A stretch of 64,000 nucleotides of DNA, from positions 32,441 through 96,440 of the forward strand of contig CAZNUN010000008.1 in NCBI GenBank assembly GCA_964576275.1, read 5' to 3'. The stretch comes from an uncultured bacterium. Lineage in GTDB: Bacteria > Fidelibacterota > UBA2242. Shown piece after piece: positions 1 through 64,000 of this stretch. Position 1 is the first letter of the stretch. Each line of letters begins with the position of its first letter. The notes below the pieces were generated by a model that made no database searches, was not told the DNA's origin, and worked only from the letters and a program-made list of their open reading frames with translations. The translations under genes and the position numbers were made by a program.

Positions 1-992
1 TTGCCGGTGCATTGCTGCATACTTTAAACCATTCCTTATTCAAGTCTTCCTTATTTTATGCGGCTGGCAATGTCTATCGGGCAATTCATACGCTGAACCT
101 GGAATCGCTGGGCGGATTATTCCGGAAAATGCCGCAAACTGCTATGCTATTCCTGCTGTCGGCCCTGGCGATCTGCGGATTGCCGCCTTTCAACGGTTTT
201 ATTTCGGAGTTTATTCTTTACGGCGGGCTGTACCAAGGCAGTCTGCAGGCATCTCCGGTGAAAGCCCTAATTCTCATGCTGTCAATTTTAGGATTGGCGC
301 TGATTGGCGGATTGGCGTTGCTCTGTTTTACAAAAGCCTTCGGGATAGTTTTTCTGGGAAATCAACGGAAATCTCTTCCGCAACAAGATTGGAAAGAAGG
401 CCCGGGCAATCTGATTCCGCTTTACATTAACAGCGGGCTGATCCTGGCAATCGGCCTGTTTCCGGCAACATTTGTAAAATTGCTGAGCGCTCCGCTGGCA
501 TTGTTCGTCCCGAATTTTAACCAGGCATTTTTTGATTTCGAACTTCTTCAAAATCTGCAACAAGTCAGCCGGGCGACTGTCGGTCTGTTTGCCGTGTCTT
601 TTATTGTGCTGGGGATCAGGTATCTTGTCACGCATAGAGCCGTTAGAGAGGTTGGACCGACGTGGGGCTGCGGATATACCGGCAGAATGGACAAGATGCA
701 ATACACTGCAACCTCTTTCGTGAGAATGTATCGCAAACTCGCTGCACCGGCATTGCTGGTTCACCGGAAAAATGTCGAAATCCACGAGATATTTCCGCAT
801 GAAAAGCGCACCTATGAAACTCACCCGGAGGATGCTCTGGAGATAAATCTGATCGATAAACCGATTAATTTATTACAACGTTTTCTCTCGCTTTTCAGGT
901 TTATCCAGAATGGAAAAATCCAAAATTACCTGTTGTATGGCTTGGTATTTCTCCTGTTGATCGGGCTGCTGAGCTGGAGCAAACTCATATAG
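1..992 (+). CDS. NuoL/HyfB(HycC)-like proton-translocating antiporter subunit of a complex-I/hydrogenase-4-like module; 5'-truncated by the window edge (frame is open to position 1 and the track start is TTG)
   Basis: Polytopic membrane protein with NuoL/M/N-family style helices ('LFYAAGNVYRAIHTLNLESLGG...MLFLLSALAICGLPPFNGFISEF'). First gene of a co-directional nuo/hyf-like operon. No stop upstream in frame. Confidence 0.55.
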   Translation, partial: AGALLHTLNHSLFKSSLFYAAGNVYRAIHTLNLESLGGLFRKMPQTAMLFLLSALAICGLPPFNGFISEFILYGGLYQGSLQASPVKALILMLSILGLALIGGLALLCFTKAFGIVFLGNQRKSLPQQDWKEGPGNLIPLYINSGLILAIGLFPATFVKLLSAPLALFVPNFNQAFFDFELLQNLQQVSRATVGLFAVSFIVLGIRYLVTHRAVREVGPTWGCGYTGRMDKMQYTATSFVRMYRKLAAPALLVHRKNVEIHEIFPHEKRTYETHPEDALEINLIDKPINLLQRFLSLFRFIQNGKIQNYLLYGLVFLLLIGLLSWSKLI

Positions 993-995
993 ATT

Positions 996-1901
996 ATGCA
1001 GGCTTTGGTACTAATATTATTAATAAGTTTGTTCTTTGGCGGAATAGTCATAAGAACCAAGAGCGTCTGTGCCGGCCGGAAGGGACCGGGAATATTTCAA
1101 CCGCTGAAAGACATCTGGCGGCTGATGCGCAAAGGTGCCATTTTCAGCAACACCGCGACTGTTCTGACCCGCATCGCGCCCTCGATCTACTTCGCTAGTG
1201 TATTGATTGCGGTAGCGTGTATTCCATTCGGGAATGTTAAGGGGCTGCTTTCCTTTCAGGGTGATCTCGTGTTTTTTGCGTATGCCCTGGCGCTGGGTAA
1301 GTTTTTCATGATTGTTGCGGCGCTGGACACCGGCAGCAGTTTCGAGGGGATGGGGGCCAGTCGCGAAGCTCACTTTTCAATGCTGACCGAACCGGCTTTC
1401 TTCGGAGTGATTGGCTCGCTGGCCTTATTTACCGGGCGTACTTCATTTCACGATATTTTTACCTGCTTGCATTTTGGGAATTATTTATCCTATGTATTGG
1501 GTTCGATCATACTGGTCATTTTTATTATAATAATGCTGGTCGAAAACAGCCGTATGCCGATTGACGATCCGAACACTCATCTGGAACTCACCATGATTCA
1601 TGAGGTGATGGTTTTGGATTACAGCGGATTCGACCTGGGGCTGATTCAGTACACAACCAACCTGAAGTTTGCGATGTACTCTGCTCTGATTGCCAATTTG
1701 TTCACCGGTATGCTGCCGGTCGTGCCGGAAATTCTGATATTTCTCGGAGCCGGCTTTGTATTGGCGGTAATAGTTGGCGGCGTAGAGTCGTTTACCGCCC
1801 GGTTGCGGATGGGCAGAAATCCACAGTTCATTTTTTTGCTGACCTCATGGGCATTGTTATTATTCCTGCTGGTTTTATTCATCACAGGGCGGTTCAGTTA
1901 A
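996..1901 (+). CDS. NuoH/HycD(HyfC)-like membrane subunit (complex I subunit 1 family)
   Basis: 'GPGIFQPLKDIWRLMRKG' resembles the QP(F/L)xD(x)xK loop of NuoH/HycD. About 8 TM helices. Separated by 4 nt from the previous gene. Confidence 0.6.
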   Translation: MQALVLILLISLFFGGIVIRTKSVCAGRKGPGIFQPLKDIWRLMRKGAIFSNTATVLTRIAPSIYFASVLIAVACIPFGNVKGLLSFQGDLVFFAYALALGKFFMIVAALDTGSSFEGMGASREAHFSMLTEPAFFGVIGSLALFTGRTSFHDIFTCLHFGNYLSYVLGSIILVIFIIIMLVENSRMPIDDPNTHLELTMIHEVMVLDYSGFDLGLIQYTTNLKFAMYSALIANLFTGMLPVVPEILIFLGAGFVLAVIVGGVESFTARLRMGRNPQFIFLLTSWALLLFLLVLFITGRFS

Positions 1902-2531
1902 ATGAAAGCCATTATCCTCATATTATTTGCCATTTCATTGTTGAATATTTCAATTTCGAATCGTCTGCGTGGTTTTGCCAGGATTCTCGCGTTCCAGGGT
2001 TTTTTGCTCTTTGTGCTGGCTTTTATCCAATTGCGTGAGGTTACCATTCTCAACCTGGTTTTCATCCTGCTTGAAACGCTTGTGTTCAAAACGATCGTTC
2101 TGCCGATTTTTCTGGATTACGTCATCAAGAAAAACCGGATGACACGGGAAACCGAACCTTACGTGCCATATTTCATTTCGCTATTAATTGTTTCAGCAAT
2201 TGTTCTGGCGTCCTTTATAATCGTCCAGCAAATCGAGGGACTGACCGGCAATACATTATTTTTTATCGTAGCGCTGTCCACTTTATTCACGGGATTGTAT
2301 ATCATCATTTCCCGTAAAAAACTGATCACACACATGATGGGTTATGTGGTCACGGAGAACGGGGTCTTTATTCTTTCACTGGCGATCGGGAATGAAATGC
2401 CCATGATGGTCAATACCGGTATTCTGATCGATCTGTTCATCGGCATTCTGGTAATGGGTATTTTCGTTAATAAGATCGGCGACGTGTTTCAAGAGGCCAA
2501 TAATGAATATCTCAGCCAGATAAGAGATTAA
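1902..2531 (+). CDS. Small polytopic membrane subunit, HyfE/MnhC-NuoK-like
   Basis: 209 aa and entirely hydrophobic helices. Directly abuts the flanking genes (stop/start adjacent). This position and size match hyfE in hyf/ech-type operons. Confidence 0.4.
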   Translation: MKAIILILFAISLLNISISNRLRGFARILAFQGFLLFVLAFIQLREVTILNLVFILLETLVFKTIVLPIFLDYVIKKNRMTRETEPYVPYFISLLIVSAIVLASFIIVQQIEGLTGNTLFFIVALSTLFTGLYIIISRKKLITHMMGYVVTENGVFILSLAIGNEMPMMVNTGILIDLFIGILVMGIFVNKIGDVFQEANNEYLSQIRD

Positions 2532-2532
2532 G

Positions 2533-3969
2533 ATGGTGCTTGGATTTTATTTCGGTATAGCGCTTTTAATCATTGCCGGCTTGTCCGTCAGCCGAAAAAT
2601 TAAGGGTTATATTGTTCTGCTGAGCCTGTTCAATCTCCTGCAATGGAGTCTTACGGTTTACGCTTATTTACATCTTAATTTCGAGACCGGTTTTTTCAAA
2701 GCCGATGCGCTGGCGGTTATTATGCTGATGGTGCTGAGCATCCTTTCAACGACATCTTCATATCACAGTATCTTTTATTTGCAGCATCATCACCGCTTGC
2801 ATTTCACTCCCGAACGAGCCCAGTCGATATATTACACCGGCCTCTGCCTGCTGATCATGGCGCAGACCGGCGCTTTTCTGGCCAGCCACATCGCCGTAAC
2901 CTGGATTTTCGTGGAAATCACGACCTTTGCCGCCACGGTCATGATTTACCATGAGCGCAGCGCCGAATCGATCGAAGCCGCCTGGAAATACCTGTTCGTT
3001 TGCTCGGTGGCGCTGACTTTGACATTTACCGGTATTCTGTTTCTGGGCATCGCAGCCGAAGAAGCCGGAACGGTTAATCTGTTTTACACTTCACTGGTCG
3101 CCCATGCTCCGGCTTTTAATGCATTCTGGCTGAAGATAGCCTTTCTTTTGATCCTGATCGGGTACAGCGCCAAGATGGGTATTTTCCCGATGCACACCGT
3201 CACGATTGACGCTCATACTGTCGCGCCGCCTCCGGTAAGCGCGTTTATCTCCACGACGCTGATGAATGTCGGTTTCGCAGGTATTTTCCGGATGTATGCG
3301 GTCATCGCTCCGACTTCTTCTTTTACTTGGGCCAAACATGTTCTGCTGATCGTTGGGATGTTATCTGTGTTCGTGGCGGTGGTTTATTTGGTCAGCGTCA
3401 GGCATTTCAAACGAATGTTCGCGTATTCCAGCCTGGAGAATATGGGACTGGTCGCCATCGGACTGGGAGTGGGCGGCCTGGCCTATTACGCCGCGATCCT
3501 GCATCTGATCTTGCATTCATTTACCAAAGCCAGTATGTTTTACCAGATTCAGCAGGTGCATCAGTTGTTTAGGTCTTACATCATCCGGAAAACGGGCGGC
3601 TATTTCAAGGCTTACCCGGCGGGCGCAATAGTCATGCTGTTGTGTTTTATCTGTATTGCAGGCATTCCACCGTCCGGGATGTTTATCAGTGAGTTTCTGC
3701 TGGTCGAGGCTATGTTCGCCGGCCGGATGTTCGTGATACTGGCCATTTTGCTTTTACTGCTCACATTCGCGGTCTGGGCGCTCGGGAAAAATTTCACGCA
3801 GCTGATCTTTTCCGAACCGGATCAATCGATCGAAGTCCAGTCCGAAACGCTCAATCCCGTTCACACCATTTCACAGTATGTCCTGCTGGGATTAGTGATC
3901 TATCTCGGTCTGAATCCGCCGCCGCAGATGGTCGCTCTGATTAATGCGGCTATTAACATCGTCCCATGA
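2533..3969 (+). CDS. NuoN/NuoM/HyfF-like proton-pumping antiporter subunit
   Basis: 478 aa, 14-TM-like profile. Contains 'KMGIFPMHTVTIDAHTVAPPPVSAFISTTLMNVG', the conserved broken-helix region (K...H...P) of the NuoM/N/L family. Confidence 0.6.
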   Translation: MVLGFYFGIALLIIAGLSVSRKIKGYIVLLSLFNLLQWSLTVYAYLHLNFETGFFKADALAVIMLMVLSILSTTSSYHSIFYLQHHHRLHFTPERAQSIYYTGLCLLIMAQTGAFLASHIAVTWIFVEITTFAATVMIYHERSAESIEAAWKYLFVCSVALTLTFTGILFLGIAAEEAGTVNLFYTSLVAHAPAFNAFWLKIAFLLILIGYSAKMGIFPMHTVTIDAHTVAPPPVSAFISTTLMNVGFAGIFRMYAVIAPTSSFTWAKHVLLIVGMLSVFVAVVYLVSVRHFKRMFAYSSLENMGLVAIGLGVGGLAYYAAILHLILHSFTKASMFYQIQQVHQLFRSYIIRKTGGYFKAYPAGAIVMLLCFICIAGIPPSGMFISEFLLVEAMFAGRMFVILAILLLLLTFAVWALGKNFTQLIFSEPDQSIEVQSETLNPVHTISQYVLLGLVIYLGLNPPPQMVALINAAINIVP

Positions 3970-5464
3970 TATTATGGAATTTGTAGAAATAAAAAACCAC
4001 GCCAGCATCGCTCTCTCTGCCATTCCGGTATTGGATTATGATTTTTTTCGGCGCCGGAATGTGGATTTGCTCGGCGATGAAAATAATCACTGTGTAGCTC
4101 TGTTTGGTTATCCATTCGGCAAATCTTTGCGTTTGATTTGCGGTATTGCCGACGACCGCAATGGGATAATCCGGATTTTATCAACTGTGATTAACCCGAA
4201 AGACGAATATCCGTCGCTTACGGCTCAGCGCCCGGCTTTGCATATTTTTGAGAGAGAATTGTATGAAAATTTCGGCATTCGCTACAGCGATCATCCCTGG
4301 TTGAAACCGGTCCGTTTTCCACAAAACGCACCCACAAATAAAAATATTCCCGACTACCCGTTTTACCGGATCGACAGCGAAGAACTGCACGAGGTGGGCG
4401 TCGGCCCCATTCATGCCGGAATCATCGAACCGGGACACTTTCGTTTTATCTGCAATGGAGAACAGATTCTGCACCTCGAAATTCAGCTGGGTTTCCAGCA
4501 CCGCGGAATCGAGCGCCTGTTTACGGAGAAGAAGGGTCTGCTCGAACGTGCGACCCTCGCGGAAAACATCGCCGGTGATACGGTCGTCGGGCATACGCTG
4601 GCTTTCGTAAATCTCTGGGAAAGCCTGTGCGGTTTCACGGTTGGCCGGGATTTGCAATTTGCCCGGACGCTGGCGCTCGAACTCGAACGGATTGCGATTC
4701 ATACCGGCGATCTCGCCGCCCTCTGCACCGACATCGGCTATCAGCTCGGCAATGCCGTCCTGGGGCGTTTGCGCACCCCGTTGATTAATTTCTTCCAGCA
4801 GTGGTGTGGCAACCGGCTGGCCAAAAGCCTGATTCGCGCCGGTAAAACCAATTTTTCTTTCACGACGGAACTGGCCGGAAAACTTAATGACATTCTAAGT
4901 GCTTATGAAGCCGATTTCCTGGAAATAGCCGACAAAGCCTTTCATCTGCCGACTATTCTGGCCCGCTTCGAGAAGACTGGAATTGTCACGACTCAACAGG
5001 CGGCCGCAATCGGCGCAGTGGGCATGACCGCCCGTGCCAGCGGATTAGTCCGCGATGTTCGGATTAGTCACCCGTTCGATTTGTACGGGGAACTGGGACA
5101 CCGACCGGTCGTCAAGCACCATGGGGATGTTTATTCGCGCGTCCAGGTCCGGAAGGAAGAGATCGGGCAGTCGCTCGGTTATATCCGAAAATTAATGCAG
5201 GAAATACCGGATGTTCAGCCGCTTCGAGAAATGGGTAAGCCGCAGCCGGACGCCCTGGCGATTTCCCTGACGGAGGGGTGGCGGGGCGAGATCTGCCATT
5301 GCGCCGTTACCGGTGAGGACGGCCAGCTTATTCATTACAAAATAACCGATCCCTCGTTGCACAACTGGCTGGCGCTGGCCCTGGCCGTGCGGAATAATGA
5401 GATTTCCGATTTCCCAATTTGCAATAAAAGTTTCAATCTGTCTTATTGCGGACACGATTTGTAA
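3944..5464 (+). CDS. NuoC-NuoD fusion / group-4 [NiFe]-hydrogenase large-subunit homolog (HycE/EchE-like) without the canonical L1 Ni-Fe cysteine ligands
   Basis: 'VGVGPIHAGIIEPGHFRFICNGEQILHLEIQLGFQHRGIERL' aligns with the NuoD/large-subunit N-terminus 'GPQHP...LRL...GE.V...P.IGYLHRG.EK'. At the position corresponding to L1 (RxCGxCxxxH) it reads 'IAGDTVVGHTLAF', with no Cys. The C-terminus reads 'DFPICNKSFNLSYCGHDL' instead of DPCxxCxxH. The N-terminal ~150 aa is NuoC-like. The start could instead be the M at 3974. Confidence 0.65.
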   Translation: MRLLTSSHDIMEFVEIKNHASIALSAIPVLDYDFFRRRNVDLLGDENNHCVALFGYPFGKSLRLICGIADDRNGIIRILSTVINPKDEYPSLTAQRPALHIFERELYENFGIRYSDHPWLKPVRFPQNAPTNKNIPDYPFYRIDSEELHEVGVGPIHAGIIEPGHFRFICNGEQILHLEIQLGFQHRGIERLFTEKKGLLERATLAENIAGDTVVGHTLAFVNLWESLCGFTVGRDLQFARTLALELERIAIHTGDLAALCTDIGYQLGNAVLGRLRTPLINFFQQWCGNRLAKSLIRAGKTNFSFTTELAGKLNDILSAYEADFLEIADKAFHLPTILARFEKTGIVTTQQAAAIGAVGMTARASGLVRDVRISHPFDLYGELGHRPVVKHHGDVYSRVQVRKEEIGQSLGYIRKLMQEIPDVQPLREMGKPQPDALAISLTEGWRGEICHCAVTGEDGQLIHYKITDPSLHNWLALALAVRNNEISDFPICNKSFNLSYCGHDL

Positions 5465-6231
5465 CCAGGTCGATCATGTTTAAAACACTCAGCATTTTAA
5501 TTCATCAGGGCAAACAGTACATACCGCAACCGACCGAGGCCGAAGTACCGGGAATATTCCGCGGCCGGCCGCTGATCGGCCTGGCGGACGTTGACGAATC
5601 CGCTTTGGCGGCGGTTTGCCCGGTTCAGGCCATCGGTGTCTCTCCGGTCAGCATTGATCTTGGCAAATGTACATTCTGCGGCGAATGCGCCCTGGCATTC
5701 CCGCACAAGGTCGGTTTTACCAAAGACTATAAACTGGCCACTAATGACCGTCGCCGGCTAATCATTTCAGCCGGTGACGACCAGCCGCTGCAAATCGATC
5801 CGGTATTGGTGCGGAAAGAGATTTTTAAATATTTCCGCGGCTCGCTGAAACTTAGGCAGGTTTCAGCAGGCGGCGATAATAGTTGTGAGCTGGAGCTGAA
5901 TGCCAGCGGTAACGTGAATTTCGACGTCGGGCGATACGGCATCGAGTTCGTGGCGTCGCCGCGCCATGCCGATGGTATCGTGATCACCGGCCCGATTACG
6001 AAAAATATGGCCGAGGCGCTGGAGATTTGCTACCAGGCAATTCCCGAACCGCGCATCGTTATTTTAGCCGGAACGGATGCCATCAGCGGCGGCATCTTGG
6101 CGGACAGTCCGGCGCTGGATCGCAGTTTCCTGGAGAAACATCCTGTCGATCTTTACCTGCCCGGCAATCCGGTGCATCCGCTGACTTTCCTAAACGGCGT
6201 GCTGGATCTCATCCGCACCCGTAAAACCTGA
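5446..6231 (+). CDS. NuoI-like ferredoxin domain fused to a NuoB/HycG-like small subunit, with degenerate Fe-S ligands
   Basis: N-terminal half: 'AAVCPVQAI' and 'CTFCGECALAFP', i.e. a single CP plus one CxxCxxC. C-terminal half: 'FVASPRHADGIVITGPITKNMAEAL', the NuoB signature GSPRHAD..VTG. 'GDNSCELE' stands in for CCxxE, 'AGTDAISGG' for GxCxxxGG, and 'LPGNPVHP' for PGCPP. An alternative start is the M at 5476. Confidence 0.6.
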   Translation: MRTRFVTRSIMFKTLSILIHQGKQYIPQPTEAEVPGIFRGRPLIGLADVDESALAAVCPVQAIGVSPVSIDLGKCTFCGECALAFPHKVGFTKDYKLATNDRRRLIISAGDDQPLQIDPVLVRKEIFKYFRGSLKLRQVSAGGDNSCELELNASGNVNFDVGRYGIEFVASPRHADGIVITGPITKNMAEALEICYQAIPEPRIVILAGTDAISGGILADSPALDRSFLEKHPVDLYLPGNPVHPLTFLNGVLDLIRTRKT

Positions 6232-6289
6232 CCGATCCCGTCATTTTATTCGACGAACAGCTCTAACCGTGTTCGGAACGGCCTAAAGT

Positions 6290-6480
6290 TTACGATTTGC
6301 TCGCTAATCCTCGTTATTCGTAAAGATTTCCTAGTTCGGAACTCGGTGAAGGCAGTCTGGAACTCCGATAACTTTACGTTTTACTCCGAATTCCTCGTTA
6401 TTCGAAAGGTTAGGCCCGCTTGGAACGAACCTGAGTGACTTATGATCTAATTCTGGCTCGTTCCGAAGTAACCTGAGTTC
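6290..6480. repeat. Non-coding region with short direct/inverted repeat motifs between convergent transcription units
   Basis: 'cctcgttattcg(t/a)aag' occurs twice. 'gttcggaac' / 'gttccgaa' occur several times in both orientations. 'aacctgagt' occurs twice. No ORF. Coordinates approximate. Confidence 0.3.
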
Positions 6481-6495
6481 GTTTGCAGGAAACCA

Positions 6496-6515
6496 AGACA
6501 CGGCAGGCCGTGTCT
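6496..6515. terminator. Stem-loop between convergent genes (candidate terminator; weak U-tract)
   Basis: 'agacacggc-ag-gccgtgtct' is a perfect 9-bp stem. It sits about 5 nt downstream of the stop of the minus-strand gene ending at 6521. No clean T-run follows on either strand. Coordinates +/-2. Confidence 0.3.
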
Positions 6516-6520
6516 CTACG

Positions 6521-7111
6521 TTACATCTTTTTCGCGACCTGATAGCGGATAATGGTTTTATATTTCTCGGGATTGCCCTTGCCGAACATACCGGGATCTT
6601 TCAGATATTCCTCTTCGTGCGGTCCGATGATGGTATAACCCTGGGCCGTAATGTAATCCATCAGTTTCTGGATAGTCGGCGACTCGGTACTGTACGGCCC
6701 GATATGCAAAATTTCCGCCACAGCGCCATATTGCCAAACCTCAATCTTTAACCCGGCCGGAACTTCCTTTAATGCGGTCAGGTCTGTGACGTCGTCAGGC
6801 AGAGGCAAAGCCCACAGTCCAATCCACTGTTCCTTGGATTGGTTGAAATCCGCCAGCCAGCGGGCGCGTGGCGCGGCCGGCTGGATGTTCTTGTGCTGCT
6901 TTTTCAGAGCGAAAAAACTCTTGAATAAATTCTTCATGACCGCACCGGCCTGGTTCGGATCGCCTTTCGATTCAATGACCAGCATATTCTGGTCCGGTTT
7001 AATGCTGATCTGTGGTGCGAGCAGCTTATCGTATTCGGACAAATCGCGCCGGCAGGCGTTTAGCCCGGCCAGCAGAATCAAACTCATTGTACAAAGTACC
7101 AGTTTTCGCAT
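6521..7111 (-). CDS. Lipoprotein with a GyrI-like (AraC-effector-binding/SOUL-like) small-molecule-binding fold
   Basis: Signal peptide with lipobox 'LLAGLNAC'. Length and pattern ('...EVWQYGAVAEILHIGPYSTESPTIQKLMDYITAQGYTIIGPHEEEY') are typical of GyrI-like domain proteins. SD 'GGGGGAAGAT' lies before the ATG. Confidence 0.4.
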   Translation of the reverse strand: MRKLVLCTMSLILLAGLNACRRDLSEYDKLLAPQISIKPDQNMLVIESKGDPNQAGAVMKNLFKSFFALKKQHKNIQPAAPRARWLADFNQSKEQWIGLWALPLPDDVTDLTALKEVPAGLKIEVWQYGAVAEILHIGPYSTESPTIQKLMDYITAQGYTIIGPHEEEYLKDPGMFGKGNPEKYKTIIRYQVAKKM

Positions 7112-7293
7112 ATCTTCCCCCTTATTTTTATCGCAGAGGACGCGGAGAAATTTAATACGTTTAAATTTTAAAATATCTCCACATTCTCAACGATCTCAAT
7201 GGTTTGTTCCTTTCTTAAAAGGCAACGTCAAGATAAATCGAGATAATATATACAAACAACGTTGCATGGAAGAGCGGCCGGATGTCAGCGGAC

Positions 7294-7308
7294 GGCACAA
7301 AGTGTGCC
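7294..7308 (+). promoter_or_regulatory. Sigma54-like -24/-12 element (GGCAC-N7-TGC) that is also a perfect 6-bp palindrome, and possibly a degenerate REP
   Basis: 'cGGCACaaagtgTGCc' lies about 165 nt upstream of the 7478 start. It also resembles the core of the REP elements at 40978-41408 (gggcacag...ctgtgccc). Coordinates +/-2. Confidence 0.2.
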
Positions 7309-7477
7309 CGCGTCAGATCCAAACAGGTTTTGATTTGAGATTCGGATTTTGTCATTCTCATTCCATTGTTGAACATCTTATTACTGCCGTTTGAATTTAA
7401 TTGACCGAACTGAATTTCTGAATTGCATTTTTCGGTTTGTTTTAATACGTTCAGTCAAATGTGAGAAGGAAATGGAC

Positions 7478-9340
7478 ATGCGTGAAATGAGAAAAACCTT
7501 AATCGTGGTAATAATTTTAACTGCTCTGATAACTGTATCATCCGGGGCTGAATTTAAGTTCGCCTGGTTTACCGACACTCATATCGGTTCCTCGACGGCT
7601 GCGGAAGACTTGCAGGCGGCTGTCGCAGATGTCAACCGGCAACCGGACATCCGGTTTGTAATTATTTCCGGTGATGTTACCGAACAGGATTTCGGCGTCA
7701 ACCTTAATCAGGCCAAGATGCTTTTGGATGAATTAAACTTTCCGCATTATGTAATTCCAGGTAATCACGATCTGAAATGGACCGATTCGGGCGGTGAACG
7801 GTACCGGAAACTGTTTGGAACAGATCATTTTAATTTCGAGTTTCAGGGTTTGCGTTTTATCGGATTTCATCAGGGGCCGTTGTTGAAAATGGGCGACGGT
7901 TATATTGCCCGGGAAGAACTGAGTTGGCTCGACTCGACCCTGCAGAATTTGCCGGACAAAAATCAGCGCCTGGTTTTCGTAACGCACTATCCTATGGACA
8001 ATTCCGTCAGCAATTATTTCGACTTCTTCCGGTTAATTGAAGGGTACAATGTCCAAGCCCTACTGTGCGGACACGGTCACGCCAACCGGATTTCCGATGC
8101 CGACGGTCTGCCGCAAATCATGAGCCGCTCGACTCTGCGCGCCCGGTCGGGAACCGGCGGTTATACGCTCGTTGAGGTTGATGACGATTCGATCCGTTTC
8201 AGCGAACGTTTATCTGCCGGGACTGCTGACAAAGTCTGGGCGACCGTTGCAATTCAGGATCGGCTTTATAAAAATACCGGAGCCGTCGAATCCCAGCCGG
8301 ATTACAGTCAAAATGAAAAATATCCTTTCGTAAAAGTCCAATGGACCTTCGATGCCGGCGCGACTGTGACGGCGGCGACGGCGACCGATGGTAAAATTGT
8401 GGTAGTCGGTGCGAAAGATGGCAGTTGTTATGCCTTATCGGTCAAAGACGGAAAGAAGTTATGGCGATTTCAGACCGAAGCGCCGCTGCTGGGAACGGCT
8501 GTGATGGCCGGTGACCGTGTAGTTATCGCAGGTTGCGATTCGGTTATATATTGCCTGAGTCTGAAAAACGGTTCGCCGGTCTGGCATGTGAAATGCGCAG
8601 CGCCGGTACTCAGTACACCAACTATTGACCGTGATATAGTTTATATCGGCGGGGCCGATGGAATTTTCCGCGCTCTCGCATTGAAGACCGGTAAAATGAT
8701 TTGGCAGACTAACGGTATCATTGGATTAGTCGAAACCCAGCCGCGCCTGTATAACGGCCGGCTGATCTTCGGAACCTGGGCGAATCGTTTGTATGCTCTG
8801 CGAGCCGCGACCGGTAAAATTGACTGGGAATGGCGCGATGGCTCGGCGCAGATTAATCTTTCTCCGGCGGCCTGTTACCCGGCGGCTTACAAGGATAAAA
8901 TTTTTATTGTGGCGCCGGATCGCTACATGACCTGCATTCAGGCTGACAGCGGCCGGACGCTTTGGCGCTTGAATCGTTATAAAGTGCGCGAATCACTGGG
9001 GATTTCCCAAGACGGGCGTATGATTTTCGCCAAGACTATGCAGGATACTGTGATTGCACTCGATGCTGAAGCGGATGCACCGCGGTATAAATGGGTGGTA
9101 TCAGCCGGTTACGGTTATGAAATCGATCCGTCCCGGCCGGTCGAATATGCCGGGCGACTATTCTTCGGCGATAAGAATGGATTTGTGCATGCGCTCGATG
9201 CTCAAACTGGCGAAGTTCTCTGGCATTACCGCCTCGGCTGGGCAGCCGTGAACGATATTACACCGCTGAACGCCAAGGAATTGTTAGTTTCGGCTGTTGA
9301 TGGCAGAATGCACCTAATTACGACCGGCGCAGTGAAATAG
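7478..9340 (+). CDS. Secreted calcineurin-like metallophosphoesterase fused to a PQQ-repeat beta-propeller domain
   Basis: 'FAWFTDTHIG', 'ISGDVT', 'IPGNHD' and 'CGHGH' are metallophosphoesterase motifs. The C-terminal half carries repeated 'DG.(I/V)...DG...A....G..LW' PQQ/BamB-like blades. The track ORF starts at a TTG at 7391; the start was trimmed to the ATG (MREMRK) with 'AAGGA' 7 nt upstream. Signal peptide follows. Confidence 0.7.
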   Translation: MREMRKTLIVVIILTALITVSSGAEFKFAWFTDTHIGSSTAAEDLQAAVADVNRQPDIRFVIISGDVTEQDFGVNLNQAKMLLDELNFPHYVIPGNHDLKWTDSGGERYRKLFGTDHFNFEFQGLRFIGFHQGPLLKMGDGYIAREELSWLDSTLQNLPDKNQRLVFVTHYPMDNSVSNYFDFFRLIEGYNVQALLCGHGHANRISDADGLPQIMSRSTLRARSGTGGYTLVEVDDDSIRFSERLSAGTADKVWATVAIQDRLYKNTGAVESQPDYSQNEKYPFVKVQWTFDAGATVTAATATDGKIVVVGAKDGSCYALSVKDGKKLWRFQTEAPLLGTAVMAGDRVVIAGCDSVIYCLSLKNGSPVWHVKCAAPVLSTPTIDRDIVYIGGADGIFRALALKTGKMIWQTNGIIGLVETQPRLYNGRLIFGTWANRLYALRAATGKIDWEWRDGSAQINLSPAACYPAAYKDKIFIVAPDRYMTCIQADSGRTLWRLNRYKVRESLGISQDGRMIFAKTMQDTVIALDAEADAPRYKWVVSAGYGYEIDPSRPVEYAGRLFFGDKNGFVHALDAQTGEVLWHYRLGWAAVNDITPLNAKELLVSAVDGRMHLITTGAVK

Positions 9341-9371
9341 AAAACGTATCTGATAATTCTTTTAAATGAAA

Positions 9372-9400
9372 AATCCCCGAACGACTTCGGGGATTTTATG
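9372..9400. terminator. Rho-independent terminator, bidirectional between convergent genes
   Basis: 'aatccccgaa-cgac-ttcggggatt' followed by 'ttatgttggtttt'. Coordinates +/-2. Confidence 0.65.
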
Positions 9401-9421
9401 TTGGTTTTGGCAGATAATTAT

Positions 9422-10441
9422 TTACACGAATAAGTCGCTAAAGCGAGCCGCGGGACGGTTTTTCCAGTGGCCCTGATGATAAGCATAACTGACTAAGAGC
9501 GGCATGGTCAGAGTGGCTTCACCGTAAACCATTTGTTCGTACTTGGTATCGACTTTGCCCCAGGAACTGGCCTCCTTGAGAGTCGAGCCGGAGAGACCGC
9601 CGTCACGTTCGTCGGCTACAGTCAACTGTACGGCGTATTTGTGCATCGGTTTTTCAATTTCCAGCACGTCGGTAGCCACGACTACGTCCTGAGTGAAATT
9701 TTTCGGGACGCCGCCGCCAATCATCAAAATGCCGGTCTCTTCCGCGGCGATTTTGACTTTGGTAAGTTCCAGAAAATCCCGGGCGGAATCAATGGTGACC
9801 ATCGCGTCTTTGCGATTCCACTGGTGATGGATCAGGCCGAATCCAGCCGAACAATCGGAGAACGCCGGCACGAAAATCGGCACGCCTTTTTTATAGGCCG
9901 AATAGATAATCGATTTCTCGGTTTTAATACCGACTTTGTCGAGATATTTGCCCATTTCCCAGATAAATTCGCGCGATGAGAAAGGACGCGGCGGCAGAGA
10001 ATTGGCGATTTCGGCGACCGTCATATCGCAGACGCGCAGTTCGTCTTCGTCGATGTAGGTATCGTAGATACGGTCGATCGCCAGGTCGCGCAGTTCACTG
10101 TCGTCGCTGAACGGTGTGCCGACGTAATGCTTGAAACCGAGGGCTTCGAAGAAATCCTGGTCGACCATCAGAGCGCCGGTTGATACGATGGCGTCCACCA
10201 TATTGTTTTCGACCATATCGGCCACGACGTCTTTCAGTCCGGCGCTGAACAATGAACCGGCCAGGGTCAGGATAACCTTGCACTTTTCGTCTTTCAGCAT
10301 CCGGTCGTAAATATCGGCCGCGACGGCCAGATTGCGCGCCTGAAAGGCCATTTTTTCATAAGCCCGCAGGATCGGACGCGCGTCGAATGTTTTTATATCA
10401 ATATGTTCGACCACCTTTTGCAGATAATCGTTCTTTTTCAT
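9422..10441 (-). CDS. Deoxyhypusine synthase-like aminobutyltransferase (DHS family; likely homospermidine-synthase-type function in a bacterium)
   Basis: 'MVENNMVDAIVSTGA' matches DHS 'LVQHNMVDVLVTTAGG'. 'GILMIGGGVPKNF' matches 'GMIILGGGVVKHH'. 'EASSWGKV' matches the catalytic-Lys region 'EAVSWGKI'. Its ATG overlaps the agmatinase stop (ATGA). Confidence 0.75.
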   Translation of the reverse strand: MKKNDYLQKVVEHIDIKTFDARPILRAYEKMAFQARNLAVAADIYDRMLKDEKCKVILTLAGSLFSAGLKDVVADMVENNMVDAIVSTGALMVDQDFFEALGFKHYVGTPFSDDSELRDLAIDRIYDTYIDEDELRVCDMTVAEIANSLPPRPFSSREFIWEMGKYLDKVGIKTEKSIIYSAYKKGVPIFVPAFSDCSAGFGLIHHQWNRKDAMVTIDSARDFLELTKVKIAAEETGILMIGGGVPKNFTQDVVVATDVLEIEKPMHKYAVQLTVADERDGGLSGSTLKEASSWGKVDTKYEQMVYGEATLTMPLLVSYAYHQGHWKNRPAARFSDLFV

Positions 10442-11313
10442 TTAGTTGACTCCTTTGCATAAATCATACTTAAAGTTCGGTAAATGAGTTTAGCCGCCAG
10501 AAAATCGGGGGCTTTGTCGGACGGATTGGGCAATAGCTCGTTGACATCCATGCCGACGATACGCTTTTTTTGAATAACATGCGATATGACGTTGATGACG
10601 TCATACCAGCCCAGACCGCCCGGTTCGGGCGTGCCGGTCGAGGGCATAATCGCCGGATCGAAGACATCCAGGTCGACGGTCAGGTACACATTTTCCGTCA
10701 GATTGGCGCAGATTTTATCGAAGATTTCCGGTGAATTGTGATACTCGTGCGCGAAAATAACCCGCGATTTATCCAGACGCGGCAGTTCGCCGAGGTCCAT
10801 ACTGCGAATGCCGACCTGCATGATCGGACAGAATTCGCGGATGCGGGCCATGACGCAGGCATGATTGTACCGGCTGTGTTCGTACTCGTCGCGCAGGTCG
10901 GAGTGGGCGTCCAGCTGCAGAACCGACAGATTCGGAAAATGTTTGGCATGCGCCTGCGCCAGTCCGATCGAGATGGAATGTTCGCCGCCGAGGCTGACGA
11001 CGAATTTGCCGTCGTTCAGCAGCTGTGCGGTTTTAGCCGCGACGATTTGCGCCAGGTCTTCGGGTTTCTCCGGGCAGTCAACCGGCGGTAAAGTGGTGAT
11101 ACCCTGCCGGTAAACTTCCAAGCCGGTCTCGATGTCGTAGAGTTCCATGTTGGCGGAAGCAGCCAGTAAAGCCGCCGGGCCGTTGTCAGCCCCTTTTTGC
11201 CAGGTGGCGGTTCCGTCGTAAGGAATTGGCAAAATGGCTATCCGTGAAGATGGATACTGAGAATATTCCGACGCGAGCGCGCCGAAGGCTCCGGGTGAAA
11301 AGGCAGTCGGCAT
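10438..11313 (-). CDS. speB: Agmatinase / arginase-family ureohydrolase
   Basis: Arginase-fold Mn-binding motifs: 'GGEHSISIG', 'DAHSDLRDE' and 'SVDLDVFDPAIMPSTGTPEPGG'. Confidence 0.7.
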   Translation of the reverse strand: MPTAFSPGAFGALASEYSQYPSSRIAILPIPYDGTATWQKGADNGPAALLAASANMELYDIETGLEVYRQGITTLPPVDCPEKPEDLAQIVAAKTAQLLNDGKFVVSLGGEHSISIGLAQAHAKHFPNLSVLQLDAHSDLRDEYEHSRYNHACVMARIREFCPIMQVGIRSMDLGELPRLDKSRVIFAHEYHNSPEIFDKICANLTENVYLTVDLDVFDPAIMPSTGTPEPGGLGWYDVINVISHVIQKKRIVGMDVNELLPNPSDKAPDFLAAKLIYRTLSMIYAKESTK

Positions 11314-11328
11314 TTTTTTTATGTCAGA

Positions 11329-11718
11329 CTAAGGGTGTTGCGGGAAATCTTCGCCACGCTCTCTAAGATACCATTTGGGAGACTGGCTTTTAAAATATTC
11401 TATGATAAGATCCCGCGCCATATCCACGTCGAATGCCCGACAGGAGAAAAGGTCAACAAATGCAAATTTTTTACTGGGATATGTATGCACGGAAATGTGA
11501 CTTTCGGCAATGATCACGACGCCTGTAATACCTTCGTCGCCGGGGAAGCGTCCTTCGTACCGGAATACATAAGGCTGGGTAATTTTGGTCATGCCGATTT
11601 TGGGGGGGAGTTCGTTTAAAAGTTTGAAGCAAGCTTCGAGACTGTCTAAAACCGCTGGTTCACAGTCATTTAAATCCAGCATTAAGTGGGGTCCATAGCC
11701 ATACTTTGTTTCTGCCAT
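11329..11718 (-). CDS. speH: S-adenosylmethionine decarboxylase proenzyme, class 1b (pyruvoyl-dependent, SpeH/SpeD type)
   Basis: 'GVVIIAESHISVHTYPSKKFAFVDLFSCRAF' contains the ES(H) self-cleavage site of the small AdoMetDC family. The track ORF extends to 11820; the start was trimmed to ATG 11718 (MAETKYG), with 'GGAGGG' 11 nt upstream. Confidence 0.6.
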   Translation of the reverse strand: MAETKYGYGPHLMLDLNDCEPAVLDSLEACFKLLNELPPKIGMTKITQPYVFRYEGRFPGDEGITGVVIIAESHISVHTYPSKKFAFVDLFSCRAFDVDMARDLIIEYFKSQSPKWYLRERGEDFPQHP

Positions 11719-11919
11719 TTCGCATAAACCCTCCATTAATGAGTTAATCACGACACACAGTTCAAACCGATATGAGGCATCGTTTTGAAATCTGTAAAAA
11801 AACGCGCTATTATACGTCATTTTTTTTATTTTTCAAACAAAAATTATTCAGAGAAAACAAGATGATTTTCCGACGGGAGGCGAGGAGAAGCCAATGTTAA
11901 AGTTGCTAAAATATTTTTA

Positions 11920-11948
11920 TTGACTTTGAATATTTATTCGTTTAGATT
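11920..11948 (+). promoter_or_regulatory. Sigma70-type promoter candidate for the tetR-MMPL operon
   Basis: 'TTGACT'-17 nt-'TAGATT', about 20 nt upstream of the tetR start. Coordinates +/-2. Confidence 0.35.
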
Positions 11949-11957
11949 GGAAACGAA
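11937..11957. promoter_or_regulatory. Inverted repeat overlapping the -10 element, a candidate TetR operator
   Basis: 'TTCGTTT-agattgg-AAACGAA' has 7-bp perfect arms with a 7-nt spacer. It lies immediately upstream of the TetR-family gene. Coordinates +/-2. Confidence 0.35.
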
Positions 11958-11966
11958 AAAAACGAA

Positions 11967-12587
11967 ATGAGTTTCCAAGGTATGAAAGATGAAAATAAAA
12001 AATTGACACCAGCCGTCGCCTACGCCCGCCAATTTATCCTGGCCAACGGCACACATGGACTGAATCTCGATCAACTAACTGCCGACCTGCACATCGCCAA
12101 GAAAACCATTTACAAAGAATTTGCCACCAAAGATCAATTTATCGAGTATGTTCTGTTTGACATTTATCGCGAACTCTTTACTGAAACCCGGGCGGTGCAA
12201 TTAGATAAAAAGAACCCATTGCAATGTTTCTATGAATTAATGAAAGTGCTTTTCCGGCATGTTTCGCAGATCAATCCAAAGACAGTTCTGGATGTCAAAT
12301 TATTTTTTCCGCGAGTGTGGAAGGAGATCGAGGAATTCGAACAGGAAGTAATCAACCGCATATTAGACTCTTTTCAGAAAGCGGACGAATTAGGTCTGTT
12401 GCGCAAGAAATTCAATCTGAAATTCACCGCTGATTTTATTGTTAGGATGCTGGAAAACACGTTTCAGCCGGAGCTGTTTATTAACGCGCCCTATTCAATT
12501 GCCGACATGATTCAGATATTTGTAGATATAATCATGAATGGAATTATGGATAAAAAATTCACCTTTAATTTTTCGGATGCTGAATGA
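11967..12587 (+). CDS. TetR/AcrR-family transcriptional regulator
   Basis: N-terminal HTH 'GLNLDQLTADLHIAKKTIYKEFATKDQFIEYVL' fits the TetR_N pattern. 206 aa. First gene of a translationally coupled operon. Confidence 0.6.
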   Translation: MSFQGMKDENKKLTPAVAYARQFILANGTHGLNLDQLTADLHIAKKTIYKEFATKDQFIEYVLFDIYRELFTETRAVQLDKKNPLQCFYELMKVLFRHVSQINPKTVLDVKLFFPRVWKEIEEFEQEVINRILDSFQKADELGLLRKKFNLKFTADFIVRMLENTFQPELFINAPYSIADMIQIFVDIIMNGIMDKKFTFNFSDAE

Positions 12588-14866
12588 TTAAGAAAATTAT
12601 CGAATTCGACCTGAAATACCCGCGCACGATCATCGCCGCGTGTATCCTGCTAACATTACTGATGGGCTGGAGTATTCCACGCATCCAGCTGGAGCCGGAT
12701 GTCAAAGCCCTGATGCCGCAGGATTTCGAGATCATAAATTCCATGAAAGAGATGGAAGATACGTTTGGCGGCAACGATCTGGTCGTGGTTTCGATTACAT
12801 CAGAGAATATCTTCTCGTTGGCGACGCTGGAGAAAATTGAAGCCATGACGGCCGAAATCGAAACGCTGGCGACGGTTGATCAGGTGGTTTCGATTACGAA
12901 TGTCCCGGACGTCGTAGGTACTGCCGATGGCTTTGAAGTTCACGAAATGATTGAGGATTTGCCGACGACGGTCAGCCAGATTGATTCCCTCAAAAAGCGC
13001 ATCGCTGATAATCGCATGATCTACGGGACATTAGTTTCGGAGGATTTCCAAAAAGCCGGGATTATTGCATATCTGGATGTCGCCGGACATAAGAACACCG
13101 ACAATGAAATATATGACACCTTCATGGCGCTTAAGCATAAATATGAGGGTCCCGAAAAGATACATATGGCCGGGTTGCCTTTAACCCGTCGGGAAGTGTC
13201 CGCCACGATGACTTCGGATGTTAAAAAACTTTTTCCGTACGGGATAACTCTGATGATTCTGCTGTTGGTTTTTACTTTCCACAGCTGGACGGGCGCCTTT
13301 TTACCTTTTACCGTTGTGATAATGTCAATCGTGTTCACGATCGGGCTAATGGTCATGGTCGGAGTGAAGATGACTGTGGTCGAGATGCTGATTCCGGTGA
13401 TGCTGATCGCAATTGCGAACAGTTATAGCATTCAGGTTATCACCCAATATTTCGTGGAGTATTTCAATAATCCCAAAGCCGATAAGGACAATCTTATCCG
13501 GCTGATTTTGTCCTATCTGACGACGCCGGTGCTGTTGTCCGGATTTACGACGCTGGTCGGATTCCTCAGTCTGCGGTCGCATATTTTACCGCCGGCGAAA
13601 AATCTCGGATTGTTGTGTGCCTGTGGAACGACGATGGCCTATATCTACAGCCTGACCTTCATTCCGGCGGCGCTGAAACTGCTCGATTTTCCGGCGACTC
13701 TGAAAGCTGCCAGTTCGCATGAACGCACCAGTCGGTTTATGCAAGGCTGGGGGCGCTTTTTCATTCGTTTTCGCAAACCGTTCTTGATTGCCTGCCTGCT
13801 GGGAATTATCGGTGTGTCAACTGGAATGACCCGCATTATCGTGGATACCAATCCGATTGCATACTGGAAGAAATCGGCTGAAATCCGCCAGAGCAACGAT
13901 GTCATCGACCGGAATTTCGGCGGGAGTTCGACGATTTCTATCCTGGCGACCGGCGATATTAAAGATCCGGAATTTCTGCGCAAGATCGAAAGTCTGTGCA
14001 CGTTTCTGGAGAGCCAGCCGGCTGTGACGCGCGCCAATTCGATTGTGGACATGCTAAAACGTATGAACCAGGCCTTTCACGGCGACAGCGTCCAGTATAA
14101 TATCATCCCGGCGACTACCGAAGAGGTCGCCCAGTATCTTTTTCTGTATTCTTTGACCGGCGATACGAAAGATCTGGACCGCTTTGTGGATTACGACTAT
14201 ACCCAGGCGCAAATTCTGGCGCGGGTGAATGACTCCAGCTCGAAGACCTCTTATAAACTCTATACCGACACACAAGATTTTATCGCTAATAACATGGGAA
14301 CGGAAAATTTCCCGTCGGTTTCCGGGATGGCGCCGCTGATCGGGGTTTTATCGAAATTGGTTGTAGATGGACAAATTCGCAGTCTGGCGCTTTCGATTGT
14401 CGCGGTTTTTATCATTGTGGCGATTGCCTTCCGTTCCACGGTTGCCGGACTGATTTCCATCGTTCCACTCAGCGCGGCGGTGGTATGCCTGTTTGGAGTG
14501 ATGGGTTATGTTGGCATCACGCTGAATATGGCCACCGCCCTGATTTCCAGCATCATGATTGGCATTGGCATTGATTACACGATTCATTTTATCTTTCGTT
14601 TTCGCCTGGAAGCTAGGAAAGACGGAGATGCGGAACAAGCCGCTATCCGAACAATGACCACAAGCGGAAAAGGAATTGTTTATAACGCGGTTGCGGTTAT
14701 AATCGGTTTTACGGTATTGATGCTTTCCGGATTCGAGCCGATTTTCTTCTTTGGTTTTTTAATTGTGTTTTCGATCGTCGGCTGTTTATTCGGAGCGCTA
14801 ACGATTCTGCCGTCTTTGCTGATATTGACCAAACCGGGTTTTATTTTTGGAAAAAGGAGTAAATGA
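12584..14866 (+). CDS. MMPL/RND-superfamily exporter (two 6-TM bundles with large periplasmic loops)
   Basis: 760 aa with duplicated halves. RND/SSD-like TM regions ('...PVMLIAIANSYSIQVITQYF...' and '...SSIMIGIGIDYTIHFIFRF...'). ATGA overlap with tetR. Confidence 0.7.
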   Translation: MIKKIIEFDLKYPRTIIAACILLTLLMGWSIPRIQLEPDVKALMPQDFEIINSMKEMEDTFGGNDLVVVSITSENIFSLATLEKIEAMTAEIETLATVDQVVSITNVPDVVGTADGFEVHEMIEDLPTTVSQIDSLKKRIADNRMIYGTLVSEDFQKAGIIAYLDVAGHKNTDNEIYDTFMALKHKYEGPEKIHMAGLPLTRREVSATMTSDVKKLFPYGITLMILLLVFTFHSWTGAFLPFTVVIMSIVFTIGLMVMVGVKMTVVEMLIPVMLIAIANSYSIQVITQYFVEYFNNPKADKDNLIRLILSYLTTPVLLSGFTTLVGFLSLRSHILPPAKNLGLLCACGTTMAYIYSLTFIPAALKLLDFPATLKAASSHERTSRFMQGWGRFFIRFRKPFLIACLLGIIGVSTGMTRIIVDTNPIAYWKKSAEIRQSNDVIDRNFGGSSTISILATGDIKDPEFLRKIESLCTFLESQPAVTRANSIVDMLKRMNQAFHGDSVQYNIIPATTEEVAQYLFLYSLTGDTKDLDRFVDYDYTQAQILARVNDSSSKTSYKLYTDTQDFIANNMGTENFPSVSGMAPLIGVLSKLVVDGQIRSLALSIVAVFIIVAIAFRSTVAGLISIVPLSAAVVCLFGVMGYVGITLNMATALISSIMIGIGIDYTIHFIFRFRLEARKDGDAEQAAIRTMTTSGKGIVYNAVAVIIGFTVLMLSGFEPIFFFGFLIVFSIVGCLFGALTILPSLLILTKPGFIFGKRSK

Positions 14867-15222
14867 TGACCTCTGAGCGTCGAGATAAAAATATCGCCCG
14901 TTCAATTCTAATTGTCTCAGGCGGGATTGTGATTTATTGGCTTTACGAGGCGATTGTCTGGCTGGTTCACTGGCTAAGCACTGCCGGTTTGAAAGCCGGA
15001 GTGGGAGTGAATTTCGGAGAATTTTGCCTGGACAATCTGGGCATTATTCTAGTCGTTTATGTTATAATCTGTCTGCAAATTGCCGGCGTTGTGGAGTTCC
15101 GCCAGCGCAGAAATTTTACGGAGGCGTTTTTTCTGGGAGTCATTCTGACTCCGATATTAATGCCGGTTTATATGAGATTAAAAGAGAAAGGCTTCTTCAA
15201 GGCCAAAAGGAGGTTTGAATGA
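14863..15222 (+). CDS. Small integral membrane protein (3 TM), operon member
   Basis: 119 aa, hydrophobic. Overlaps both neighbours by 4 nt. Confidence 0.4.
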   Translation: MMTSERRDKNIARSILIVSGGIVIYWLYEAIVWLVHWLSTAGLKAGVGVNFGEFCLDNLGIILVVYVIICLQIAGVVEFRQRRNFTEAFFLGVILTPILMPVYMRLKEKGFFKAKRRFE

Positions 15223-16016
15223 AAAGATATTTTTCGTTGTTATTAATGTTAGCGCTTATTGTGCTTTTTGCTAATCCAGGTTGGGCGCAGATGTCCGGGC
15301 GTGACATTATGTTGAAAGTCGAAAAACAACAAGAGGTCAAAGCCCGGGTGGTTAAATCGAAAATGATTTTAGTTAATAAGCAAAATAAAACCCGTGAGCG
15401 GGATGTCCTTCAATATACCAAATCGGTCAACGATCCCAACGGCATCGACGATAAAATTCTGGTGTTTTTCGAATATCCGGCAGACATCCGCGGAACCGGC
15501 TTACTGATGATTTCATACACTGACATCAAGAAAGACGACGATCGCTGGCTTTACCTGCCGGCTTTGAAAAAAGTCCGCCGGATCGCGGGCGAGAGCAAGA
15601 ACGAATACTTCATGGGAACCGATTTTACCTACGATGATATGGGTGGCCGCGGCATCGATCAGGACACCCATAAATTGCTGGGCGAGGAAACGATTGACGG
15701 AGTAAAATGTTACAAAATCGAGTCGGTTCCTGTTGATAAGAATGATTTATACAGTAAGAAAATCGGCTGGGTAATCGCTGATAAATGGGTTCATTTGAAA
15801 GTTGAGTTTTACGATCGTAAAGGCCAGCTCCTGAAAACCATGCAGGCCACGGACATCCGCAATGTTTCGGGAGTCTGGCTGCAGTTTAATCTGGAGATGA
15901 CGAATTTTGCCGAAAATCATAAGACTATTCTGAAAATTCTAGAAGCTAAAATCAACGAACCAATCGACGACCAGATATTTACTACCACAGCCCTGGAGCG
16001 CGGAGGCATCAAATGA
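15219..16016 (+). CDS. LolA-like 'outer-membrane lipoprotein-sorting' family protein, the periplasmic partner typical of MMPL exporters
   Basis: Signal peptide. 'DDRWLYLPALKKVRRIAGESKNEYFMGTDFTYDDM' is characteristic of the LolA-like family found next to MMPL transporters. Confidence 0.5.
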   Translation: MKRYFSLLLMLALIVLFANPGWAQMSGRDIMLKVEKQQEVKARVVKSKMILVNKQNKTRERDVLQYTKSVNDPNGIDDKILVFFEYPADIRGTGLLMISYTDIKKDDDRWLYLPALKKVRRIAGESKNEYFMGTDFTYDDMGGRGIDQDTHKLLGEETIDGVKCYKIESVPVDKNDLYSKKIGWVIADKWVHLKVEFYDRKGQLLKTMQATDIRNVSGVWLQFNLEMTNFAENHKTILKILEAKINEPIDDQIFTTTALERGGIK

Positions 16017-17299
16017 AACGGGTAGTAATCGGAATGGCCTTACTGCTTCTGATGTGCCTGAATAAGCCGTTACAAGGCCAGGTGACTTTACGTGGTTTTG
16101 TCTTGAATCAGGATATGTTCAGAGCGCGTGAGGCAACGGACGCGATGCTGATTCGCAACCGCCTGCGCCTGAATGCCGAACTTTCCGGAGATAATGTGGC
16201 GGCTTATGCCTCGCTGGACATTACCAATGACATTACCGACAGCACTACGACCATTCCCAATCTGCGGGAGGTTTACCTTGATATTTACAGCAACTGGCTG
16301 GATTTACGCATCGGCAAGCAGCAGGTCGTGTGGGGAAAAACCGACGGTTATTTCATTAATGATATCGTGAACCCGCTGGATTTGTCCTATTTCCTGTTGC
16401 AGGAGTTTGACGATATTCGCATGGCCACAACCATGCTGAATGCCAAATTGCATCGCGGCAATCATTCCCTGGAAATGCTGTTCATCCCGGAATTCAAACC
16501 GATCAATTTGTTATTTGAGGGTGACTGGGGATATGAGCGGCCGGATTCCATCGATGTCCCTGATCCAGCATCCAGTTACAGTGAAGGAACTATGACTGTT
16601 CCAATAAATTATCAAGGTGATTCAGATGTAAAACCGTCCCTAAAAAATGCCGAATACGGTTTCAAATTCAATACCTTTATTTTTGGAACCGACCTGGCCC
16701 TGATTTACCTGCGAAGCCGGGAAGACCGGCCGGTTTACTTTACCCAAATGTTTCTGACTACATCTGGAATAAGTATGAATCTGACGCCGACACATCCCTG
16801 GCAGAGTTTTTTCGGCTTGAATTTTTCCAGGCCGTGGGGCGCATTCGTTTTTCGGGGTGAAGGCGGATACTATCCGGAGCGTCACTTCAACACCGAGAAT
16901 CAAACCTATTTATCGGATGGAATGATCATCGCAAAGCCCTTCACACAGTTAATGCTTGGTGCCGATTATCAGTTATCATCGTCTCTCGACCTGTCGATTC
17001 AGGCAATCAATGAACGAATTCTGGATTTTGAAGAGGGAATCCAAAACGATGAAAATGTAATGATCGGAACGTTGATGCTACGGGGACATTTTGTTAATGA
17101 GACGGTTTCGCCGCTGTTTTTCCTGTTGAATAATTTTGAAGATAAATCGTCTTTATTACGTTTGAGCGTTGACTGGAATTACGCGGACAACTTTACCGTG
17201 ACGGCCGGAGCGGATTTTCTGAGCGGCGATGCGGATACGATTTTTGGTATGTATGCTAACAATGATAATGTTTATTTGAAGTTGAGATATAGTTTTTAG
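16013..17299 (+). CDS. Outer-membrane beta-barrel protein (operon-terminal; C-terminal 'LKLRYSF')
   Basis: Signal peptide. Alternating amphipathic strands. Terminal aromatic residue. Coupled to the LolA-like gene. Confidence 0.45.
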   Translation: MKRVVIGMALLLLMCLNKPLQGQVTLRGFVLNQDMFRAREATDAMLIRNRLRLNAELSGDNVAAYASLDITNDITDSTTTIPNLREVYLDIYSNWLDLRIGKQQVVWGKTDGYFINDIVNPLDLSYFLLQEFDDIRMATTMLNAKLHRGNHSLEMLFIPEFKPINLLFEGDWGYERPDSIDVPDPASSYSEGTMTVPINYQGDSDVKPSLKNAEYGFKFNTFIFGTDLALIYLRSREDRPVYFTQMFLTTSGISMNLTPTHPWQSFFGLNFSRPWGAFVFRGEGGYYPERHFNTENQTYLSDGMIIAKPFTQLMLGADYQLSSSLDLSIQAINERILDFEEGIQNDENVMIGTLMLRGHFVNETVSPLFFLLNNFEDKSSLLRLSVDWNYADNFTVTAGADFLSGDADTIFGMYANNDNVYLKLRYSF

Positions 17300-17322
17300 T
17301 TTCTCATATAGAATATGGAAAA

Positions 17323-17356
17323 CAAAAAGTCCCGATCAATCGGGACTTTTGTTTAA
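17323..17356 (+). terminator. Rho-independent terminator of the tetR-MMPL operon
   Basis: 'aaaaagtcccgat-caa-tcgggacttttgttt'. Coordinates +/-2. Confidence 0.8.
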
Positions 17357-17379
17357 TTCAGCTGGTATTTACTGTCAGT

Positions 17380-17514
17380 TTATGCTTTGACAGTGTCGAC
17401 GACGACCGTGGTATCAACCGGAGCCGGTGTCTCTTCCACTTTGGCTTTTTTCTGGCAATTAACTACCAGTAGAGCCAAACTGGCAACCATCAGGATGGCC
17501 ATTAGTTTTTTCAT
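17380..17514 (-). CDS. Unannotated small lipoprotein (44 aa), below the ORF-track length cutoff
   Basis: The reverse strand reads 'ggagaaagaaATG' then MKKLMAILMVASLALLVVNCQKKAKVEETPAPVDTTVVVDTVKA*. Good SD, signal peptide with lipobox L-V-V-N-C. Coordinates +/-2. Confidence 0.35.
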   Translation of the reverse strand: MKKLMAILMVASLALLVVNCQKKAKVEETPAPVDTTVVVDTVKA

Positions 17515-17711
17515 TTCTTTCTCCTAAAATATCATTTTGCAAAAACCCCGTCTACCCAGACGAAATTCGGCATTAAAATTATAAAGGATTTTTTTGATAA
17601 TGAAAGGAAAATATTTTACAAGCATTGAAATATCGTATTACTCGTTATATTATTTGTATTAAAATACTCATATTTTTTTTATATAAATGAATAGAATTGA
17701 TGAAAATCTGG

Positions 17712-18584
17712 TTACTGAAGGCTGTCAGTAGTTTGTGATACTGTATCTAAGAACGGGTGCGACTGAAAAATCAGCGCATTTGTTGAATCTTCTTTGATTT
17801 CCTGCAGGAACTTGTTGAAACCGGCGGTATCGGTGATTTCTATCTGCATGACGGCGCTATCGCCGGACAGGTGCGAGTAACTGGTTGAGTCGAGGTGGCC
17901 GGTTTTAAAAAGCCAGGTCAGGAGTCTTTTCTGGCGGCGTTCAGTAAACTTGGAACCGTCGAGAGGAGAATGCCGTCGCGGGCTGGGTAATATTGCGATT
18001 AAACGGCTAGCTTCGCCAATACTCAGATTCGCTGCTGATTTACTGAAATAATGTTGCGAGGCGGCTTCCACCCCGTAAATTCCGCGTCCGAATTCGATCA
18101 CGTTAAGATATATCTCAAGGATACGCCGTTTGGAAAGACGGCGATCCATCTTGAATGCAATGATCAGCTCTCTGACTTTGCGTGGTATGGATTTTTTAGT
18201 TGTGAGATAGAGGTTTTTCGCCAGTTGCTGGGTAATTGTCGAACCGCCGATTGCGTATCTCTGGCGCTGTCTGTTTTTCTCCAGTGCGAATTTTATAGCT
18301 TCGACGTCAAAACCATTGTGCTCATAAAAACGGGCATCCTCGGCCAGGATCACGGCGTGGATGATATTCGGTGAAATTTTACTGATTGGCATCCACTGCC
18401 ACTTGATACTGACATTCTTATTGGCTTTCTGATATTCGGCGGTGCGCTGCCGGATCAGGGCGGTGGTCGTCGGATTTTTTCGGATAAATTCCGAGCCGTC
18501 CGGCGCCGCGATATACATACCGAAGAAAATCACCAACGGAGTTAAAATGATGAACAAGAGAATTTTTAGAATCAGCTTGAACAT
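17712..18584 (-). CDS. mtgA: Monofunctional peptidoglycan glycosyltransferase (GT51), with a ~80-aa C-terminal extension
   Basis: 'VILAEDARFYEHNGFD' (EDxxFxxHxG), 'AIGGSTITQQLAKNLYL' and 'RKVRELIIAFKMDRRLSKRRILEIYLNVIEFG'. N-terminal TM anchor. Confidence 0.75.
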   Translation of the reverse strand: MFKLILKILLFIILTPLVIFFGMYIAAPDGSEFIRKNPTTTALIRQRTAEYQKANKNVSIKWQWMPISKISPNIIHAVILAEDARFYEHNGFDVEAIKFALEKNRQRQRYAIGGSTITQQLAKNLYLTTKKSIPRKVRELIIAFKMDRRLSKRRILEIYLNVIEFGRGIYGVEAASQHYFSKSAANLSIGEASRLIAILPSPRRHSPLDGSKFTERRQKRLLTWLFKTGHLDSTSYSHLSGDSAVMQIEITDTAGFNKFLQEIKEDSTNALIFQSHPFLDTVSQTTDSLQ

Positions 18585-18862
18585 AAAATCTATCTGAGTT
18601 TAATTAACAATATGGGAAATATTAAAGTAAATTTTATTAACAATAGAAGGCAATTAGAAATATTGAAGATTTTACATGTACTTCTGATATGCCTTAATTT
18701 TAAACATGAAGTTTTAAAATGATTTATCCGATGTATATTGGAAAGGACTCAATTATAGCGAAACCAAAATCAAAAATATTTAGATATTTAAGAAAACTTC
18801 CCAGACCTATAAATTTTCATGTAATTATTAGCCTCATAAGTTAGTTGCTGTTAATATTTCGA

Positions 18863-19654
18863 TTATATAAGCCAACTATAATATTTTTTACCACGCCAAT
18901 TTTGAATTGTAATAGATATTCCTTCTTTATCCTTTATGTAATTCCCTTTAAAGTCTCTCAAAATATCCTCAATATTTTTAAAGTCATCTTCAGAATTGTA
19001 ATAAAAATATCGGGCAGGCATATCCCAATAATGACCTTGAGGTTCTTTTGGATATGGTATCTCTCCATATTGAGGGAATTCAAATTCATCAATATTTAGT
19101 ACTTGCTTTAAAGTATCCAAAAATATACTTGCCAATGACGAATCTCTAAAAGTACTCCCAAACAGATAAACGAATGAATTTTGAGGATAACGCCAGAATA
19201 AAGATATGATAGGTTTTGTACTATTAGTAGAATCGTCAGATACCGATATTGATGAATCTGTCACATAGATACTATAGTTATCAATAAAATTATCTCCAAT
19301 CAGTTTTAATGAGTAGGTTTTATCAGACAATGGCAAATGAATTCTTGACCCGGCCGGACCCAAAGCAGTCAAACAAACATTTGGTATAATTATCCCCAAA
19401 ATATCTATTTCTATTTTATTATTTGTAATTTCACAATCCGTGTAAATACAATAATTACAACAACCGTATATTTTTTCTGTTTCTAAAAATAAATATATTT
19501 CGGGATCGCTTTCTAAATCTGATTGTTCATAATCTTCAGATACTTTAAATAATATTCTTCCTTCAATAGGTAATAAATCACTGTTATCGTCAAAAAAGCC
19601 ACAGTTGATTAATCCTAAAAAGGTTATAAGGAGAAAGATTGTTCTGTAGTTCAT
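18863..19654 (-). CDS. Hypothetical lipoprotein in an AT-rich islet
   Basis: Signal peptide with 'LINCGFF'. N/I/Y/K-rich composition, unlike the rest of the window. No recognisable family. Confidence 0.4.
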   Translation of the reverse strand: MNYRTIFLLITFLGLINCGFFDDNSDLLPIEGRILFKVSEDYEQSDLESDPEIYLFLETEKIYGCCNYCIYTDCEITNNKIEIDILGIIIPNVCLTALGPAGSRIHLPLSDKTYSLKLIGDNFIDNYSIYVTDSSISVSDDSTNSTKPIISLFWRYPQNSFVYLFGSTFRDSSLASIFLDTLKQVLNIDEFEFPQYGEIPYPKEPQGHYWDMPARYFYYNSEDDFKNIEDILRDFKGNYIKDKEGISITIQNWRGKKYYSWLI

Positions 19655-19699
19655 ATCTCTAATCTCTTGTTATCTAACTTAAATATTATGACGAAATTT

Positions 19700-22162
19700 T
19701 TACCTCGCCAACACCATCTTTTTTACCTGAACATAATCGCCGGCAGTTAATTTGTAGAAGTAAATCCCGCTGGCGACGTTGTTGCCATGCGAGTCTCGGC
19801 CGTTCCAGATCAGGTGATAACGACCGGTTGGCTGGTGATTGTCCGCGAGAGTCGCAATTTTTTGTCCGAGTAGATTGTAAATCTCGAGCCTGACGTGGGA
19901 ATTCTGTGGCAATTCAAACTCAATGGTCGTCAGCGGATTGAAGGGATTGGGAAAATTCTGTCTGACTTGAAAAGTTTTAGGTTTTTGAGAATCATCAGGT
20001 TTCTCGATGATCTGAAATTCGCCATGATAGAGATTATCCGGTGAATTTTCCATAAAAAACGGCTGACTGGCCTTCATGTCCATTATCCCATCATACCATT
20101 GCGGCAGAGTCGGCGGCGTTTCACATGCTAACATCTCACGCCAGGCTTCGTCGGTCAGACGATTGGCGATTGGCTGAATGAATTCATAATATGAGAAGAT
20201 CGCCCCGCGCGTTAGGCGAAGCGTACCGCCTTCATTGATGATGACATTGATTTCCAGAGGATAACCGACGCCTTCCTCCAGACACTGATCCGAATTGGAG
20301 TCGGTATGCACATCGGCGACGACCGCCATGTCATCGCTGTCATAGTGCCAGGGATCCTCACCTTCGGAGACCAATTTTTGCATGACTTTGCCAAAGCAAT
20401 AAATGTTGGAGTATTCCTCATCTGTAAGTGGTGTATTCTCCAGTTCCTTGATCGAAACATCCCGTAAGAAAAGCAGGAGAGATTCAAAAAGCACAAGTTT
20501 ATCTTGAAATTTTTCAGTTAATATGTCCCTTGTAAGCAGTCCGTCCATTGTATAGCGCGTCAGGCTTGCCAGCCGGGCGTAAAGATGCGGATTAGGTTCC
20601 ACGTAACTTTTCGGCGGTCCGGGAGTGATACAGCAGGGCGTCATGCTTTGCTTGGCGTAGAGAATCGTATCGTGCCGTAATTCCGCCCAGGAAGCCAGAG
20701 CTGTCAGGAGTTCTTTGTCCATCCAGGCGATAGTCTGCATGAAAAACGGGTAGCCTTCGCCTTTTTCATATAGTAATGGCATCAGGCAATAGAGCCAGTT
20801 CCAGTATAAATTTTGTGCCCATTCGGCAGGTGAAATAGACGCGAATTCGGTCTTGAATTCGGTAATTTTTTCAGGATAATTCGGACAGGCTGTCTCGTTA
20901 TAAAGCGAATCCAGCAAATCGTAAGCCCGATCCGAGCCGAGAATCGTCATTATATCCAATCCTTTGGGGAAAAGACGCTGACCGACTTCAGGGTCGATAA
21001 GATGCGCGAACATATATGAATCGGGAATGAAACGCTGACCCATCAGCCTGAATCCTTTGTAGGTAGTAAAAGAGCCGTAAATCCAGTTCGGTATTTTCGA
21101 TTCCGGCAATTTTTGAGCTTCCGTCATAAAGGCGTCAAGCAAAGCCGAATTGGCAAGGCTATCGGCGGTAAGCGATAGAAAATTGGTACCGTAAATCTGT
21201 TCGGCGATAGATTTATAATCTGTAATATTGGGATCATCGGTTTTGCCGACGAAAAAGACAGTGGGTTCATAGATCATTTTCCATAAATCCAACAGAGAAG
21301 TCCCATCTGCTTCCAGATTATAGAGCATTTGAGTAAGCAACAGCGCCTGGAGGGTGTGTCTCCTCGCCAAGTCACCGAAATTTTCCGGCTCCATGGTGAA
21401 AATCGTCCAGCCTTGCCACATCATGGCTTTGAAGTAAGCCGTCAGCGTGTCATTCGTGGTGTAATGTCCGCGCGGGATGAATTGACAATAATCCAGTAAA
21501 TTGAATGGACCTAAGATGGGCGGAGTGTTAAATCCGTCATGATTGGCGATTAAAGTCAATTCCGAATCCACAAGCGCCGCAACCGGTTCTGGAACGATAA
21601 AATCATTGCCTTTCAATAATTTCTGCGATACGCACAGAAATGCTAGATTGCGCCGTAACGTCTCTTTAATTTCCGGTTCGGTTGCTGTATCATATTGCGG
21701 TTGGGTGGCGTCAATCAAAGTCTGGATTAAAAGTTCCAGAGCCGGTACGAATTTTTGAATTTCGATTTCGGCCAGAATCTTATCATAAAGAACATGATAA
21801 ATGTGCAGAACCGCGTCGGTAGTTACAAAAAGCGGCGTGCCTTCCCAGGTGCAGTCGTTGTAAATATCATATAACTGCTTGAACTGACTTCTCCGGACCG
21901 TGAAGTGGTTTTGAAGTAATAGCGCTGAGTCCACCGCACTGAATCCATAGAAGTAAGAAAAATTTTCAACGTTACTGAAATCGGGTTCGACGGTAAAAAG
22001 CGGTACGTTGGGAGTAAAATCGGCAGGATATGGCTGGTAAGTTCCAAAGTCGGTTTGAACATCTTCGGAAATGTTGGCAATCATCTGGAACTGAGCCTGC
22101 AACCCGGAAAAACAAAGAGCGAAGCATAGAACGAGTTTGAAAAATTCGTTAAAACGCTTCAT
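19700..22162 (-). CDS. Large secreted protein with a C-terminal T9SS sorting domain (CTD/Por_Secre_tail); last gene of the long minus-strand array
   Basis: The C-terminus 'FPNPFNPLTTIEFELPQNSHVRLEIYNLLGQKIATL...SGIYFYKLTAGDYVQVKKMVLAR' is a canonical T9SS CTD. The track ORF starts at 22201; the start was trimmed to ATG 22162 (MKRFNEF), with 'AAGGAGG' 7 nt upstream. Signal peptide follows. The ~700-aa body has no family I can name. Confidence 0.6.
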   Translation of the reverse strand: MKRFNEFFKLVLCFALCFSGLQAQFQMIANISEDVQTDFGTYQPYPADFTPNVPLFTVEPDFSNVENFSYFYGFSAVDSALLLQNHFTVRRSQFKQLYDIYNDCTWEGTPLFVTTDAVLHIYHVLYDKILAEIEIQKFVPALELLIQTLIDATQPQYDTATEPEIKETLRRNLAFLCVSQKLLKGNDFIVPEPVAALVDSELTLIANHDGFNTPPILGPFNLLDYCQFIPRGHYTTNDTLTAYFKAMMWQGWTIFTMEPENFGDLARRHTLQALLLTQMLYNLEADGTSLLDLWKMIYEPTVFFVGKTDDPNITDYKSIAEQIYGTNFLSLTADSLANSALLDAFMTEAQKLPESKIPNWIYGSFTTYKGFRLMGQRFIPDSYMFAHLIDPEVGQRLFPKGLDIMTILGSDRAYDLLDSLYNETACPNYPEKITEFKTEFASISPAEWAQNLYWNWLYCLMPLLYEKGEGYPFFMQTIAWMDKELLTALASWAELRHDTILYAKQSMTPCCITPGPPKSYVEPNPHLYARLASLTRYTMDGLLTRDILTEKFQDKLVLFESLLLFLRDVSIKELENTPLTDEEYSNIYCFGKVMQKLVSEGEDPWHYDSDDMAVVADVHTDSNSDQCLEEGVGYPLEINVIINEGGTLRLTRGAIFSYYEFIQPIANRLTDEAWREMLACETPPTLPQWYDGIMDMKASQPFFMENSPDNLYHGEFQIIEKPDDSQKPKTFQVRQNFPNPFNPLTTIEFELPQNSHVRLEIYNLLGQKIATLADNHQPTGRYHLIWNGRDSHGNNVASGIYFYKLTAGDYVQVKKMVLAR

Positions 22163-22219
22163 TTTTCGCCTCCTTTTTGTCCAATTAAAATTTATAGGCA
22201 AATTTATTAATAATCAACA

Positions 22220-24007
22220 TTACCAATTCATCTCGAAACCCAGCGTCCAGCCGTTGGTATTCATGATATCACCATTCGATCGGATGAACAATTTGGCGCC
22301 GGACGGATGTTCGTAAATCATGCCGAAGCGAACGGTGTTCGTGCGGGTAAAAGTTTTCGGCGGATTAGAATCGTATTTTTCGTAGCGATTGGTTTCCGGG
22401 TCATCAACGGTTAAAACCCCATTTACCCAATAACGATCGACAATGTTGGGATAGAGCAGATCGCCATGACTGTTATCCTCGACCAGACTGAGACTTATAT
22501 CGGTGCCGAGTAAGGCAAAGAAGCCCTTAGCCAGATGAGCTTTTACGCCGATTGGCACCATGAGATTCCAGGCATTGGTTTCAGTTGAATAGGAATATTG
22601 TTTAGTGTATGTGTCGAGGTATCGGTATGTCCCGGCGCTGTAAAGTGAATATTCCGTGAACGAATTGGAGTAATAATCCGAACTTTCCTCGAAATCGGCC
22701 TGCGACCATTGCCGGGAAATCTGTAATCCTCCGAACAGCGTCCAGTCATTTTCCAGCGCGTAGATCAATGAAGTCAGAAATTTCCACTGGCTGATCGTCT
22801 CGTCACCGGAACCTTCCAGGTTGAATTCAGCGGCGCTGTTTTCGGTGCAACGCCGGAATTCGTAGGTATTAGTGGCAATCCAGTAGTCATAAGTCCGGTC
22901 GCTGAAAGTGGTATCGTCAGTAGCGTATCGGGTGGTGATATCCTGATTTTTACTCGAAAAAGAAAAGAAGGAGCGCAAAATGAGATTTGAATTCATTTTT
23001 TTCTCGAATGTCAGCGTCAGGTATGGCTTCACTCCGGAAGTTTTATACATGTAATTGCTGTTCATAGTGTGTTCGCTGATGTTGTAGTAAGCCGTATTGG
23101 TCGCCGTTTCCGAGAACGAATCCGAAGTGTCCTGTGAAATTTCGGATTCCTTGCCGGAACCGAAAAACACTCCGGCGAAGAAACCGTAAGTCGTTTTATC
23201 GTCGGGATGGTTTAGAATCCCGGCGCCCAGGTCAAAATGCCGGCCGTTGATTTTCATATCTTCGTCGTTCAGAATTCCATAAGACGAATGTGGATAGGTC
23301 GCCCATTGCGAATTGTACAGATAGCCGTCGCGGTGAAAAATATAATGGCCGATGTGGAAACCGAGGTCGGTTTTTTCAGACAACCGGTAGCCGAGAGTGA
23401 ATTCGGATTGATTGGCGAGGACGATCTGTTGGTTTTCCTCCGTTTCGAGACGTTGCGGTTCAAGTTCAGCATAAGAGGCGTAGGAATTGGTAGCGATTGC
23501 ATCTTCCATCCAGCCACCGCTTCTCCACCAGGTTGAATTCCGGTAAGGACCATAGTCGAAGACTGAACGGTTGACAATCCCCAGACCCATGCGTTTATTC
23601 AATGGCAGAATCAGAGCCAGATTGTAAAGCGGCGCGATATTGATGTCCTGAACGCTGGTCTGACTGTACCACGATGGCGAAAGATAATAACTGTCTGTCA
23701 GAATCCCGGACGACAGCGGATTGAGCGAGGACGTGACACTGCTTTCCAGATTGAAGTCAATGTAAACAGTCTTCTGTTTTTCGCGCAGTATATAGGCCGG
23801 ATTCCAGTTCAGATCGCTGAACTTGTCCGGAACCATGCCACTGACTTCCGGCGCGAAAATCGCCATCTGCATAGTGCGGAATCCGATCGGTTCCATCAGA
23901 TAAGGAACTGAAGGTTGGCGCGTGACCGGATCGGGAACTGTTGCCAAAGCAATTCCGGTTAGCAGAATCAGAATAATCATCAAATCATATATTTTTTCAT
24001 TTTTCAT
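22220..24007 (-). CDS. Hypothetical outer-membrane beta-barrel-like protein
   Basis: Start trimmed to ATG 24007 (MKNEKIYDL), with 'AAAGGAG' 6 nt upstream. Signal/anchor peptide. Long run of alternating strands. C-terminus 'GWTLGFEMNW'. Confidence 0.4.
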   Translation of the reverse strand: MKNEKIYDLMIILILLTGIALATVPDPVTRQPSVPYLMEPIGFRTMQMAIFAPEVSGMVPDKFSDLNWNPAYILREKQKTVYIDFNLESSVTSSLNPLSSGILTDSYYLSPSWYSQTSVQDINIAPLYNLALILPLNKRMGLGIVNRSVFDYGPYRNSTWWRSGGWMEDAIATNSYASYAELEPQRLETEENQQIVLANQSEFTLGYRLSEKTDLGFHIGHYIFHRDGYLYNSQWATYPHSSYGILNDEDMKINGRHFDLGAGILNHPDDKTTYGFFAGVFFGSGKESEISQDTSDSFSETATNTAYYNISEHTMNSNYMYKTSGVKPYLTLTFEKKMNSNLILRSFFSFSSKNQDITTRYATDDTTFSDRTYDYWIATNTYEFRRCTENSAAEFNLEGSGDETISQWKFLTSLIYALENDWTLFGGLQISRQWSQADFEESSDYYSNSFTEYSLYSAGTYRYLDTYTKQYSYSTETNAWNLMVPIGVKAHLAKGFFALLGTDISLSLVEDNSHGDLLYPNIVDRYWVNGVLTVDDPETNRYEKYDSNPPKTFTRTNTVRFGMIYEHPSGAKLFIRSNGDIMNTNGWTLGFEMNW

Positions 24008-24017
24008 ATTTGCTCCT

Positions 24018-25274
24018 TTATGCAACTGGATTCATGATTTTTCCGATGAACAGGATCGTGCCGGAAGCCCGCTCGCGGATCGCCAAAATAAAGGGACGAT
24101 CAACGCGCATTACCGTAATATCTTCCGTGTCAGCCGAGACCGATTTGTATGTAACCTCGACGGATGCCGCCGCGGCGGCTTCGGTGCCTTCTTCGTCAAC
24201 TTCAATAAACGATTTATGTCTGACTTCGCTGATATACAATTCATCGCCATCTTGATTGATACGGCTGAAATCAGCCTGATCGTTAAATGCGATTCCCATA
24301 CCGAGTTCTGTCAGCGGATCATTTAGCACCCGGAACCACTCGAGTTTGAATCTCGGCAAATAAAGACTGACGTTTGTCGTGGATAAGTCTGCGCTCAGAT
24401 TATTCCATTTTTCATCGGTCAAGCCGCTTATCAACGAGTCTAAATCGTCGCTGGATCCCGGCAGGAGTACCGTCATGGCAAAAAATCCATCGTTATACGG
24501 CAGGTCGATTATCTGAAGTTCGTCAGTCTCAGCATAGTCGAAGTCACTACGGAGCGACATCATCTGGCAGTTCACTGTTTCGTCATTATTAAGATAAAAC
24601 GGAGCCTCCTTTGTGTGTTCTTCATTGAACTGATAGGTCCAGGTGCCCTTGAAATAAATGGCGTTGAGCAGAAACATAACCGTGTTGGGATTGATCGGTT
24701 TCCCAATGAGTTGTTTAATGAGTCCTTCGGTTTGTTCTGATATCCAGGCATTCATTGTATCAACGGCGGCGTCCTGATTGAAATCAAGTCCCCGAACAAC
24801 TGCATCGAAATACGTCTGGTTCGTTGCGATAAATGCCGGCAAGACCGAGAATTCGTTCCGGTACCAAATCGAGTTTGCGATCCGGAATTTGACTTGCGCA
24901 TCAAGCGACCTCAGTAAATTGATCAGGCTTTGATATGATTGGTTGATTTCATCTTCGATAAGATTTTCGAAACGAAGCGTTGAATGTATTGCCTCAAGAG
25001 TAGTGCCCGCCGCGCCGTTCGCGGTCATTCCTAAAGCCATCGAAACCGAAACTGGTGATATAAACAGATTGCTATCGCCGACCTCTTCCGATAATACTTT
25101 GAACAGATCGAATCCGAATGAGTTACTCGATTCGATCAGAGACTGTTCGGATTTGCTAAGGTTTCTTGGTAATTGTGGAATACCATCGGAGATCGGCCCC
25201 GTGACGTCCGAACAGCTTGTTATCAATGTCATTAATATGAATGACAGGTATATATTTCGTGAGGATTTTTCCAT
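24018..25274 (-). CDS. Serpin (serine-protease inhibitor) lipoprotein, paralog 1
   Basis: Hinge and shutter motifs: 'FIEVDEEGTEAAAAASVEV...MRVDRPFILAIRERASGTILFIGKIMNPVA'. Lipobox 'LITSC'. The track start is a TTG; the start was trimmed to ATG 25274 (MEKSS), with 'AAGGAG' 6 nt upstream. Confidence 0.8.
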   Translation of the reverse strand: MEKSSRNIYLSFILMTLITSCSDVTGPISDGIPQLPRNLSKSEQSLIESSNSFGFDLFKVLSEEVGDSNLFISPVSVSMALGMTANGAAGTTLEAIHSTLRFENLIEDEINQSYQSLINLLRSLDAQVKFRIANSIWYRNEFSVLPAFIATNQTYFDAVVRGLDFNQDAAVDTMNAWISEQTEGLIKQLIGKPINPNTVMFLLNAIYFKGTWTYQFNEEHTKEAPFYLNNDETVNCQMMSLRSDFDYAETDELQIIDLPYNDGFFAMTVLLPGSSDDLDSLISGLTDEKWNNLSADLSTTNVSLYLPRFKLEWFRVLNDPLTELGMGIAFNDQADFSRINQDGDELYISEVRHKSFIEVDEEGTEAAAAASVEVTYKSVSADTEDITVMRVDRPFILAIRERASGTILFIGKIMNPVA

Positions 25275-25287
25275 CTTTTTCTCCTTT

Positions 25288-26529
25288 TTACTCAGCAACT
25301 GGATTCATGATTTTTCCGATGAACAGGATCGTGCCGGTATTTTTCTCACGTAGAAAAAAGATAAACGGCCGATCGACAATAAAGTAAACTTCCTCTGTAC
25401 CAATGGATGTTATTTCAAAAGATATAGACGTTACGGCGGCGGCCTCAGTACCTTCTTCATTGACATCCACGAAAGTCTTATGTTTTATGTTACTGATAAA
25501 TAGATCGTAATCCGGATTGATTTTATCGAAATTCGCTTCGGATGGTGAAAAGGCTTTTTGCATACCCAGCGCTTTTAATGTTGGGATCAAACCGATATTA
25601 TATTCGACTTTAAATTTCGGTAAGAAAATATTGACTTCGGTTTCGGTCAGACCGTTTATCCAATCCATCCAATTGCCAGCAGTCATTGCTGCCGCAACAG
25701 AATCGACATCCACTCCGGAGTTTGGTAGAATGACAGTCATACTGAAGCCGATTTCACAGTAAGTCAGGTCGGCGATCTGGATCTGGTCATTCGCAAAATA
25801 ACCATGAGTGGCTTTATGCCTCATCATTTCACAATTTGTCTGACTGCCGTCTTTCCGGTAGAATGACGTTTCCTGGGTGTTTTCATCATCGAACTCATAC
25901 GTCCAGGTGCCTTTGAAGTAAATGGCATTGATCAGGAACATGACAGTATAAGGATCAATCGGCGGATCGACGATCGTTGGGATTTTCTCATGAGTTTTTT
26001 CGTTTACCCAGGCATTGATTACGTCAGCCGCGTCACTGCGATTGAAGTCCAACTCCTGAACCTCAGCGTCGAAATAAGTGGTATTGATTACTAAGAAATC
26101 ATTCAATACCGAAAATCCGCTGCGATACCAGATAGAGTTGGCGATCTCGAAAGTGACATCCGGGTCGGCGGTCGCAAGCAGATCAATCAGACTCTGATAG
26201 GACTGATTGATTTCCTCGGCAGTCAGATCGCCATATTCCAGCATGGAGTGCATTTCACTGCGGGTCTCGCCGTCCGCGCCGTTATAAGCCATACCGAGTG
26301 CCATCGAAACACTCAGTGGCGAAATGAAGATATTTTTATCGGTCTCGGAGGAAACGATTTGCCGGAATAACTTCAGACCGAAATTATTATCGGCTTCCGT
26401 CACCTTCTTTTCTATGGCGCTCAGCTCGCGGATCGGCTCTGGTTTATCACCGCCGGTGATTTTCTCAGGACAGCGGCTCAAAAAAAGAAGTGGAAGCACT
26501 GTCAGAACAATAATTTTTCTGTTTGTCAT
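25288..26529 (-). CDS. Serpin (serine-protease inhibitor), paralog 2
   Basis: 'FVDVNEEGTEAAAVTSISFEI...FIVDRPFIFFLREKNTGTILFIGKIMNPVAE'. Same C-terminus as paralog 1. Start trimmed to ATG 26529 (MTNRKIIVLTVLPLLFLSRC), with 'GAGG' 5 nt upstream. Confidence 0.8.
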   Translation of the reverse strand: MTNRKIIVLTVLPLLFLSRCPEKITGGDKPEPIRELSAIEKKVTEADNNFGLKLFRQIVSSETDKNIFISPLSVSMALGMAYNGADGETRSEMHSMLEYGDLTAEEINQSYQSLIDLLATADPDVTFEIANSIWYRSGFSVLNDFLVINTTYFDAEVQELDFNRSDAADVINAWVNEKTHEKIPTIVDPPIDPYTVMFLINAIYFKGTWTYEFDDENTQETSFYRKDGSQTNCEMMRHKATHGYFANDQIQIADLTYCEIGFSMTVILPNSGVDVDSVAAAMTAGNWMDWINGLTETEVNIFLPKFKVEYNIGLIPTLKALGMQKAFSPSEANFDKINPDYDLFISNIKHKTFVDVNEEGTEAAAVTSISFEITSIGTEEVYFIVDRPFIFFLREKNTGTILFIGKIMNPVAE

Positions 26530-26681
26530 AGAAACCTCATCATTTATTTCCGCAATACTTAAAAACGACAATTCATCTATGACAAATAGCATTCCAAAAT
26601 CTTCCGACGGAGAAAACCTGTCCGGGATAGACAAACTCTCAGATTTCTGAGACTAACGCCGAAAAATTGAGAGAAGCTGAA

Positions 26682-27734
26682 TCAGTCGCCGCGATAGATC
26701 AGACCGAGACTGCCAAACCATTTATCGTAATATAATCCACAGTAATGGGTCTCGTTGCGCATGAAAGCCGCGCGGCCGGTGAGAGCCAGGTTTTTCCAGA
26801 ACGGCCATTCCCATCCGAAAAGCAATTGGTTTTGGACATTTTGCTCCGGGTCGGGATTGTAATAGAGGAAGTACTGACGTAAATCCGCCCGGTATTTTTT
26901 CAGGAAAACATCGGCGACGATCTGATAATAACACGGCCCGATCTTTCCGGAAAGGTAATAATTCAAACTGGCGCCGAGATATTCGGAGAATTGATTGTTG
27001 GAAGTGACTTCAACGAGTCTCAGACGCAGACCGTGAAGCGCCCGGCGCCGCCGTTCAAAACCGATCTGACCGAAGACATAGCTATCCCGCTGGAGGCCCA
27101 ATGTATCCAGTACGGAATTGTCTTCAGCCAGGACATTTCTGAAGGGATAATCAATTCCGATCCAGCCGCCTTGTGCTGAGAATACCAGACCCGGATTGAT
27201 CTGACGCCGGAGTTCGGCTGATCCGCCAAGATGACGATTGGTGAGGCATTTTTTATGGTGATATGAATTTTCGGCGGTTAGGATGCTGAAGATGGTTGTC
27301 CAGTGTTGAAAATTCCAGCCAGCGCCGATCCTGCCGTCGCTGTTATTGTAGAAAAAATCATCATACAGCCACCACTTTTGAAAAGTACTGACCGCCGACG
27401 TAATGAAGAGCGACCGGCTGAGATTATAATTAGCCTGGGCGATCAGGTTTAATGTGGCTTTATTTTCCGCGTGACGATCGTAAGCCAGAAAACCGCCGGT
27501 TGAGTTAATAGATACATTCAGACGTTGTTTGTTCAGCCGGTAGCTCAGGTTCGCTATAACCGGCATTACCACACTGTTTCTGGAAATGGAATCGGACTCA
27601 AAGATGTTCGTTTCCATACCGCCTTCAATCTTGAAATAGCCAGACAGGTTTTGTCCTCCCTGAATGCCGGCGGCGAGGTTCAGAAAAATCCCGAAATGAA
27701 TAATTAGGCGTTGGCGACCACTGATTGATAACAT
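26682..27734 (-). CDS. Hypothetical outer-membrane beta-barrel-like protein
   Basis: 350 aa. N-terminal hydrophobic segment, Y/W/F-rich alternating strands. No recognisable family. Confidence 0.35.
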   Translation of the reverse strand: MLSISGRQRLIIHFGIFLNLAAGIQGGQNLSGYFKIEGGMETNIFESDSISRNSVVMPVIANLSYRLNKQRLNVSINSTGGFLAYDRHAENKATLNLIAQANYNLSRSLFITSAVSTFQKWWLYDDFFYNNSDGRIGAGWNFQHWTTIFSILTAENSYHHKKCLTNRHLGGSAELRRQINPGLVFSAQGGWIGIDYPFRNVLAEDNSVLDTLGLQRDSYVFGQIGFERRRRALHGLRLRLVEVTSNNQFSEYLGASLNYYLSGKIGPCYYQIVADVFLKKYRADLRQYFLYYNPDPEQNVQNQLLFGWEWPFWKNLALTGRAAFMRNETHYCGLYYDKWFGSLGLIYRGD

Positions 27735-27745
27735 TCAGCGGAAAT

Positions 27746-28723
27746 TTACTTAATTCCGTTGATTTCCTGTAGTTGTTTCTGGTAATAGTTGCGGAGCGAG
27801 TCCATTTGGGCTATATACGATGGCAGGTTGTTGGTTGGAATTTTTTGAAAAAGCGACAGGTAATCCGCCGTCGTTGATATTTGAGTAGTGATGGGAAGAG
27901 CGGCATTATCCGTCTGGGATAAGGCGTCTTTTCCTCCGTTGTTATATGTGGGTTCTGTCCAGGTTGTCCCGTCGGTCTGATCGCGATCGTTATTTTGCAG
28001 AGCGATTTCCCGGTTAACTGCTTCTCCGCTGAAGCCGGTCATTTCCAGATTCAGCTGGTTCAGCCTCTGACGCAGGTCTCTTTCGGCAATGGCGGCGGTG
28101 ATAATCATATCTATCTGCCGGATTTTATCGTCGAGAATTCGGATGACATCGGTGCGGATCGCGGCGCTGTGTTTGTATTTGGTTAACAGGGCGATGACGT
28201 TTTCGTATTTATTGGATAAAACCGGTTCGTTCGGCGTTGGCGGTCGGCTGGCGATAATTTGTCCTCGTTGCTCGATTAACTCAATCAGTTCGCGGGTGAG
28301 ATTTTGTCGTTGGCGCGGATCGGCGGTGTGATCGTACCGCTGCAGGATGGATTCGATGCGTGTTGAAATGAGGGTGTAATATTTATTGAAAATTAGATCT
28401 ACGGAAGTTTTTTGGGTAACTAATTTTGTTCTGATGTCAGTCATTTTGGAGCTGACTTCGGCTTTGCGGGCGGTTAGACGGGAGATTTTTCTGTTTGTAT
28501 TCCAGTTGGCGTTTTCCGCCGAGCCGAGTCGTAAAATTTGGGCATCGAGCGCGGCGATATCTTTTTCGAGTTGACTGTAAGACAAAGTCAATTCATGATA
28601 TTTACTCAGGGTTTGAGCGTACTGGACTCGGTAATAAGCAAGGCTGTCAGTAGAGGTCGCATTCAGCTTAATCGTCAGCAGAAAGATGAGCGCAATGGTC
28701 ACAAGGCATAGATGTTTATTCAT
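27746..28723 (-). CDS. Secreted coiled-coil protein, encoded immediately downstream of the two-component system
   Basis: Signal peptide 'LVTIALIFLLTIKLNA'. Long heptad-like Q/L/R/E-rich helices. No recognisable enzymatic motif. Confidence 0.4.
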   Translation of the reverse strand: MNKHLCLVTIALIFLLTIKLNATSTDSLAYYRVQYAQTLSKYHELTLSYSQLEKDIAALDAQILRLGSAENANWNTNRKISRLTARKAEVSSKMTDIRTKLVTQKTSVDLIFNKYYTLISTRIESILQRYDHTADPRQRQNLTRELIELIEQRGQIIASRPPTPNEPVLSNKYENVIALLTKYKHSAAIRTDVIRILDDKIRQIDMIITAAIAERDLRQRLNQLNLEMTGFSGEAVNREIALQNNDRDQTDGTTWTEPTYNNGGKDALSQTDNAALPITTQISTTADYLSLFQKIPTNNLPSYIAQMDSLRNYYQKQLQEINGIK

Positions 28724-30092
28724 ATTCTTCCGGTTTAATGCTATACTTTTCGATTTTATAATAGAGAGTACCGGGCTTGATTTTCAGCTGTTCGGCGGCG
28801 CGCTGTTTAACGCCATGCTGGTCGTGCATAGCCTTAACGATCATTTCGCGTTCAATCCGCCCGATGTGAGTGGAAAAATCGCGATCCGGCGTTTTTTCTG
28901 CGCCTGAGGGAGTGGATGATTTTTCTGGTAAATCACTAAAGTCGAACAGTGTTTCCGAGAAAATATCCTCTTCTACGAAAACCAGCGCCCGCTCGATGAA
29001 ATTTTCCAGTTCGCGCACGTTGCCCGGCCAGGAGTAGGCGGTAAGGCGGTCAATGACGCCGGATTCGATTTGCGGCGTCTTACGTCCCTGTCGGGTGGCT
29101 TTAAGTTTCAGCAAATTATCAATAAGGAGTGGAATATCTGACCGACGTTCCCGCAAGGGTGGAATTGACAACGGAATGACATTTATACGATAGTACAAAT
29201 CGGAACGAAACTGGCCGTCCTTGATCTGTTGTTCCAGGTTTTTATTGGTAGCGCAGATCAGACGGAAATTGCTATGGATGAATTTTTCTCCGCCGACCCG
29301 CTGGAATTGTTTGGTCTGCAGAACGCGCAGAAGTTTAACCTGTAAACCGGCGGACATATCGCCGATCTCATCAAGAAACAGCGTGCCGCCGTGACTCTGT
29401 TCGAATTTTCCGGCGTGCGTTTTATGTGCACCGGTGAAAGCGCCTTTTTCATGCCCGAAGAGTTCGCTTTCCAGGATTGTTTCGGTCAGCGCACCGCAAT
29501 TGACTGCCAGAAACGGACCTTTATGCTGTTGACTTGCCTGATGAATCAGGCGAGCTACCAGTTCTTTACCGACACCGCTTTCACCAGTAATCAGCACCGG
29601 GCTGTCGCTCGGAGCGATTTTAGCGATTATCTGGCGGATTTGCCGGATGGCGGGCGAGTCGCCGATCAATACGGGAAGATCGGATTCTTGGTTAAGGGGT
29701 TTCTGTTGGTTCAGCCAACGGTGGTAGAGAATCTCAACTTTGCGGCGCAGTTCGGCCAGCGCGAAGGGCTTAGTGATAAAATCTTCGGCGCCGCATTTCA
29801 TGGCGTTCACCGCCAGGTCAACCGTGGCAAAGGCGGTTATCAGAACTATTGTGGTGGCAGGCTGCACCTCTTTGATTTTTTTCATAAGAGCCAGCCCGTC
29901 CATTCCCGGCATTTTTATATCGGTGATGATTAATTCAAAGGATTTATTCTGGATCGTTTCCCAGGCTTGTTGACCGTCACTGACCGTTGAGACTGCGTAA
30001 CCTTCTTTGACGAGCGAATCCCGCAGACCTTCACGCATGGATTGGTTGTCTTCGACGATTAGGATGCGATAGTTAACTGGCAGTGGATTCAT
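28716..30092 (-). CDS. Sigma54-dependent response regulator (NtrC/AtoC family: REC + AAA+ + Fis-type HTH)
   Basis: 'ILIVEDNQSMREG...ELIITDIKMPGMDGL' (REC), 'GESGVGKELVARLIH' (Walker A), 'ESELFGHEKGAFTGA' (GAFTGA sigma54-contact loop) and a C-terminal HTH. Confidence 0.85.
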   Translation of the reverse strand: MNPLPVNYRILIVEDNQSMREGLRDSLVKEGYAVSTVSDGQQAWETIQNKSFELIITDIKMPGMDGLALMKKIKEVQPATTIVLITAFATVDLAVNAMKCGAEDFITKPFALAELRRKVEILYHRWLNQQKPLNQESDLPVLIGDSPAIRQIRQIIAKIAPSDSPVLITGESGVGKELVARLIHQASQQHKGPFLAVNCGALTETILESELFGHEKGAFTGAHKTHAGKFEQSHGGTLFLDEIGDMSAGLQVKLLRVLQTKQFQRVGGEKFIHSNFRLICATNKNLEQQIKDGQFRSDLYYRINVIPLSIPPLRERRSDIPLLIDNLLKLKATRQGRKTPQIESGVIDRLTAYSWPGNVRELENFIERALVFVEEDIFSETLFDFSDLPEKSSTPSGAEKTPDRDFSTHIGRIEREMIVKAMHDQHGVKQRAAEQLKIKPGTLYYKIEKYSIKPEEYE

Positions 30093-31519
30093 ATTTTCTC
30101 CGGGAGAATTAGGACAAATTCCGTGCCGCTTTGATCCGAGTGATCTAAATAGAGACGCCCGCCATGTTGTTCGACGAGAGATTTAGCGATCGATAATCCC
30201 AGACCGACGCCGTCCGCTTTGGTGCTGAAAAAAGCCTCAAAAATTTGAGACCGGATTTCCGGGGAAATCGGCGATCCACTGTTGCGGAAGTGGATAGCGA
30301 TATGATCTGTATGATTGACGATCTCGACCTTGACCTGCGGTGTCAGTCGGTTGGCTTCGAGGCCGTTGCGGATCAGATTAGCCAGACAGGAACGGAGTTT
30401 TCCAGGGTTGGCTTTGACCTGCGCCCGGCCGCTGATATTGATTGCGGCTTCCGGGAAATCGCGTTTTAATTCAAGGCTGACTTCATTTAAAAGATCGCTT
30501 AGTTCGCAAGTGATCAGATTGGCTTCCATAGGCCGGGCATAGGATAGGAAAGATTCGACGATCAGCGCCAGTCGGTCAACTTCGCGGGCAATTGCCGCCG
30601 CATATTTGGCGGCGGGGGTTGCTTCGCCGGTTTCTTCGAGCAATAGTTCGGAATTGATTTTCATGCCGCCCAGTGGATTACGGATTTCATGGGCGACCGA
30701 TGCTAAAAATTGTTTGTTTTGTTTCTCGCGCTGACTCAGCTCGGCGTGCATTTTCTGCATTGTCTGGCCCAGAAAGCCGATTTCGTCCCGGCGGGGATTA
30801 GGAACTGAAAGATCGCTGCGTCCCTGACCGATAGCCATAGCGTAGTCAGTCAGGTTTTCGAGCGGCCGGGTCAGCGTGCGCGCCAGAACCATAACCATCC
30901 CGATGCTGATGATCAAAACGACCGCCGTAAGGCTGAAAATCTGACGGCGTAATTTGGCGGTAATTCCTAAAAATTCGGCGCTGGCATCCAGTCCGAGGAT
31001 TACCGTTTGTTCGGGATTCCGCAGTACCTCAGAAAAAACCGATTTATAGAATTGTCCGTTCCGATCAACAAAGAGCGGCGAGGTTATGATTTGGCCAGCG
31101 GCGGCGGATGAGATTTCATGAGTATGCAGTCGGGATGATAGTATGGCGCTTTCGGAATTTCCGGCAACTGCCAGCAAGCCTTTATGAGGAGCAATCAAAT
31201 ACAAGGCCTGGGCGTCGAAAATTTCAGCCTGACCATTTAACCAACGCTGTAAAGAATCGCGGACGGAGTTTAGCGCCGGATATGAAGCTAACAGATTGAC
31301 GAGATTCGGATCGGCGTGAGAACAGATCAACTGGATATTTTGTTCCAATTGTCTGGTTAATTGGTTTTCAAGCGCCTGGCGGGTTTGCCAGTAAACAGGA
31401 TAAGTGATCGCCAGGGTGACGAAAATTACCAGCAATCCGGTAAAGATCGCAAACTTCCAGGCCAGTCTGACCGGTGGTTGATTTGGTTTGGCGGATTCGC
31501 CTAAGGGATAATTATTCAT
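30089..31519 (-). CDS. Sensor histidine kinase (2 TM with a periplasmic sensor, HisKA + HATPase_c)
   Basis: 'LASVAHEIRNPLGGM' H-box. The C-terminal part 'GVGLGLSIAKSLVEQHGGRLYL' has G-box-like motifs. ATGA overlap with the regulator. Confidence 0.8.
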   Translation of the reverse strand: MNNYPLGESAKPNQPPVRLAWKFAIFTGLLVIFVTLAITYPVYWQTRQALENQLTRQLEQNIQLICSHADPNLVNLLASYPALNSVRDSLQRWLNGQAEIFDAQALYLIAPHKGLLAVAGNSESAILSSRLHTHEISSAAAGQIITSPLFVDRNGQFYKSVFSEVLRNPEQTVILGLDASAEFLGITAKLRRQIFSLTAVVLIISIGMVMVLARTLTRPLENLTDYAMAIGQGRSDLSVPNPRRDEIGFLGQTMQKMHAELSQREKQNKQFLASVAHEIRNPLGGMKINSELLLEETGEATPAAKYAAAIAREVDRLALIVESFLSYARPMEANLITCELSDLLNEVSLELKRDFPEAAINISGRAQVKANPGKLRSCLANLIRNGLEANRLTPQVKVEIVNHTDHIAIHFRNSGSPISPEIRSQIFEAFFSTKADGVGLGLSIAKSLVEQHGGRLYLDHSDQSGTEFVLILPEKI

Positions 31520-31533
31520 CGGATTTTTAGTAG

Positions 31534-33189
31534 TTAAATATTAGGATTGTCTCCACACACCTGCCTGAAAATACGCAGAAAATTACCTCCCATGATCTTG
31601 GCGATTTCTTCCTCAGTATAGCCTTCATTCAGCAAAGCGCCGGTCAATCTCGGAAAATAGGATACATCCTGTAGATCACCCGGCCAGACTTCGATCCCGT
31701 CAAAATCCGAACCGATGCCGACATAATCAACGCCAACCAGGTTAACGATATAATTGATATGGTTGATGACGTCATTCAGAGAGGCATTGCTTGAACCGTT
31801 TAAAAAGTAAGGGTAGAAGCAGGCGCCGATCAATCCTCCTCCGGCGGCAATTGCCCGTATCTGATCGTCGCTCAAATTGCGGTAATGGTTACAGAGCGCC
31901 CGGGCATTTGAATGGGACGCTATGATCGGATTTTTGGAGGTTGCCAGGATATCGGAAATGGTCTGGATGCCGACATGTGAGACGTCAATTATCATGCCGA
32001 GTGAGTCCATCGCGGCTATTACTTTCCGTCCGAAGGCATTCAAGCCACCGGCGCGGGTTCCGCGGGCTTCATCTTTGGCGGAAACAGCCCAGGACGTGCT
32101 GTTATTCCAGGTGATGGTCATGCCGCGCACGCCCAGATCGTAGAAATATTTTAATTTATCGACATCGTTTTCAATATAATGACCACCTTCCAGGAAGATT
32201 ATTCCGGCGATTCGATCATCATTTACCGCACTGTCCAGGGCGGTATAATTTCTGATATGTTGAATTGTTTCTGGATTGGCAGTAAACTCGGCGGTAAGGC
32301 GGTTATATTGATTGATGGCCGTCTGATAAGCGCCGTTTGAAGCGCTGTCCCAGATGGCGAAAACCTGGATGTCCAATCCGCCATCCTGGAGGCGGGGAAT
32401 ATCGGTATGTAAATATGAATGACGGTCTGCAAGGTGATAATTGGCATAGGCAGATTTAGCCATTTGCTCGGAAATATCGTTGTGCATGTCGGCAACGCGG
32501 ACATAGGAATGCACAGATTGCAGAAAGGTTGTAAAATAGGTATGCTCGGAAGTCGTAATCAGCGTATCGGAATGGTAGCCGAATTTCGAGCTGACGATCC
32601 GCAGATCGGAGACGTTCGGTTTGGATAAGAACCGGGCTTGGTCGTCGGTTGGGCTGATATCGCCTAACCCGCCGGTTAGACTGCCGTCCAGTTGGATCAT
32701 TTTACGCGTGATTTGTTTTTGACCGGTTCGAATAGTATAAAAGTAAACTCCAGCGCTTCCTTGGCTTTTCCAGGTTGTCGAATAAGAACCTGCGGGGAGA
32801 TATTTGTGACAGCGATCGATTGTCTGACCCAGCAGATTGGTGACCGTGATCTCAATCGCGCCGTCACTTGGTAAATAAAAGGGCAGATTTGTCACCGGAT
32901 TAAATGGATTGGGGTAATTCTGCAGAACGCGGAATTCATCCGGCAAGTTAAACTCGTCACTTTTCATCTTGTTTGGAAAGGACAGGCTCCAGTCGCCATT
33001 GCCGTCGGTAAAGGTTGAATCGCAGGAGCCCGATTCGGTATCGCAGATCGTGATCCGAACGTTGCGAATGGGAGCATCGGTGTGGAAATCGGAAACCCGG
33101 CCGCCATAGGTTGCCGACCAGGCGGATAAAGCCGGGATGGCAATCAAGGCGCCCTGTAAAATTCGTCGGATTATATTTTGACCGGTCAT
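31534..33189 (-). CDS. Membrane dipeptidase (peptidase M19, renal-dipeptidase family) with an internal, N-terminally placed T9SS-CTD-like/FlgD-Ig domain
   Basis: M19: 'VADMHNDISEQ', 'GLDIQVFAIW', 'GIIFLEGGHYIEN', 'VSHVGIQTI', 'ASHSNARALCNHYRNLSDDQIR' and 'GIGSDFDGI'. Upstream of it (aa ~85-170): 'LQNYPNPFNPVTNLPFYLPSDGAIEITVTNLLGQTI...GVYFYTIRTGQKQITRKMIQL', which is CTD-like but not C-terminal. Signal peptide. Confidence 0.7.
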   Translation of the reverse strand: MTGQNIIRRILQGALIAIPALSAWSATYGGRVSDFHTDAPIRNVRITICDTESGSCDSTFTDGNGDWSLSFPNKMKSDEFNLPDEFRVLQNYPNPFNPVTNLPFYLPSDGAIEITVTNLLGQTIDRCHKYLPAGSYSTTWKSQGSAGVYFYTIRTGQKQITRKMIQLDGSLTGGLGDISPTDDQARFLSKPNVSDLRIVSSKFGYHSDTLITTSEHTYFTTFLQSVHSYVRVADMHNDISEQMAKSAYANYHLADRHSYLHTDIPRLQDGGLDIQVFAIWDSASNGAYQTAINQYNRLTAEFTANPETIQHIRNYTALDSAVNDDRIAGIIFLEGGHYIENDVDKLKYFYDLGVRGMTITWNNSTSWAVSAKDEARGTRAGGLNAFGRKVIAAMDSLGMIIDVSHVGIQTISDILATSKNPIIASHSNARALCNHYRNLSDDQIRAIAAGGGLIGACFYPYFLNGSSNASLNDVINHINYIVNLVGVDYVGIGSDFDGIEVWPGDLQDVSYFPRLTGALLNEGYTEEEIAKIMGGNFLRIFRQVCGDNPNI

Positions 33190-33232
33190 CAGTCAGCCCT
33201 TTGATCTGGTTAATTAACGATTGTCATACTAA

Positions 33233-33255
33233 CGCTAAATTTAGAACATTTAGCG
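33233..33255. promoter_or_regulatory. Inverted repeat in the divergent promoter region between the M19/two-component array and the LKR gene
   Basis: 'cgctaaat-ttagaac-atttagcg' is an 8-bp perfect IR. Coordinates +/-2. Confidence 0.25.
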
Positions 33256-33373
33256 GATTGCCAAATTGGAATTATCAGAAATTGTAATTGTATTTTGAAA
33301 GCACTCAGCAAGAATTACTTCCCTTTCTCCGATGAAAAACTTAAATTTATTAAGTTAACAACGGAGATTTGTG

Positions 33374-34687
33374 ATGATTTTCGGAATCCGGCAAGAAGAT
33401 AAAAATGAATGGGAAGCGCGCACACCTTTAACCCCGGCGCATGTCAAAACACTGATGGACAATTATTTCGTAAAATTCATCGTTCAGCCATCACCAATCC
33501 GGGCTTTCCGGGATGAAGATTACCGGGCGGCGGGGGCGGAAATCAATCCCGATCTCAGCACTTGCGACGTTATCCTGGCGGTCAAAGAAATTCCAGTGGA
33601 ATTATTGCTCCCGAATAAAAAATACCTGTTTTTCTCTCACACGATCAAAGGTCAGCGCTACAATATGCCGATGCTGAAACGACTGGTGGATTTGCGGACT
33701 ACGCTGATCGATTATGAAAGGATTGTCGACGAGAAGGGCAAGCGCCTGGTGTTTTTCGGAAGATTTGCCGGAATCGCCGGGATGCTGGATACGCTTTGGG
33801 CGCTCGGCCAGCGTCTGGAACTGGAAGGTTTTACGACTCAATTCTCCGAAGTGAAACGCGCTTTGCATTATGCCGATCTGGAAAGTGCTAAAAAAGCCCT
33901 GACCATCGTTGGTAAGAAAATCAGAGCCCGAGGGATTCCCGGTGCTGCGACGCCTCTGGTTTTCGGCTTTGCCGGGTATGGCAATGTTTCCCGCGGAGCG
34001 CAGGAAATTTTCGATTTGCTGCCTTTCGAGGAGGTCAAACCGCAAAATCTGACAGAAATTTCTCGGCAGGATAACTTTTCAGCCAATCGTTTATACAAGG
34101 TCGTCTTTACCGAAGCCGATATGTTTCGCCCCAAGAATCCAACGGATCGTTTTGATCTTCAGGATTATTTTTCGCATCCTGAAAAGTACGAATCGCGATT
34201 TGAAGAATATATTCCATATCTGAGCGTTCTAGTAAATGCGATTTACTGGGACGCACGCTGTCCGAAATTAGTGACGCGAAAATATCTGCGAAAAGCTTAC
34301 AAAACCGGGCAGCCGCGATTTCTGAAGGTCATCGGTGACATTACCTGCGATATAAATGGTTCGATCGAATGCAATCTGGCGGCTACGACACCCGGCGATC
34401 CGGTTTATGTCTATGATCCTTTAACTGAGAAAATCACTTCCGGCGTCGCTGGACGCGGTCCGGTCGTATTAGCTGTCGATAATTTACCCTGTGAATTGCC
34501 GCGCGACTCCTCGGCGATGTTCGGCGATGTCCTGATTAATTTTATCGCGCAGCTGAGTAAAGCCGATTTTTCAAAGCCGTTTGAAACCGTAAATCTGCCG
34601 CCGGAACTGAAGCGCGCAACACTGTTGTACGCCGGAGAATTCACCCCTGATTTTATCTATATGTCCAAATATATCGAGAATCTTTGA
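33374..34687 (+). CDS. Lysine-ketoglutarate reductase (saccharopine dehydrogenase, L-lysine-forming; AlaDH/PNT fold), matching the LKR half of animal AASS
   Basis: 'GIRQEDKNEWEARTPLTPAHVK' matches AASS '[22 protein letters not shown]'. 'YLFFSHTIKGQRYNMPMLKRLVDLRTTLIDYERIVDEKGKRLVFFGRFAGIAGM' matches '[54 protein letters not shown]'. The track start 33371 is a GTG; the start was trimmed to the adjacent ATG, with 'GGAG' upstream. Confidence 0.8.
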   Translation: MIFGIRQEDKNEWEARTPLTPAHVKTLMDNYFVKFIVQPSPIRAFRDEDYRAAGAEINPDLSTCDVILAVKEIPVELLLPNKKYLFFSHTIKGQRYNMPMLKRLVDLRTTLIDYERIVDEKGKRLVFFGRFAGIAGMLDTLWALGQRLELEGFTTQFSEVKRALHYADLESAKKALTIVGKKIRARGIPGAATPLVFGFAGYGNVSRGAQEIFDLLPFEEVKPQNLTEISRQDNFSANRLYKVVFTEADMFRPKNPTDRFDLQDYFSHPEKYESRFEEYIPYLSVLVNAIYWDARCPKLVTRKYLRKAYKTGQPRFLKVIGDITCDINGSIECNLAATTPGDPVYVYDPLTEKITSGVAGRGPVVLAVDNLPCELPRDSSAMFGDVLINFIAQLSKADFSKPFETVNLPPELKRATLLYAGEFTPDFIYMSKYIENL

Positions 34688-34730
34688 TTTTAAAACAGAT
34701 GAATTTTACGCAAATCAATAAGGAGAGTTT

Positions 34731-36050
34731 ATGAAGAAAATTTTATTACTGGGGGCAGGCTTGGTTTCGCGGCCATTGACCCGCTATTTACTGGATGTTC
34801 CCGAATTTGAAATCACTGTCGCTACCCGGACGGTCAGTAAAGCCGAACACCTGATCGAAGGCCATCCGCGCGGGAAGGCTATAGCGCTCAATGTCGAAAA
34901 CGTCGATGAATTGCGCCGCCTGGTCAGCAAGTGCGATCTGGCGATCAGTCTGTTGCCGTATATTCATCATGTCAAGGTCGCCAACCTGTGTATCGAGTAT
35001 AAAAAACACATGGTGACGACTTCCTATATCAGTCCGGCTATGAAAGCCCTGGAAGATCAGGCCAAAGCCGCCGGTATTTTGATTCTGAATGAAATCGGTG
35101 TCGATCCGGGCATTGATCATATGTCGGCCATGCGCATCATACACGCCGTCGAAAAGAAGGGCGGCAGGGTCGTGAGTTTCAAGTCATACTGCGGCGGACT
35201 GCCGGCTCCGGAAGCCAATACTAATCCGTATGGTTACAAATTCAGTTGGAGTCCGCGCGGAGTGTTGATGGCCGGACGCAACGATGCTAAATATCTGGAA
35301 AACGGTAAAACTGTCGAGATTCCCGGTAAGCAATTATTTAAAAATCACTGGCCGTTGACCGTCGAAGGTATGAATTTTGAAACGTATCCGAACCGGAATT
35401 CTTTACCGTATATCGAGACTTACGGGCTGAAAGATGTGCATACTATGTTTCGCGGAACGATTCGCAATATCGGCTGGTGCGATACGCTATACTGCATCGC
35501 CAAACTCGGCGTCCTCAGCGATGAAAAACGAACCGACCTGGCCGGATTGACCTTTGACAGTCTGACCCGCAAATTGATCGACGCCAAACCAGATGAAAAC
35601 ACACGCTCGGCTTTAAAGCGTTTTCTGGGGGCCGATGCCAACGATAAAGTTCTTTCCAATCTGGAATGGCTGGGCTTGTTGAGCGATGAAACCCTGCCGG
35701 AGACCGATCCGACTCTACTGGATGTCATGACAGCTCGTTTTCTGGCGAAAATGCCTTACGCCGCAGAGGAACGCGATATGCTCGTTCTGTATCATGAATT
35801 CATGGCTGAATATCCGGGAAAGAAAGAAAAGATCACCTCGACCATGGTCGATTTCGGAATTCCCGGCGGCGACTCATCGATGGCGCGTACCGTCAGCCTG
35901 CCGGCTGCGATTGCCACCCGGTTGATCCTCGAAAACAAGATCAATCTGACTGGAGTGCTGGGGCCGGTTATGCCGGAAGTGTATAATCCGGTCCTGGACG
36001 AGCTGGAAACTTTGGATATTGTATGCAAGGAGCAAACTTTTCCACTCTGA
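34731..36050 (+). CDS. Saccharopine dehydrogenase (NADP+, L-glutamate-forming), matching the SDH half of AASS
   Basis: '[17 protein letters not shown]' (Rossmann), '[61 protein letters not shown]' and '[28 protein letters not shown]' are near-identical in pattern to AASS '[28 protein letters not shown]'. SD 'AAGGAGAG'. Confidence 0.85.
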   Translation: [439 protein letters not shown]

Positions 36051-36072
36051 TTGATTGGCTTAAATAAGCACA

Positions 36073-36103
36073 AAAAGGCTTTCGGTAACGGAAGCCTTTT
36101 TTT
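36073..36103 (+). terminator. Rho-independent terminator after the LKR/SDH pair
   Basis: 'aaaaaggctttcgg-taac-ggaagccttttttt'. Coordinates +/-2. Confidence 0.8.
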
Positions 36104-36116
36104 ATGAAAATAATCC

Positions 36117-36145
36117 TTGACTTTGGGTCGGCGTCAAGCTTTAAT
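36117..36145 (+). promoter_or_regulatory. Sigma70-type promoter candidate
   Basis: 'TTGACT'-17 nt-'TTTAAT', about 25 nt upstream of the 36169 start and just after the terminator. Coordinates +/-2. Confidence 0.35.
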
Positions 36146-36168
36146 TAAAGAAAATATAAGAGGGAAAA

Positions 36169-37155
36169 ATGAGTAAAATATTTATCAGCAATCTGAAAGA
36201 AAACGCCAACGTTATCTCCTATTTCGGGGTTTTTAACAAAACTGTCCGGCACACGAAAGACGACAAACTCTATATAGACCTGATTTTGGTAGACTCCAGC
36301 GGTAAAATCAACGCCAAAATCTGGGACGACGCTGAAAAATTATCCGCCGAATTTGATAGAGGCGACGCCGTCAAAGTCCAGGGAGTCGTCACCACTTTCA
36401 ACAACGAATTGCAGATCAAGATCGAAAAAATCCGGCGTGTAATTCCCGAGCGCGATCGTGCGGAAGGTTACGATGTCGGTGATCTTTTACTTAGCACGCA
36501 TAAAGATATTGAAACCATGTGGCAGGATATTCAAAACCGGATCGGTTCTCTGGCAAATCCATATTTGAAACAGGTCGTGGCAGGGATTTACGAGAAATAT
36601 GCTGAACAGTTACGCACGCATCCAGGTTCGATGATGCTGCATCATGCTTTTCGCGGCGGACTGCTGGAGCATTTATATACGATGAGTACGGTCGCCGATG
36701 GAATTTGTGGCGCCTATCCGGATCTCGACCGCGACCTCGTCCTGAGCGGTGTGCTGTTGCACGATGTCGGCAAACTGGTAGAACTGAACAGCGGCATTGC
36801 GACGGCTTATACCGACGCCGGGAATTTTATCGGTCATCTGGTTCTGGGACGCGACATCGTTCACGAACATTGTCAGGCGATCGCAGGTTTCCCGGAAATT
36901 TTGCGGTTGAAACTCGAGCATATCATCCTGTCGCATCAGGGTAAATATGAATTTCAGTCACCACGCGAGCCACAGTTTCCGGAAGCCATGGCGGTTTACT
37001 ATATCGATGAGCTTGATACTCGTCTGAACCAAATGAAAGGCGATATCGAGGCCGATCTTTCCGAAGGCAACTGGACGGCGAAAGGCGGCTATTTCAGACG
37101 GGCTTTATATAAAGGGACGAATATCTCGGGTGGTACTGAACTGAAAAATGAGTGA
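36169..37155 (+). CDS. OB-fold + HD-domain phosphohydrolase (YhaM-like 3'-5' exoribonuclease family)
   Basis: N-terminal OB fold ('LYIDLILVDSSGKINAKIWD...GDAVKVQGVVTTFNNELQIKI'). HD motif 'HHAFRGGLLEHLYTM...LLHDVGKLVEL'. Confidence 0.6.
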   Translation: MSKIFISNLKENANVISYFGVFNKTVRHTKDDKLYIDLILVDSSGKINAKIWDDAEKLSAEFDRGDAVKVQGVVTTFNNELQIKIEKIRRVIPERDRAEGYDVGDLLLSTHKDIETMWQDIQNRIGSLANPYLKQVVAGIYEKYAEQLRTHPGSMMLHHAFRGGLLEHLYTMSTVADGICGAYPDLDRDLVLSGVLLHDVGKLVELNSGIATAYTDAGNFIGHLVLGRDIVHEHCQAIAGFPEILRLKLEHIILSHQGKYEFQSPREPQFPEAMAVYYIDELDTRLNQMKGDIEADLSEGNWTAKGGYFRRALYKGTNISGGTELKNE

Positions 37156-37206
37156 ATTCTGCACTCTGCTGTGTAAATTGACGATAGGTTTTTAAGGAAA
37201 AATGAA

Positions 37207-37767
37207 ATGAATACACGCATCAGAAAGATCACCCATTCGGCTATTTTCATCGCCCTGATCGTTGGAGTCGGTTACGCACTGGCTTTTATCCCGAATATTG
37301 AGTTGGTAACGGCTCTGATTTTCCTGGCGGGGGTATTGATGGGCTGGAAATCCGGTTTGGTCGTCGGCGGAATCGGAGAATTTCTTTTTTCGGCGCTGAA
37401 CCCGCTTGGTTCCGGGCTGATCTTTCCGCCGATGCTGATCGCGCAGGTTCTGGCAATGATGATCGTGGGCGGCGTCGGTGGTCTGAGCCGCAAATTTATC
37501 CTGAGCTGGCAACCACGCGCGCTGAATTTTGTCGTCATCGCTCTTATTGGTGGGCTACTGACATTGTTCTATGATATCTGCGTTTCGCTGGCTTATCCGT
37601 TGTCGGCTGGGTTTAATATGCAGGGAGTGCTGACTACCTTGGCCGCCGGTCTGGCGTTCAGTTTAATTCATATACTCGTTAATCTGACCATTTTCGTGCT
37701 GCTGGTTCCGGTTACCGCGCTGCGGGTAGTGCGGGCGGTGCCGTATTTCCGAGAAAATGATCGCTGA
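37207..37767 (+). CDS. Small polytopic membrane protein (5-6 TM; ECF-S-component-like topology, function unknown)
   Basis: 186 aa. Glycine-rich TM helices ('GVLMGWKSGLVVGGIGEFLFSALNPLGSG'). Confidence 0.3.
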   Translation: MNTRIRKITHSAIFIALIVGVGYALAFIPNIELVTALIFLAGVLMGWKSGLVVGGIGEFLFSALNPLGSGLIFPPMLIAQVLAMMIVGGVGGLSRKFILSWQPRALNFVVIALIGGLLTLFYDICVSLAYPLSAGFNMQGVLTTLAAGLAFSLIHILVNLTIFVLLVPVTALRVVRAVPYFRENDR

Positions 37768-39523
37768 TATGAAACTATCCCGGATATGTGCTATTGTATG
37801 CGGAGTAATGCTGGCGGTCGGCGCAGCCCAGCCGGAGATTTCCGATACGGTAGCGACCAGTGCGACGGTCGTTCCGGCACCAGAAATCGGAGTTTATGGC
37901 CTCGGCGATCAAATTTTAATGGGCAGTAATTACACTTATCTGCCTTACGATGACTGGGGTGTCAAAGGCGCCCTCCAGGTTTTTGGTTTACCATCAACCG
38001 CATTGAAAATCAGCATCGGCGGATTGCAGATGTGCGATCCGGTGTACGGCCAGACGCCGCTGACCTGGTTTAATCCGCGCTTTGACCGGTTTATCCTGGG
38101 TTTGGTAGGCGTGAAAATCATTCCACGTTTTGTATCCAGCCAAAAAGTCACCTCCCGGTTCGATTATTACCGTGGTGATTATGGCTATAAAAATTTCAGC
38201 CTGTTGCTGGGTGGCAGAATGGTGGATACCACGGTAGTCTGGCGTTTCATTGGCGAGAACCTCGGCTATGACAGTTATTACGGCATTCTCGGAGCCAAAA
38301 CTGCCTTGACCGGCGAAAGCATTTCGCAAATCTACCGGCTGGACTTACAAACCGTTCGCGGAAACTGGCAACTCAATTTCAACGGCGCCTATTATAAATA
38401 TCTCCCGGGTTTCATTCAGACCTCGCCCAGTTCCACTTCGATTTACCTTTTGCCTTTTCTGGAAGGAAATGTAAAGGAATATATGGCTTGTATCGGCGGA
38501 AGCGCTGCAAAATCTACCGTCACCGATACGACTTTTATCGGTCTGCAACAAACCAACTTCGTTTACGGTCAATTCGTAGAGGACACCGATTTCAGTTTCA
38601 AGGGCGTCGCCGGTCAAACGGAAATGGCGTTTTACTACGCCAAATATTTCGGGCGCTGGCGTTTGGCTCTGATTGGTAATCCGCTGACCAGATCGGTCTC
38701 TCTGCGCAATGGTTTTTATTTGCGGCAGAATCAGATCGCAGGAGGAATAGGACTTTCGGCGACCCGGGCGAAAAGGGACTGGAAGATTATCCTGGGAGCG
38801 AACGGTTCGCATTTCGACGGTGAAATGTCTTTGCGCTATGAGATGAATCCGGTTAGCCGGCTCGGAGTACAGTTGCTCTCATCTTACGCGCTTTACCCTA
38901 TGATCTACAAAATGAATTTTGCCGCCAATCAGCCCATTACGGCTGATGGTTTTGAGTATGCAGTCGCTTCAGTGGATTTTGGCTATTCGGGGCGGTTTAT
39001 AAAATTGGGATTGGCGCTCAGCCAGGTCAATTCGGATTTTTATACTCCTTATAAATCGGTCATAGACGATACGACGATTACCTATAAGCGTCAGAAACTG
39101 GATGCGGTTTATTTGACTGCGAATGCCAGTTTGATTTTACCGTGGCGCATGCGTCTGACTGTGCGCAGTCTGCTTTCGGATAATGAGGATGGCGTGTGGT
39201 TGCAGGGCTGGGGGCAAATCCGGCAGGAGCTTGATTTGTTCAGGGGAAATCTGAAGTTGTACGCCGCCGGAGAAATGACTTACTGGGATTCGAATTCCCG
39301 TCTGGCTTGGTTTGAGGAATTGCGCGGTGTCGGCGTAGTCGGGGCGGATTATTTTACCAATAACCGGCTGAATCTGGCGGTCAGGATTGGCGGAAACATT
39401 GGCGACTTTCATATATTTTATGCGATTTACAATGCGGAAGGACGGGCTTTTTCGACCATTTCCGGTATGAATTACCGCAATCGTTTAAAAATTTTCGGAG
39501 TAGAATGGCAATTCCTTGACTAA
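37757..39523 (+). CDS. Hypothetical secreted/outer-membrane beta-barrel-like protein
   Basis: Signal peptide 'ICAIVCGVMLAVGAAQ'. 588 aa, aromatic-rich alternating segments. C-terminus 'FGVEWQFLD'. An alternative start is the ATG at 37769. Confidence 0.4.
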   Translation: MIADMKLSRICAIVCGVMLAVGAAQPEISDTVATSATVVPAPEIGVYGLGDQILMGSNYTYLPYDDWGVKGALQVFGLPSTALKISIGGLQMCDPVYGQTPLTWFNPRFDRFILGLVGVKIIPRFVSSQKVTSRFDYYRGDYGYKNFSLLLGGRMVDTTVVWRFIGENLGYDSYYGILGAKTALTGESISQIYRLDLQTVRGNWQLNFNGAYYKYLPGFIQTSPSSTSIYLLPFLEGNVKEYMACIGGSAAKSTVTDTTFIGLQQTNFVYGQFVEDTDFSFKGVAGQTEMAFYYAKYFGRWRLALIGNPLTRSVSLRNGFYLRQNQIAGGIGLSATRAKRDWKIILGANGSHFDGEMSLRYEMNPVSRLGVQLLSSYALYPMIYKMNFAANQPITADGFEYAVASVDFGYSGRFIKLGLALSQVNSDFYTPYKSVIDDTTITYKRQKLDAVYLTANASLILPWRMRLTVRSLLSDNEDGVWLQGWGQIRQELDLFRGNLKLYAAGEMTYWDSNSRLAWFEELRGVGVVGADYFTNNRLNLAVRIGGNIGDFHIFYAIYNAEGRAFSTISGMNYRNRLKIFGVEWQFLD

Positions 39524-39535
39524 AAGGAGGTAAAT

Positions 39536-40864
39536 ATGCCGGTACAAAATTACTCCCGATTTTTTCCTGTTTTGGTTGGATTAATTTTACTCAGTTCGGT
39601 GTTCGCTCAGACCGATTCCACGAGCACAATTGATATCTATCGCCAGGCTTATCAGTCGGCGTTCAAAGACCGCGAGATCAGCCCGGATGAGAGTAATCTC
39701 TTGAAGAATCTCCAGAAATCGCTGAACATCTCCGATGAGACAGTTCTTCGGATTCGACAGGAGACTGTTCAATTGGCTCCGCATATGCGCGATCAGTCCG
39801 GGCGTTGGCCTTTAGTGATGCAAAATATCGTATATGGAGTAGGATTGTACGGCTGGGGAATTCCGTATTTGCTGGACGTCGAGGATCCAAAATGGTATCT
39901 TGGTGGAGAAATGCTGTCGCTCGGCACCAGCTTTTATCTGACTTACCAGTTTACCAAGAACATGGATATTTCGCATGCCCGCGCCCAGATGCTGAGGTAC
40001 GGCTCGGTGATCGGTTTGCACACGGCCGCCGGCTTGGGCTGGATGGCGTTTCCCGGAGAAACAAAACTGCTGTTAGGAGGAATGATGTTAGGGGTTCCGG
40101 CCGGGATGATTATAACCGACCGGTTCTATCGGAAATGGCAACCAAGTCTCGGCCAGTCCTGGGCGCTTACGCAATGGGGTGAACTGGGTTACAGTGGGAT
40201 TAACAATCTGTATATGATGATAGATCCGCAACCGAAGGAACCGGATTATGAACTGGAATATGAAGAATATGACCGGGACATGGCGCGTTATAACGATAAA
40301 TATGAGCACTGGCAACGGCGTAAGTTATTTATCAGCGTCCTCGGTCATCCGCTGGGTATGGCGATTGAGCGGCGGTTTTACGCTGACCGGCAATATACTT
40401 TCGGTGACGGTCTGATGCTGACTAACGGCCGGTATTTCGGTTTGTTTAATGGTTTAATGATCTGGGATTTAATCACGCGGGATACCGATCAGGACGCCAA
40501 CCATATCGACGGTCTCATTGCCCGCACCGTAGGATCATACGCGGGCATGATTCTGATGGATCGCTATATCCGAAATCTGGATTTTACGACCGGTCAGGCG
40601 ATTCTGATGGCAACCGGTGAAATTGCCGGGGGGCTTTTTGCTGCCGGAATGGGCGTTATTTTTGAAGTCAAAAATGGCCGGATCATGGACCTGCTCGCCG
40701 TAGGTGGCAGCTGGGGCGGCATGCTGTTGACCCGCCGCATTTTAGATGTGCCGTCGGAAATCCAAGCTAAGGAGTCGGACAACCTGAACATTTCTTTAGC
40801 ACCAACTTTCATCCCGGTTTCCAACAAACTGATTCCGGGTATTAATCTCAACGTACATTATTAA
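39536..40864 (+). CDS. Hypothetical membrane protein (signal peptide, soluble N-terminal region, then multiple Gly-rich TM segments)
   Basis: Strong SD 'AAAGGAGG' 6 nt upstream. 442 aa. Confidence 0.4.
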   Translation: MPVQNYSRFFPVLVGLILLSSVFAQTDSTSTIDIYRQAYQSAFKDREISPDESNLLKNLQKSLNISDETVLRIRQETVQLAPHMRDQSGRWPLVMQNIVYGVGLYGWGIPYLLDVEDPKWYLGGEMLSLGTSFYLTYQFTKNMDISHARAQMLRYGSVIGLHTAAGLGWMAFPGETKLLLGGMMLGVPAGMIITDRFYRKWQPSLGQSWALTQWGELGYSGINNLYMMIDPQPKEPDYELEYEEYDRDMARYNDKYEHWQRRKLFISVLGHPLGMAIERRFYADRQYTFGDGLMLTNGRYFGLFNGLMIWDLITRDTDQDANHIDGLIARTVGSYAGMILMDRYIRNLDFTTGQAILMATGEIAGGLFAAGMGVIFEVKNGRIMDLLAVGGSWGGMLLTRRILDVPSEIQAKESDNLNISLAPTFIPVSNKLIPGINLNVHY

Positions 40865-40954
40865 ATGACTTGGCTGCCGGTCGGTCTGTCGAGGTTGGAG
40901 AGCAGACAGAATAGGCGGAAGATCATGTATGGGCGCAGCCCGCTGGGCCGCGGT

Positions 40955-41002
40955 AATCATTTATCGGTTTTCCAATTTGGGCACGGCTCGCCGTGCCCCT
41001 AC
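40955..41002 (+). repeat. REP element copy 1 ('aatcatttatcggttttccaatttGGGCACGGctcgCCGTGCCCctac'), downstream of the RAYT stop
   Basis: GC-rich 8-bp perfect palindrome with a 'ctac' tail. Preceded by a second imperfect GC palindrome 'gggcgcagcccgctgggccgcgg' at about 40931-40953. Coordinates +/-2. Confidence 0.6.
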
Positions 41003-41010
41003 ATTTATTC

Positions 41011-41700
41011 TTAAAATTCATTCAGAAACCTTTCCCAGAATTTCTTCTTTTCATAAATCGGTATTTCGTTGTGGTTCTCACGGTCATATTCCCATTGGGG
41101 CGGATTGTTGATGATATACCGTCGAATTCTGTTCAATTCCTGTTCATTGCGGATAACATGTTCGTAATAATTGCGTTGCCAGACGGAATTGCCGGGTGTA
41201 TGGCGCAGGACATTGATACGTTTGGTAACGGCTGATTTAAACGATCGAACAATTGTAGGAATAGACATCGCGACTGGTCTTTGAAAACGTTCTACCGTAG
41301 TAGGGGCACAGCGAGCTGTGCCCATTGCATTTTCATTGGTATTATCACGGACACGGCAATCATTTATCATTTTTCCAATTTGGGCACGGCCCGCCGTGCC
41401 CCTACGATCATCATTAATAAAAAATATTATATGGACATGGTTTGGCATTATGACATGTTTATCGATGGCGATATATTCTCTTATCGATTCGGTTCTTTTT
41501 ATTTCCTCTTCAACAATCCTGCCCATTTCATTCAATACCATTTCACCATCTACAATCTCACCCAATAACGGCTGCCGGTCGTGGGTGCAAATCGTCACGA
41601 AATACGCCCCCGCCCGGGAATAATCAAATCCCTGCAAACGGATGGAACGACGCTTTATTCTTTTCAAGTCGATGATGATTTCCTTTCCCGGGCAATTCAT
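41011..41700 (-). CDS. REP-associated tyrosine transposase (RAYT; IS200/IS605 TnpA-like HuH enzyme) with a ~37-aa in-frame insertion encoded by two REP copies
   Basis: 'RLQGFDYSRAGAYFVTICTHDRQ' (RAYT N-terminus), 'MPNHVHIIFF' (HuH) and 'NSVWQRNYYEHVIRNEQELNRIRRYIINNP' (catalytic Tyr region). The HuH-to-Tyr spacing is ~82 aa. The segment 'RRGTAGRAQIGK...AMGTARCAPTT' is the translation of REP copies 3 and 2. Confidence 0.75.
   Translation of the reverse strand: MNCPGKEIIIDLKRIKRRSIRLQGFDYSRAGAYFVTICTHDRQPLLGEIVDGEMVLNEMGRIVEEEIKRTESIREYIAIDKHVIMPNHVHIIFFINDDRRGTAGRAQIGKMINDCRVRDNTNENAMGTARCAPTTVERFQRPVAMSIPTIVRSFKSAVTKRINVLRHTPGNSVWQRNYYEHVIRNEQELNRIRRYIINNPPQWEYDRENHNEIPIYEKKKFWERFLNEF
41300..41323 (-). 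repeat. REP element copy 2 (inverted orientation; 'gtagGGGCACAGcgagCTGTGCCC'), inside the RAYT ORF
   Basis: Same core with G>A / C>T compensatory changes that preserve the stem. Coordinates +/-2. Confidence 0.6.
41358..41408 (+). repeat. REP element copy 3 ('aatcatttatcatttttccaatttGGGCACGGcccgCCGTGCCCctac'), inside the RAYT ORF
   Basis: About 45/48 identical to copy 1, including the 5' AT-rich arm. Coordinates +/-2. Confidence 0.6.
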
Positions 41701-41708
41701 GTCATTGA

Positions 41709-41734
41709 TCCCGCATCGCGGGGAATTGCCCCTA
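41709..41734 (+). repeat. Degenerate REP-like element ('cccgcatcgcggggaattgcccctac') just upstream of the RAYT start
   Basis: Palindrome 'cccgc-atc-gcggg' plus a shared 'gcccctac' tail. Coordinates +/-2. Confidence 0.4.
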
Positions 41735-41795
41735 CGGAATCGGCACGATATACCGCGCTGCTACTTATTGAACGTCCTCCATGAAGGTTATCTCT

Positions 41796-42779
41796 TTATC
41801 GACACTCATTAATCAGAAAATCCCGATCGATAATGATTTTTCGGCTGGCTGTTCGCCAGAAGGCGCCCAAAATGCCACTGCCATTTTCGACATTGGAATA
41901 AACCTGAAGCGGAGCATTGAATCCGCTCAGTTCATCGGGCTGAACTTCCCAGCGCTGAATATTATACAGAGCTTCGTTCAATGAGTAAACGTAAAATCTC
42001 AAATAAAAGGAAGTGAACTGGCTCAGATCACCGATTTTATATTTATCTTCATCATAACAAAATTTAATCTCTTTTAACATAGTATTTATTTTATACCCGG
42101 TCGATGTATCTTGACGGGGATAACCGGAGGAAGATGAGTATACTCCATCGCCTTCATCAGTAAAATCTGAATGTATCTGTAAACTCCAATATTTTCCAGT
42201 ATCATTAATCGCTACAAAAGATAGTAATGGTAAATATCCCTTGGCTCCATCTGCCTGAGTCCATGAAAAGTTTAAGTCTTCAGAAGCGTTCCTGATTGTA
42301 TCTGGTAAATCTATAAACTCCACGGAATCCGGCACCACCGTTTCCGCATAGAGACTGTCGTAATCCGGATAATAGGCCGATAATTCCCAATGCTGTCCCG
42401 GATACACATCCACATTTGGAAATTGGTAGTAGTAGTAGTGAGTACAAAAATCCCAAGTAGATTCATACTCTTTAACGGAATCTTCCATAACAGGTAAGTA
42501 ATTTCCATTGACTGCAATTTTTACTGTCGCTCCTGAAACACTCCAATAATCAGGGTATTTTTTATAATCAGAATATGAATACTCATTCTCATACTCATAC
42601 TCACTTAATTCATTCCACTTCGAGACAAATACTTTCAAAGAATCTTCAAAAGGACTGATTAAGCAATTCACAGATAAATTCTTACTAATATCAGTATCTG
42701 GCCCGGTTGGTGGTCCGGCGGGACAGCGCCATAATAAAGGCAGTAGAAAAATTACGAAAAATAATCCGCGTTTTACCAT
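41796..42779 (-). CDS. Secreted protein encoded downstream of the TonB-dependent receptor (DUF4249-like position)
   Basis: Signal peptide. Start 1 nt after the receptor stop. Same gene-pair architecture as 45540-48642. Confidence 0.4.
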   Translation of the reverse strand: MVKRGLFFVIFLLPLLWRCPAGPPTGPDTDISKNLSVNCLISPFEDSLKVFVSKWNELSEYEYENEYSYSDYKKYPDYWSVSGATVKIAVNGNYLPVMEDSVKEYESTWDFCTHYYYYQFPNVDVYPGQHWELSAYYPDYDSLYAETVVPDSVEFIDLPDTIRNASEDLNFSWTQADGAKGYLPLLSFVAINDTGKYWSLQIHSDFTDEGDGVYSSSSGYPRQDTSTGYKINTMLKEIKFCYDEDKYKIGDLSQFTSFYLRFYVYSLNEALYNIQRWEVQPDELSGFNAPLQVYSNVENGSGILGAFWRTASRKIIIDRDFLINECR

Positions 42780-45043
42780 AACTTCCCCCTTAACCCGATT
42801 GTCGCCAGCGGCGGCATCTGAATCCAGATATCATCATGTTCGGCATAGGCCAGGACATTCAGACGGGCATAAATATTGGCTAAATCAATATAAAATTCCA
42901 TCGGGTGCGATCTCCAGCTGTATTTTTTGATAAAGTTAATATCCAGCCGGTGATAATCCGGATAACGCCAGGCGTTCCGCTCTCCATAGACTTCAATTTC
43001 CCAGGGATAACCGCCTGTCAGAAAATCCTCATAGAGCGGTTGCCGCATATACCCGATGATCTGGGTAAACGGCGTTCCGGAGTGATAGACAAAACGACTG
43101 CCTACTGACCACTTTTTGGTGAGTTGATAATTCAGAACCAGATCGAGGTCATGCGGACGATCGTATTTGGGCGGATAGGTAATGCCATTGACCGTTTTTT
43201 CAACCTGCGAATATGAATACGACAGCCAGCCCTGCATTTTCCCGACATTTCCTTTCAGCAGGATCTCCAGGCCATTGGCTAGGCCGGTGCCGTCCACGAA
43301 ATCCGGATCGATGGGCGAATACTTGGTGGTATTATATTCCACAATATGATTAAAACGTTTTTGATATAACGCCAAATCCAGGGCGAGATTGCGATGGATT
43401 TGCCACCGATAACTAAAAGCCAGTTGCTCTGCCGCCATAACCGGCAGATTTTCCGGGACCGTCACCCAGGCGTCGAACATCGACAGGATGATTTCTTCCG
43501 TGCCGATGGTCATCAAATCCTGGTGATATTTTCCCCAATGCAGTTGAATTTCGTGAGATGGAGTGATTTTCCAGCCCAGGGATAATTGCGGCGCGAATGT
43601 TATTGTATCCTGAATTGAAAAATGCGTCATGCGCAGATCGCCGCCAATATTGAACAGCGCTCCCAACTGGCGATTAATGCTGAAAAAGGCTGAATTTTCG
43701 AGGGATTGGTTTTTCTCGAAATAGATCGGCTGATAGCTGAATCCCTTGGTCTTCAGGTGGTAATCATTGGCGCAGAATTCGGCCCCGGCCTTGATCTGTC
43801 CAATAATAGCATTTTCATACCGGAAGTGAGCGTTAATCGTCTTACCGGTAAAGATATTATCGATCATTTCAGATTTCCCTGTATCTGCGGGAACCCATTC
43901 GGCCCGGAACCGGCTGACACTGCCGTGCAGATAAAAAACCATTTGCGGATTGATGACATTGGAATAATTAAAACCAAGCGCCATATTCTGCCAGTTATAA
44001 ACCCCCGAACTGTCATCTCCATCGATCACGCGCATATCGTAAACATCTTTTCCGATATAGGTGGTGATTTCCAGGCGATTCCGGTTACCGGGTTTAATGA
44101 CGATTTTTCCCATTCCATCGATGAAATAATACGGCAGTTTTATATCGGATGATAGGATTTTCGTTACAGTGTTGACAAACAAATCGGCATAAGTTCGCCG
44201 GATTGTGAAAAGATAACTACCGAACGGCAACGGCCCTTCCGCCCGGACTTTCGAACTCAGGAAACTGAGATTGACATAACCGGCATGTTCGGCAGAAGTT
44301 CCGTCCCGGACATTGACGTCGATAACCGAACTGAGCCGATTTCCATAGACCGGATCTATCCCGCTTTTAGAAACATTGACAGACTGAATCGCCGATTCGT
44401 CAAAAGTAGAAAAAATTCCTACCAGGTGAAAGGGGTTATAAATCGGCATGCCGTCCAGCAGGATCAAGTTTTGATCGGAGTTACCGCCCCGGATGTGTAA
44501 TCCTATGTTGTAGTCATTTACGGTTGTCACGCCCGGATAAGTTTCGATGACCCGGAACAGATCGGGTTCGCCGAGCTTCGGCGCCAGATTCAATTCGATA
44601 GAACTGATATTCAGCAGATCGCTTTCGAGTTCCCGCCTGAAGCGCCGCTCTCCGAATACCGAAACCGTATCGATCAAAACCGGCAAAGCCTGCAAACGAA
44701 TATCGATAAAACGATTGTCTCCGGCATTGATTTCGATGAACTCCTGATAAACTCCATATCCAATGTGGCTGGCAACCAGTTGATATTGGCCCGGTTCAAT
44801 CCCGGTAATCGAAAAATAACCGTTGGGATCGGAACTGCTTCCCAGGTTGGTATTTGCCAGAAAGACATTCACGCCCGATAATGGTTCCAGCGACTCAGCA
44901 ACCTTGACAGTGCCGGAAAGACTGGCGGCAAAGAGATATGTCGAACAGATTATGTTCCAGAATAAGAAAATCCAGATAAAATGAATAATCTTGTAGGGCG
45001 ATTTGGCAATTCGACCTACTTTATTTTTTCCAATCATCGTCAT
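42773..45043 (-). CDS. TonB-dependent outer-membrane receptor with an N-terminal carboxypeptidase-regulatory-like domain
   Basis: CarbopepD_reg-like 'SLSGTVKVAESLEPLSGVNVFLANTNLGSSSDPNGYFSITGIEPGQYQLVASHIGY'. Plug 'LHIRGGNSDQNLILLDGMPIYNPFHLVGIFSTF...GNRLSSVIDV'. 22-strand-sized barrel ending in W. Confidence 0.75.
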   Translation of the reverse strand: MTMIGKNKVGRIAKSPYKIIHFIWIFLFWNIICSTYLFAASLSGTVKVAESLEPLSGVNVFLANTNLGSSSDPNGYFSITGIEPGQYQLVASHIGYGVYQEFIEINAGDNRFIDIRLQALPVLIDTVSVFGERRFRRELESDLLNISSIELNLAPKLGEPDLFRVIETYPGVTTVNDYNIGLHIRGGNSDQNLILLDGMPIYNPFHLVGIFSTFDESAIQSVNVSKSGIDPVYGNRLSSVIDVNVRDGTSAEHAGYVNLSFLSSKVRAEGPLPFGSYLFTIRRTYADLFVNTVTKILSSDIKLPYYFIDGMGKIVIKPGNRNRLEITTYIGKDVYDMRVIDGDDSSGVYNWQNMALGFNYSNVINPQMVFYLHGSVSRFRAEWVPADTGKSEMIDNIFTGKTINAHFRYENAIIGQIKAGAEFCANDYHLKTKGFSYQPIYFEKNQSLENSAFFSINRQLGALFNIGGDLRMTHFSIQDTITFAPQLSLGWKITPSHEIQLHWGKYHQDLMTIGTEEIILSMFDAWVTVPENLPVMAAEQLAFSYRWQIHRNLALDLALYQKRFNHIVEYNTTKYSPIDPDFVDGTGLANGLEILLKGNVGKMQGWLSYSYSQVEKTVNGITYPPKYDRPHDLDLVLNYQLTKKWSVGSRFVYHSGTPFTQIIGYMRQPLYEDFLTGGYPWEIEVYGERNAWRYPDYHRLDINFIKKYSWRSHPMEFYIDLANIYARLNVLAYAEHDDIWIQMPPLATIGLRGKLW

Positions 45044-45046
45044 AGC

Positions 45047-45511
45047 CTATTTGAAGTAATACTTAATTCCTACACCAGTGTTCAGAAAACTAATTTCCTC
45101 TATTCCATCACCTACCCTTAAACTTGGTCCAAACTCCCCAAAAAGGCTCAATTTCTTATGAACTTTATATTCAACGCCGAGGATTATTCCCAGAAATAAC
45201 TCATCAATAAAGCCATGATAGGTAATATCCGGACCAATATAAGTTGATAAAGACTCATCCGAAGTTAATTTGACCTGAAAACTCAGACTTGACACTGTGG
45301 AATAAATAAAACCACCATCACTAAATTCCAGATACATTGAAAACCGTGTTCGAATTCTATCGGATACTCCATAAGAAATACCAATTTGTGGAATTATCTG
45401 GGCTTTGACAGTCAAACCTATTCGCCCTTTTTCCTGGGCATTGGTTGAACTATGCAGAGTCACTAGAATCGTAAAAATAGCCCATAATTGAAGAATCCGC
45501 TTACTTTTCAT
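45047..45511 (-). CDS. Small outer-membrane beta-barrel protein (OmpW/OmpA-barrel-like, 8 strands)
   Basis: Start trimmed to ATG 45511 (MKSKRILQLWAIFTILVTLHSSTNAQ), with 'GGGAG' 8 nt upstream. C-terminus 'GVGIKYYFK'. Confidence 0.45.
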   Translation of the reverse strand: MKSKRILQLWAIFTILVTLHSSTNAQEKGRIGLTVKAQIIPQIGISYGVSDRIRTRFSMYLEFSDGGFIYSTVSSLSFQVKLTSDESLSTYIGPDITYHGFIDELFLGIILGVEYKVHKKLSLFGEFGPSLRVGDGIEEISFLNTGVGIKYYFK

Positions 45512-45539
45512 TTTAAAATCTCCCTTATTTATAAAGTAA

Positions 45540-46325
45540 TCATTCAATCACAAAGAAATCAACCGAATCAACAGTGGATGATCCGAAAAATCCATATCCA
45601 CCTCTGATTCCACACGACGTTCCGGCATTTAAATAGTAATTTTTATAGTTTTCATCTACGGCGATTACATGGATGGTGTATCGCCTATAATTTTCAACGT
45701 AATCGAAGTTGAAAGAGTGTGAGAGTTCATAGCGAATGTAGGTGCTGTCGATTTCAATATAGTCTTCATAAGAATAAAAATTTTTTTTATATCGGATAGA
45801 TTGATGCGATGAAGTCTTAATTGGCGGTTCATAGATAATAATTTTATAAGGGGGTAGTGTCGATTTTTTGTCCCATTTAATTCGCAAAGGTGTTTTGTCT
45901 TGCAGGATGGCGCCGTCTATTGGTTCGATGATGTTCACGACTTCAGGTATCTCGGTTTCACCGGTAATTTCTCCAATATCAGTCTTAATTATCAATGTAT
46001 AGCGTTCTCCAGGAATTACATTCAATTTTTTTTCATAATCAATATACCTGGGCGATTTATAAAAATCTTCAACGTAGAACAATTTAACCGATTGTCCTCC
46101 GCTGGTAATTGTAATTTCGGCATTATTGACGAATACATCTGCAGGTTCTAAATCTTCATTAACATTGTCCGTTGAATAATAAATGTAAACCTCTTGTTGA
46201 TCCCAGCAAGGACTTATAAATGCTTTTATGCTAAGTTCTTTCTGAAAAACCGATTCGGTCGGATTATCACAATGAAGCAGAAATAACAGTGATAAAATTA
46301 GATTAATAAATGGTGTTTTCTTCAT
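45540..46325 (-). CDS. Lipoprotein encoded downstream of the second TonB-dependent receptor (DUF4249-like position)
   Basis: Start trimmed to ATG 46325 (MKKTPFINLILSLLFLLHC, lipobox). AT-rich. Confidence 0.4.
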   Translation of the reverse strand: MKKTPFINLILSLLFLLHCDNPTESVFQKELSIKAFISPCWDQQEVYIYYSTDNVNEDLEPADVFVNNAEITITSGGQSVKLFYVEDFYKSPRYIDYEKKLNVIPGERYTLIIKTDIGEITGETEIPEVVNIIEPIDGAILQDKTPLRIKWDKKSTLPPYKIIIYEPPIKTSSHQSIRYKKNFYSYEDYIEIDSTYIRYELSHSFNFDYVENYRRYTIHVIAVDENYKNYYLNAGTSCGIRGGYGFFGSSTVDSVDFFVIE

Positions 46326-46338
46326 ATTTTTACCATCG

Positions 46339-48642
46339 TCAAAATTCAAAATTGACTTGAAAGGATGGAATGACCGGTGTATTAAATTGCGTTACAATAC
46401 TTGGTTCAGTTGTATCTTCATCTTCGTAAGTATAAAATAGCGGATTTTTCCGGTTATACACATTAATAACTTGGAATTTGAAACATAGTTGCGATTTCTT
46501 AAATGACCAGGTTTTGGATGCACCTATATCAACTCTGTGATATGGAGAAAATCTTGAAGAATTTTTCTCGCCTCGAACGAAACTCCAGCCGCCGTACCCG
46601 CTTCGATAATCCAGATTGACAATTAGTTCTTCGGTTACTTCCCGACCGCCAATGTCGGGATATTTTCCCACTACCGGGGTGTAGGGTAAACCACTTAAAT
46701 AATAACCCGCTATTTCGACATCCCAGCCCTTTCCCCAAGGATATTTTAATACGATTTTTAAATTATGCCTGCGGTCATAATCCGTGAAATATTTCTTGTT
46801 GCCCTGAATAATGTCAGCAAAACTCAAAGAATAATTGGCGGATAGATTCAGATTTTTCCATCCGGTTTCTTCCAGCCAAATATCAAGCCCGGAAGCCGTC
46901 TGTTTTTGAGTGATAATTTTGTAAGGATAAATATCGGATAATGCAGGGATATTTTTCATCAGTTTATGATAACCCTCGATCTTAAATAGGGTAGTTCCAG
47001 TTAGTCTCCAATCCAATCCACAACTAAAGTATTTTGATAAGAGTGGCTTTTCTCCTTTCGTAATGGGAAACGTAATCGTAAAAGGAGCAAAGAGACTGGC
47101 GGTTAGCTGATTCTTTAGTGTGTAATAATTTTGAACATGTTGACTGTAAGAAGCGGTTATGGCGATATTTTGTGTCAGTGTCCGTTTTAATTGGAATCCC
47201 GGCTCCAGACAAAAATCCTTACTGAGGTGAAACCATGTGGAGCGAACTCCCGCAATAAAGGAAGTTAAAATGTCGATTTTGTATTCGTCTTGAATATAGA
47301 AACTGAATTGCCAGCCATTTTTCTCATATTGATAATCTGCGGGTGCATTATCAAAGAATATCTTTTGGGGCGGTCGAACCAAATCGTACAATTCCGAATA
47401 TTCATCAATATGCCAGTCATATTCGTACTGAAGGTATTTGTATTCCAAACCTGTCCGGAAGTTGTGATTTTGACCCATTCTGAAAATGTTGACTCTACAA
47501 GCCAGATCGTTCATTTGATTTTCAATGTCGTTATGCAATGTGTTTGAATATAGCGTGTTTGAAGAATAGTATATATGCGACTTTATTAACAGATTTCGGT
47601 TTGGGTGATCTTGCCATTTAAAACTCAATATTCGATTGCCCCATTTTGGCTGGATTAAGCCTTCAACTTTTTCTTCATCATAGCTAAGAACATCACATAA
47701 TACATCTCGTGAGTAAAATGCGTTGATAGAAATAGATTGATTATTACTAATCGGAAAAACAATGCTGCCCTGCATGTCGTAAAAGTAATATTCCGGATCG
47801 TCTCCCATTGCTTTCCAGAGTTTGTCATAATAGTTACGTCTGCCAGCGAAAAAAATTTTTATTTTGCCGAATTCCCGACCAAAAGTAACTCCCGATGATA
47901 ACAGCCCGGCTGATAACTTTGTTTTGTATTTGTGAATGTCTGCGCCGGTTTTAGGAATGATGTTTATTTTTCCACCCAGATAACTGCCATATTGAGCATC
48001 CCTGATACCCGGGGAAAATTCCACTGTTCGGGCACCCTCGGCATTGAAAACGCTGAAAATATTACCAAGGTGATATGGATTTAATATCGGAACATCATCG
48101 AAGCAGATTTGTGTCTGATCCGGCGGACTGCCTCTCACATAGATTGTATTCGAATAATCACTAACGATAACGATTCCGGGAAAAGATTGGACGACTTTTA
48201 ATACATCTATTTCTCCGAGTGCAGGCGATGATGAGAGATTCGTAATATCTTCATCCAAATCCATGATACTCTTAAAAAGATCAGGCATCGACTCAACAAT
48301 TATAACTTTTTCACCATGGTATGGTAACATTCTCAATGATATGTTACATTCAATCGATTTTTTAGAAAGAAGATTGACCGTCACAGTATCACTCCGATAG
48401 CCCGCCATCTGGAATTGAATGCAATATTCACCTTTTGGTATCGTTAGTTGATAATAACCATTTTCATCCGTGATAGTCCCATAATCACTGTTCAATATAA
48501 TGATTTGAGCAGTTTTAATAGGTTCGCCTATTATGGAATCTGTAACTGTTCCAAAAATGGTAGCATGTTTTTTTTCACCTGCAAATATCGAGCTCACCAT
48601 TAACAGTAATTGAAATATTTTTAATACCGATTTAATCTTCAT
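46339..48642 (-). CDS. TonB-dependent outer-membrane receptor with a carboxypeptidase-regulatory-like domain, paralog 2 (AT-rich)
   Basis: 'TIFGTVTDSIIGEPIKTAQIIILNSDYGTITDENGYYQLTIPKGEYCIQFQMAGYRSDTVTV'. Plug 'IYVRGSPPDQTQICFDDVPILNPYHLGNIFSVFN'. C-terminal 'VNFEF'. Confidence 0.7.
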   Translation of the reverse strand: MKIKSVLKIFQLLLMVSSIFAGEKKHATIFGTVTDSIIGEPIKTAQIIILNSDYGTITDENGYYQLTIPKGEYCIQFQMAGYRSDTVTVNLLSKKSIECNISLRMLPYHGEKVIIVESMPDLFKSIMDLDEDITNLSSSPALGEIDVLKVVQSFPGIVIVSDYSNTIYVRGSPPDQTQICFDDVPILNPYHLGNIFSVFNAEGARTVEFSPGIRDAQYGSYLGGKINIIPKTGADIHKYKTKLSAGLLSSGVTFGREFGKIKIFFAGRRNYYDKLWKAMGDDPEYYFYDMQGSIVFPISNNQSISINAFYSRDVLCDVLSYDEEKVEGLIQPKWGNRILSFKWQDHPNRNLLIKSHIYYSSNTLYSNTLHNDIENQMNDLACRVNIFRMGQNHNFRTGLEYKYLQYEYDWHIDEYSELYDLVRPPQKIFFDNAPADYQYEKNGWQFSFYIQDEYKIDILTSFIAGVRSTWFHLSKDFCLEPGFQLKRTLTQNIAITASYSQHVQNYYTLKNQLTASLFAPFTITFPITKGEKPLLSKYFSCGLDWRLTGTTLFKIEGYHKLMKNIPALSDIYPYKIITQKQTASGLDIWLEETGWKNLNLSANYSLSFADIIQGNKKYFTDYDRRHNLKIVLKYPWGKGWDVEIAGYYLSGLPYTPVVGKYPDIGGREVTEELIVNLDYRSGYGGWSFVRGEKNSSRFSPYHRVDIGASKTWSFKKSQLCFKFQVINVYNRKNPLFYTYEDEDTTEPSIVTQFNTPVIPSFQVNFEF

Positions 48643-48704
48643 ACCTTCAAAATATTCAGGACTGGCTATCTTAATAGACAGCCAGTCCTTTTTTAATCAA
48701 GTCA

Positions 48705-49886
48705 TCAAGGAATCGAAAACGGAAGTTTGTGTTTCAAAGTTAAATCAGCATCACGAGAATGACCATAATACCAGGTTTTTGTGGTATATACCGGATCAAA
48801 ATAATAATAAGAATCACCACATCCCGGACAACCAAGATGCCAGGAATTTTCAATTAAATCGTCGTCACTAGTATCATCCTCCCATACCTGAACCCTGACA
48901 AAATCACTGAAAGAATCTTCGGTATATATTGTTTTCGGAAGCCAACTATAGTCTTCTTCCTCATAAAGTTTCTCATCATTTACACTTGGGAAATCAGTTC
49001 TTTTCCAAGTTCCATCATCCCATGGATACCGAGCTTTGACATAAATTTCTGGAGACCCACTTATCCATGGCTCGTGATCATCATATAAACAGAAATCACA
49101 CACTTGTATTTTATGTTCAGTTGGTGGAAGAGGAGGATCATCAGATAAAATATCCGCTGATTTTCCAATAGCATTATAATTCTTGGAGGTATGATAAGGT
49201 AGATGCGTATCGGGATCACTTCTTTCATTTATCCCCACCACTATCACCGGATAATCAGGTTCCGTATTAGCGTCCAGAATATATTCTTTCAGATCCGCAT
49301 CATAGGCAGTTATCTCTTCCCATTCCATATCATCAGTAGTTAGAGGAGTATAAGCTACCAGTATCGTCGATTCGCCATCCCAGTCATCGAAATTCACCGG
49401 CAGGGAAATCTGGAGCAGTGGCACGGTTTCAATCATTTCTAAAGTAAGAACTTGTCTTGTTCTTCCACTAAAACGGCTATTAACCATTTCTCTCAATTCC
49501 TGACCGGAAATCTGATTTTTCTTGATCTGTTCCCATAAAACATCATAGTCACCATCGAACTTTTCTCCAATCTTTTTCTTCAGAGTCTGACATATTTCCG
49601 GATGTTTTAGCGATTTTGCCACTGCCATCGCAAAATATTTTAATAACACCTCATCGACGACTGCATCGCGCCGCTCGTCGTCGGATGACTTTTCAAGAGC
49701 GTAGTTATTTAGAAGCGCTATATCACTTTCACTAATTTCGATTTTATCGACATCATTCTCGAACAGTTCAATAGCAGATGATTTTTCAGTATTGGTCGGC
49801 AGATTATCGGTTTCACAACTAATAATTAAGAAAAGAAACCCAAGGATTGTTAAAAATACAGATAACTTTTTCATTTTGTTCTTCAT
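48705..49886 (-). CDS. Hypothetical lipoprotein (AT-rich, acidic, Trp/Tyr-rich C-terminal region)
   Basis: Signal peptide with 'LIISC'. No recognisable family. Confidence 0.4.
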   Translation of the reverse strand: MKNKMKKLSVFLTILGFLFLIISCETDNLPTNTEKSSAIELFENDVDKIEISESDIALLNNYALEKSSDDERRDAVVDEVLLKYFAMAVAKSLKHPEICQTLKKKIGEKFDGDYDVLWEQIKKNQISGQELREMVNSRFSGRTRQVLTLEMIETVPLLQISLPVNFDDWDGESTILVAYTPLTTDDMEWEEITAYDADLKEYILDANTEPDYPVIVVGINERSDPDTHLPYHTSKNYNAIGKSADILSDDPPLPPTEHKIQVCDFCLYDDHEPWISGSPEIYVKARYPWDDGTWKRTDFPSVNDEKLYEEEDYSWLPKTIYTEDSFSDFVRVQVWEDDTSDDDLIENSWHLGCPGCGDSYYYFDPVYTTKTWYYGHSRDADLTLKHKLPFSIP

Positions 49887-50005
49887 TCTCTTTTAATTTC
49901 AAAGAAACTTCATTAAAATCATTGCGGAATGAGTGTAATCTCTTCGGAGATTACGATTGTTCGGCCCGGAGAAAATGCGCAATCATTAACTCCGGGCTTC
50001 TGCTT

Positions 50006-50323
50006 TCAAGACGGGCATAGCATATTTCCTTTCTTCTGATTATTAGTGAATATAAATGTCTGGATGCCGGGAATTAAATACCAGGCTCCAAGCACCAAAT
50101 ACCAAATAAATTTCAAATACCAATGTCCGAAACGATTCGGGATTGGGAGAGTTTGAGATTTGGTTATTGGTGCTTCTTTGGAATTTGGCGCTTGGATTTT
50201 GGCATTTCCTGCAGGAATAGGTTGTACCTCTCCTTTCGCAGGATTTGCGCTAGCAATACAGACATTTTCTCCGGCCGCATTTCCGCCGGCTTCTCCTACC
50301 TTCAGGGCTGATTTTCGACTCAT
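50006..50323 (-). CDS. Possible small membrane-anchored protein (low-complexity A/G/P/K-rich N-terminus, C-terminal 'WYLKFIWYLVLGAWYLIPG' TM)
   Basis: 105-aa ORF in an otherwise non-coding 850-nt region. Could be spurious. Confidence 0.2.
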   Translation of the reverse strand: MSRKSALKVGEAGGNAAGENVCIASANPAKGEVQPIPAGNAKIQAPNSKEAPITKSQTLPIPNRFGHWYLKFIWYLVLGAWYLIPGIQTFIFTNNQKKGNMLCPS

Positions 50324-50735
50324 TCCATCCCTTCGAAAAAACCATTTATATCAAACTTCCGAACAAACCAAAAACTCTGAGAAAAAGCCACTTCCCGCGT
50401 CTGCGGGAAAAACTACACTCAGTTGAAGAACCGATAAACGGAGTGAATATCAATTCTTCTTAGCCCAATTAGAAAGAACGGTTTGATGTTAAATAGCAAT
50501 TTTTAAAAAGGCAAATATTTTTTTAATTTCGCCGATAATTTCACTAATTAATTATTCATACAGTCAATCGTAAAACAGTCTTGTCAGGCTGTTCATTTTT
50601 GATCGGCAGGATTACCGTTCGGGCGAATCTATAAAATTTCACCCTAAGCGATTTTTTATCATGACAAATAAGTGTTAATTTACGTCGCTATTTTATGCCG
50701 GAAGATTGAAAGTAATTCAGCAGGAGAAAATATAA

Positions 50736-51806
50736 ATGGCGCGAAAAATCGTGCATATCATTGGCACCGGAACGGTGGGCGCTCCGCTCATCGGAGTATT
50801 GTTAGGCCGCCGGGAGCAATTGGGGATCGAGGAGATTTCGTTTCAACCGAACCTGAAAGCCCTGGAAAACAAGGCTTTTCTGAACGGTCTGGCGGCGCGC
50901 GGGGCGAAATTATGTGTCCGAGATGACGTTGCAGATGAATTTATCAGTGTAGGGTGTAAAATCGACTATTCCGCCGCGGAAGCGATTGAACGTGCTGCCG
51001 TGATCATTGATTGTTCGCCGGATGACGAACCACTGAAAAATAAGGCGGAAATATATTCGCGTTTGACTGGCGAACCGAAATTTTTCATCGCTCAGTCACG
51101 CGCGGCCGGTTTTGGGCTCGATTATGCCTACGGAATTAATGATTCAGCCCTGAATCCCGGTGAGACCCGTTTCGTGCGAATCGTATCCTGTAATGCCCAT
51201 AACATCGCCGCCCTTGTCAAAACATTGGCATTCGATGAGAGCGGCGAAAATCATCTTGATTGGGGGCGGTTCGTTTGTATCCGCCGTGACAGCGACATCA
51301 GCGAGACGAAAAATTTTATCCCGGCTCCGCAGATCAGTCTGTACAATGACGAGATGTTCGGAACCTATCAGGCTTACGACGCCGCTTCCTTATTTCGCAC
51401 TATAGGAACAGAACTCGATTTGTTTTCATCGGCTTTAAAAGTCAATTCCCAGTATCTTCACATGGTGCATTTCGATCTGAAACTAAAACGCCCCATTACT
51501 CTACCGACCGTCATAAATAAGCTCGAGAGCAATCCATTGATCGCCCTGACCAATAAAATCCAGTCCGCCCTGGTTTTTGCCTTCGCCCGCGACATGGGAT
51601 TTCTGGGCCGGATCATCAATCAATCGGTGGTCTCGGTCCCGAGCCTGAATGTTAAAGGCGACAGCGAGATCATGGGATTCTGTTTTTCACCGCAGGACGG
51701 CAATTCGATACTCAGTTCGATCGCTGCCGCGGTTTGGTTTTTTTACCCGCGTTCCTATCGTGATAAATTGCTAAATCTGAACGAACTGATCTTTGGGGAA
51801 ATCTGA
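50736..51806 (+). CDS. Archaeal-type (class II) glyceraldehyde-3-phosphate dehydrogenase-like NAD(P) oxidoreductase
   Basis: 'KIVHIIGTGTVGAPL' (Rossmann). 'VIIDCSPDD' matches 'VIDCTPEG'. 'RIVSCNAHNIAALVKTL' matches class-II GAPDH 'RVVSCNTTGLCRTL' (catalytic Cys). 'FVCIRRDSD' matches 'AVIVRRGADP'. SD 'CAGGAG'. Confidence 0.45.
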   Translation: MARKIVHIIGTGTVGAPLIGVLLGRREQLGIEEISFQPNLKALENKAFLNGLAARGAKLCVRDDVADEFISVGCKIDYSAAEAIERAAVIIDCSPDDEPLKNKAEIYSRLTGEPKFFIAQSRAAGFGLDYAYGINDSALNPGETRFVRIVSCNAHNIAALVKTLAFDESGENHLDWGRFVCIRRDSDISETKNFIPAPQISLYNDEMFGTYQAYDAASLFRTIGTELDLFSSALKVNSQYLHMVHFDLKLKRPITLPTVINKLESNPLIALTNKIQSALVFAFARDMGFLGRIINQSVVSVPSLNVKGDSEIMGFCFSPQDGNSILSSIAAAVWFFYPRSYRDKLLNLNELIFGEI

Positions 51807-51910
51807 AATAACCCGGAATGATTGACCGAAGGATGCGCCGGGAGGGCAAAGGGTATACAAAATATCAAAGATGGTCGTTATCAGAAATTTGATGAAGAAA
51901 TGATATAGAA

Positions 51911-52543
51911 ATGATAACCGAACAAATTATTACGCGGCTGTATGCCGAGAATGTCTGGCTGGTCGGCGATCCGCAGACTCGTCAGGGATTGATTGTCGAT
52001 CCAGGCGACCAGGCGTCGGAAATCATTGCTAAAATTACGGCGTCGGCGATCAGACCGCTGGCGATATTGAACACGCATGGACATCCCGATCATCTGGCCG
52101 CCGCCGCCGATCTTCAGGAATATTACCAGATCCCGTTTTATCTGCATTCCGCCGAATCGGCCACTTTCAGGGCGGCAATTTCTTTCGGCCAAATGCTGGG
52201 CATTCCGGTCAACCGTCTGCCGGAACCGGTAACCTTTATCGAGAATGAAAACATCCCCGAAGTCGCGCCCTTTCAGATAAAAGTCATTACGACCCCCGGC
52301 CACACTCCCGGCAGCGTCTGTTATCTGATTGATGGGCGACTTTTTTCCGGTGACACGCTTTTCCGGAATTCGATCGGACGGGTCGATCTGCCGGGCGGTT
52401 CCTGGCCGCAAATGGAAAAAAGTCTGTCGAAATTGAGGATGCTGCCGCCCGAAACCTTGGTCTATCCCGGGCACGGCATGCAGACTACCATTGCCCATGA
52501 ACTCCGCCATAATCCTTATCTTAGACCTAACGGTTCCAAGTGA
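51911..52543 (+). CDS. MBL-fold metallo-hydrolase (glyoxalase-II-like)
   Basis: 'ILNTHGHPDHLAAAADL' (HxHxDH), and downstream 'TPGHTPGS...GDTLF' and 'YPGHG'. Confidence 0.7.
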   Translation: MITEQIITRLYAENVWLVGDPQTRQGLIVDPGDQASEIIAKITASAIRPLAILNTHGHPDHLAAAADLQEYYQIPFYLHSAESATFRAAISFGQMLGIPVNRLPEPVTFIENENIPEVAPFQIKVITTPGHTPGSVCYLIDGRLFSGDTLFRNSIGRVDLPGGSWPQMEKSLSKLRMLPPETLVYPGHGMQTTIAHELRHNPYLRPNGSK

Positions 52544-53934
52544 AAAACCTCAATCTGCCACGAAGATTCAGCGAGTTTATCAAGAAAAATGGTTTGCTCG
52601 ATAACGTCCAGATGGTAGTTGCAGCCGTTTCCGGGGGAGTGGACTCCATGGCAATGCTGGATTTGCTCCTGACATACCGTCAGCGTCACCGGATTGAAAT
52701 TACCGTAGTGCATTTCAATCACCAGTTGCGCGGCGCCGAAGCCGATCGCGATGAGGAACTCGTGCGGAAATTTTGTCAGGAGCGATCGTTGGATTTTTTC
52801 CGCGATACTGCCGATGTTCGCAGCTTTGCCCGAGCGGAAAAAATCTCGCTGGAAATGGCCGGACGTGAACTGCGCTATGCCTTTTTTAATAGAATTGCCG
52901 GTCGCTATACCGACTCCGTGATCGCTACCGCTCATACTTTGGACGACCAGGCTGAAACAATTTTACTCCGACTGTTAAAAGGCAGCGGCCTGCAGGGATT
53001 ATCCGGAATTAACTATCAAAGGGAAAATGTCATCCGACCGCTGTTGTTTGCCACGAAAGCCGAATTGTACACATACGCGCGTCTGAGGCAGTTGCCTTTT
53101 GTCGAAGATCATACGAATTCGCTGTCAGATTGCGAGCGGAATATCGTCCGTAACCGGCTTTTACCGGAGATAAAACGCGATTTGAATTCCAACATCGTAA
53201 GAACATTGACTAATTTAGGTGAAAATATGGCCGAAGCGCGGCAGGTGATCGTTGAATCCGCGCTGGCAGCTTTGCCGGATTTGACGATCGTTACAGATTC
53301 CGCGCAAATTGTGCTTGATAAATCTGGCCTTAAAACCTATTTTATCGGGATTGAAAAGGAGATAATCTGGCAGTGTCTGCAAAGATTGACAGACAAGATA
53401 CAACCACTCAGCCATAGACAAATGAATACTCTGATTAACATGATCAATACAGGCAGCACCGGACGCAGTTACGCGATTGATGGCGGAATCCTGGTCATGA
53501 ATGATCGCGAGCGTCTGATCCTTCAGCGAACGGTCAATGCGGATTGGCCGGAGACAGATTATTGGCCTGGACAAACGATTGACAATGAATTTTTTATGCT
53601 GACGAGTGAACCGCTGGAAGCCGGTCAATATCGACGTCCGGCGCGCCATTCGGCTGTGGAGTATTTCGATCTCGATAAGCTGGGAGATCGTCTCCGGTTG
53701 CGCCACTGGCAGGCGGGTGACCGTCTGACGCCGCTGGGCATGAGCCAAAGCCGCAAGCTGAGTGACATTTTTATTGATTTAAAAATTCCCCGTTTGCGGA
53801 AAAGCCAAATCCCACTTTTAATCAGCGGCGATCGGATCGTATGGATCTGCGGGCTAACGCCGGCGGATGAATTCAAGATCACTTCAACGACTAAAACGGC
53901 TTTAAAAATTATCTATAAGGACAAACGAATATGA
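52540..53934 (+). CDS. tilS: tRNA(Ile)-lysidine synthetase
   Basis: PP-loop 'VAAVSGGVDSMAMLDLL'. 464 aa. The conserved tilS-hpt-ftsH synteny follows. GTG start overlapping the previous stop. Confidence 0.8.
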   Translation: MKNLNLPRRFSEFIKKNGLLDNVQMVVAAVSGGVDSMAMLDLLLTYRQRHRIEITVVHFNHQLRGAEADRDEELVRKFCQERSLDFFRDTADVRSFARAEKISLEMAGRELRYAFFNRIAGRYTDSVIATAHTLDDQAETILLRLLKGSGLQGLSGINYQRENVIRPLLFATKAELYTYARLRQLPFVEDHTNSLSDCERNIVRNRLLPEIKRDLNSNIVRTLTNLGENMAEARQVIVESALAALPDLTIVTDSAQIVLDKSGLKTYFIGIEKEIIWQCLQRLTDKIQPLSHRQMNTLINMINTGSTGRSYAIDGGILVMNDRERLILQRTVNADWPETDYWPGQTIDNEFFMLTSEPLEAGQYRRPARHSAVEYFDLDKLGDRLRLRHWQAGDRLTPLGMSQSRKLSDIFIDLKIPRLRKSQIPLLISGDRIVWICGLTPADEFKITSTTKTALKIIYKDKRI

Positions 53935-54488
53935 CGAAAACGATGATACTGGATTCCGGTTTTGGAAAATACACCGGGCAGGAACTTGAAGAACTGATCT
54001 CCGCCGAGGAAATAGACCGGCGCGTGACTGAACTGGGCGCGGAAATATCCGCGATGTACAAAGGCAAAGTGCCGATTTTTATTGGTGTGTTAAATGGCAG
54101 TTTTATCTTTTTTTCGGATTTGTTCCGCAAGTTGACAATTGACGGCGAAGTTGATTTCATCAAGATTTCATCCTATGCCGATCAGACCAAATCTTCGGGA
54201 ACGGTGCTGTTATTAAAGGACATCAGTTGTGATATTACCGGGCGGGATGTAATTATTGTTGAGGATATAATTGATTCCGGCCTGTCGATCAAATTCCTGA
54301 AGCGTCGTCTCGAGGAAAGCAATCCGAGTTCGGTGCGCTTTGCGGCCTTTTTGATGAAAGAATATACCAAAATCGATTTTCCAATCGATTTTCTGGGATT
54401 CCGGATTCCCAATAAATTTGTAGTCGGATATGGTCTGGATTTAGCCCAAAAACTACGCAACCTTAAATCGGTTTACGCTTTTAAGTAG
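53931..54488 (+). CDS. hpt: Hypoxanthine(-guanine) phosphoribosyltransferase
   Basis: PRPP-binding '[17 protein letters not shown]'. 185 aa. ATGA overlap with tilS. Confidence 0.8.
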
Positions 54489-54505
54489 CAAAAAGGATTT
54501 TGAAA

Positions 54506-64000: not shown

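Follow-up and report, generated by a model that had tools for sequence, protein, structure and literature searches.

The window, that is, the whole stretch of 64,000 nucleotides analysed here, carries two adjacent serpin genes within a cluster of genes on the minus strand. The source of the pair is an uncultivated Marinimicrobia-type bacterium. The genes of the cluster, in the direction of transcription, are:

30089..31519, minus strand: sensor histidine kinase, partner of the response regulator; 47% identical to the orthologue in locus L012
28716..30092, minus strand: σ54-dependent response regulator, with EKGAFTGA in its translation
27746..28723, minus strand: p325, a secreted protein encoded between the activator and p350, with orthologues in L012 and L014 at 31-33%
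26682..27734, minus strand: p350, an orphan 16-stranded outer-membrane beta-barrel
25288..26529, minus strand: serpin B gene, 413 aa; Pfam PF00079, E 7e-118
24018..25274, minus strand: serpin A gene, 418 aa; Pfam PF00079, E 4e-115
22220..24007, minus strand: p601, an orphan large outer-membrane beta-barrel
19700..22162, minus strand: DUF3160 protein with a T9SS sorting domain; Pfam DUF3160, E 1e-187, and Por_Secre_tail

The two head-to-tail serpin ORFs of the original prediction (24018-26529) were recovered with exact coordinates, and the strings quoted in it, namely EEGTEAAAA and EEGTEAAAV, the shared C-terminus GTILFIGKIMNPVA and both distal loops, were all found in the translations. Serpin B starts with the ATG at 26529, preceded by a GAGG ribosome-binding site, and serpin A with the ATG at 25274, preceded by AAGGAG; the gap between the two genes is 13 nt. 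A Pfam profile search matched both proteins to PF00079 over model positions 2-370 of 370, with 385 and 394 bits against a curated cut-off of 27 bits. Serpins A and B share 47% identity over 413 residues (E 4e-130), and both this similarity and the Pfam matches are far beyond chance. Orthologues of serpin B showed 80% (L001), 55% (L012) and 53% (L014) identity, and those of serpin A 68-82%. A 448-aa ORF with a TTG start was considered as an N-terminally extended serpin B and was rejected, because the extra stretch showed mostly non-synonymous changes relative to L001 and an extension ahead of a signal peptide makes no sense.

Residues were numbered according to alpha1-antitrypsin, the reference sequence of which was checked as identical to PDB 2QUG. 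At 53 positions that we take to be conserved among serpins, after Irving et al. 2000, serpins A and B were identical to alpha1-antitrypsin at 48 and 51, respectively, and each remaining position held either the residue typical of the bacterial clade or a conservative replacement such as K290R in serpin A. The shutter residues S53, S56, N186 and H334 are kept in both serpins, and so are the breach residues W194, E342 and K290, with Arg in place of K290 in serpin A; about 140 relatives likewise have both regions intact. The hinge (P17-P9) reads EEGTEAAAA in serpin A and EEGTEAAAV in serpin B, P15 being Gly, P14 Thr and P12-P9 Ala or Val, and is of the inhibitory type; the consensus of inhibitory serpins is ExGTEAAAA (PMC8233489). 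The original prediction had named bulky or charged residues at P12-P9, or loss of breach or shutter residues, as signs of a non-inhibitory protein. Neither was found, since the hinge, shutter and breach residues are all intact, and both serpins appear to be inhibitory and functional as judged from their sequences.

It is highly improbable that the two are instead non-inhibitory serpin-fold proteins with a binding, chaperone or storage function, the loop differences being neutral drift. Serpins of this kind are known, and departures in the breach and shutter occur in some bacterial serpins of Group U (PMC8233489); the variability of the loop also exceeded that of other surface loops only modestly (2.42 versus 2.34 bits). 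A textbook inhibitory hinge, intact shutter and breach residues in both proteins and their relatives, and canonical spacing between P17 and the predicted P1 nevertheless argue against it. As inhibitors, serpins A and B would follow the standard serpin suicide mechanism, in which a protease would cut the exposed loop between P1 and P1', the cleaved loop would insert into beta-sheet A and the protease would end trapped as a covalent complex.

The leader of serpin B, MTNRKIIVLTVLPLLFLSRC, may be lipidated at Cys20; that of serpin A is MEKSSRNIYLSFILMTLITSC, in which Cys21 is followed by SD. A Cys after the hydrophobic leader, with S-D next to it, was kept in 105 of 122 relatives and lies 18-32 residues (mostly 27-30) ahead of helix A. 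The residue before the Cys (-1) is atypical, being S, N, Q or G rather than G, A or S only; it is S in serpin A and R in serpin B. The description of both proteins as lipoproteins or secreted is plausible in view of the conserved Cys, but the -1 residue does not fit it well. Each serpin would leave the cytoplasm through its Sec leader and would probably be lipid-anchored to the outer membrane through the conserved Cys. No sorting domain (Por_Secre_tail) was matched on either serpin in the Pfam search, and the serpin domain reaches the last residues.

The reactive-centre loops were delimited by hinge-anchored counting (the slash marks the predicted P1-P1' bond):

25363..25458, minus strand: serpin B loop, EEGTEAAAVTSISFEIT/SIGTEEVYFIVDRPF
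24090..24194, minus strand: serpin A loop, from P17 to s1C, EEGTEAAAAASVEVTYK/SVSADTEDITVMRVDRPF

Counting from P17, Lys was found at index 16 in serpin A and Ile-Thr at indices 15 and 16 in serpin B. The P1/P1' assignment that the original prediction had proposed to make is therefore predicted to be Lys377-Ser378 in serpin A (P1 codon 24144-24146, P2 Tyr) and Thr374-Ser375 in serpin B (P1 codon 25408-25410, P2 Ile). Within the clade, the most variable columns were P3 and P2, and the canonical P1-P1' was mostly Thr-Ser. Serpin A has a long, acidic P-prime side: the Pro of xPF lies at an offset of 33 from P17, as compared with 27 in alpha1-antitrypsin. P1 is not certain from the sequence, as miropin uses the residue one upstream of the canonical P1.

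The divergence of the two loops was borne out, with only one of nine residues in common from P9 to P1 in the hinge-anchored register, and serpins A and B can reasonably be expected to have different target proteases. In the bait of serpin A, V-T-Y-K/S-V, Lys occupies the canonical P1 and P2 is aromatic; such a loop would be a fit for enzymes that are trypsin-like or specific for Lys, and possibly for chymotrypsin- or subtilisin-like enzymes at Tyr. The bait of serpin B, F-E-I-T/S-I, would suit enzymes that take small or aliphatic residues. Since the baits differ, we propose that the pair covers different proteases.

Comparison with L001 showed that the loop of serpin A is near-invariant (2 of 22 residues differ) while that of serpin B differs at 9 of 19 residues (P=0.003), with point substitutions throughout, and has been remodelled along the branch that leads to the window. 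As the origin of the serpin B change, a double frameshift was rejected, and so was a gene-conversion donor within the window. Synonymous sites are saturated and do not allow a formal dN/dS test of positive selection on this loop. The pair thus offers one scaffold with two baits, one near-unchanged and one recently remodelled, which is useful for specificity studies.

The closest solved relative of the two serpins is miropin, the top PDB match of serpin A (5NCS; E 5e-79, 269 bits, 39.7% identity), in agreement with the miropin-type affinity suggested at the outset, and this closest similarity would place the serpins in Group T (miropin-type). [quoted passage not shown] It resembles serpins A and B in the EEGTEAAA hinge, the extended P-prime side and the Cys-containing N-terminal leader, and it shares Thr-Ser at the canonical P1-P1' with serpin B; its host belongs to the same broad FCB (Fibrobacterota-Chlorobiota-Bacteroidota) group and has a T9SS. 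However, the reactive Lys of miropin lies one residue upstream of the canonical P1 (V-K-T-S), whereas the Lys of serpin A is at the canonical P1 (T-Y-K-S) and a basic residue is lacking in serpin B; a miropin-type multi-site loop with Lys one upstream of P1 was found in neither. The host of miropin is host-associated, whereas the organisms considered here are free-living and of digester type. To our knowledge, miropin has not been reported in a tandem set or under σ54 control.

Two inhibitory paralogues with divergent loops in one bacterium are likewise represented by siropins 1 and 2 of Eubacterium siraeum, which share 60% identity overall and 48% in the loop (PMC5127057). The siropins differ in having a Firmicute host and in that one is predicted to be intracellular; the paper describing them mentions neither an operon nor the surrounding locus, and gives them no outer-membrane setting and no regulator of their own. 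Eukaryotic clusters, such as rodent and other SERPINA genes and tick serpins, also show repeated duplication in tandem in which the scaffold is kept and the loops change fast (PMC12646145, PMC13116602), but there the copies are individually transcribed, whereas the bacterial copies lie in operons and have lipoprotein-like leaders. The serpin A and B proteins themselves are conventional, and the findings at this locus overturn nothing in current understanding.

Analysis of the neighbouring genes revealed gaps of 10-13 nt, each with a ribosome-binding site, which points to an operon structure; p601, preceded by an AGGAG site of its own, begins 10 nt past the stop codon of serpin A. The cluster of histidine kinase, σ54 activator, p325, p350, serpins, p601 and T9SS cargo is conserved across Marinimicrobia lineages (L001, L012, L014 and L018). 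The response regulator is 61% identical to its L012 orthologue, annotated as Response_reg, Sigma54_activat and HTH_8, and the L012 orthologue of the kinase is annotated as HAMP, HisKA and HATPase_c. From its sequence p325 reads as a coiled-coil protein, and NCBIfam and Pfam gave no family match for it save a weak coiled-coil match. Neither p601 nor p350 had an NCBIfam or Pfam match, and each belongs to a tiny orphan family; as barrels that travel with serpins, they are candidates for new envelope functions. The DUF3160 gene adjoins the cluster also in L001, L014 and L018, and its product is apparently a T9SS cargo co-transcribed with the serpins; no known protease signature was found in it by Pfam, a PDB sequence search returned no relative and the literature yielded a single passing mention of the domain. 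The earlier description of the locus as T9SS-rich holds in part: three ORFs match the T9SS sorting domain, one of which is PorU-like. The whole module is present without serpins in L016, so its function is independent of them.

Comparison of the orthologous gaps, by which alone the promoter element was found, revealed two features upstream of serpin B:

26638..26651, minus strand: perfect palindrome CTCAGAAATCTGAG, 41 nt upstream of the promoter element
26582..26596, minus strand: candidate σ54-type -24/-12 promoter element TGGAATGCTATTTGT, lying 52 nt ahead of the ATG of serpin B

The promoter element reads TGGAAT-N5-TTGT; its -24 part and spacing fit σ54, whereas the -12 part ends in T in all lineages and the canonical TTGC in C. 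An equivalent element was found at the equivalent site in L001, L012, L014, L016 and L018, the L016 version being TGGCACATTCCTTGT (TGGCAC-N5-TTGT). The element had 2 matches in the window versus 0.56 expected. A scan for the canonical TGGCAC-N5-TTGCW with 2 mismatches gave 16 matches versus 25 expected, none of them near the serpins. The palindrome is unique in the window (0.01 expected) and occurs at the equivalent site exactly in L012, L014 and L018 and with one mismatch in L001, while L016 has two half-site repeats there. Promoter and palindrome are kept in four independent lineages in which p350 is only about 35% identical, and both are absent near p601 in the sole locus without the two-component system. 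Intergenic DNA of the window and L001 is ~90% identical, although the genes beside it have diverged by 0.7-1.8 at synonymous sites. No rpoN gene lies within the 64-kb window, an Rfam scan of the whole window gave no RNA match, and a sigma70 and terminator scan was uninformative.

The adjacent regulator contains GAFTGA, its orthologues are annotated as Sigma54_activat, and the palindrome is proposed as a candidate binding site for this σ54 activator. The arrangement is like that of NtrC-family σ54 regulons in its adjacent histidine kinase, GAFTGA activator, TGG-N9-TTG at -24/-12 and upstream palindrome at a distance of about 50 nt; the genes controlled here (serpins, orphan barrel and T9SS cargo), however, correspond to no known σ54 regulon. 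We infer that the serpins are under σ54 and two-component control. The operon would start with serpin B and serpin A, followed by the p601 barrel and the DUF3160 T9SS cargo; it would be driven by the σ54 promoter with its upstream palindrome, presumably after activation by the kinase and σ54 response regulator whose genes lie immediately upstream, and the serpins would not be constitutive stand-alone genes. The conserved promoter appears to switch on the serpins and the two barrels together. No report of σ54 or two-component control of a prokaryotic serpin was found in the searchable literature, in which the regulatory and outer-membrane context of the serpins is undescribed, and the dedicated two-component system with its promoter provides a concrete, testable regulatory hypothesis. 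As a whole, we consider with a probability of roughly 0.8 that serpins A and B are canonical inhibitory members of the miropin-related clade of bacterial serpins, probably lipid-anchored, carrying different baits and expressed from a σ54-driven operon.

A further proposal, which we regard as quite unlikely, is that the module is a previously undescribed inducible envelope system in which p601, and perhaps p350, would be an outer-membrane translocon or docking partner that surface-displays the co-transcribed lipoproteins, including the serpins, by analogy to Slam and with no relation in sequence. The variable genes between the promoter and p601 almost all have lipoprotein-type leaders, and p601 was always downstream of the promoter in the loci compared. 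A search for a Slam-type translocon (DUF560 barrel, TPR families) gave no sequence match.

Most likely, the serpins would either protect the cell envelope in an inducible manner or interfere with the proteases of other organisms, in a protein-degrading anaerobic community. In none of the loci inspected was a candidate target protease encoded within the cluster or next to it. The organism's own C25 enzyme had been named as a possible target. This is weakened, since the gene best matches the T9SS sortase PorU (337 bits, over the N-terminal 750 model positions) and lies 32 kb away; it looks like a PorU-type sortase and not a gingipain-type target. A role mainly in restraining the organism's own T9SS-secreted surface proteases, this C25 enzyme included, is accordingly rather unlikely. 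The serpins are apparently co-transcribed with a T9SS cargo, the window encodes a C25-family protein that has a sorting domain, and miropin inhibits a C25 enzyme via a loop Lys, a residue found at the predicted P1 of serpin A. The C25 gene, however, is surrounded by unrelated genes, none of more than 10 loci has a protease gene in linkage with the serpins, and the DUF3160 cargo has neither a known protease signature nor a solved relative.

Alternatively, the surface serpins may inactivate proteases secreted by neighbours, protecting the cell and depriving competitors of peptides, a reading to which we give somewhat less than an even chance. The closest characterised relative provides a direct precedent, miropin being proposed to act against P. 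gingivalis Kgp. Independent expansions of paralogues that differ in their loops have occurred repeatedly, the fast remodelling of the serpin B loop on one branch is as expected at an arms-race interface, expression is apparently under a sensor kinase, and the closest genome came from a sludge digester. This competitive reading is nevertheless purely inferential: the serpin A loop, almost unchanged between the two closest lineages, fits a stable target, and saturation of synonymous sites prevents a formal demonstration of positive selection.

Bacterial serpins are sparsely distributed and few have been characterised, their natural targets and regulation being largely unknown (PMC8233489). No earlier report of Marinimicrobia serpins or of tandem prokaryotic serpins was found in the searchable literature. 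Tandem sets of 2-5 copies were found in L002, L003, L005, L006 and L018, and such sets arose independently in at least four lineages, across several uncultivated phyla. Tandem serpin expansion with loop diversification, well known in animals, thus recurs in uncultivated bacterial phyla. A target protease was not found beside the arrays in other phyla. The array neighbours in L003 and L005 had matching ORF sizes only, those in L002 included Ser/Thr kinases, and in L006 a zf-HC2 anti-sigma-type protein is encoded in a divergent operon.

Analysis of positions 24018-26529 revealed two serpin genes lying head-to-tail on the minus strand, with 13 nt between the stop codon of the first, serpin B, and the start codon of the second, serpin A.

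26529..25288, minus strand: serpin B, 413 aa, ATG start with GAGG five bases before it
25274..24018, minus strand: serpin A, 418 aa, ATG start preceded by AAGGAG

The longer TTG-initiated ORFs of the mechanical ORF list are not real serpin genes; the extension of serpin B was rejected because the upstream stretch is conserved as DNA, yet its changes relative to the closest relative are mostly non-synonymous. Pfam PF00079 matched over the whole model in both proteins (E 4e-115 for serpin A and 7e-118 for serpin B), which share 47% identity, and the best solved relative is miropin of Tannerella forsythia (5NCS; E 5e-79, 39.7% identity). A database search returned at least 7976 relatives at E<=1e-30, and the orthologues are already labelled 'serpin family protein' in public databases. 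Every string quoted in the original prediction was found, and its observation and its interpretation hold: judged from sequence, both proteins are conventional exported serpins, almost certainly inhibitory, bearing different baits.

The alignment of serpins A and B included some 140 bacterial relatives and human alpha1-antitrypsin, whose reference sequence is identical to PDB 2QUG chain A. The list of 53 positions conserved across serpins reportedly comes from Irving et al. 2000. Exact matches to alpha1-antitrypsin were found at 48 of the 53 in serpin A and at 51 in serpin B, the remainder being the bacterial clade consensus (e.g. L61, C218) or a conservative change. In the alpha1-antitrypsin alignment both serpins keep the shutter residues S53, S56, N186 and H334, the breach residue W194, and E342, G344, T345, E346, A347 and A348, while K290 is replaced by Arg in serpin A. 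The hinges, EEGTEAAAA in serpin A and EEGTEAAAV in serpin B, follow the inhibitory consensus given in a serpin phylogeny paper (PMC8233489). Since this hinge and intact shutter and breach residues are present in both, and P12-P9 are neither bulky nor charged, the marks of a non-inhibitory serpin fold are missing and the assignment to the inhibitory type stands.

Loop register was set by counting from the P17 glutamate, taken as mechanistically relevant.

Reactive-centre loops: P4-P1, the residues following the P1-P1' bond, and the offset from P17 to the Pro of xPF
Serpin A: V-T-Y-K, then S-V-S-A-D-T-E-D...; offset 33
Serpin B: F-E-I-T, then S-I-G-T-E-E...; offset 30
Miropin: M-V-K-T, then S-S-P-S-T-T...; offset 31
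Alpha1-antitrypsin: A-I-P-M, then S-I-P-P-E-V...; offset 27

This register predicts Lys377 as the P1 of serpin A and Thr374 as that of serpin B, and the distal loops are divergent as had been proposed, with just one residue in common over the nine positions P9-P1. Among 142 relatives the canonical P1 is Thr in 82 and P1' is Ser in 108, while P3 and P2 are the most variable columns (about 3.15 bits). Serpin B, with Ile-Thr-Ser, is a typical family member; the Lys at the canonical P1 of serpin A, behind an aromatic residue, is unusual. The canonical P1 of miropin is Thr369, but Kgp cuts Lys368-Thr, one position upstream (preprint 10.1101/2025.09.05.674453), and by this analogy the effective P1 in the serpin A/B clade may often be the 'P2' residue. 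Across the aligned relatives no 12-residue stretch varies more than the loop (2.42 bits vs a protein mean of 1.45), though other surface loops come close (next 2.34 bits).

The closest genome is L001, a Candidatus Neomarinimicrobiota MAG of sludge-digester origin with the same gene order, to which serpin A is 82% and serpin B 80% identical. A rough neighbour-joining tree, constructed with the loop masked and rooted at the midpoint, indicated that serpins A and B are old paralogues, with separate orthologues of each in L001 and in the related loci L012 and L014. Compared with L001, 2 of the 22 loop positions are changed in serpin A and 9 of 19 in serpin B (background 0.18; binomial P=0.003 for a single pre-chosen region), where the loop ranks among the two segments that have diverged most. 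In serpin B the motif V-G-[C/A]-T-S-[A/V]-G-P is retained by three lineages, L001 among them, where the window has F-E-I-T-S-I-G-T, so the loop was remodelled on the window's own branch. The change consists of many point substitutions, with flanking codons changed only synonymously; a frameshift or a copied patch was ruled out as its source. Since synonymous sites are saturated (dS 1.8, serpin B), formal positive selection cannot be claimed. In distant serpin A orthologues Y-K becomes F-E and the P-prime side is shorter.

The serpin proteins are known in kind, and the novelty lies around them, beginning with the T9SS cargo and the two orphan outer-membrane barrels that accompany them.

26682-27734: p350, modelled as a 16-stranded barrel
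22220-24007: p601, modelled with long strands and about 190 N-terminal residues outside the main barrel

Neither matched Pfam or NCBIfam, and both belong to tiny families (17 and 24 database clusters, respectively). The models of both match outer-membrane barrels, which confirms the earlier description as OM barrels; the matches are generic, so no specific function follows. A DUF3160 protein with a T9SS sorting domain comes after p601, and p350 is preceded by p325 (secreted, reading as coiled-coil), a sigma54-type response regulator with GAFTGA and a histidine kinase.

The order kinase, sigma54 regulator, p325-like, p350-like, gap, variable genes, p601-like and T9SS-domain protein recurs in L012, L014, L016 and L018, the variable genes being serpins in most module loci. 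L016 carries the full module (kinase, regulator, p325, p350, sigma54 promoter, p601) without serpins, and in L017, which lacks the two-component system, p601 adjoins an M48 peptidase; the serpins are thus frequent, non-obligatory passengers. In their place L016 encodes a secreted protein of 622 aa without annotation and a lipoprotein of 139 aa (7503-9853); next comes a CarboxypepD_reg protein of 1042 aa that bears a sorting domain. Synonymous divergence from L001 is unequal for the adjacent serpins (dS 0.68 for A vs 1.80 for B; window 24018-26529 vs L001 619-3129), and L014 is 74-81% identical to the window in serpin A, p601 and DUF3160 and 33-53% in serpin B, p350 and p325, which suggests a mosaic history of the cluster via recombination or transfer.

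Window and L001 share about 90% identity across the 152-nt gap ahead of serpin B, against a synonymous divergence of 0.7-1.8 in the flanking genes. A sigma54-type element was found in all six equivalent gaps compared: TGGAAT-N5-TTGT in the window and L001, TGGAAC-N5-TTGT in L012 and L014, TGGCAC-N5-TTGT in L016 and TGGCAT-N5-TTGT in L018.

26582-26596: sigma54-type promoter element
26638-26651: palindrome CTCAGAAATCTGAG, upstream of the promoter element

The palindrome occurs once in 64 kb (0.01 expected); L012, L014 and L018 have perfect copies at the corresponding site, L001 a copy with a single mismatch, and L016 a pair of half-site repeats. Each locus that possesses the two-component system has a single match to the promoter pattern, in the corresponding position; in L017 its sole match lies 6 kb from p601, inside another gene. 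A scan of the window with the canonical sigma54 consensus missed the serpin B element because its -12 element ends in T, the canonical base being C. Conserved sigma54 and two-component control of a serpin cluster would be new: the cluster's own kinase and regulator would activate a promoter from which serpin B, serpin A, p601 and DUF3160 would be transcribed. The other window match to TGGMAY-N5-TTGT, at 48828-48842 (minus strand) inside a DUF3103 ORF (48705-49886), is probably fortuitous, the expectation being 0.56 matches per window.

Hydrophobic leaders ending in Cys were found in both serpins (...LITSC|SD in A, ...FLSRC|PE in B), and in 105 of 122 relatives a Cys lies 18-32 residues (mostly 27-30) ahead of helix A, usually preceded by S, N, Q or G and followed by S then D; the R at -1 of serpin B is rare. 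Lipidation of both is plausible. Miropin is a lipoprotein whose surface exposure was shown experimentally, and in related loci further genes downstream of the sigma54 promoter likewise have lipoprotein-type leaders. A Pfam search found no T9SS sorting domain in either serpin. A 263-aa ORF without family match (18863-19654, minus strand), 45 nt downstream of DUF3160, also has a lipoprotein-type leader (...FLGLINC|GFFDD), sharing an unusual Asn before the Cys with several serpin A orthologues.

The window encodes three proteases, FtsH, an M19 dipeptidase and a C25-family protein; no serine protease gene was found within the 64 kb.

58556-63463, plus strand: C25-family protein, 1635 aa, with CARDB, FlgD_ig and a C-terminal sorting domain
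31534-33189, minus strand: M19 dipeptidase ORF, stop codon 14 nt before the histidine kinase gene

The best NCBIfam match of the C25 protein is the T9SS sortase PorU, at 337 bits vs an equivalog cut-off of 420 and spanning the first ~750 of 1095 model positions only. It looks PorU-like with a long, different C-terminal half and is probably secretion machinery, not a gingipain-like target, which weakens the organism's own C25 enzyme as a serpin target. T9SS sorting domains normally lie C-terminally; the M19 ORF has an unusual layout of signal peptide, CarboxypepD_reg-like stretch, internal sorting-domain-like segment (residues 92-165, TIGR04183 E 2e-10) and M19 catalytic domain (228-543).

Tandem serpin expansions, repeated independently in uncultivated phyla, are likewise new.

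L002, Zixibacteria MAG: five consecutive serpins
L006, WOR-3 MAG: three serpins
L003 and L005, unclassified MAGs: two serpins each
L018: two serpins, one either side of the p601 gene

All these copies keep the inhibitory hinge, and their distal loops vary in sequence and length. In the tree, rough as it is, the L002 copies form one group, the L018 pair a second and the L003, L005 and L006 copies a third, so duplication took place independently in at least four lineages. Siropins are a precedent for paralogous bacterial serpins with different loops (PMC5127057); no paper on tandem prokaryotic serpins or Marinimicrobia serpins was found in the searchable literature. Arrays in other phyla adjoin envelope-signalling genes, not proteases: two Ser/Thr kinases with TPR repeats in L002 (8174-14278), and in L006 (3325-7993) a divergent operon of a 176-aa ORF, a zf-HC2 anti-sigma-type protein and a Big_2 protein, which the ORFs beside the L003 and L005 arrays resemble in layout by size match alone.

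Elsewhere in the window, 41796-49886 (minus strand) carries two consecutive TonB-dependent receptor-like (CarboxypepD_reg + Plug)/DUF4249 pairs followed by the DUF3103 protein, where G+C is lower (0.37-0.43), and an IS200-like transposase fragment lies at 41011-41700.

What the first reader, a model, noticed from the sequence alone, without database searches (positions are those of the whole stretch)
31534..33189. M19 membrane dipeptidase carrying a T9SS-CTD-like domain in front of, not after, the catalytic domain
The 'NYPNPFNP...LP...G..I......G.YFY.....K.I.L' module that normally ends T9SS substrates is at residues ~85-170, followed by the complete M19 domain. An internal CTD cannot act as a C-terminal sorting signal.

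It may serve as an Ig-like spacer, or the protein may be processed. Either way the architecture is unusual. The gene also heads the sigma54 two-component/serpin array.
Basis: seen in the sequence. Interest (0 to 1): 0.5.

Follow-up and report, generated by a model that had tools for sequence, protein, structure and literature searches.

The report
Secretion-tail domain nested at enzyme's N-terminus
A zinc dipeptidase carries, near its start instead of at its end, a complete copy of the "tail" domain that normally marks proteins for type IX secretion; the copy is inserted inside another small domain, and the same front-end module recurs on many unrelated proteins, which suggests an undescribed N-terminal form of this sorting signal.

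Summary
ORF 31534-33189 (-) encodes 551 aa. Residues 92-165 pass the curated cutoffs of TIGR04183 and PF18962 (T9SS type A CTD), and residues 228-543 form a complete M19 domain with intact metal-binding motifs. It is not an artefact: more than 100 homolog clusters at about 50% identity share the layout.

2. The module is not specific to M19. Signal peptide + half-sandwich + CTD + half-sandwich also heads proteins with FGE-sulfatase, Big_5/beta-helix, LVIVD, Fib_succ_major or dockerin domains.
3. Internal copies form a distinct subtype. Terminal CTDs typically end ...KKMxLL(K/R)-stop, whereas internal ones read ...KKMxLLDG(G/Q) (50/53 against 2/77).

The functionally important Lys is kept. The CTD is more conserved (54% identity) than its flanks (about 35%). 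None of 192 carriers has a second, terminal CTD. A PorU-like gene lies in the window.

Best reading, inferred and not shown: an N-terminal, domain-inserted variant of the T9SS sorting or anchoring domain. Main rival: an exapted structural sandwich on a periplasmic enzyme.

The parts
31534..33189 (-). Whole gene: exported M19 dipeptidase with an N-terminal nested CTD module (551 aa + stop)
33115..33189 (-). Residues 1-25: Sec-type signal peptide (MTGQNIIRRILQGALIAIPALSAWS|A), no lipobox Cys
   Evidence: Read from the sequence. A hydrophobic N-terminus is present in all aligned homologs. No signal-peptide predictor was run.
32971..33114 (-). Residues 26-73: N-terminal half (4 strands) of a CarboxypepD_reg / transthyretin-like sandwich
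   Evidence: PF13620 matches profile positions 4-43 only. Strands at 24-34, 45-50, 56-60 and 66-73.
32938..32970 (-). Residues 74-84: linker 1, poorly conserved, low pLDDT at 77-80
32689..32937 (-). Residues 85-167: complete T9SS type A CTD-type beta-sandwich (QNYPNPFNP ... GSAGVYFYTI ... TRKMIQL) with near-invariant K163
32614..32688 (-). Residues 168-192: conserved D168-G169 junction (consensus LDGGxxGGL) followed by a low-complexity linker
   Evidence: D168, G169 and G174 are at least 90% conserved. DG follows 50/53 internal CTDs against 2/77 terminal ones. pLDDT below 50 at 183-188.
32512..32613 (-). Residues 193-226: C-terminal half (3 strands) of the same CarboxypepD_reg sandwich
   Evidence: Strands at 195-201, 208-213 and 218-225. 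After in-silico excision of the CTD, Pfam alignments run across the junction. The spliced profile matches one continuous domain of 8qox_B.
31555..32511 (-). Residues 227-545: Peptidase M19 TIM-barrel with HND, EGGH, DVSH, SHS, RN and GSDFDG motifs; near-invariant Cys545 in the C-terminal QVCG
   Evidence: PF01244 338 bits. Foldseek E about 1e-31 to 3id7/1itq. Residue alignment to 3id7. Invariant columns.
19712..19954 (-). Comparator: canonical terminal CTD (residues 750-830 of 833) of the DUF3160 protein 19700..22201
58556..63463 (+). PorU-like C25 peptidase (1635 aa) with its own terminal TIGR04183 domain: evidence for T9SS-type machinery in this genome
   Evidence: PF01364 258 bits. NF033707 PorU 337 bits, below the 420 equivalog cutoff, and TIGR04183 at 1539-1627.
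28716..31519 (-). Downstream same-strand histidine kinase (30089..31519) and sigma-54 response regulator (28716..30092), 14 nt after the M19 stop; linkage conserved only in the close lineage

Best explanation
What it is (shown). The gene encodes a Sec-exported zinc dipeptidase of family M19. Its N-terminus is a composite module: a CarboxypepD_reg-type beta-sandwich with a complete T9SS type A sorting domain (CTD) inserted into one of its loops. This module is a conserved, portable unit. It consists of a signal peptide, a half-sandwich, a CTD with its NYPNPFNP motif near residue 85, a PhiPhi-Asp-Gly junction starting 82-83 residues after that motif in almost all cases, a linker, and the second half-sandwich. 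It heads many unrelated passenger proteins in non-Bacteroidota FCB-group bacteria.

How it most likely works (inferred). The nested CTD still serves as the T9SS-related recognition and/or anchoring domain, in place of a C-terminal one. After Sec export, the folded CTD sits on two flexible tethers above the sandwich. PorV-family and translocon proteins would recognise it as a folded domain, and the dipeptidase would be delivered to, or held at, the cell surface. The Asp-Gly that replaces the terminal Lys/Arg and stop may mimic the missing C-terminal carboxylate or mark a processing site. Because both tethers return to one sandwich, the enzyme would stay attached whether or not a PorU-type sortase cuts a tether. 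The CTD could also be kept as a permanent anchor, as in PorU and PorZ. The enzyme would then cleave dipeptides outside the cytoplasm for nutrient scavenging.
For: Domain identity and nesting:
- TIGR04183 and PF18962 are above cutoff at 92-165.
- With the CTD excised in silico, CarboxypepD_reg alignments cross the junction in M19 members and in 10/10 non-M19 proteins, 9 of them above the gathering score.
- In the AF2 models (pLDDT 89 and 80), strands flank the CTD on both sides.
- The spliced profile aligns continuously to 8qox_B residues 135-214.

Support for a sorting or anchoring role:
- The module is promiscuous. It is fused to M19, FGE-sulfatase, Big_5+beta-helix, Big_5+LVIVD, Fib_succ_major, dockerin and unknown passengers. 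From my knowledge this is typical of sorting modules, and these passenger types are typical of surface proteins.
- The CTD is far better conserved (54%) than its flanking half-domains (34-36%).
- It keeps the near-invariant Lys (K163). This is the only conserved, functionally important residue on the translocon-facing surface of type A CTDs, whose other motifs merely specify the fold (PMC10994853).
- The junction is sharp and conserved: DG in 50/53 internal against 2/77 terminal CTDs, with Asp at the position of the terminal K/R.
- None of 192 carriers with more than 100 aa after the junction has a second, terminal CTD.
- T9SS-type machinery is present: a PorU-like gene in the window, and a PorV/PorQ-family gene next to the Ignavibacterium ortholog.
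- The near-invariant C-terminal Cys545 is compatible with an oxidising compartment.
Against: - There is no experimental evidence that a non-terminal CTD is accepted by any T9SS.
- The export signal has been mapped to the last two strands, and truncating the last residues blocks export (PMC4804311), so a free C-terminus might be required.
- In the translocon complex about 40% of the CTD surface is buried in the SprA pore and PorV loops. A CTD tethered at both ends and followed by a 40-kDa enzyme may not fit.
- The carriers are mostly from phyla where T9SS has not been studied experimentally.
- The PorU-like protein scores below the equivalog cutoff.
- A dipeptidase would also make sense in the periplasm.
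- Mutual exclusivity with terminal CTDs would also be seen if these proteins simply stay in the periplasm.
- The hit lists are biased towards the query, some proteins are fragments, and I chose the splice points by eye.
Confidence: 0.45

Rival explanations
1. Exapted structural domain. The CTD-type sandwich lost its sorting role when it was inserted into the CarboxypepD_reg domain. It now serves as a rigid spacer, an oligomerisation surface or a ligand-binding surface. The proteins are exported by Sec only and work in the periplasm, where the M19 enzyme cleaves imported dipeptides.
For: The position is internal, and 118/120 ordinary CTDs are terminal. The conserved CTD motifs are fold determinants and not contact residues, so their conservation could reflect folding alone. 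The terminal K/R is lost. Ig-like domains of this superfamily are known as inserted structural domains (FlgD, from memory). Periplasmic dipeptide hydrolysis is physiologically sensible. No carrier has any other outer-membrane export signal that I could detect.
Against: The CTD is markedly more conserved than the sandwich that hosts it (54% against about 35%). The functionally important Lys is retained. The DG junction is conserved at a nearly fixed spacing across unrelated passengers. The passengers (dockerin, Big_5, LVIVD, Fib_succ_major, beta-helix) are, from my knowledge, typical of surface proteins and not periplasmic ones. A purely structural role does not explain why the module always sits directly after the signal peptide.
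Confidence: 0.35
2. Processed two-piece protein. The chain is cut at or near the LDGG junction, or in some strains ends there at a stop codon. This releases a small signal-peptide/half-sandwich/CTD protein, which behaves as an ordinary T9SS substrate, from the enzyme. The enzyme then acts separately or stays bound through sandwich complementation.
For: A close relative carries a segregating in-frame TAA exactly after LDGG, on two haplotype backgrounds. It gives a 169-170-aa protein ending at the CTD plus a separate M19 ORF. Free-standing proteins of about 167 aa with half-sandwich + canonical terminal CTD exist (P0169, P0186, P0208, P0262). The junction motif is conserved and followed by a flexible Gly-rich stretch.
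Against: No known protease or autoprocessing motif corresponds to LDGG. In the stop-codon allele the M19 part lacks a signal peptide and has only a TTG start, so it looks like loss of function and not a working split. Intact alleles exist in the same 90% cluster (P0124). More than 100 clusters keep one continuous ORF.
Confidence: 0.12
3. Artefact. The ORF is a spurious fusion of a small CTD protein gene and an M19 gene, caused by a sequencing or assembly error or a lost stop codon in this one genome.
For: One relative (L081) does have a stop codon between the two parts.
Against: The exact 551-aa protein occurs on 12 contigs from independent samples. More than 100 clusters at about 50% identity from several phyla have the same continuous layout. 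The two halves of one domain lie on either side of the CTD.
Confidence: 0.01

Closest known systems
T9SS type A C-terminal sorting domain (TIGR04183 / PF18962) of canonical T9SS cargo
   Different: It lies at residues 85-167 of 551 and not at the C-terminus. It is inserted inside another domain. The final Lys/Arg and stop are replaced by Asp-Gly-Gly plus a linker. The passenger is C-terminal to it and not N-terminal.
[not shown]
   Same: These are precedents for a CTD that is not removed and serves to hold a protein on PorV/PorQ at the cell surface. The nested CTD could likewise be a permanent anchor.
   Different: Their CTDs are still at the C-terminus. No binding partner has been shown for the nested module.
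Mammalian renal dipeptidase DPEP1 and bacterial Sco3058 (Peptidase M19)
   Same: Same TIM-barrel fold and metal-binding/catalytic motifs (Foldseek E about 1e-31; alignment). DPEP1 is a surface-anchored ectoenzyme with a near-C-terminal interchain Cys (from memory). This family has a near-invariant Cys545.
   Different: DPEP1 is anchored by a C-terminal GPI, and Sco3058 has no such module. Here the candidate targeting or anchoring module is N-terminal.
CarboxypepD_reg / transthyretin-like domains (SusC N-terminal extension 9hfj, carboxypeptidase D TTL domain 5aq0, SlaB 8qox_B)
   Same: The two flanking segments together match these single domains in sequence (after splicing) and in the 3D model.
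   Different: Here the domain is interrupted after about profile position 43 by an insert of about 120 residues containing a whole CTD.
FlgD hook-capping protein (Ig-like/Fn3 domain inserted in a tudor-like domain; from memory)
   Same: A related Ig-like domain (FlgD_ig, which co-hits many of the non-M19 modules) is used as a nested insertion in another small domain.
   Different: The host domain and biological context differ. The window protein does not hit FlgD_ig at E<=1.

Membership tests
Peptidase M19 (membrane/renal dipeptidase) | Full-length match to PF01244 above the gathering score | tested here: met
   338 bits against a cutoff of 26, profile positions 4-319 of 319
Peptidase M19 (membrane/renal dipeptidase) | Binuclear-zinc and catalytic motifs (HxD, EGGH Glu, two His, Asp; substrate-binding Arg) | tested here: met
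   H236/D238, E334, H405, H426, R437 and D495/D497 are invariant in 44 sequences and align to 3id7. Assignment of roles is from knowledge of DPEP1/Sco3058.
Peptidase M19 (membrane/renal dipeptidase) | TIM-barrel fold like solved M19 enzymes | tested here: met
   Foldseek E 3e-31 to 9e-31, TMt 0.78-0.82 to 9h0b, 3id7 and 1itq
Peptidase M19 (membrane/renal dipeptidase) | Dipeptidase activity | not testable with these tools
   Needs an enzyme assay
T9SS type A sorting domain (TIGR04183 / PF18962) | HMM match above the curated cutoff | tested here: met
   TIGR04183 40.7 bits (cutoff 23) and PF18962 29.7 bits (cutoff 27), residues 92-165
T9SS type A sorting domain (TIGR04183 / PF18962) | Beta-sandwich fold of solved CTDs | tested here: met
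   [not shown]
T9SS type A sorting domain (TIGR04183 / PF18962) | Located at the extreme C-terminus, ending in a basic residue | tested here: not met
   384 residues follow it. Asp-Gly replaces the terminal K/R. 118/120 reference CTDs are terminal.
T9SS type A sorting domain (TIGR04183 / PF18962) | Conserved, functionally important Lys near the end of the CTD | tested here: met
   K163 is at least 90% conserved. Its role is taken from PMC10994853.
T9SS type A sorting domain (TIGR04183 / PF18962) | N-terminal Sec signal peptide on the same protein | tested here: inconclusive
   The typical n-h-c region and an AWS|A site were read by eye. No predictor was available.
T9SS type A sorting domain (TIGR04183 / PF18962) | T9SS machinery encoded in the genome | tested here: inconclusive
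   A PorU-like C25 protein is in the window, at 337 bits against a cutoff of 420. A PorV/PorQ-family gene (214 bits, cutoff 90) lies beside the Ignavibacterium ortholog. The core genes sprA and gldKLMN were not seen in 64 kb.
T9SS type A sorting domain (TIGR04183 / PF18962) | T9SS-dependent export, with CTD removal or retention on PorV | not testable with these tools
   Needs genetics and proteomics
CarboxypepD_reg (PF13620) | One contiguous domain of about 82 residues matching the profile end to end above the gathering score | tested here: not met
   Native protein: profile positions 4-43 only, 24.4 bits, below 32.3
CarboxypepD_reg (PF13620) | The two flanking segments together make one domain (split domain) | tested here: met
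   [not shown]
FlgD Ig-like domain (PF13860) | HMM match | tested here: not met
   No hit at E<=1 for the window protein. Many non-M19 modules hit both PF13860 and PF18962.

The most novel reading that the evidence does not exclude
The nested module is an undescribed N-terminal class of T9SS signal. The translocon and PorV recognise the CTD as a folded domain without needing a free C-terminus. The conserved Asp-Gly that replaces Lys/Arg-COOH supplies a mimic of the terminal carboxylate or a sortase site. Because the CTD is looped out of a CarboxypepD_reg sandwich, cutting a tether and attaching a lipid or glycan would leave the passenger held at the surface by a two-chain sandwich. This would be a way to anchor proteins by their N-terminal end, used by many surface enzymes and dockerin proteins in Ignavibacteriota, Marinimicrobia, KSB1, Zixibacteria, Latescibacterota and relatives.
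Probability: 0.3. Interest if true: 0.8.

Novelty: new variant of a known kind. Interest (0 to 1): 0.6.

Why it matters
T9SS cargo is defined, predicted and annotated by a C-terminal domain. A conserved N-terminal, domain-inserted version would have three consequences if it is functional.

1. Secretome predictions that require a terminal CTD miss a class of cargo. NCBI already names some members 'T9SS type A sorting domain-containing protein' without regard to position.
2. The question of whether the T9SS reads a free C-terminus or only a folded domain becomes directly testable, using natural variants: K/R-stop against Asp-Gly, and a natural stop-codon allele.
3. It would offer a route to N-terminal surface display in FCB bacteria.

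Even if it is not functional as a signal, it is a clean case of a sorting domain exapted by nested insertion and then spread as a unit across protein families.

Tried and rejected
- **Fusion or frameshift artefact:** rejected.
- **'FlgD-Ig only, unrelated to T9SS CTDs':** rejected for this protein. TIGR04183 and PF18962 are above cutoff and there is no FlgD_ig hit.
- **Genome-contig scan with the family alignment:** the generic N[YF]PNPFNP pattern swamped it, and only one M19 locus (L001) came back. I reused the loci as a baseline for CTD position.
- **HMM of the M19-family C-half:** it failed to detect the second half-sandwich outside the family. I replaced it with inspection and a splice test.
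- **Functional link to the sigma-54 two-component/serpin array:** the context is conserved only in the close lineage (L081, L084) and not in Ignavibacterium (L082) or KSB1 (L083), so it was not used as evidence of function.
- **The 1163-aa neighbour of the PorV-family gene in L082:** no NCBIfam hit, so I did not call it PorU.
- **Literature:** searches for internal or N-terminal CTDs, 'membrane dipeptidase' + T9SS, and Por_Secre_tail + internal found no description. The TANFOR toxin paper is not a precedent.
- **AFDB50 fold search:** not available.
- **A regex suggesting 11 carriers end like a CTD:** false positives from the M19 tail ...FEKVCKK.
Full report
**1. The observation**

The ORF at 31534..33189 on the minus strand encodes 551 aa.
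- Pfam places Peptidase_M19 at residues 228-543 (338 bits) and Por_Secre_tail at 92-165 (29.7 bits, cutoff 27). It also gives a partial CarboxypepD_reg hit at 30-70, covering only profile positions 4-43 of 82.
- NCBIfam gives TIGR04183, the T9SS type A sorting domain, at 92-165 with 40.7 bits against a cutoff of 23.
- The same genome has an ordinary terminal CTD of the same subtype. It sits on the DUF3160 protein at 19700..22201, residues 750-830 of 833, and is 37% identical to the internal copy (E 1e-18). The alignment runs to the final ...KKMV.

To put a number on 'unusual', I searched 80 FCB-group genome loci with an HMM of the family's CTD. Of 120 CTD-type domains, 118 end within 5 residues of a stop codon and one within 6-15. 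The only one followed by a long extension (378 aa) is an M19 homolog.

**2. Not an artefact, and a conserved family**

- The exact 551-aa protein is on 12 contigs from independent samples.
- The large-database search returned more than 100 clusters of about 543 aa at about 50% identity with PF13620 + PF18962 + PF01244. Source names include Ignavibacteria, Neomarinimicrobiota, KSB1 and Zhuqueibacterota.
- In a 44-sequence alignment the CTD motifs are invariant or nearly so: N91, P93-P98, T100, G121, G134, G147, K163, M164, Q166, D168 and G169.
- Mean pairwise identity is 0.54 for the CTD, 0.34 and 0.36 for the flanking segments, and 0.63 for the catalytic domain.
- The M19 domain has all its metal-binding and catalytic motifs. 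Its model matches solved M19 enzymes at Foldseek E about 1e-31.

**3. The CTD is nested inside another domain**

Residues 193-226 read like the missing second half of CarboxypepD_reg. Three tests support this.

(a) Splice test. With residues 75-189 removed in silico, Pfam alignments to CarboxypepD_reg run across the junction.
- The window protein rises from 24.4 to 29.4 bits, and its alignment extends from profile 4-43 to 4-63.
- P0003 and P0099 exceed the gathering score.
- P0096 covers profile positions 2-78 of 82.

(b) Structure.
- The AF2 model of the full protein (pLDDT 89.4) has four strands before the CTD, at least six in it and three after it. pLDDT is low only in the two linkers.

(c) Profile search. 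A profile of the spliced halves aligns as one uninterrupted stretch (positions 7-84) to 8qox_B residues 135-214, E 4.9e-4.

Caveat: the tools give no residue-level 3D contacts, so the pairing of the halves rests on these indirect lines.

**4. The module is general**

A search of 1.84 billion representatives with residues 23-228 gave 10,328 proteins at E<=1e-10. Among the best 150, 56 have the CTD at about residues 80-180 with more than 60 residues, up to 1030, after it. Ten long examples were scanned with Pfam.
- Eight show the half-CarboxypepD_reg (profile about 1-43) immediately before the CTD.
- Nine show a Por_Secre_tail hit at about residues 86-184. P0155 shows only the half-sandwich.
- Downstream they carry FGE-sulfatase, Big_5 + beta-helix, Big_5 + LVIVD, Fib_succ_major + Big_13, a further CarboxypepD_reg domain, or nothing known.

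Their sequences show the same order of parts. A splice test on ten of them gave CarboxypepD_reg alignments across the junction in all ten, nine above the gathering score. I chose those splice points by eye.

A profile of 21 such modules then found further proteins in the 5.8-billion database. Of the top 120, 84 have the junction. They include a large clade with ...RRMVLIDGQAG..., often followed by dockerin domains. The few named sources are Melioribacteraceae, Ignavibacteriaceae, Zixibacteria and Latescibacterota.

**5. A distinct subtype**

- Terminal CTDs in these lists mostly end ...(K/R)KMxLL(K/R)-stop.
- Internal ones continue ...(K/R)KMxLL-D-G-(G/Q/S/A). DG is present in 50 of 53 internal copies and 2 of 77 terminal ones.
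- The junction starts 82-83 residues after the start of the NYPNPFNP motif in almost all cases (one exception at 70). The Asp sits at the position of the terminal basic residue.
- None of 192 carriers with more than 100 residues after the junction (117 M19, 75 others) has a second CTD at its C-terminus.

**6. What is known about recognition**

- Cryo-EM of substrate-bound translocons shows that the conserved type A motifs specify the fold and do not contact the machinery.
- The only conserved, functionally important surface residue is a Lys near the CTD's C-terminus. About 40% of the CTD surface is buried in SprA and the PorV loops (PMC10994853). That Lys corresponds to K163 here.
- The experimental evidence I could read concerns truncation of the last residues and sufficiency of the last 22 residues (PMC4804311). 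I found no test of a C-terminal extension.
- 'An internal CTD cannot work' is therefore untested.
- T9SS-type machinery is present in these lineages. The window encodes a PorU-like C25 peptidase with its own terminal CTD (below the equivalog cutoff). In Ignavibacterium the M19 ortholog lies next to a PorV/PorQ-family gene.

**7. Interpretation**

Shown: the protein is a Sec-exported M19 dipeptidase whose N-terminus is a conserved, portable composite module with a complete type A CTD looped out of a CarboxypepD_reg sandwich.

Inferred: the module is a sorting or anchoring device that takes the place of a C-terminal CTD. The supporting points are promiscuity across surface-type passengers, a position directly after the signal peptide, conservation above that of its host domain, retention of the key Lys, the conserved Asp-Gly junction, and mutual exclusivity with terminal CTDs. 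I put this at about 0.45.

The main rival, at about 0.35, is that the sandwich was exapted for a structural role and these proteins stay in the periplasm. A processing model has some support from a natural stop-codon allele, at about 0.12. Artefact is excluded.

**8. Novelty**

Four literature searches found no description of an internal or N-terminal T9SS CTD, or of this M19 architecture. The domain hits themselves are precomputed in public databases, and some members are auto-named 'T9SS type A sorting domain-containing protein'. The architecture is therefore visible in databases but, as far as I could find, uninterpreted. I rate it a new variant of a known kind, with interest 0.6.

Noticed in passing
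L081:3482-5131 (relative at 69% identity); also P0124, P0121/L084, P0125: A segregating in-frame stop lies exactly after the CTD. The codon after ...RKMIQLDGG is CAA (Gln) in P0124 and P0121, and TAA in L081 and in the 170-aa P0125. Each allele occurs on two different N-terminal haplotypes, and the stop is linked to IGQKQ as opposed to IGQQQ. The stop allele gives a 169-170-aa signal-peptide/half-sandwich/CTD protein. It also leaves an M19 ORF with no signal peptide and only a TTG start. Whether this is a working split or a loss-of-function allele is unresolved.
   Followed up: partly
window 58556-63463 (+): A 1635-aa Peptidase_C25 protein matches the PorU sortase model (337 bits, below the 420 cutoff) and a PorU2-related model. 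It has a CARDB-like region and its own terminal TIGR04183/FlgD_ig domain. It is much longer than P. gingivalis PorU.
   Followed up: partly
L082:8897-9910 (-), next to the Ignavibacterium M19 ortholog at L082:7001-8629: A PorV/PorQ-family outer-membrane protein (214 bits, cutoff 90) lies convergent to the M19 gene. It is followed by a 1163-aa protein with no family hit and by a TonB-dependent receptor. Twenty similar places were not shown. Whether the adjacency is conserved more widely was not examined.
   Followed up: no
window 19700-31519 (-): A tightly packed same-strand array lies downstream of the M19 gene: histidine kinase, sigma-54 response regulator, two proteins of 325 and 350 aa with no family, two tandem serpins (448 and 426 aa), a 601-aa protein with no family, and a DUF3160 protein with a terminal CTD. 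Tandem bacterial serpins beside a two-component system and secreted proteins may form a protease-control unit.
   Followed up: no
window 31555-31563 (residue 545 region); alignment A1: A near-invariant Cys sits in the C-terminal ...QVCG motif of the M19 family. It is the only conserved Cys. From memory, it recalls the interchain disulfide Cys near the C-terminus of human DPEP1. It would suggest a disulfide-linked dimer in an oxidising compartment.
   Followed up: no
P0169, P0186, P0208, P0262 (about 167-171 aa): Small free-standing proteins consist of a signal peptide, the same half-sandwich segment and a canonical terminal CTD ending ...LLK/LVR. They could be the evolutionary source of the nested module, or a complementing partner.
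   Followed up: no
P0286-P0362: A large clade of module carriers rich in Ala/Gly/Arg has the junction ...RRMVLIDGQAG and a VYGLTVSGxGLVPYVDPAFRV half-sandwich. It is often followed by dockerin (PF00404), and some members come from genomes with contigs above 6 Mb. The phylum was not identified.
   Followed up: no
window 33371-36050 (+): Divergent from the M19 gene are an AlaDH/PNT-type gene and a saccharopine dehydrogenase gene, a lysine-ketoglutarate reductase / saccharopine pathway pair. The pairing with M19 is conserved in L081, L084 and L085.
   Followed up: no
window 18001-20000 and 46001-50000: Two stretches have clearly lower G+C (0.36-0.38, against about 0.47 elsewhere). The second covers a CarboxypepD_reg/Plug TonB-dependent receptor gene (46339-48642) and a DUF3103 gene (48705-49886).
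   Followed up: no
window residues 174-180 of the M19 protein (about 32650-32670): The conserved GGLxxI stretch after the LDGG junction is predicted as an ordered beta-strand in the full-length model (pLDDT about 88 in both models).
   Followed up: no

Follow-up and report, generated by a model that had tools for sequence, protein, structure and literature searches.

REP hairpins read in frame within a RAYT gene of the subclass 2.4 type from an uncultured bacterium

A RAYT (TnpA_REP) gene in the genome of an uncultured bacterium raises the question of why a putative transposase should carry, within its own reading frame, hairpins of the REP family that lies beside it. An earlier note on this locus had read the long linker between the catalytic motifs as a pair of REP palindromes translated in frame, and had proposed selection on their DNA or RNA structure, e.g. 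as an autoregulatory binding site or a transcriptional attenuator. The gene is considered here in its window, i.e. the whole 64-kb stretch of DNA that was analysed, and in comparison with homologous loci and published RAYT subclasses.

Identity and subclass of the RAYT

The gene lies at 41011-41700 on the minus strand; its identification draws on the list of open reading frames, Pfam, NCBIfam, Foldseek and sequence motifs. By the codon table it encodes 229 residues with no internal stop and with all catalytic motifs intact. The match of the protein to Pfam Y1_Tnp (PF01797, 28.3 bits, cut-off 23) places it in the Y1 (HuH/Tyr) superfamily, and the best Foldseek structural match of its model is 4er8_A, E. 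coli TnpAREP (E 1.7e-6), the top 30 PDB matches all being TnpAREP or IS200/IS605 transposases; the RAYT identity proposed earlier thus holds. The NCBIfam equivalog NF047646 (REP_Tyr_transpos) scores 74.3 bits (E 9e-21), slightly under its cut-off of 80, in a match broken into two stretches by the linker insert; this near miss probably reflects a model built on other subclasses. The neighbours of the RAYT gene include Por_Secre_tail, CarboxypepD_reg and Plug receptors, which at most hint at the FCB group.

Both catalytic elements are present by alignment to 4ER8. The HuH motif, H88-V89-H90 (41431-41439, minus strand, codon table), corresponds to H59-M60-H61 of 4ER8 and is located at the end of strand β3 (residues 88-95 in the model). 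The W174-Q175 motif (41176-41181, minus strand) aligns with W94-Q95, and the Y motif YIINNP (41101-41118, minus strand), with the catalytic Tyr Y195 and N199, with Y115...N119-P120. The stretch 'NYYEHVIRNE', which the earlier note had taken for the catalytic-Tyr region, aligns with W94-Q95...E100-H101 of 4ER8, the catalytic Tyr being Y195 in 'RRYIINNP'. From the HuH motif it is 86 aa to W174 and 107 aa to Y195.

The E. coli enzyme, also described as REPtron (4ER8; subclass 2.2, RAYT group 2), shares with the present protein the HuH/Tyr fold, with alignment of the W-Q, E-H and Y...N-P positions, and its gene is likewise flanked by GTAG-footed hairpin REPs. The two proteins are, however, only 16% identical; in the E. 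coli protein the HuH to W distance is about 35 aa, its Y motif is YIHYNP rather than YIINNP, and subclass 2.2 is without a REP inside the gene (PMC6006769).

The most informative precedent is the survey of Quentin, Siguier, Chandler and Fichant (BMC Genomics 2018, PMC6006769), in which REPs inside the tnpAREP gene are a hallmark of, and unique to, subclass 2.4; the survey also describes REPs with a 'double foot', and HuH and Y motifs that are a median of 88 aa apart. The key motifs of this subclass (Table 1 of that study), NH[IFV]H, WQ and YIxNNP, are found here as NHVH (87-90), WQ (174-175) and YIINNP (195-200), together with a variable β3-αC insert, an enlarged HuH-Y distance and GT[AG]G-footed REPs both flanking and inside the gene. 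On the basis of sequence motifs, architecture and REP type, the protein is assigned to TnpA_Y1 subclass 2.4 (group 4 among the RAYTs of Bertels et al. 2017). The subclass 2.4 REPs in Table S1 of the survey include GTAGGGGCACAGCGCGCTGTGCCCCTAC and GTAGGGGCACGGC...GCCGTGCCC, and the present gene has in common with the subclass the motif signature, the variable insertion, the long or double-foot GT[AG]G-footed REPs, and copies that are both flanking and in frame. Nothing essential sets it apart: it comes from an uncultured genome outside that survey, has a REPIN-like doublet instead of a single double-foot REP, and ends in a short, clade-specific C-terminal helix (residues 215-228). Because in-gene REPs were described in 2018 as a hallmark of the subclass, the locus adds another case to a known phenomenon.

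The suggestion that the insertion is allele-specific or unusual is, in the same way, not borne out. Comparison with seven other contigs, taken from JGI, NCBI and Logan assemblies, shows 100% identical DNA over the gene region and hence no allelic variation. The identical protein occurs in 12 contigs, and four longer contigs are 99.97-100% identical to the source over up to 20.7 kb. Since the DNA is identical in the seven other contigs, a frameshift artefact is unlikely, and the earlier reading of a frame open through both palindromes is confirmed.

REP hairpins within and around the gene

Allowing up to 3 mismatches, a search for GGGCACGGCNCGCCGTGCCCCTAC gives three matches in the 64 kb (0.00 in shuffles), at 40979-41002 (+), 41300-41323 (-) and 41382-41405 (+), i.e. 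always at the RAYT gene. Two of these copies account for the insert. In the sense of the gene (minus strand), copy 3 (41382-41405) reads GTAG followed by GGGCACGGCGGGCCGTGCCC and encodes R99-A106; a spacer (41324-41381), which at 41349-41381 shares homology with the tail of the REP in the 3' flank, encodes Q107-M126; and copy 2 (41300-41323), GGGCACAGCTCGCTGTGCCC followed by CTAC, encodes G127-T134. Copies 2 and 3 form an inverted pair with arms of 25 nt that are 88% complementary and separated by 56 nt. Thus residues 99-134 are encoded, as the earlier note had proposed for the extra linker, by a pair of GTAG-footed hairpins read in frame (REPIN-like, 106 nt). The two palindromic cores are 78 nt (26 codons) apart and in equal codon phase.

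As single-stranded DNA, the single hairpins have predicted folding energies of -8.8 (copy 2) to -10.2 kcal/mol (copies 1 and 3), with z scores of -2.9 to -4.0. The doublet as a whole is predicted to form a long stem, both as single-stranded DNA (-25.9 kcal/mol, z -4.75) and as RNA, where a check of the mRNA segment gave a stable long-range stem of -54.5 kcal/mol (z -4.8). Two inverted REPs, a spacer and a long predicted hairpin are the structural features of a REPIN. Classical REPINs reportedly lie outside genes and number tens to hundreds in a genome. The likeness to REPINs as described by Bertels and Rainey (2011, PMC3116915) extends to the inverted pair with spacer, the predicted long hairpin and the association with a single-copy RAYT; here, by contrast, the doublet is inside an ORF, and the 64 kb hold two doublets, one of them decayed, both at the RAYT locus.

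Copy 2 differs from copies 1 and 3 by a single change, from a G:C to an A:T pair, that keeps the stem of 8-9 bp; the stem-restoring C>T comes at the cost of an Arg to Cys replacement. The paired compensatory changes noted earlier therefore amount to one compensated pair, which does preserve the hairpin, and the A:T variant is also present in REPs of other species. Scanning for an intrinsic terminator on the sense strand gave none at either internal hairpin, neither of which is followed by a U-tract, and the sole terminator-like call is antisense; the earlier proposal of a transcriptional attenuator is not supported. Rfam at gathering thresholds gave no match in the whole window.

In the AlphaFold model the core of the protein has pLDDT >90, whereas residues 103-138, between strand 88-95 and helix 147-166, are below 50. 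The insert (residues 99-134) is accordingly predicted to sit in a low-confidence loop running from β3 to αC.

The 3' flank holds copy 1 (40979-41002, minus strand), in the sense orientation GTAG followed by GGGCACGGCGAGCCGTGCCC, which begins 9 nt past the stop codon, between convergent genes. Its similarity to copy 3 is wider than the hairpin, in the form of a 69-nt direct repeat (40946-41014 vs 41349-41417) that is 84% identical. The tail of copy 1, together with a decayed inverted partner REP (plus strand GTATGGGCGCAGCCCGCTGGGCC, 40927-40949), occupies 40927-40978 (minus strand); the resulting doublet is, by alignment A3, a shorter paralogue of the internal doublet with a 30-nt gap, and its decayed left element, taken alone, folds weakly (z -0.5). 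The internal doublet and copy 1 are members of one REP family.

Of the two flanking elements that the earlier note had assigned to the family of the internal copies, copy 1 does belong to it. The candidate on the other side, 41709-41734, regarded earlier as a degenerate same-family copy, was rejected; it is part of an element of a second REP family (41690-41734, minus strand) that reads, in the sense orientation, GTAGGGGCAATTC, then a loop that contains the nested hairpin CCCGCGATGCGGG, and finally GAATTGCCC. In this composite, GGGCAATTC is followed by a loop of 23 nt, within which a CCCGC-ATC-GCGGG hairpin is nested, and then by GAATTGCCCCTAC; it recurs downstream of a homologue in locus L173, and a related double-foot REP, GTAGGGGCAATTCNNGAATTGCCCC, is found in 6 other loci. 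The start codon of the RAYT (41698-41700) lies inside the 3' arm of this upstream element, the fold of which is no better than that of shuffles (z -0.42).

Elsewhere in the window the family is scarce. GTAG-footed 9-bp hairpins number four (mean 0.6 in Markov-random windows), and the only one away from the RAYT locus is a diverged REP-like element, GTAG followed by AGACACGGCCTGCCGTGTCT (6496-6519, minus strand), directly 3' of an ORF at 6521-7111 (minus strand). The copy number of the family in the 64 kb is thus three at the gene plus this diverged one. No dispersed population of near-identical doublets is found within the 64-kb window, which has only the internal doublet and its decayed 3'-flank paralogue. 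A metagenome-wide scan with the 18-mer at the junction of tail and hairpin, TTCCAATTTGGGCACNGC, gave 83 single matches, none reaching into the REP, in a search that missed the source contigs themselves. The 16-mers associated with group 4 RAYTs occur only about 14 times per replicon (PMC5581495).

In-gene hairpins in homologous loci

The best homologue from a scan of genome contigs is 51% identical to the present protein. In 62 of 73 homologous genome loci the linker contains a hairpin of at least 8 bp, which in 55 of the 62 is GTAG/CTAC-footed; the same hairpin recurs within 300 nt of the ORF ends in 26 loci and, in 12, also farther out. Foot motifs reach a density per kb of 8.3 in the linkers and 3.5 in the 300-nt flanks, compared with 1.2 in the rest of the coding sequence and 0.76 in the background of the locus. 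Most homologues carry a single 28-nt double-foot REP (RRGTARRAPT) and not a doublet. The HuH-Y distance among homologues ranges from 65 to 161 aa; hairpin-less homologues (about 15%) have short linkers, with 44-52 aa from HuH to W (L035, L064, L070, L077), which speaks for a dispensable insert, and the inserts differ widely in copy number, spacing, stem sequence and reading frame. GTAG is read as GTA|GGG in 38 cases and nGT|AGG in 20, and never in the phase that would give a stop.

Several observations indicate that the hairpin DNA is better conserved than the peptide that it encodes. In a set of 18 distinct 28-nt palindromes, 97.6% of the cells are paired and 9 of 14 pairs are altered on both sides; 0/500 shuffles attained the observed number of paired cells, number of cells with both sides changed or covariation score, and 6/500 attained the number of pairs altered on both sides. 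Among 120 homologous proteins the inner residues of G-x-x-x-x-A-P-T are reverse-complement compatible in 76/89, vs 13% at random. One and the same 28-nt palindrome is used in two frames, giving 'RGTACRAPT' in L006 and 'VGARHAVPL' in L002 and L007. For 9 homologues, the identical synonymous codon is kept at 180/253 hairpin codons (71%) vs 396/1176 other codons (34%), a comparison that is partly circular, as the REP codons were chosen by the foot motif, and in which the pairs are not independent. The 2018 survey treats the insertions as tolerated and reports neither synonymous-site conservation nor two-frame usage, both of which are noted here.

A near-identical linker hairpin, GGGCACGGC[G/A][C/T]GCCGTGCCC, occurs in the linker of RAYTs of unrelated phyla, including Desulfobacterota, Chloroflexota, Cyanobacteria and the present FCB-like genome. 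In two loci the internal REPs are without local counterparts: in L171 they are of the GGGCACGGCG type and the flanking REPs belong to another family, and in L174, where the RAYT lies between hsdM and hsdS of a type I restriction-modification operon, there are internal REPs and no flanking ones. An internal copy can, therefore, persist without local cognate copies.

REPs in coding regions have been described by Di Nocera et al. (2013, PMC3733652) and, together with the Rickettsia palindromic elements, provide a wider precedent in that in-frame read-through adds 20-30 or more residues, at sites thought to be permissive surface regions (PMC3733652). The hosts of those elements are, however, unrelated genes, many of them for DNA synthesis or repair, whereas the present REPs sit in the gene of their own putative transposase, at a loop that is used throughout a whole subclass. 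The work of Corneloup et al. (2021, PMC8266576) contains nothing on in-gene REPs or subclass 2.4, and a search for later literature on such REPs gave only the 2018 survey, with no newer paper in the library searched on why this subclass carries its own hairpin in frame.

Origin and maintenance of the internal doublet

Taken together, the doublet is probably a tolerated REP insertion in a permissive loop of a subclass 2.4 RAYT, interconvertible in frame with the single double-foot REP. REPs would accumulate in and around the RAYT gene, as the order of foot-motif densities (linker, then flanks, then background) suggests, with local deposition by the RAYT itself as one possible cause of the pile-up; action of the enzyme on these REPs is putative. 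Within the ORF, survival may be limited to copies that fall in the disordered β3-αC loop and use either of the two GTAG phases free of stops, the encoded peptide then being a flexible linker, remote from the active site, that the protein tolerates. Slippage or recombination between the cores could turn a doublet into a 28-nt double-foot REP, or the reverse, and such a conversion would stay in frame because the cores are a whole number of codons apart and share a codon phase. The hairpins would stay paired simply as REPs, since the fold is presumably what the enzyme recognises and palindromes are prone to templated self-correction. For the same reasons, i.e. the need of REPs to fold for recognition or templated palindrome correction, one compensated pair is no proof of regulatory selection. 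The scarcity of the family in the window, the internal REPs without matching flanks in L171 and L174, and the excess of synonymous identity in hairpin codons, which passive tolerance does not obviously explain, are counter-points to this account.

Some of these counter-points would be accommodated if the internal hairpins were a selected cis-regulatory element, acting by negative feedback through binding of the RAYT to its own coding DNA or mRNA, by attenuation of transcription or translation, or by mRNA stabilisation, although this is unlikely on balance. That the DNA and not the peptide is conserved, with a palindrome read in two frames, stem covariation and a stem-restoring change made at the expense of an Arg, agrees with the part of the earlier proposal that concerned selection on DNA structure, and the hairpin may therefore have a cis function. 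The synonymous-site excess, the predicted long-range RNA stem and the internal REPs of L171 and L174 point in the same direction, and a speculation of Di Nocera et al. (2013, PMC3733652) is that RAYT expression can be lowered by REP hairpins. The single compensated pair, however, does not establish a regulatory role, conservation of the hairpin is equally expected of any REP, and the lack of a sense-strand U-tract after the hairpins argues against attenuation. Variation in copy number, spacing, stems and frame, and the hairpin-less homologues, would also be unexpected for a conserved regulator. A broader formulation, in which the in-ORF REP is a cis element conserved at the nucleotide level and co-inherited vertically and horizontally, either as a self-sensing or self-limiting site or as a seed copy, would explain the use of the same loop across phyla, the retention of the hairpin at synonymous sites and at an amino-acid cost, and persistence without flanking REPs; it, too, is judged improbable.

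Less probable still is a role of the doublet as a heritable 'seed' (a master copy), which links the enzyme with its cognate REP through horizontal transfer and so founds new REP populations. Near-identical linker hairpins in RAYTs of unrelated phyla are consistent with it, as is the patchy distribution of subclass 2.4, itself consistent with horizontal transfer (PMC6006769), and the internal REPs of the L174 gene, inside its restriction-modification operon, are its only ones. Excision of an internal REPIN would, however, destroy the gene unless it were copied without excision, for which no RAYT mechanism has been demonstrated, and the flanking REPs of L171 differ in family from its internal ones.

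Very improbable, too, is an origin of the present ORF by decay or misassembly, i.e. a pseudogene or artefact left after REP insertions disrupted a once-shorter RAYT. The NCBIfam score just under its cut-off and the few REP copies in the window could be taken to favour this, but the ORF is intact with every catalytic motif, the model core is confidently predicted, the DNA is the same in seven independently assembled contigs, as is the protein in 12, and the same architecture is normal in intact homologues. Finally, a coincidental resemblance to REPs, with selection on a Gly/Arg/Ala/Pro/Thr-rich peptide (GTARRAPT) as protein, can be dismissed almost entirely: 'RGTARRAPT' is the majority consensus of a 34-sequence alignment, but the reading is contradicted by translation of identical DNA in two frames in different species, by the stem covariation and reverse-complement compatibility, by variants (TACR, TMHR, TLQR, TLMRV, GGSRT, VLQY and others) that are exactly those preserving the palindrome, by the same hairpins in non-coding flanks, and by the low-confidence, apparently disordered prediction for the segment.

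Read as a tolerated insertion, the locus adds to the examples of a feature known since 2018 and, as it stands, changes little. It does raise the question of why, in one RAYT subclass, the substrate hairpin is almost always found within the reading frame of the gene itself, and the two-frame use, the stem covariation, the synonymous-site excess and the internal REPs without flanking ones make that question testable on existing genomes. If the hairpin were functional, in self-regulation or as a seed, it would bear on the long-term coupling of domesticated transposases with REP/REPIN populations across horizontal transfer.

Identity and fold of the transposase

The one long open reading frame of the region (41011..41700, minus strand) encodes a 229-residue REP-associated tyrosine transposase (RAYT), which matches Pfam Y1_Tnp at 28.3 bits (cut-off 23) and the NCBIfam model 'REP-associated tyrosine transposase' at 74.3 bits, slightly below the cut-off of 80 and in two parts around an insert. 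Its motifs share exactly the signature given for TnpA_Y1 subclass 2.4, i.e. NH[IFV]H, WQ and YIxNNP, in Table 1 of Quentin et al. 2018 (PMC6006769), where this subclass corresponds to group 4 of the RAYTs of Bertels et al. A phmmer alignment pairs residues 171-202 with positions 91-122 of the E. coli TnpAREP chain (4ER8); W174-Q175 thereby matches W94-Q95, and the catalytic Y115 and N119 are matched by Y195 and N199 in 'YIINNP'. The catalytic tyrosine is thus Y195, and does not lie in 'NYYEHVIRNE', as an earlier note had proposed. The enlarged motif distance in that note is, though the motif was mislabelled, about right, with 86 aa from HuH to W, whereas E. coli has ~35 aa and insert-free homologues have 44-52 aa; the median HuH-Y distance in subclass 2.4 is 88 aa (PMC6006769).

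Seven other contigs from JGI, NCBI and Logan assemblies carry the gene with identical DNA and the same neighbours, so the open frame is not an assembly accident, and the identical protein is encoded on twelve contigs in all. The RAYT gene occupies a single, stable chromosomal site.

An AlphaFold2 model, built on a 34-sequence alignment, has a confident core (mean pLDDT 79.4; 130 residues at ≥90), and its top PDB match is 4er8_A, TnpAREP in complex with a REP hairpin, ahead of IS200/IS605 transposases. Residues 103-138 (pLDDT <50) lie between strand 88-95, which bears the HuH motif, and helix 147-166; mapped onto this TnpA(REP)-like structure, the insertion is predicted to sit in the low-confidence loop. 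The model agrees with published homology modelling, in which the subclass 2.4 insert is a peripheral extension between β3 and αC (PMC6006769), in placing the insert away from the predicted DNA-binding and catalytic sites.

REP elements within and around the gene

A search of the whole 64-kb window with a 24-nt palindrome plus foot (GTAG/CTAC at the hairpin base), GGGCACGGCNCGCCGTGCCCCTAC, allowing up to 3 mismatches, gave three matches, and none in shuffles. Copy 1 (40979-41002, plus strand) lies 9 nt past the RAYT stop codon, between convergent genes, and copies 2 (41300-41323, minus strand) and 3 (41382-41405, plus strand) form an inverted pair within the ORF, with 25-nt arms that are 88% complementary and 56 nt apart. 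Read codon by codon, copies 2 and 3 plus their spacer encode residues 99-134 (RRGTAGRAQIGKMINDCRVRDNTNENAMGTARCAPT) with no stop, which bears out the earlier claims that REPs are in frame within the transposase's own gene and that the frame stays open through the palindromes. The stems of copies 1-3 are G+C-rich, with 8-9 bp and loops of 2-4 nt; as ssDNA the single hairpins have folding energies of -8.8 to -10.2 kcal/mol, and the internal pair folds jointly into a long REPIN-like stem (RNA, -54.5 kcal/mol, z -4.8). A compensated change that keeps the hairpin of copy 2 is indeed present, but the paired changes formerly reported amount to one G:C to A:T pair relative to the other copies, which is silent in one codon (Thr, ACG to ACA) and replaces Arg by Cys in the other (CGT to TGT). 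The published subclass 2.4 REPs include GTAGGGGCACAGCGCGCTGTGCCCCTAC (Chloroflexus aggregans) and GTAGGGGCACGGCATTGCCGTGCCC (Calothrix) (Table S1, PMC6006769), so both the G:C and A:T stem variants of the window were already catalogued.

Copies 1 and 3 share 69 nt at 84% identity, comprising the hairpin and a tail of about 35 nt, and in a two-sequence alignment only, the 3' flank can also be matched, across a 30-nt gap, to the internal doublet (inverted REP pair) at its left end. This suggests that 40927-41002 may be a decayed paralogue of the whole doublet, shorter by 30 nt; the same two-sequence alignment alone gives modest evidence for a possible decayed inverted partner of the 3'-flank REP, GTATGGGCGCAGCCCGCTGGGCC, at 40927-40949.

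The upstream element, previously regarded as a degenerate copy (41709-41734) of the same REP, is of a different type. It is a second-family REP (41690-41734, minus strand; GGGCAATTC...GAATTGCCC, with a GTAG foot), which on the sense strand reads GTAGGGGCAATTC, a loop with the small nested hairpin CCCGCGATGCGGG (CCCGC-GAT-GCGGG), and then GAATTGCCC. A nearly identical composite recurs downstream of a 58-64% identical RAYT homologue in another metagenome (locus L173, 1412-1462), and the uninterrupted double-foot form (a 28-nt single REP with feet at both ends), GTAGGGGCAATTCNNGAATTGCCCC, is found at six other RAYT loci. The original observation is real and clearly above chance, with one motif mislabelled and one flank element misassigned. 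The RAYT ATG is inside the 3' arm of the upstream element (MNCPG = ATG AAT TGC CCG GG). An alternative start, an in-frame TTG (Leu12; 41667-41669, minus strand) preceded by GGAAAGGAAA, would match the N-terminus length of many homologues and would leave the entire second-family REP in the 5' UTR.

GTAG-footed 9-bp hairpins number four in the 64 kb, whereas Markov-random windows have 0.6 on average, and three of the four are at the RAYT. The sole such element outside the locus, the diverged REP-like GTAGAGACACGGCCTGCCGTGTCT (6496-6519, minus strand), consists of GTAG + AGACACGGC-CT-GCCGTGTCT and comes immediately after the stop codon of ORF 6521..7111 (minus strand), on the 3' side; compared with the REPs of the RAYT locus, it has paired G:C to A:T changes at its stem base. 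Such a low copy number is in line with group 4 RAYTs, the associated 16-mers of which have ~14 occurrences per replicon (PMC5581495). Perfect 12-bp hairpins with flanking A-runs and T-runs at 9370-9397 and 17325-17350 (AAAATCCCCGAACGACTTCGGGGATTTT, AAAAGTCCCGATCAATCGGGACTTTT) resemble intrinsic terminators acting in both directions; they have no relation to the REPs.

Conservation of the linker palindrome

More than 7,900 relatives were found among the 5.8 billion proteins searched, and 34 of them were aligned; the consensus linker (between the HuH and WQ motifs) of this alignment, 'DDRRGTARRAPT', yields on back-translation C-GTAGGGGCACGGCGCGCCGTGCCCCTAC, a double-foot palindrome that is perfect over 28 nt. 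Among 73 genes parsed from 80 fetched genome loci of many phyla, 62 have a HuH-to-WQ linker hairpin of at least 8 bp, with a GTAG or CTAC foot in 55 of the 62; the hairpin is repeated at most 300 nt from the ORF ends in 26 loci and farther off in 12. The linker has the highest density of foot motifs, 8.3 per kb; the 300-nt flanks have 3.5, the remaining coding sequence 1.2 and all other parts of the loci 0.76. GTAG is in phase GTA/GGG in 38 cases and nGT/AGG in 20, both stop-free, and in the TAG stop phase in none. The insert is dispensable, as hairpin-free homologues with short linkers exist.

An identical 28-nt palindrome, GTAGGGGCACGGCATGCCGTGCCCCTAC, is read in two frames in different Chloroflexota genomes, as RGTACRAPT (locus L006) and VGARHAVPL (L002, L007). 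In 18 distinct 28-mers, chosen by their feet alone, 97.6% of cells are paired, both sides are changed in 9 of 14 pairs, and 64 cells are compensatory; no shuffle of 500 reached the observed cells paired, compensatory cells or covariation score, six of 500 reached the number of doubly changed pairs, and slid controls gave 37-46% pairing. The 120 best homologues contain 89 G-x-x-x-x-A-P-[TN] motifs, in which the inner residue pair can be encoded by reverse-complementary codons in 76 (versus 13% of random pairs) and the outer pair is compatible in all 89. It follows that the DNA palindrome, not the peptide, is what is conserved.

Repeat dynamics and retention of the in-frame REPs

An inverted internal pair, with a shorter spacer of 25 nt, is likewise present in the closest homologue (P0002, locus L171; 66-71% identity, according to the alignment used), and P0013 (locus L174) has an internal pair too; P0003 (L173) has a single GTAG hairpin and then a second-family double-foot REP, and most other homologues have one double-foot REP. 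A distance of 78 nt (26 codons) separates the palindromic cores of the internal doublet, which share their codon phase, so core-to-core deletion or duplication would interconvert doublet and double-foot forms in frame, a switch suggested in general terms by the 2018 paper (PMC6006769). Tandem expansions in other members, i.e. about eight TLGTAPT repeats in the same loop of P0028 and, at Poribacteria locus L049 (6001-6660 and upstream), five identical REP hairpins in the gene with six more within 303 nt upstream, show the loop to be a hot spot of repeat dynamics.

Probably, REPs build up at the RAYT gene, for which local enzyme action may be a cause, and the only survivors would be in-frame copies in the disordered loop; the hairpin would be kept because recognition of a REP requires it to fold. 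Intrastrand template switching also allows palindromes to correct themselves (quasipalindrome mutagenesis), so paired changes can arise without selection.

Some observations do not sit easily with such passive tolerance, and leave some room for a cis function of the in-ORF REP or for its role as a heritable seed, a reading which we nevertheless consider improbable. The stem-restoring change of copy 2 is non-synonymous. At L171, the REPs downstream of the gene (1367-1530), GTAGGG(G)CGAAC.G.GGTTCGCCC, are of another family than the internal pair, GGGCACGGCGCGCCGTGCCC. At L174 (3001-3696; JGI 3300017989, Ga0180432_10003664), the RAYT lies within a type I restriction-modification operon, between hsdM and hsdS and with a 4-nt overlap on each side, and keeps its internal pair although it has no flanking REPs. 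Across nine homologues, where a residue is identical and its codons are four-fold degenerate or more, the identical codon is used in 71% of REP codons versus 34% elsewhere, a contrast that is partly circular, since REP codons were picked via the foot motif, and in which the pairs are not independent. The regulatory idea of the earlier note has no specific support, and no terminator signature that would support its transcriptional attenuator was found on the sense strand of the internal hairpins.

REPs in frame within their own transposase gene are the defining, already published peculiarity of TnpA_Y1 subclass 2.4 (PMC6006769), and the RAYT locus of the window is a further case of this feature.
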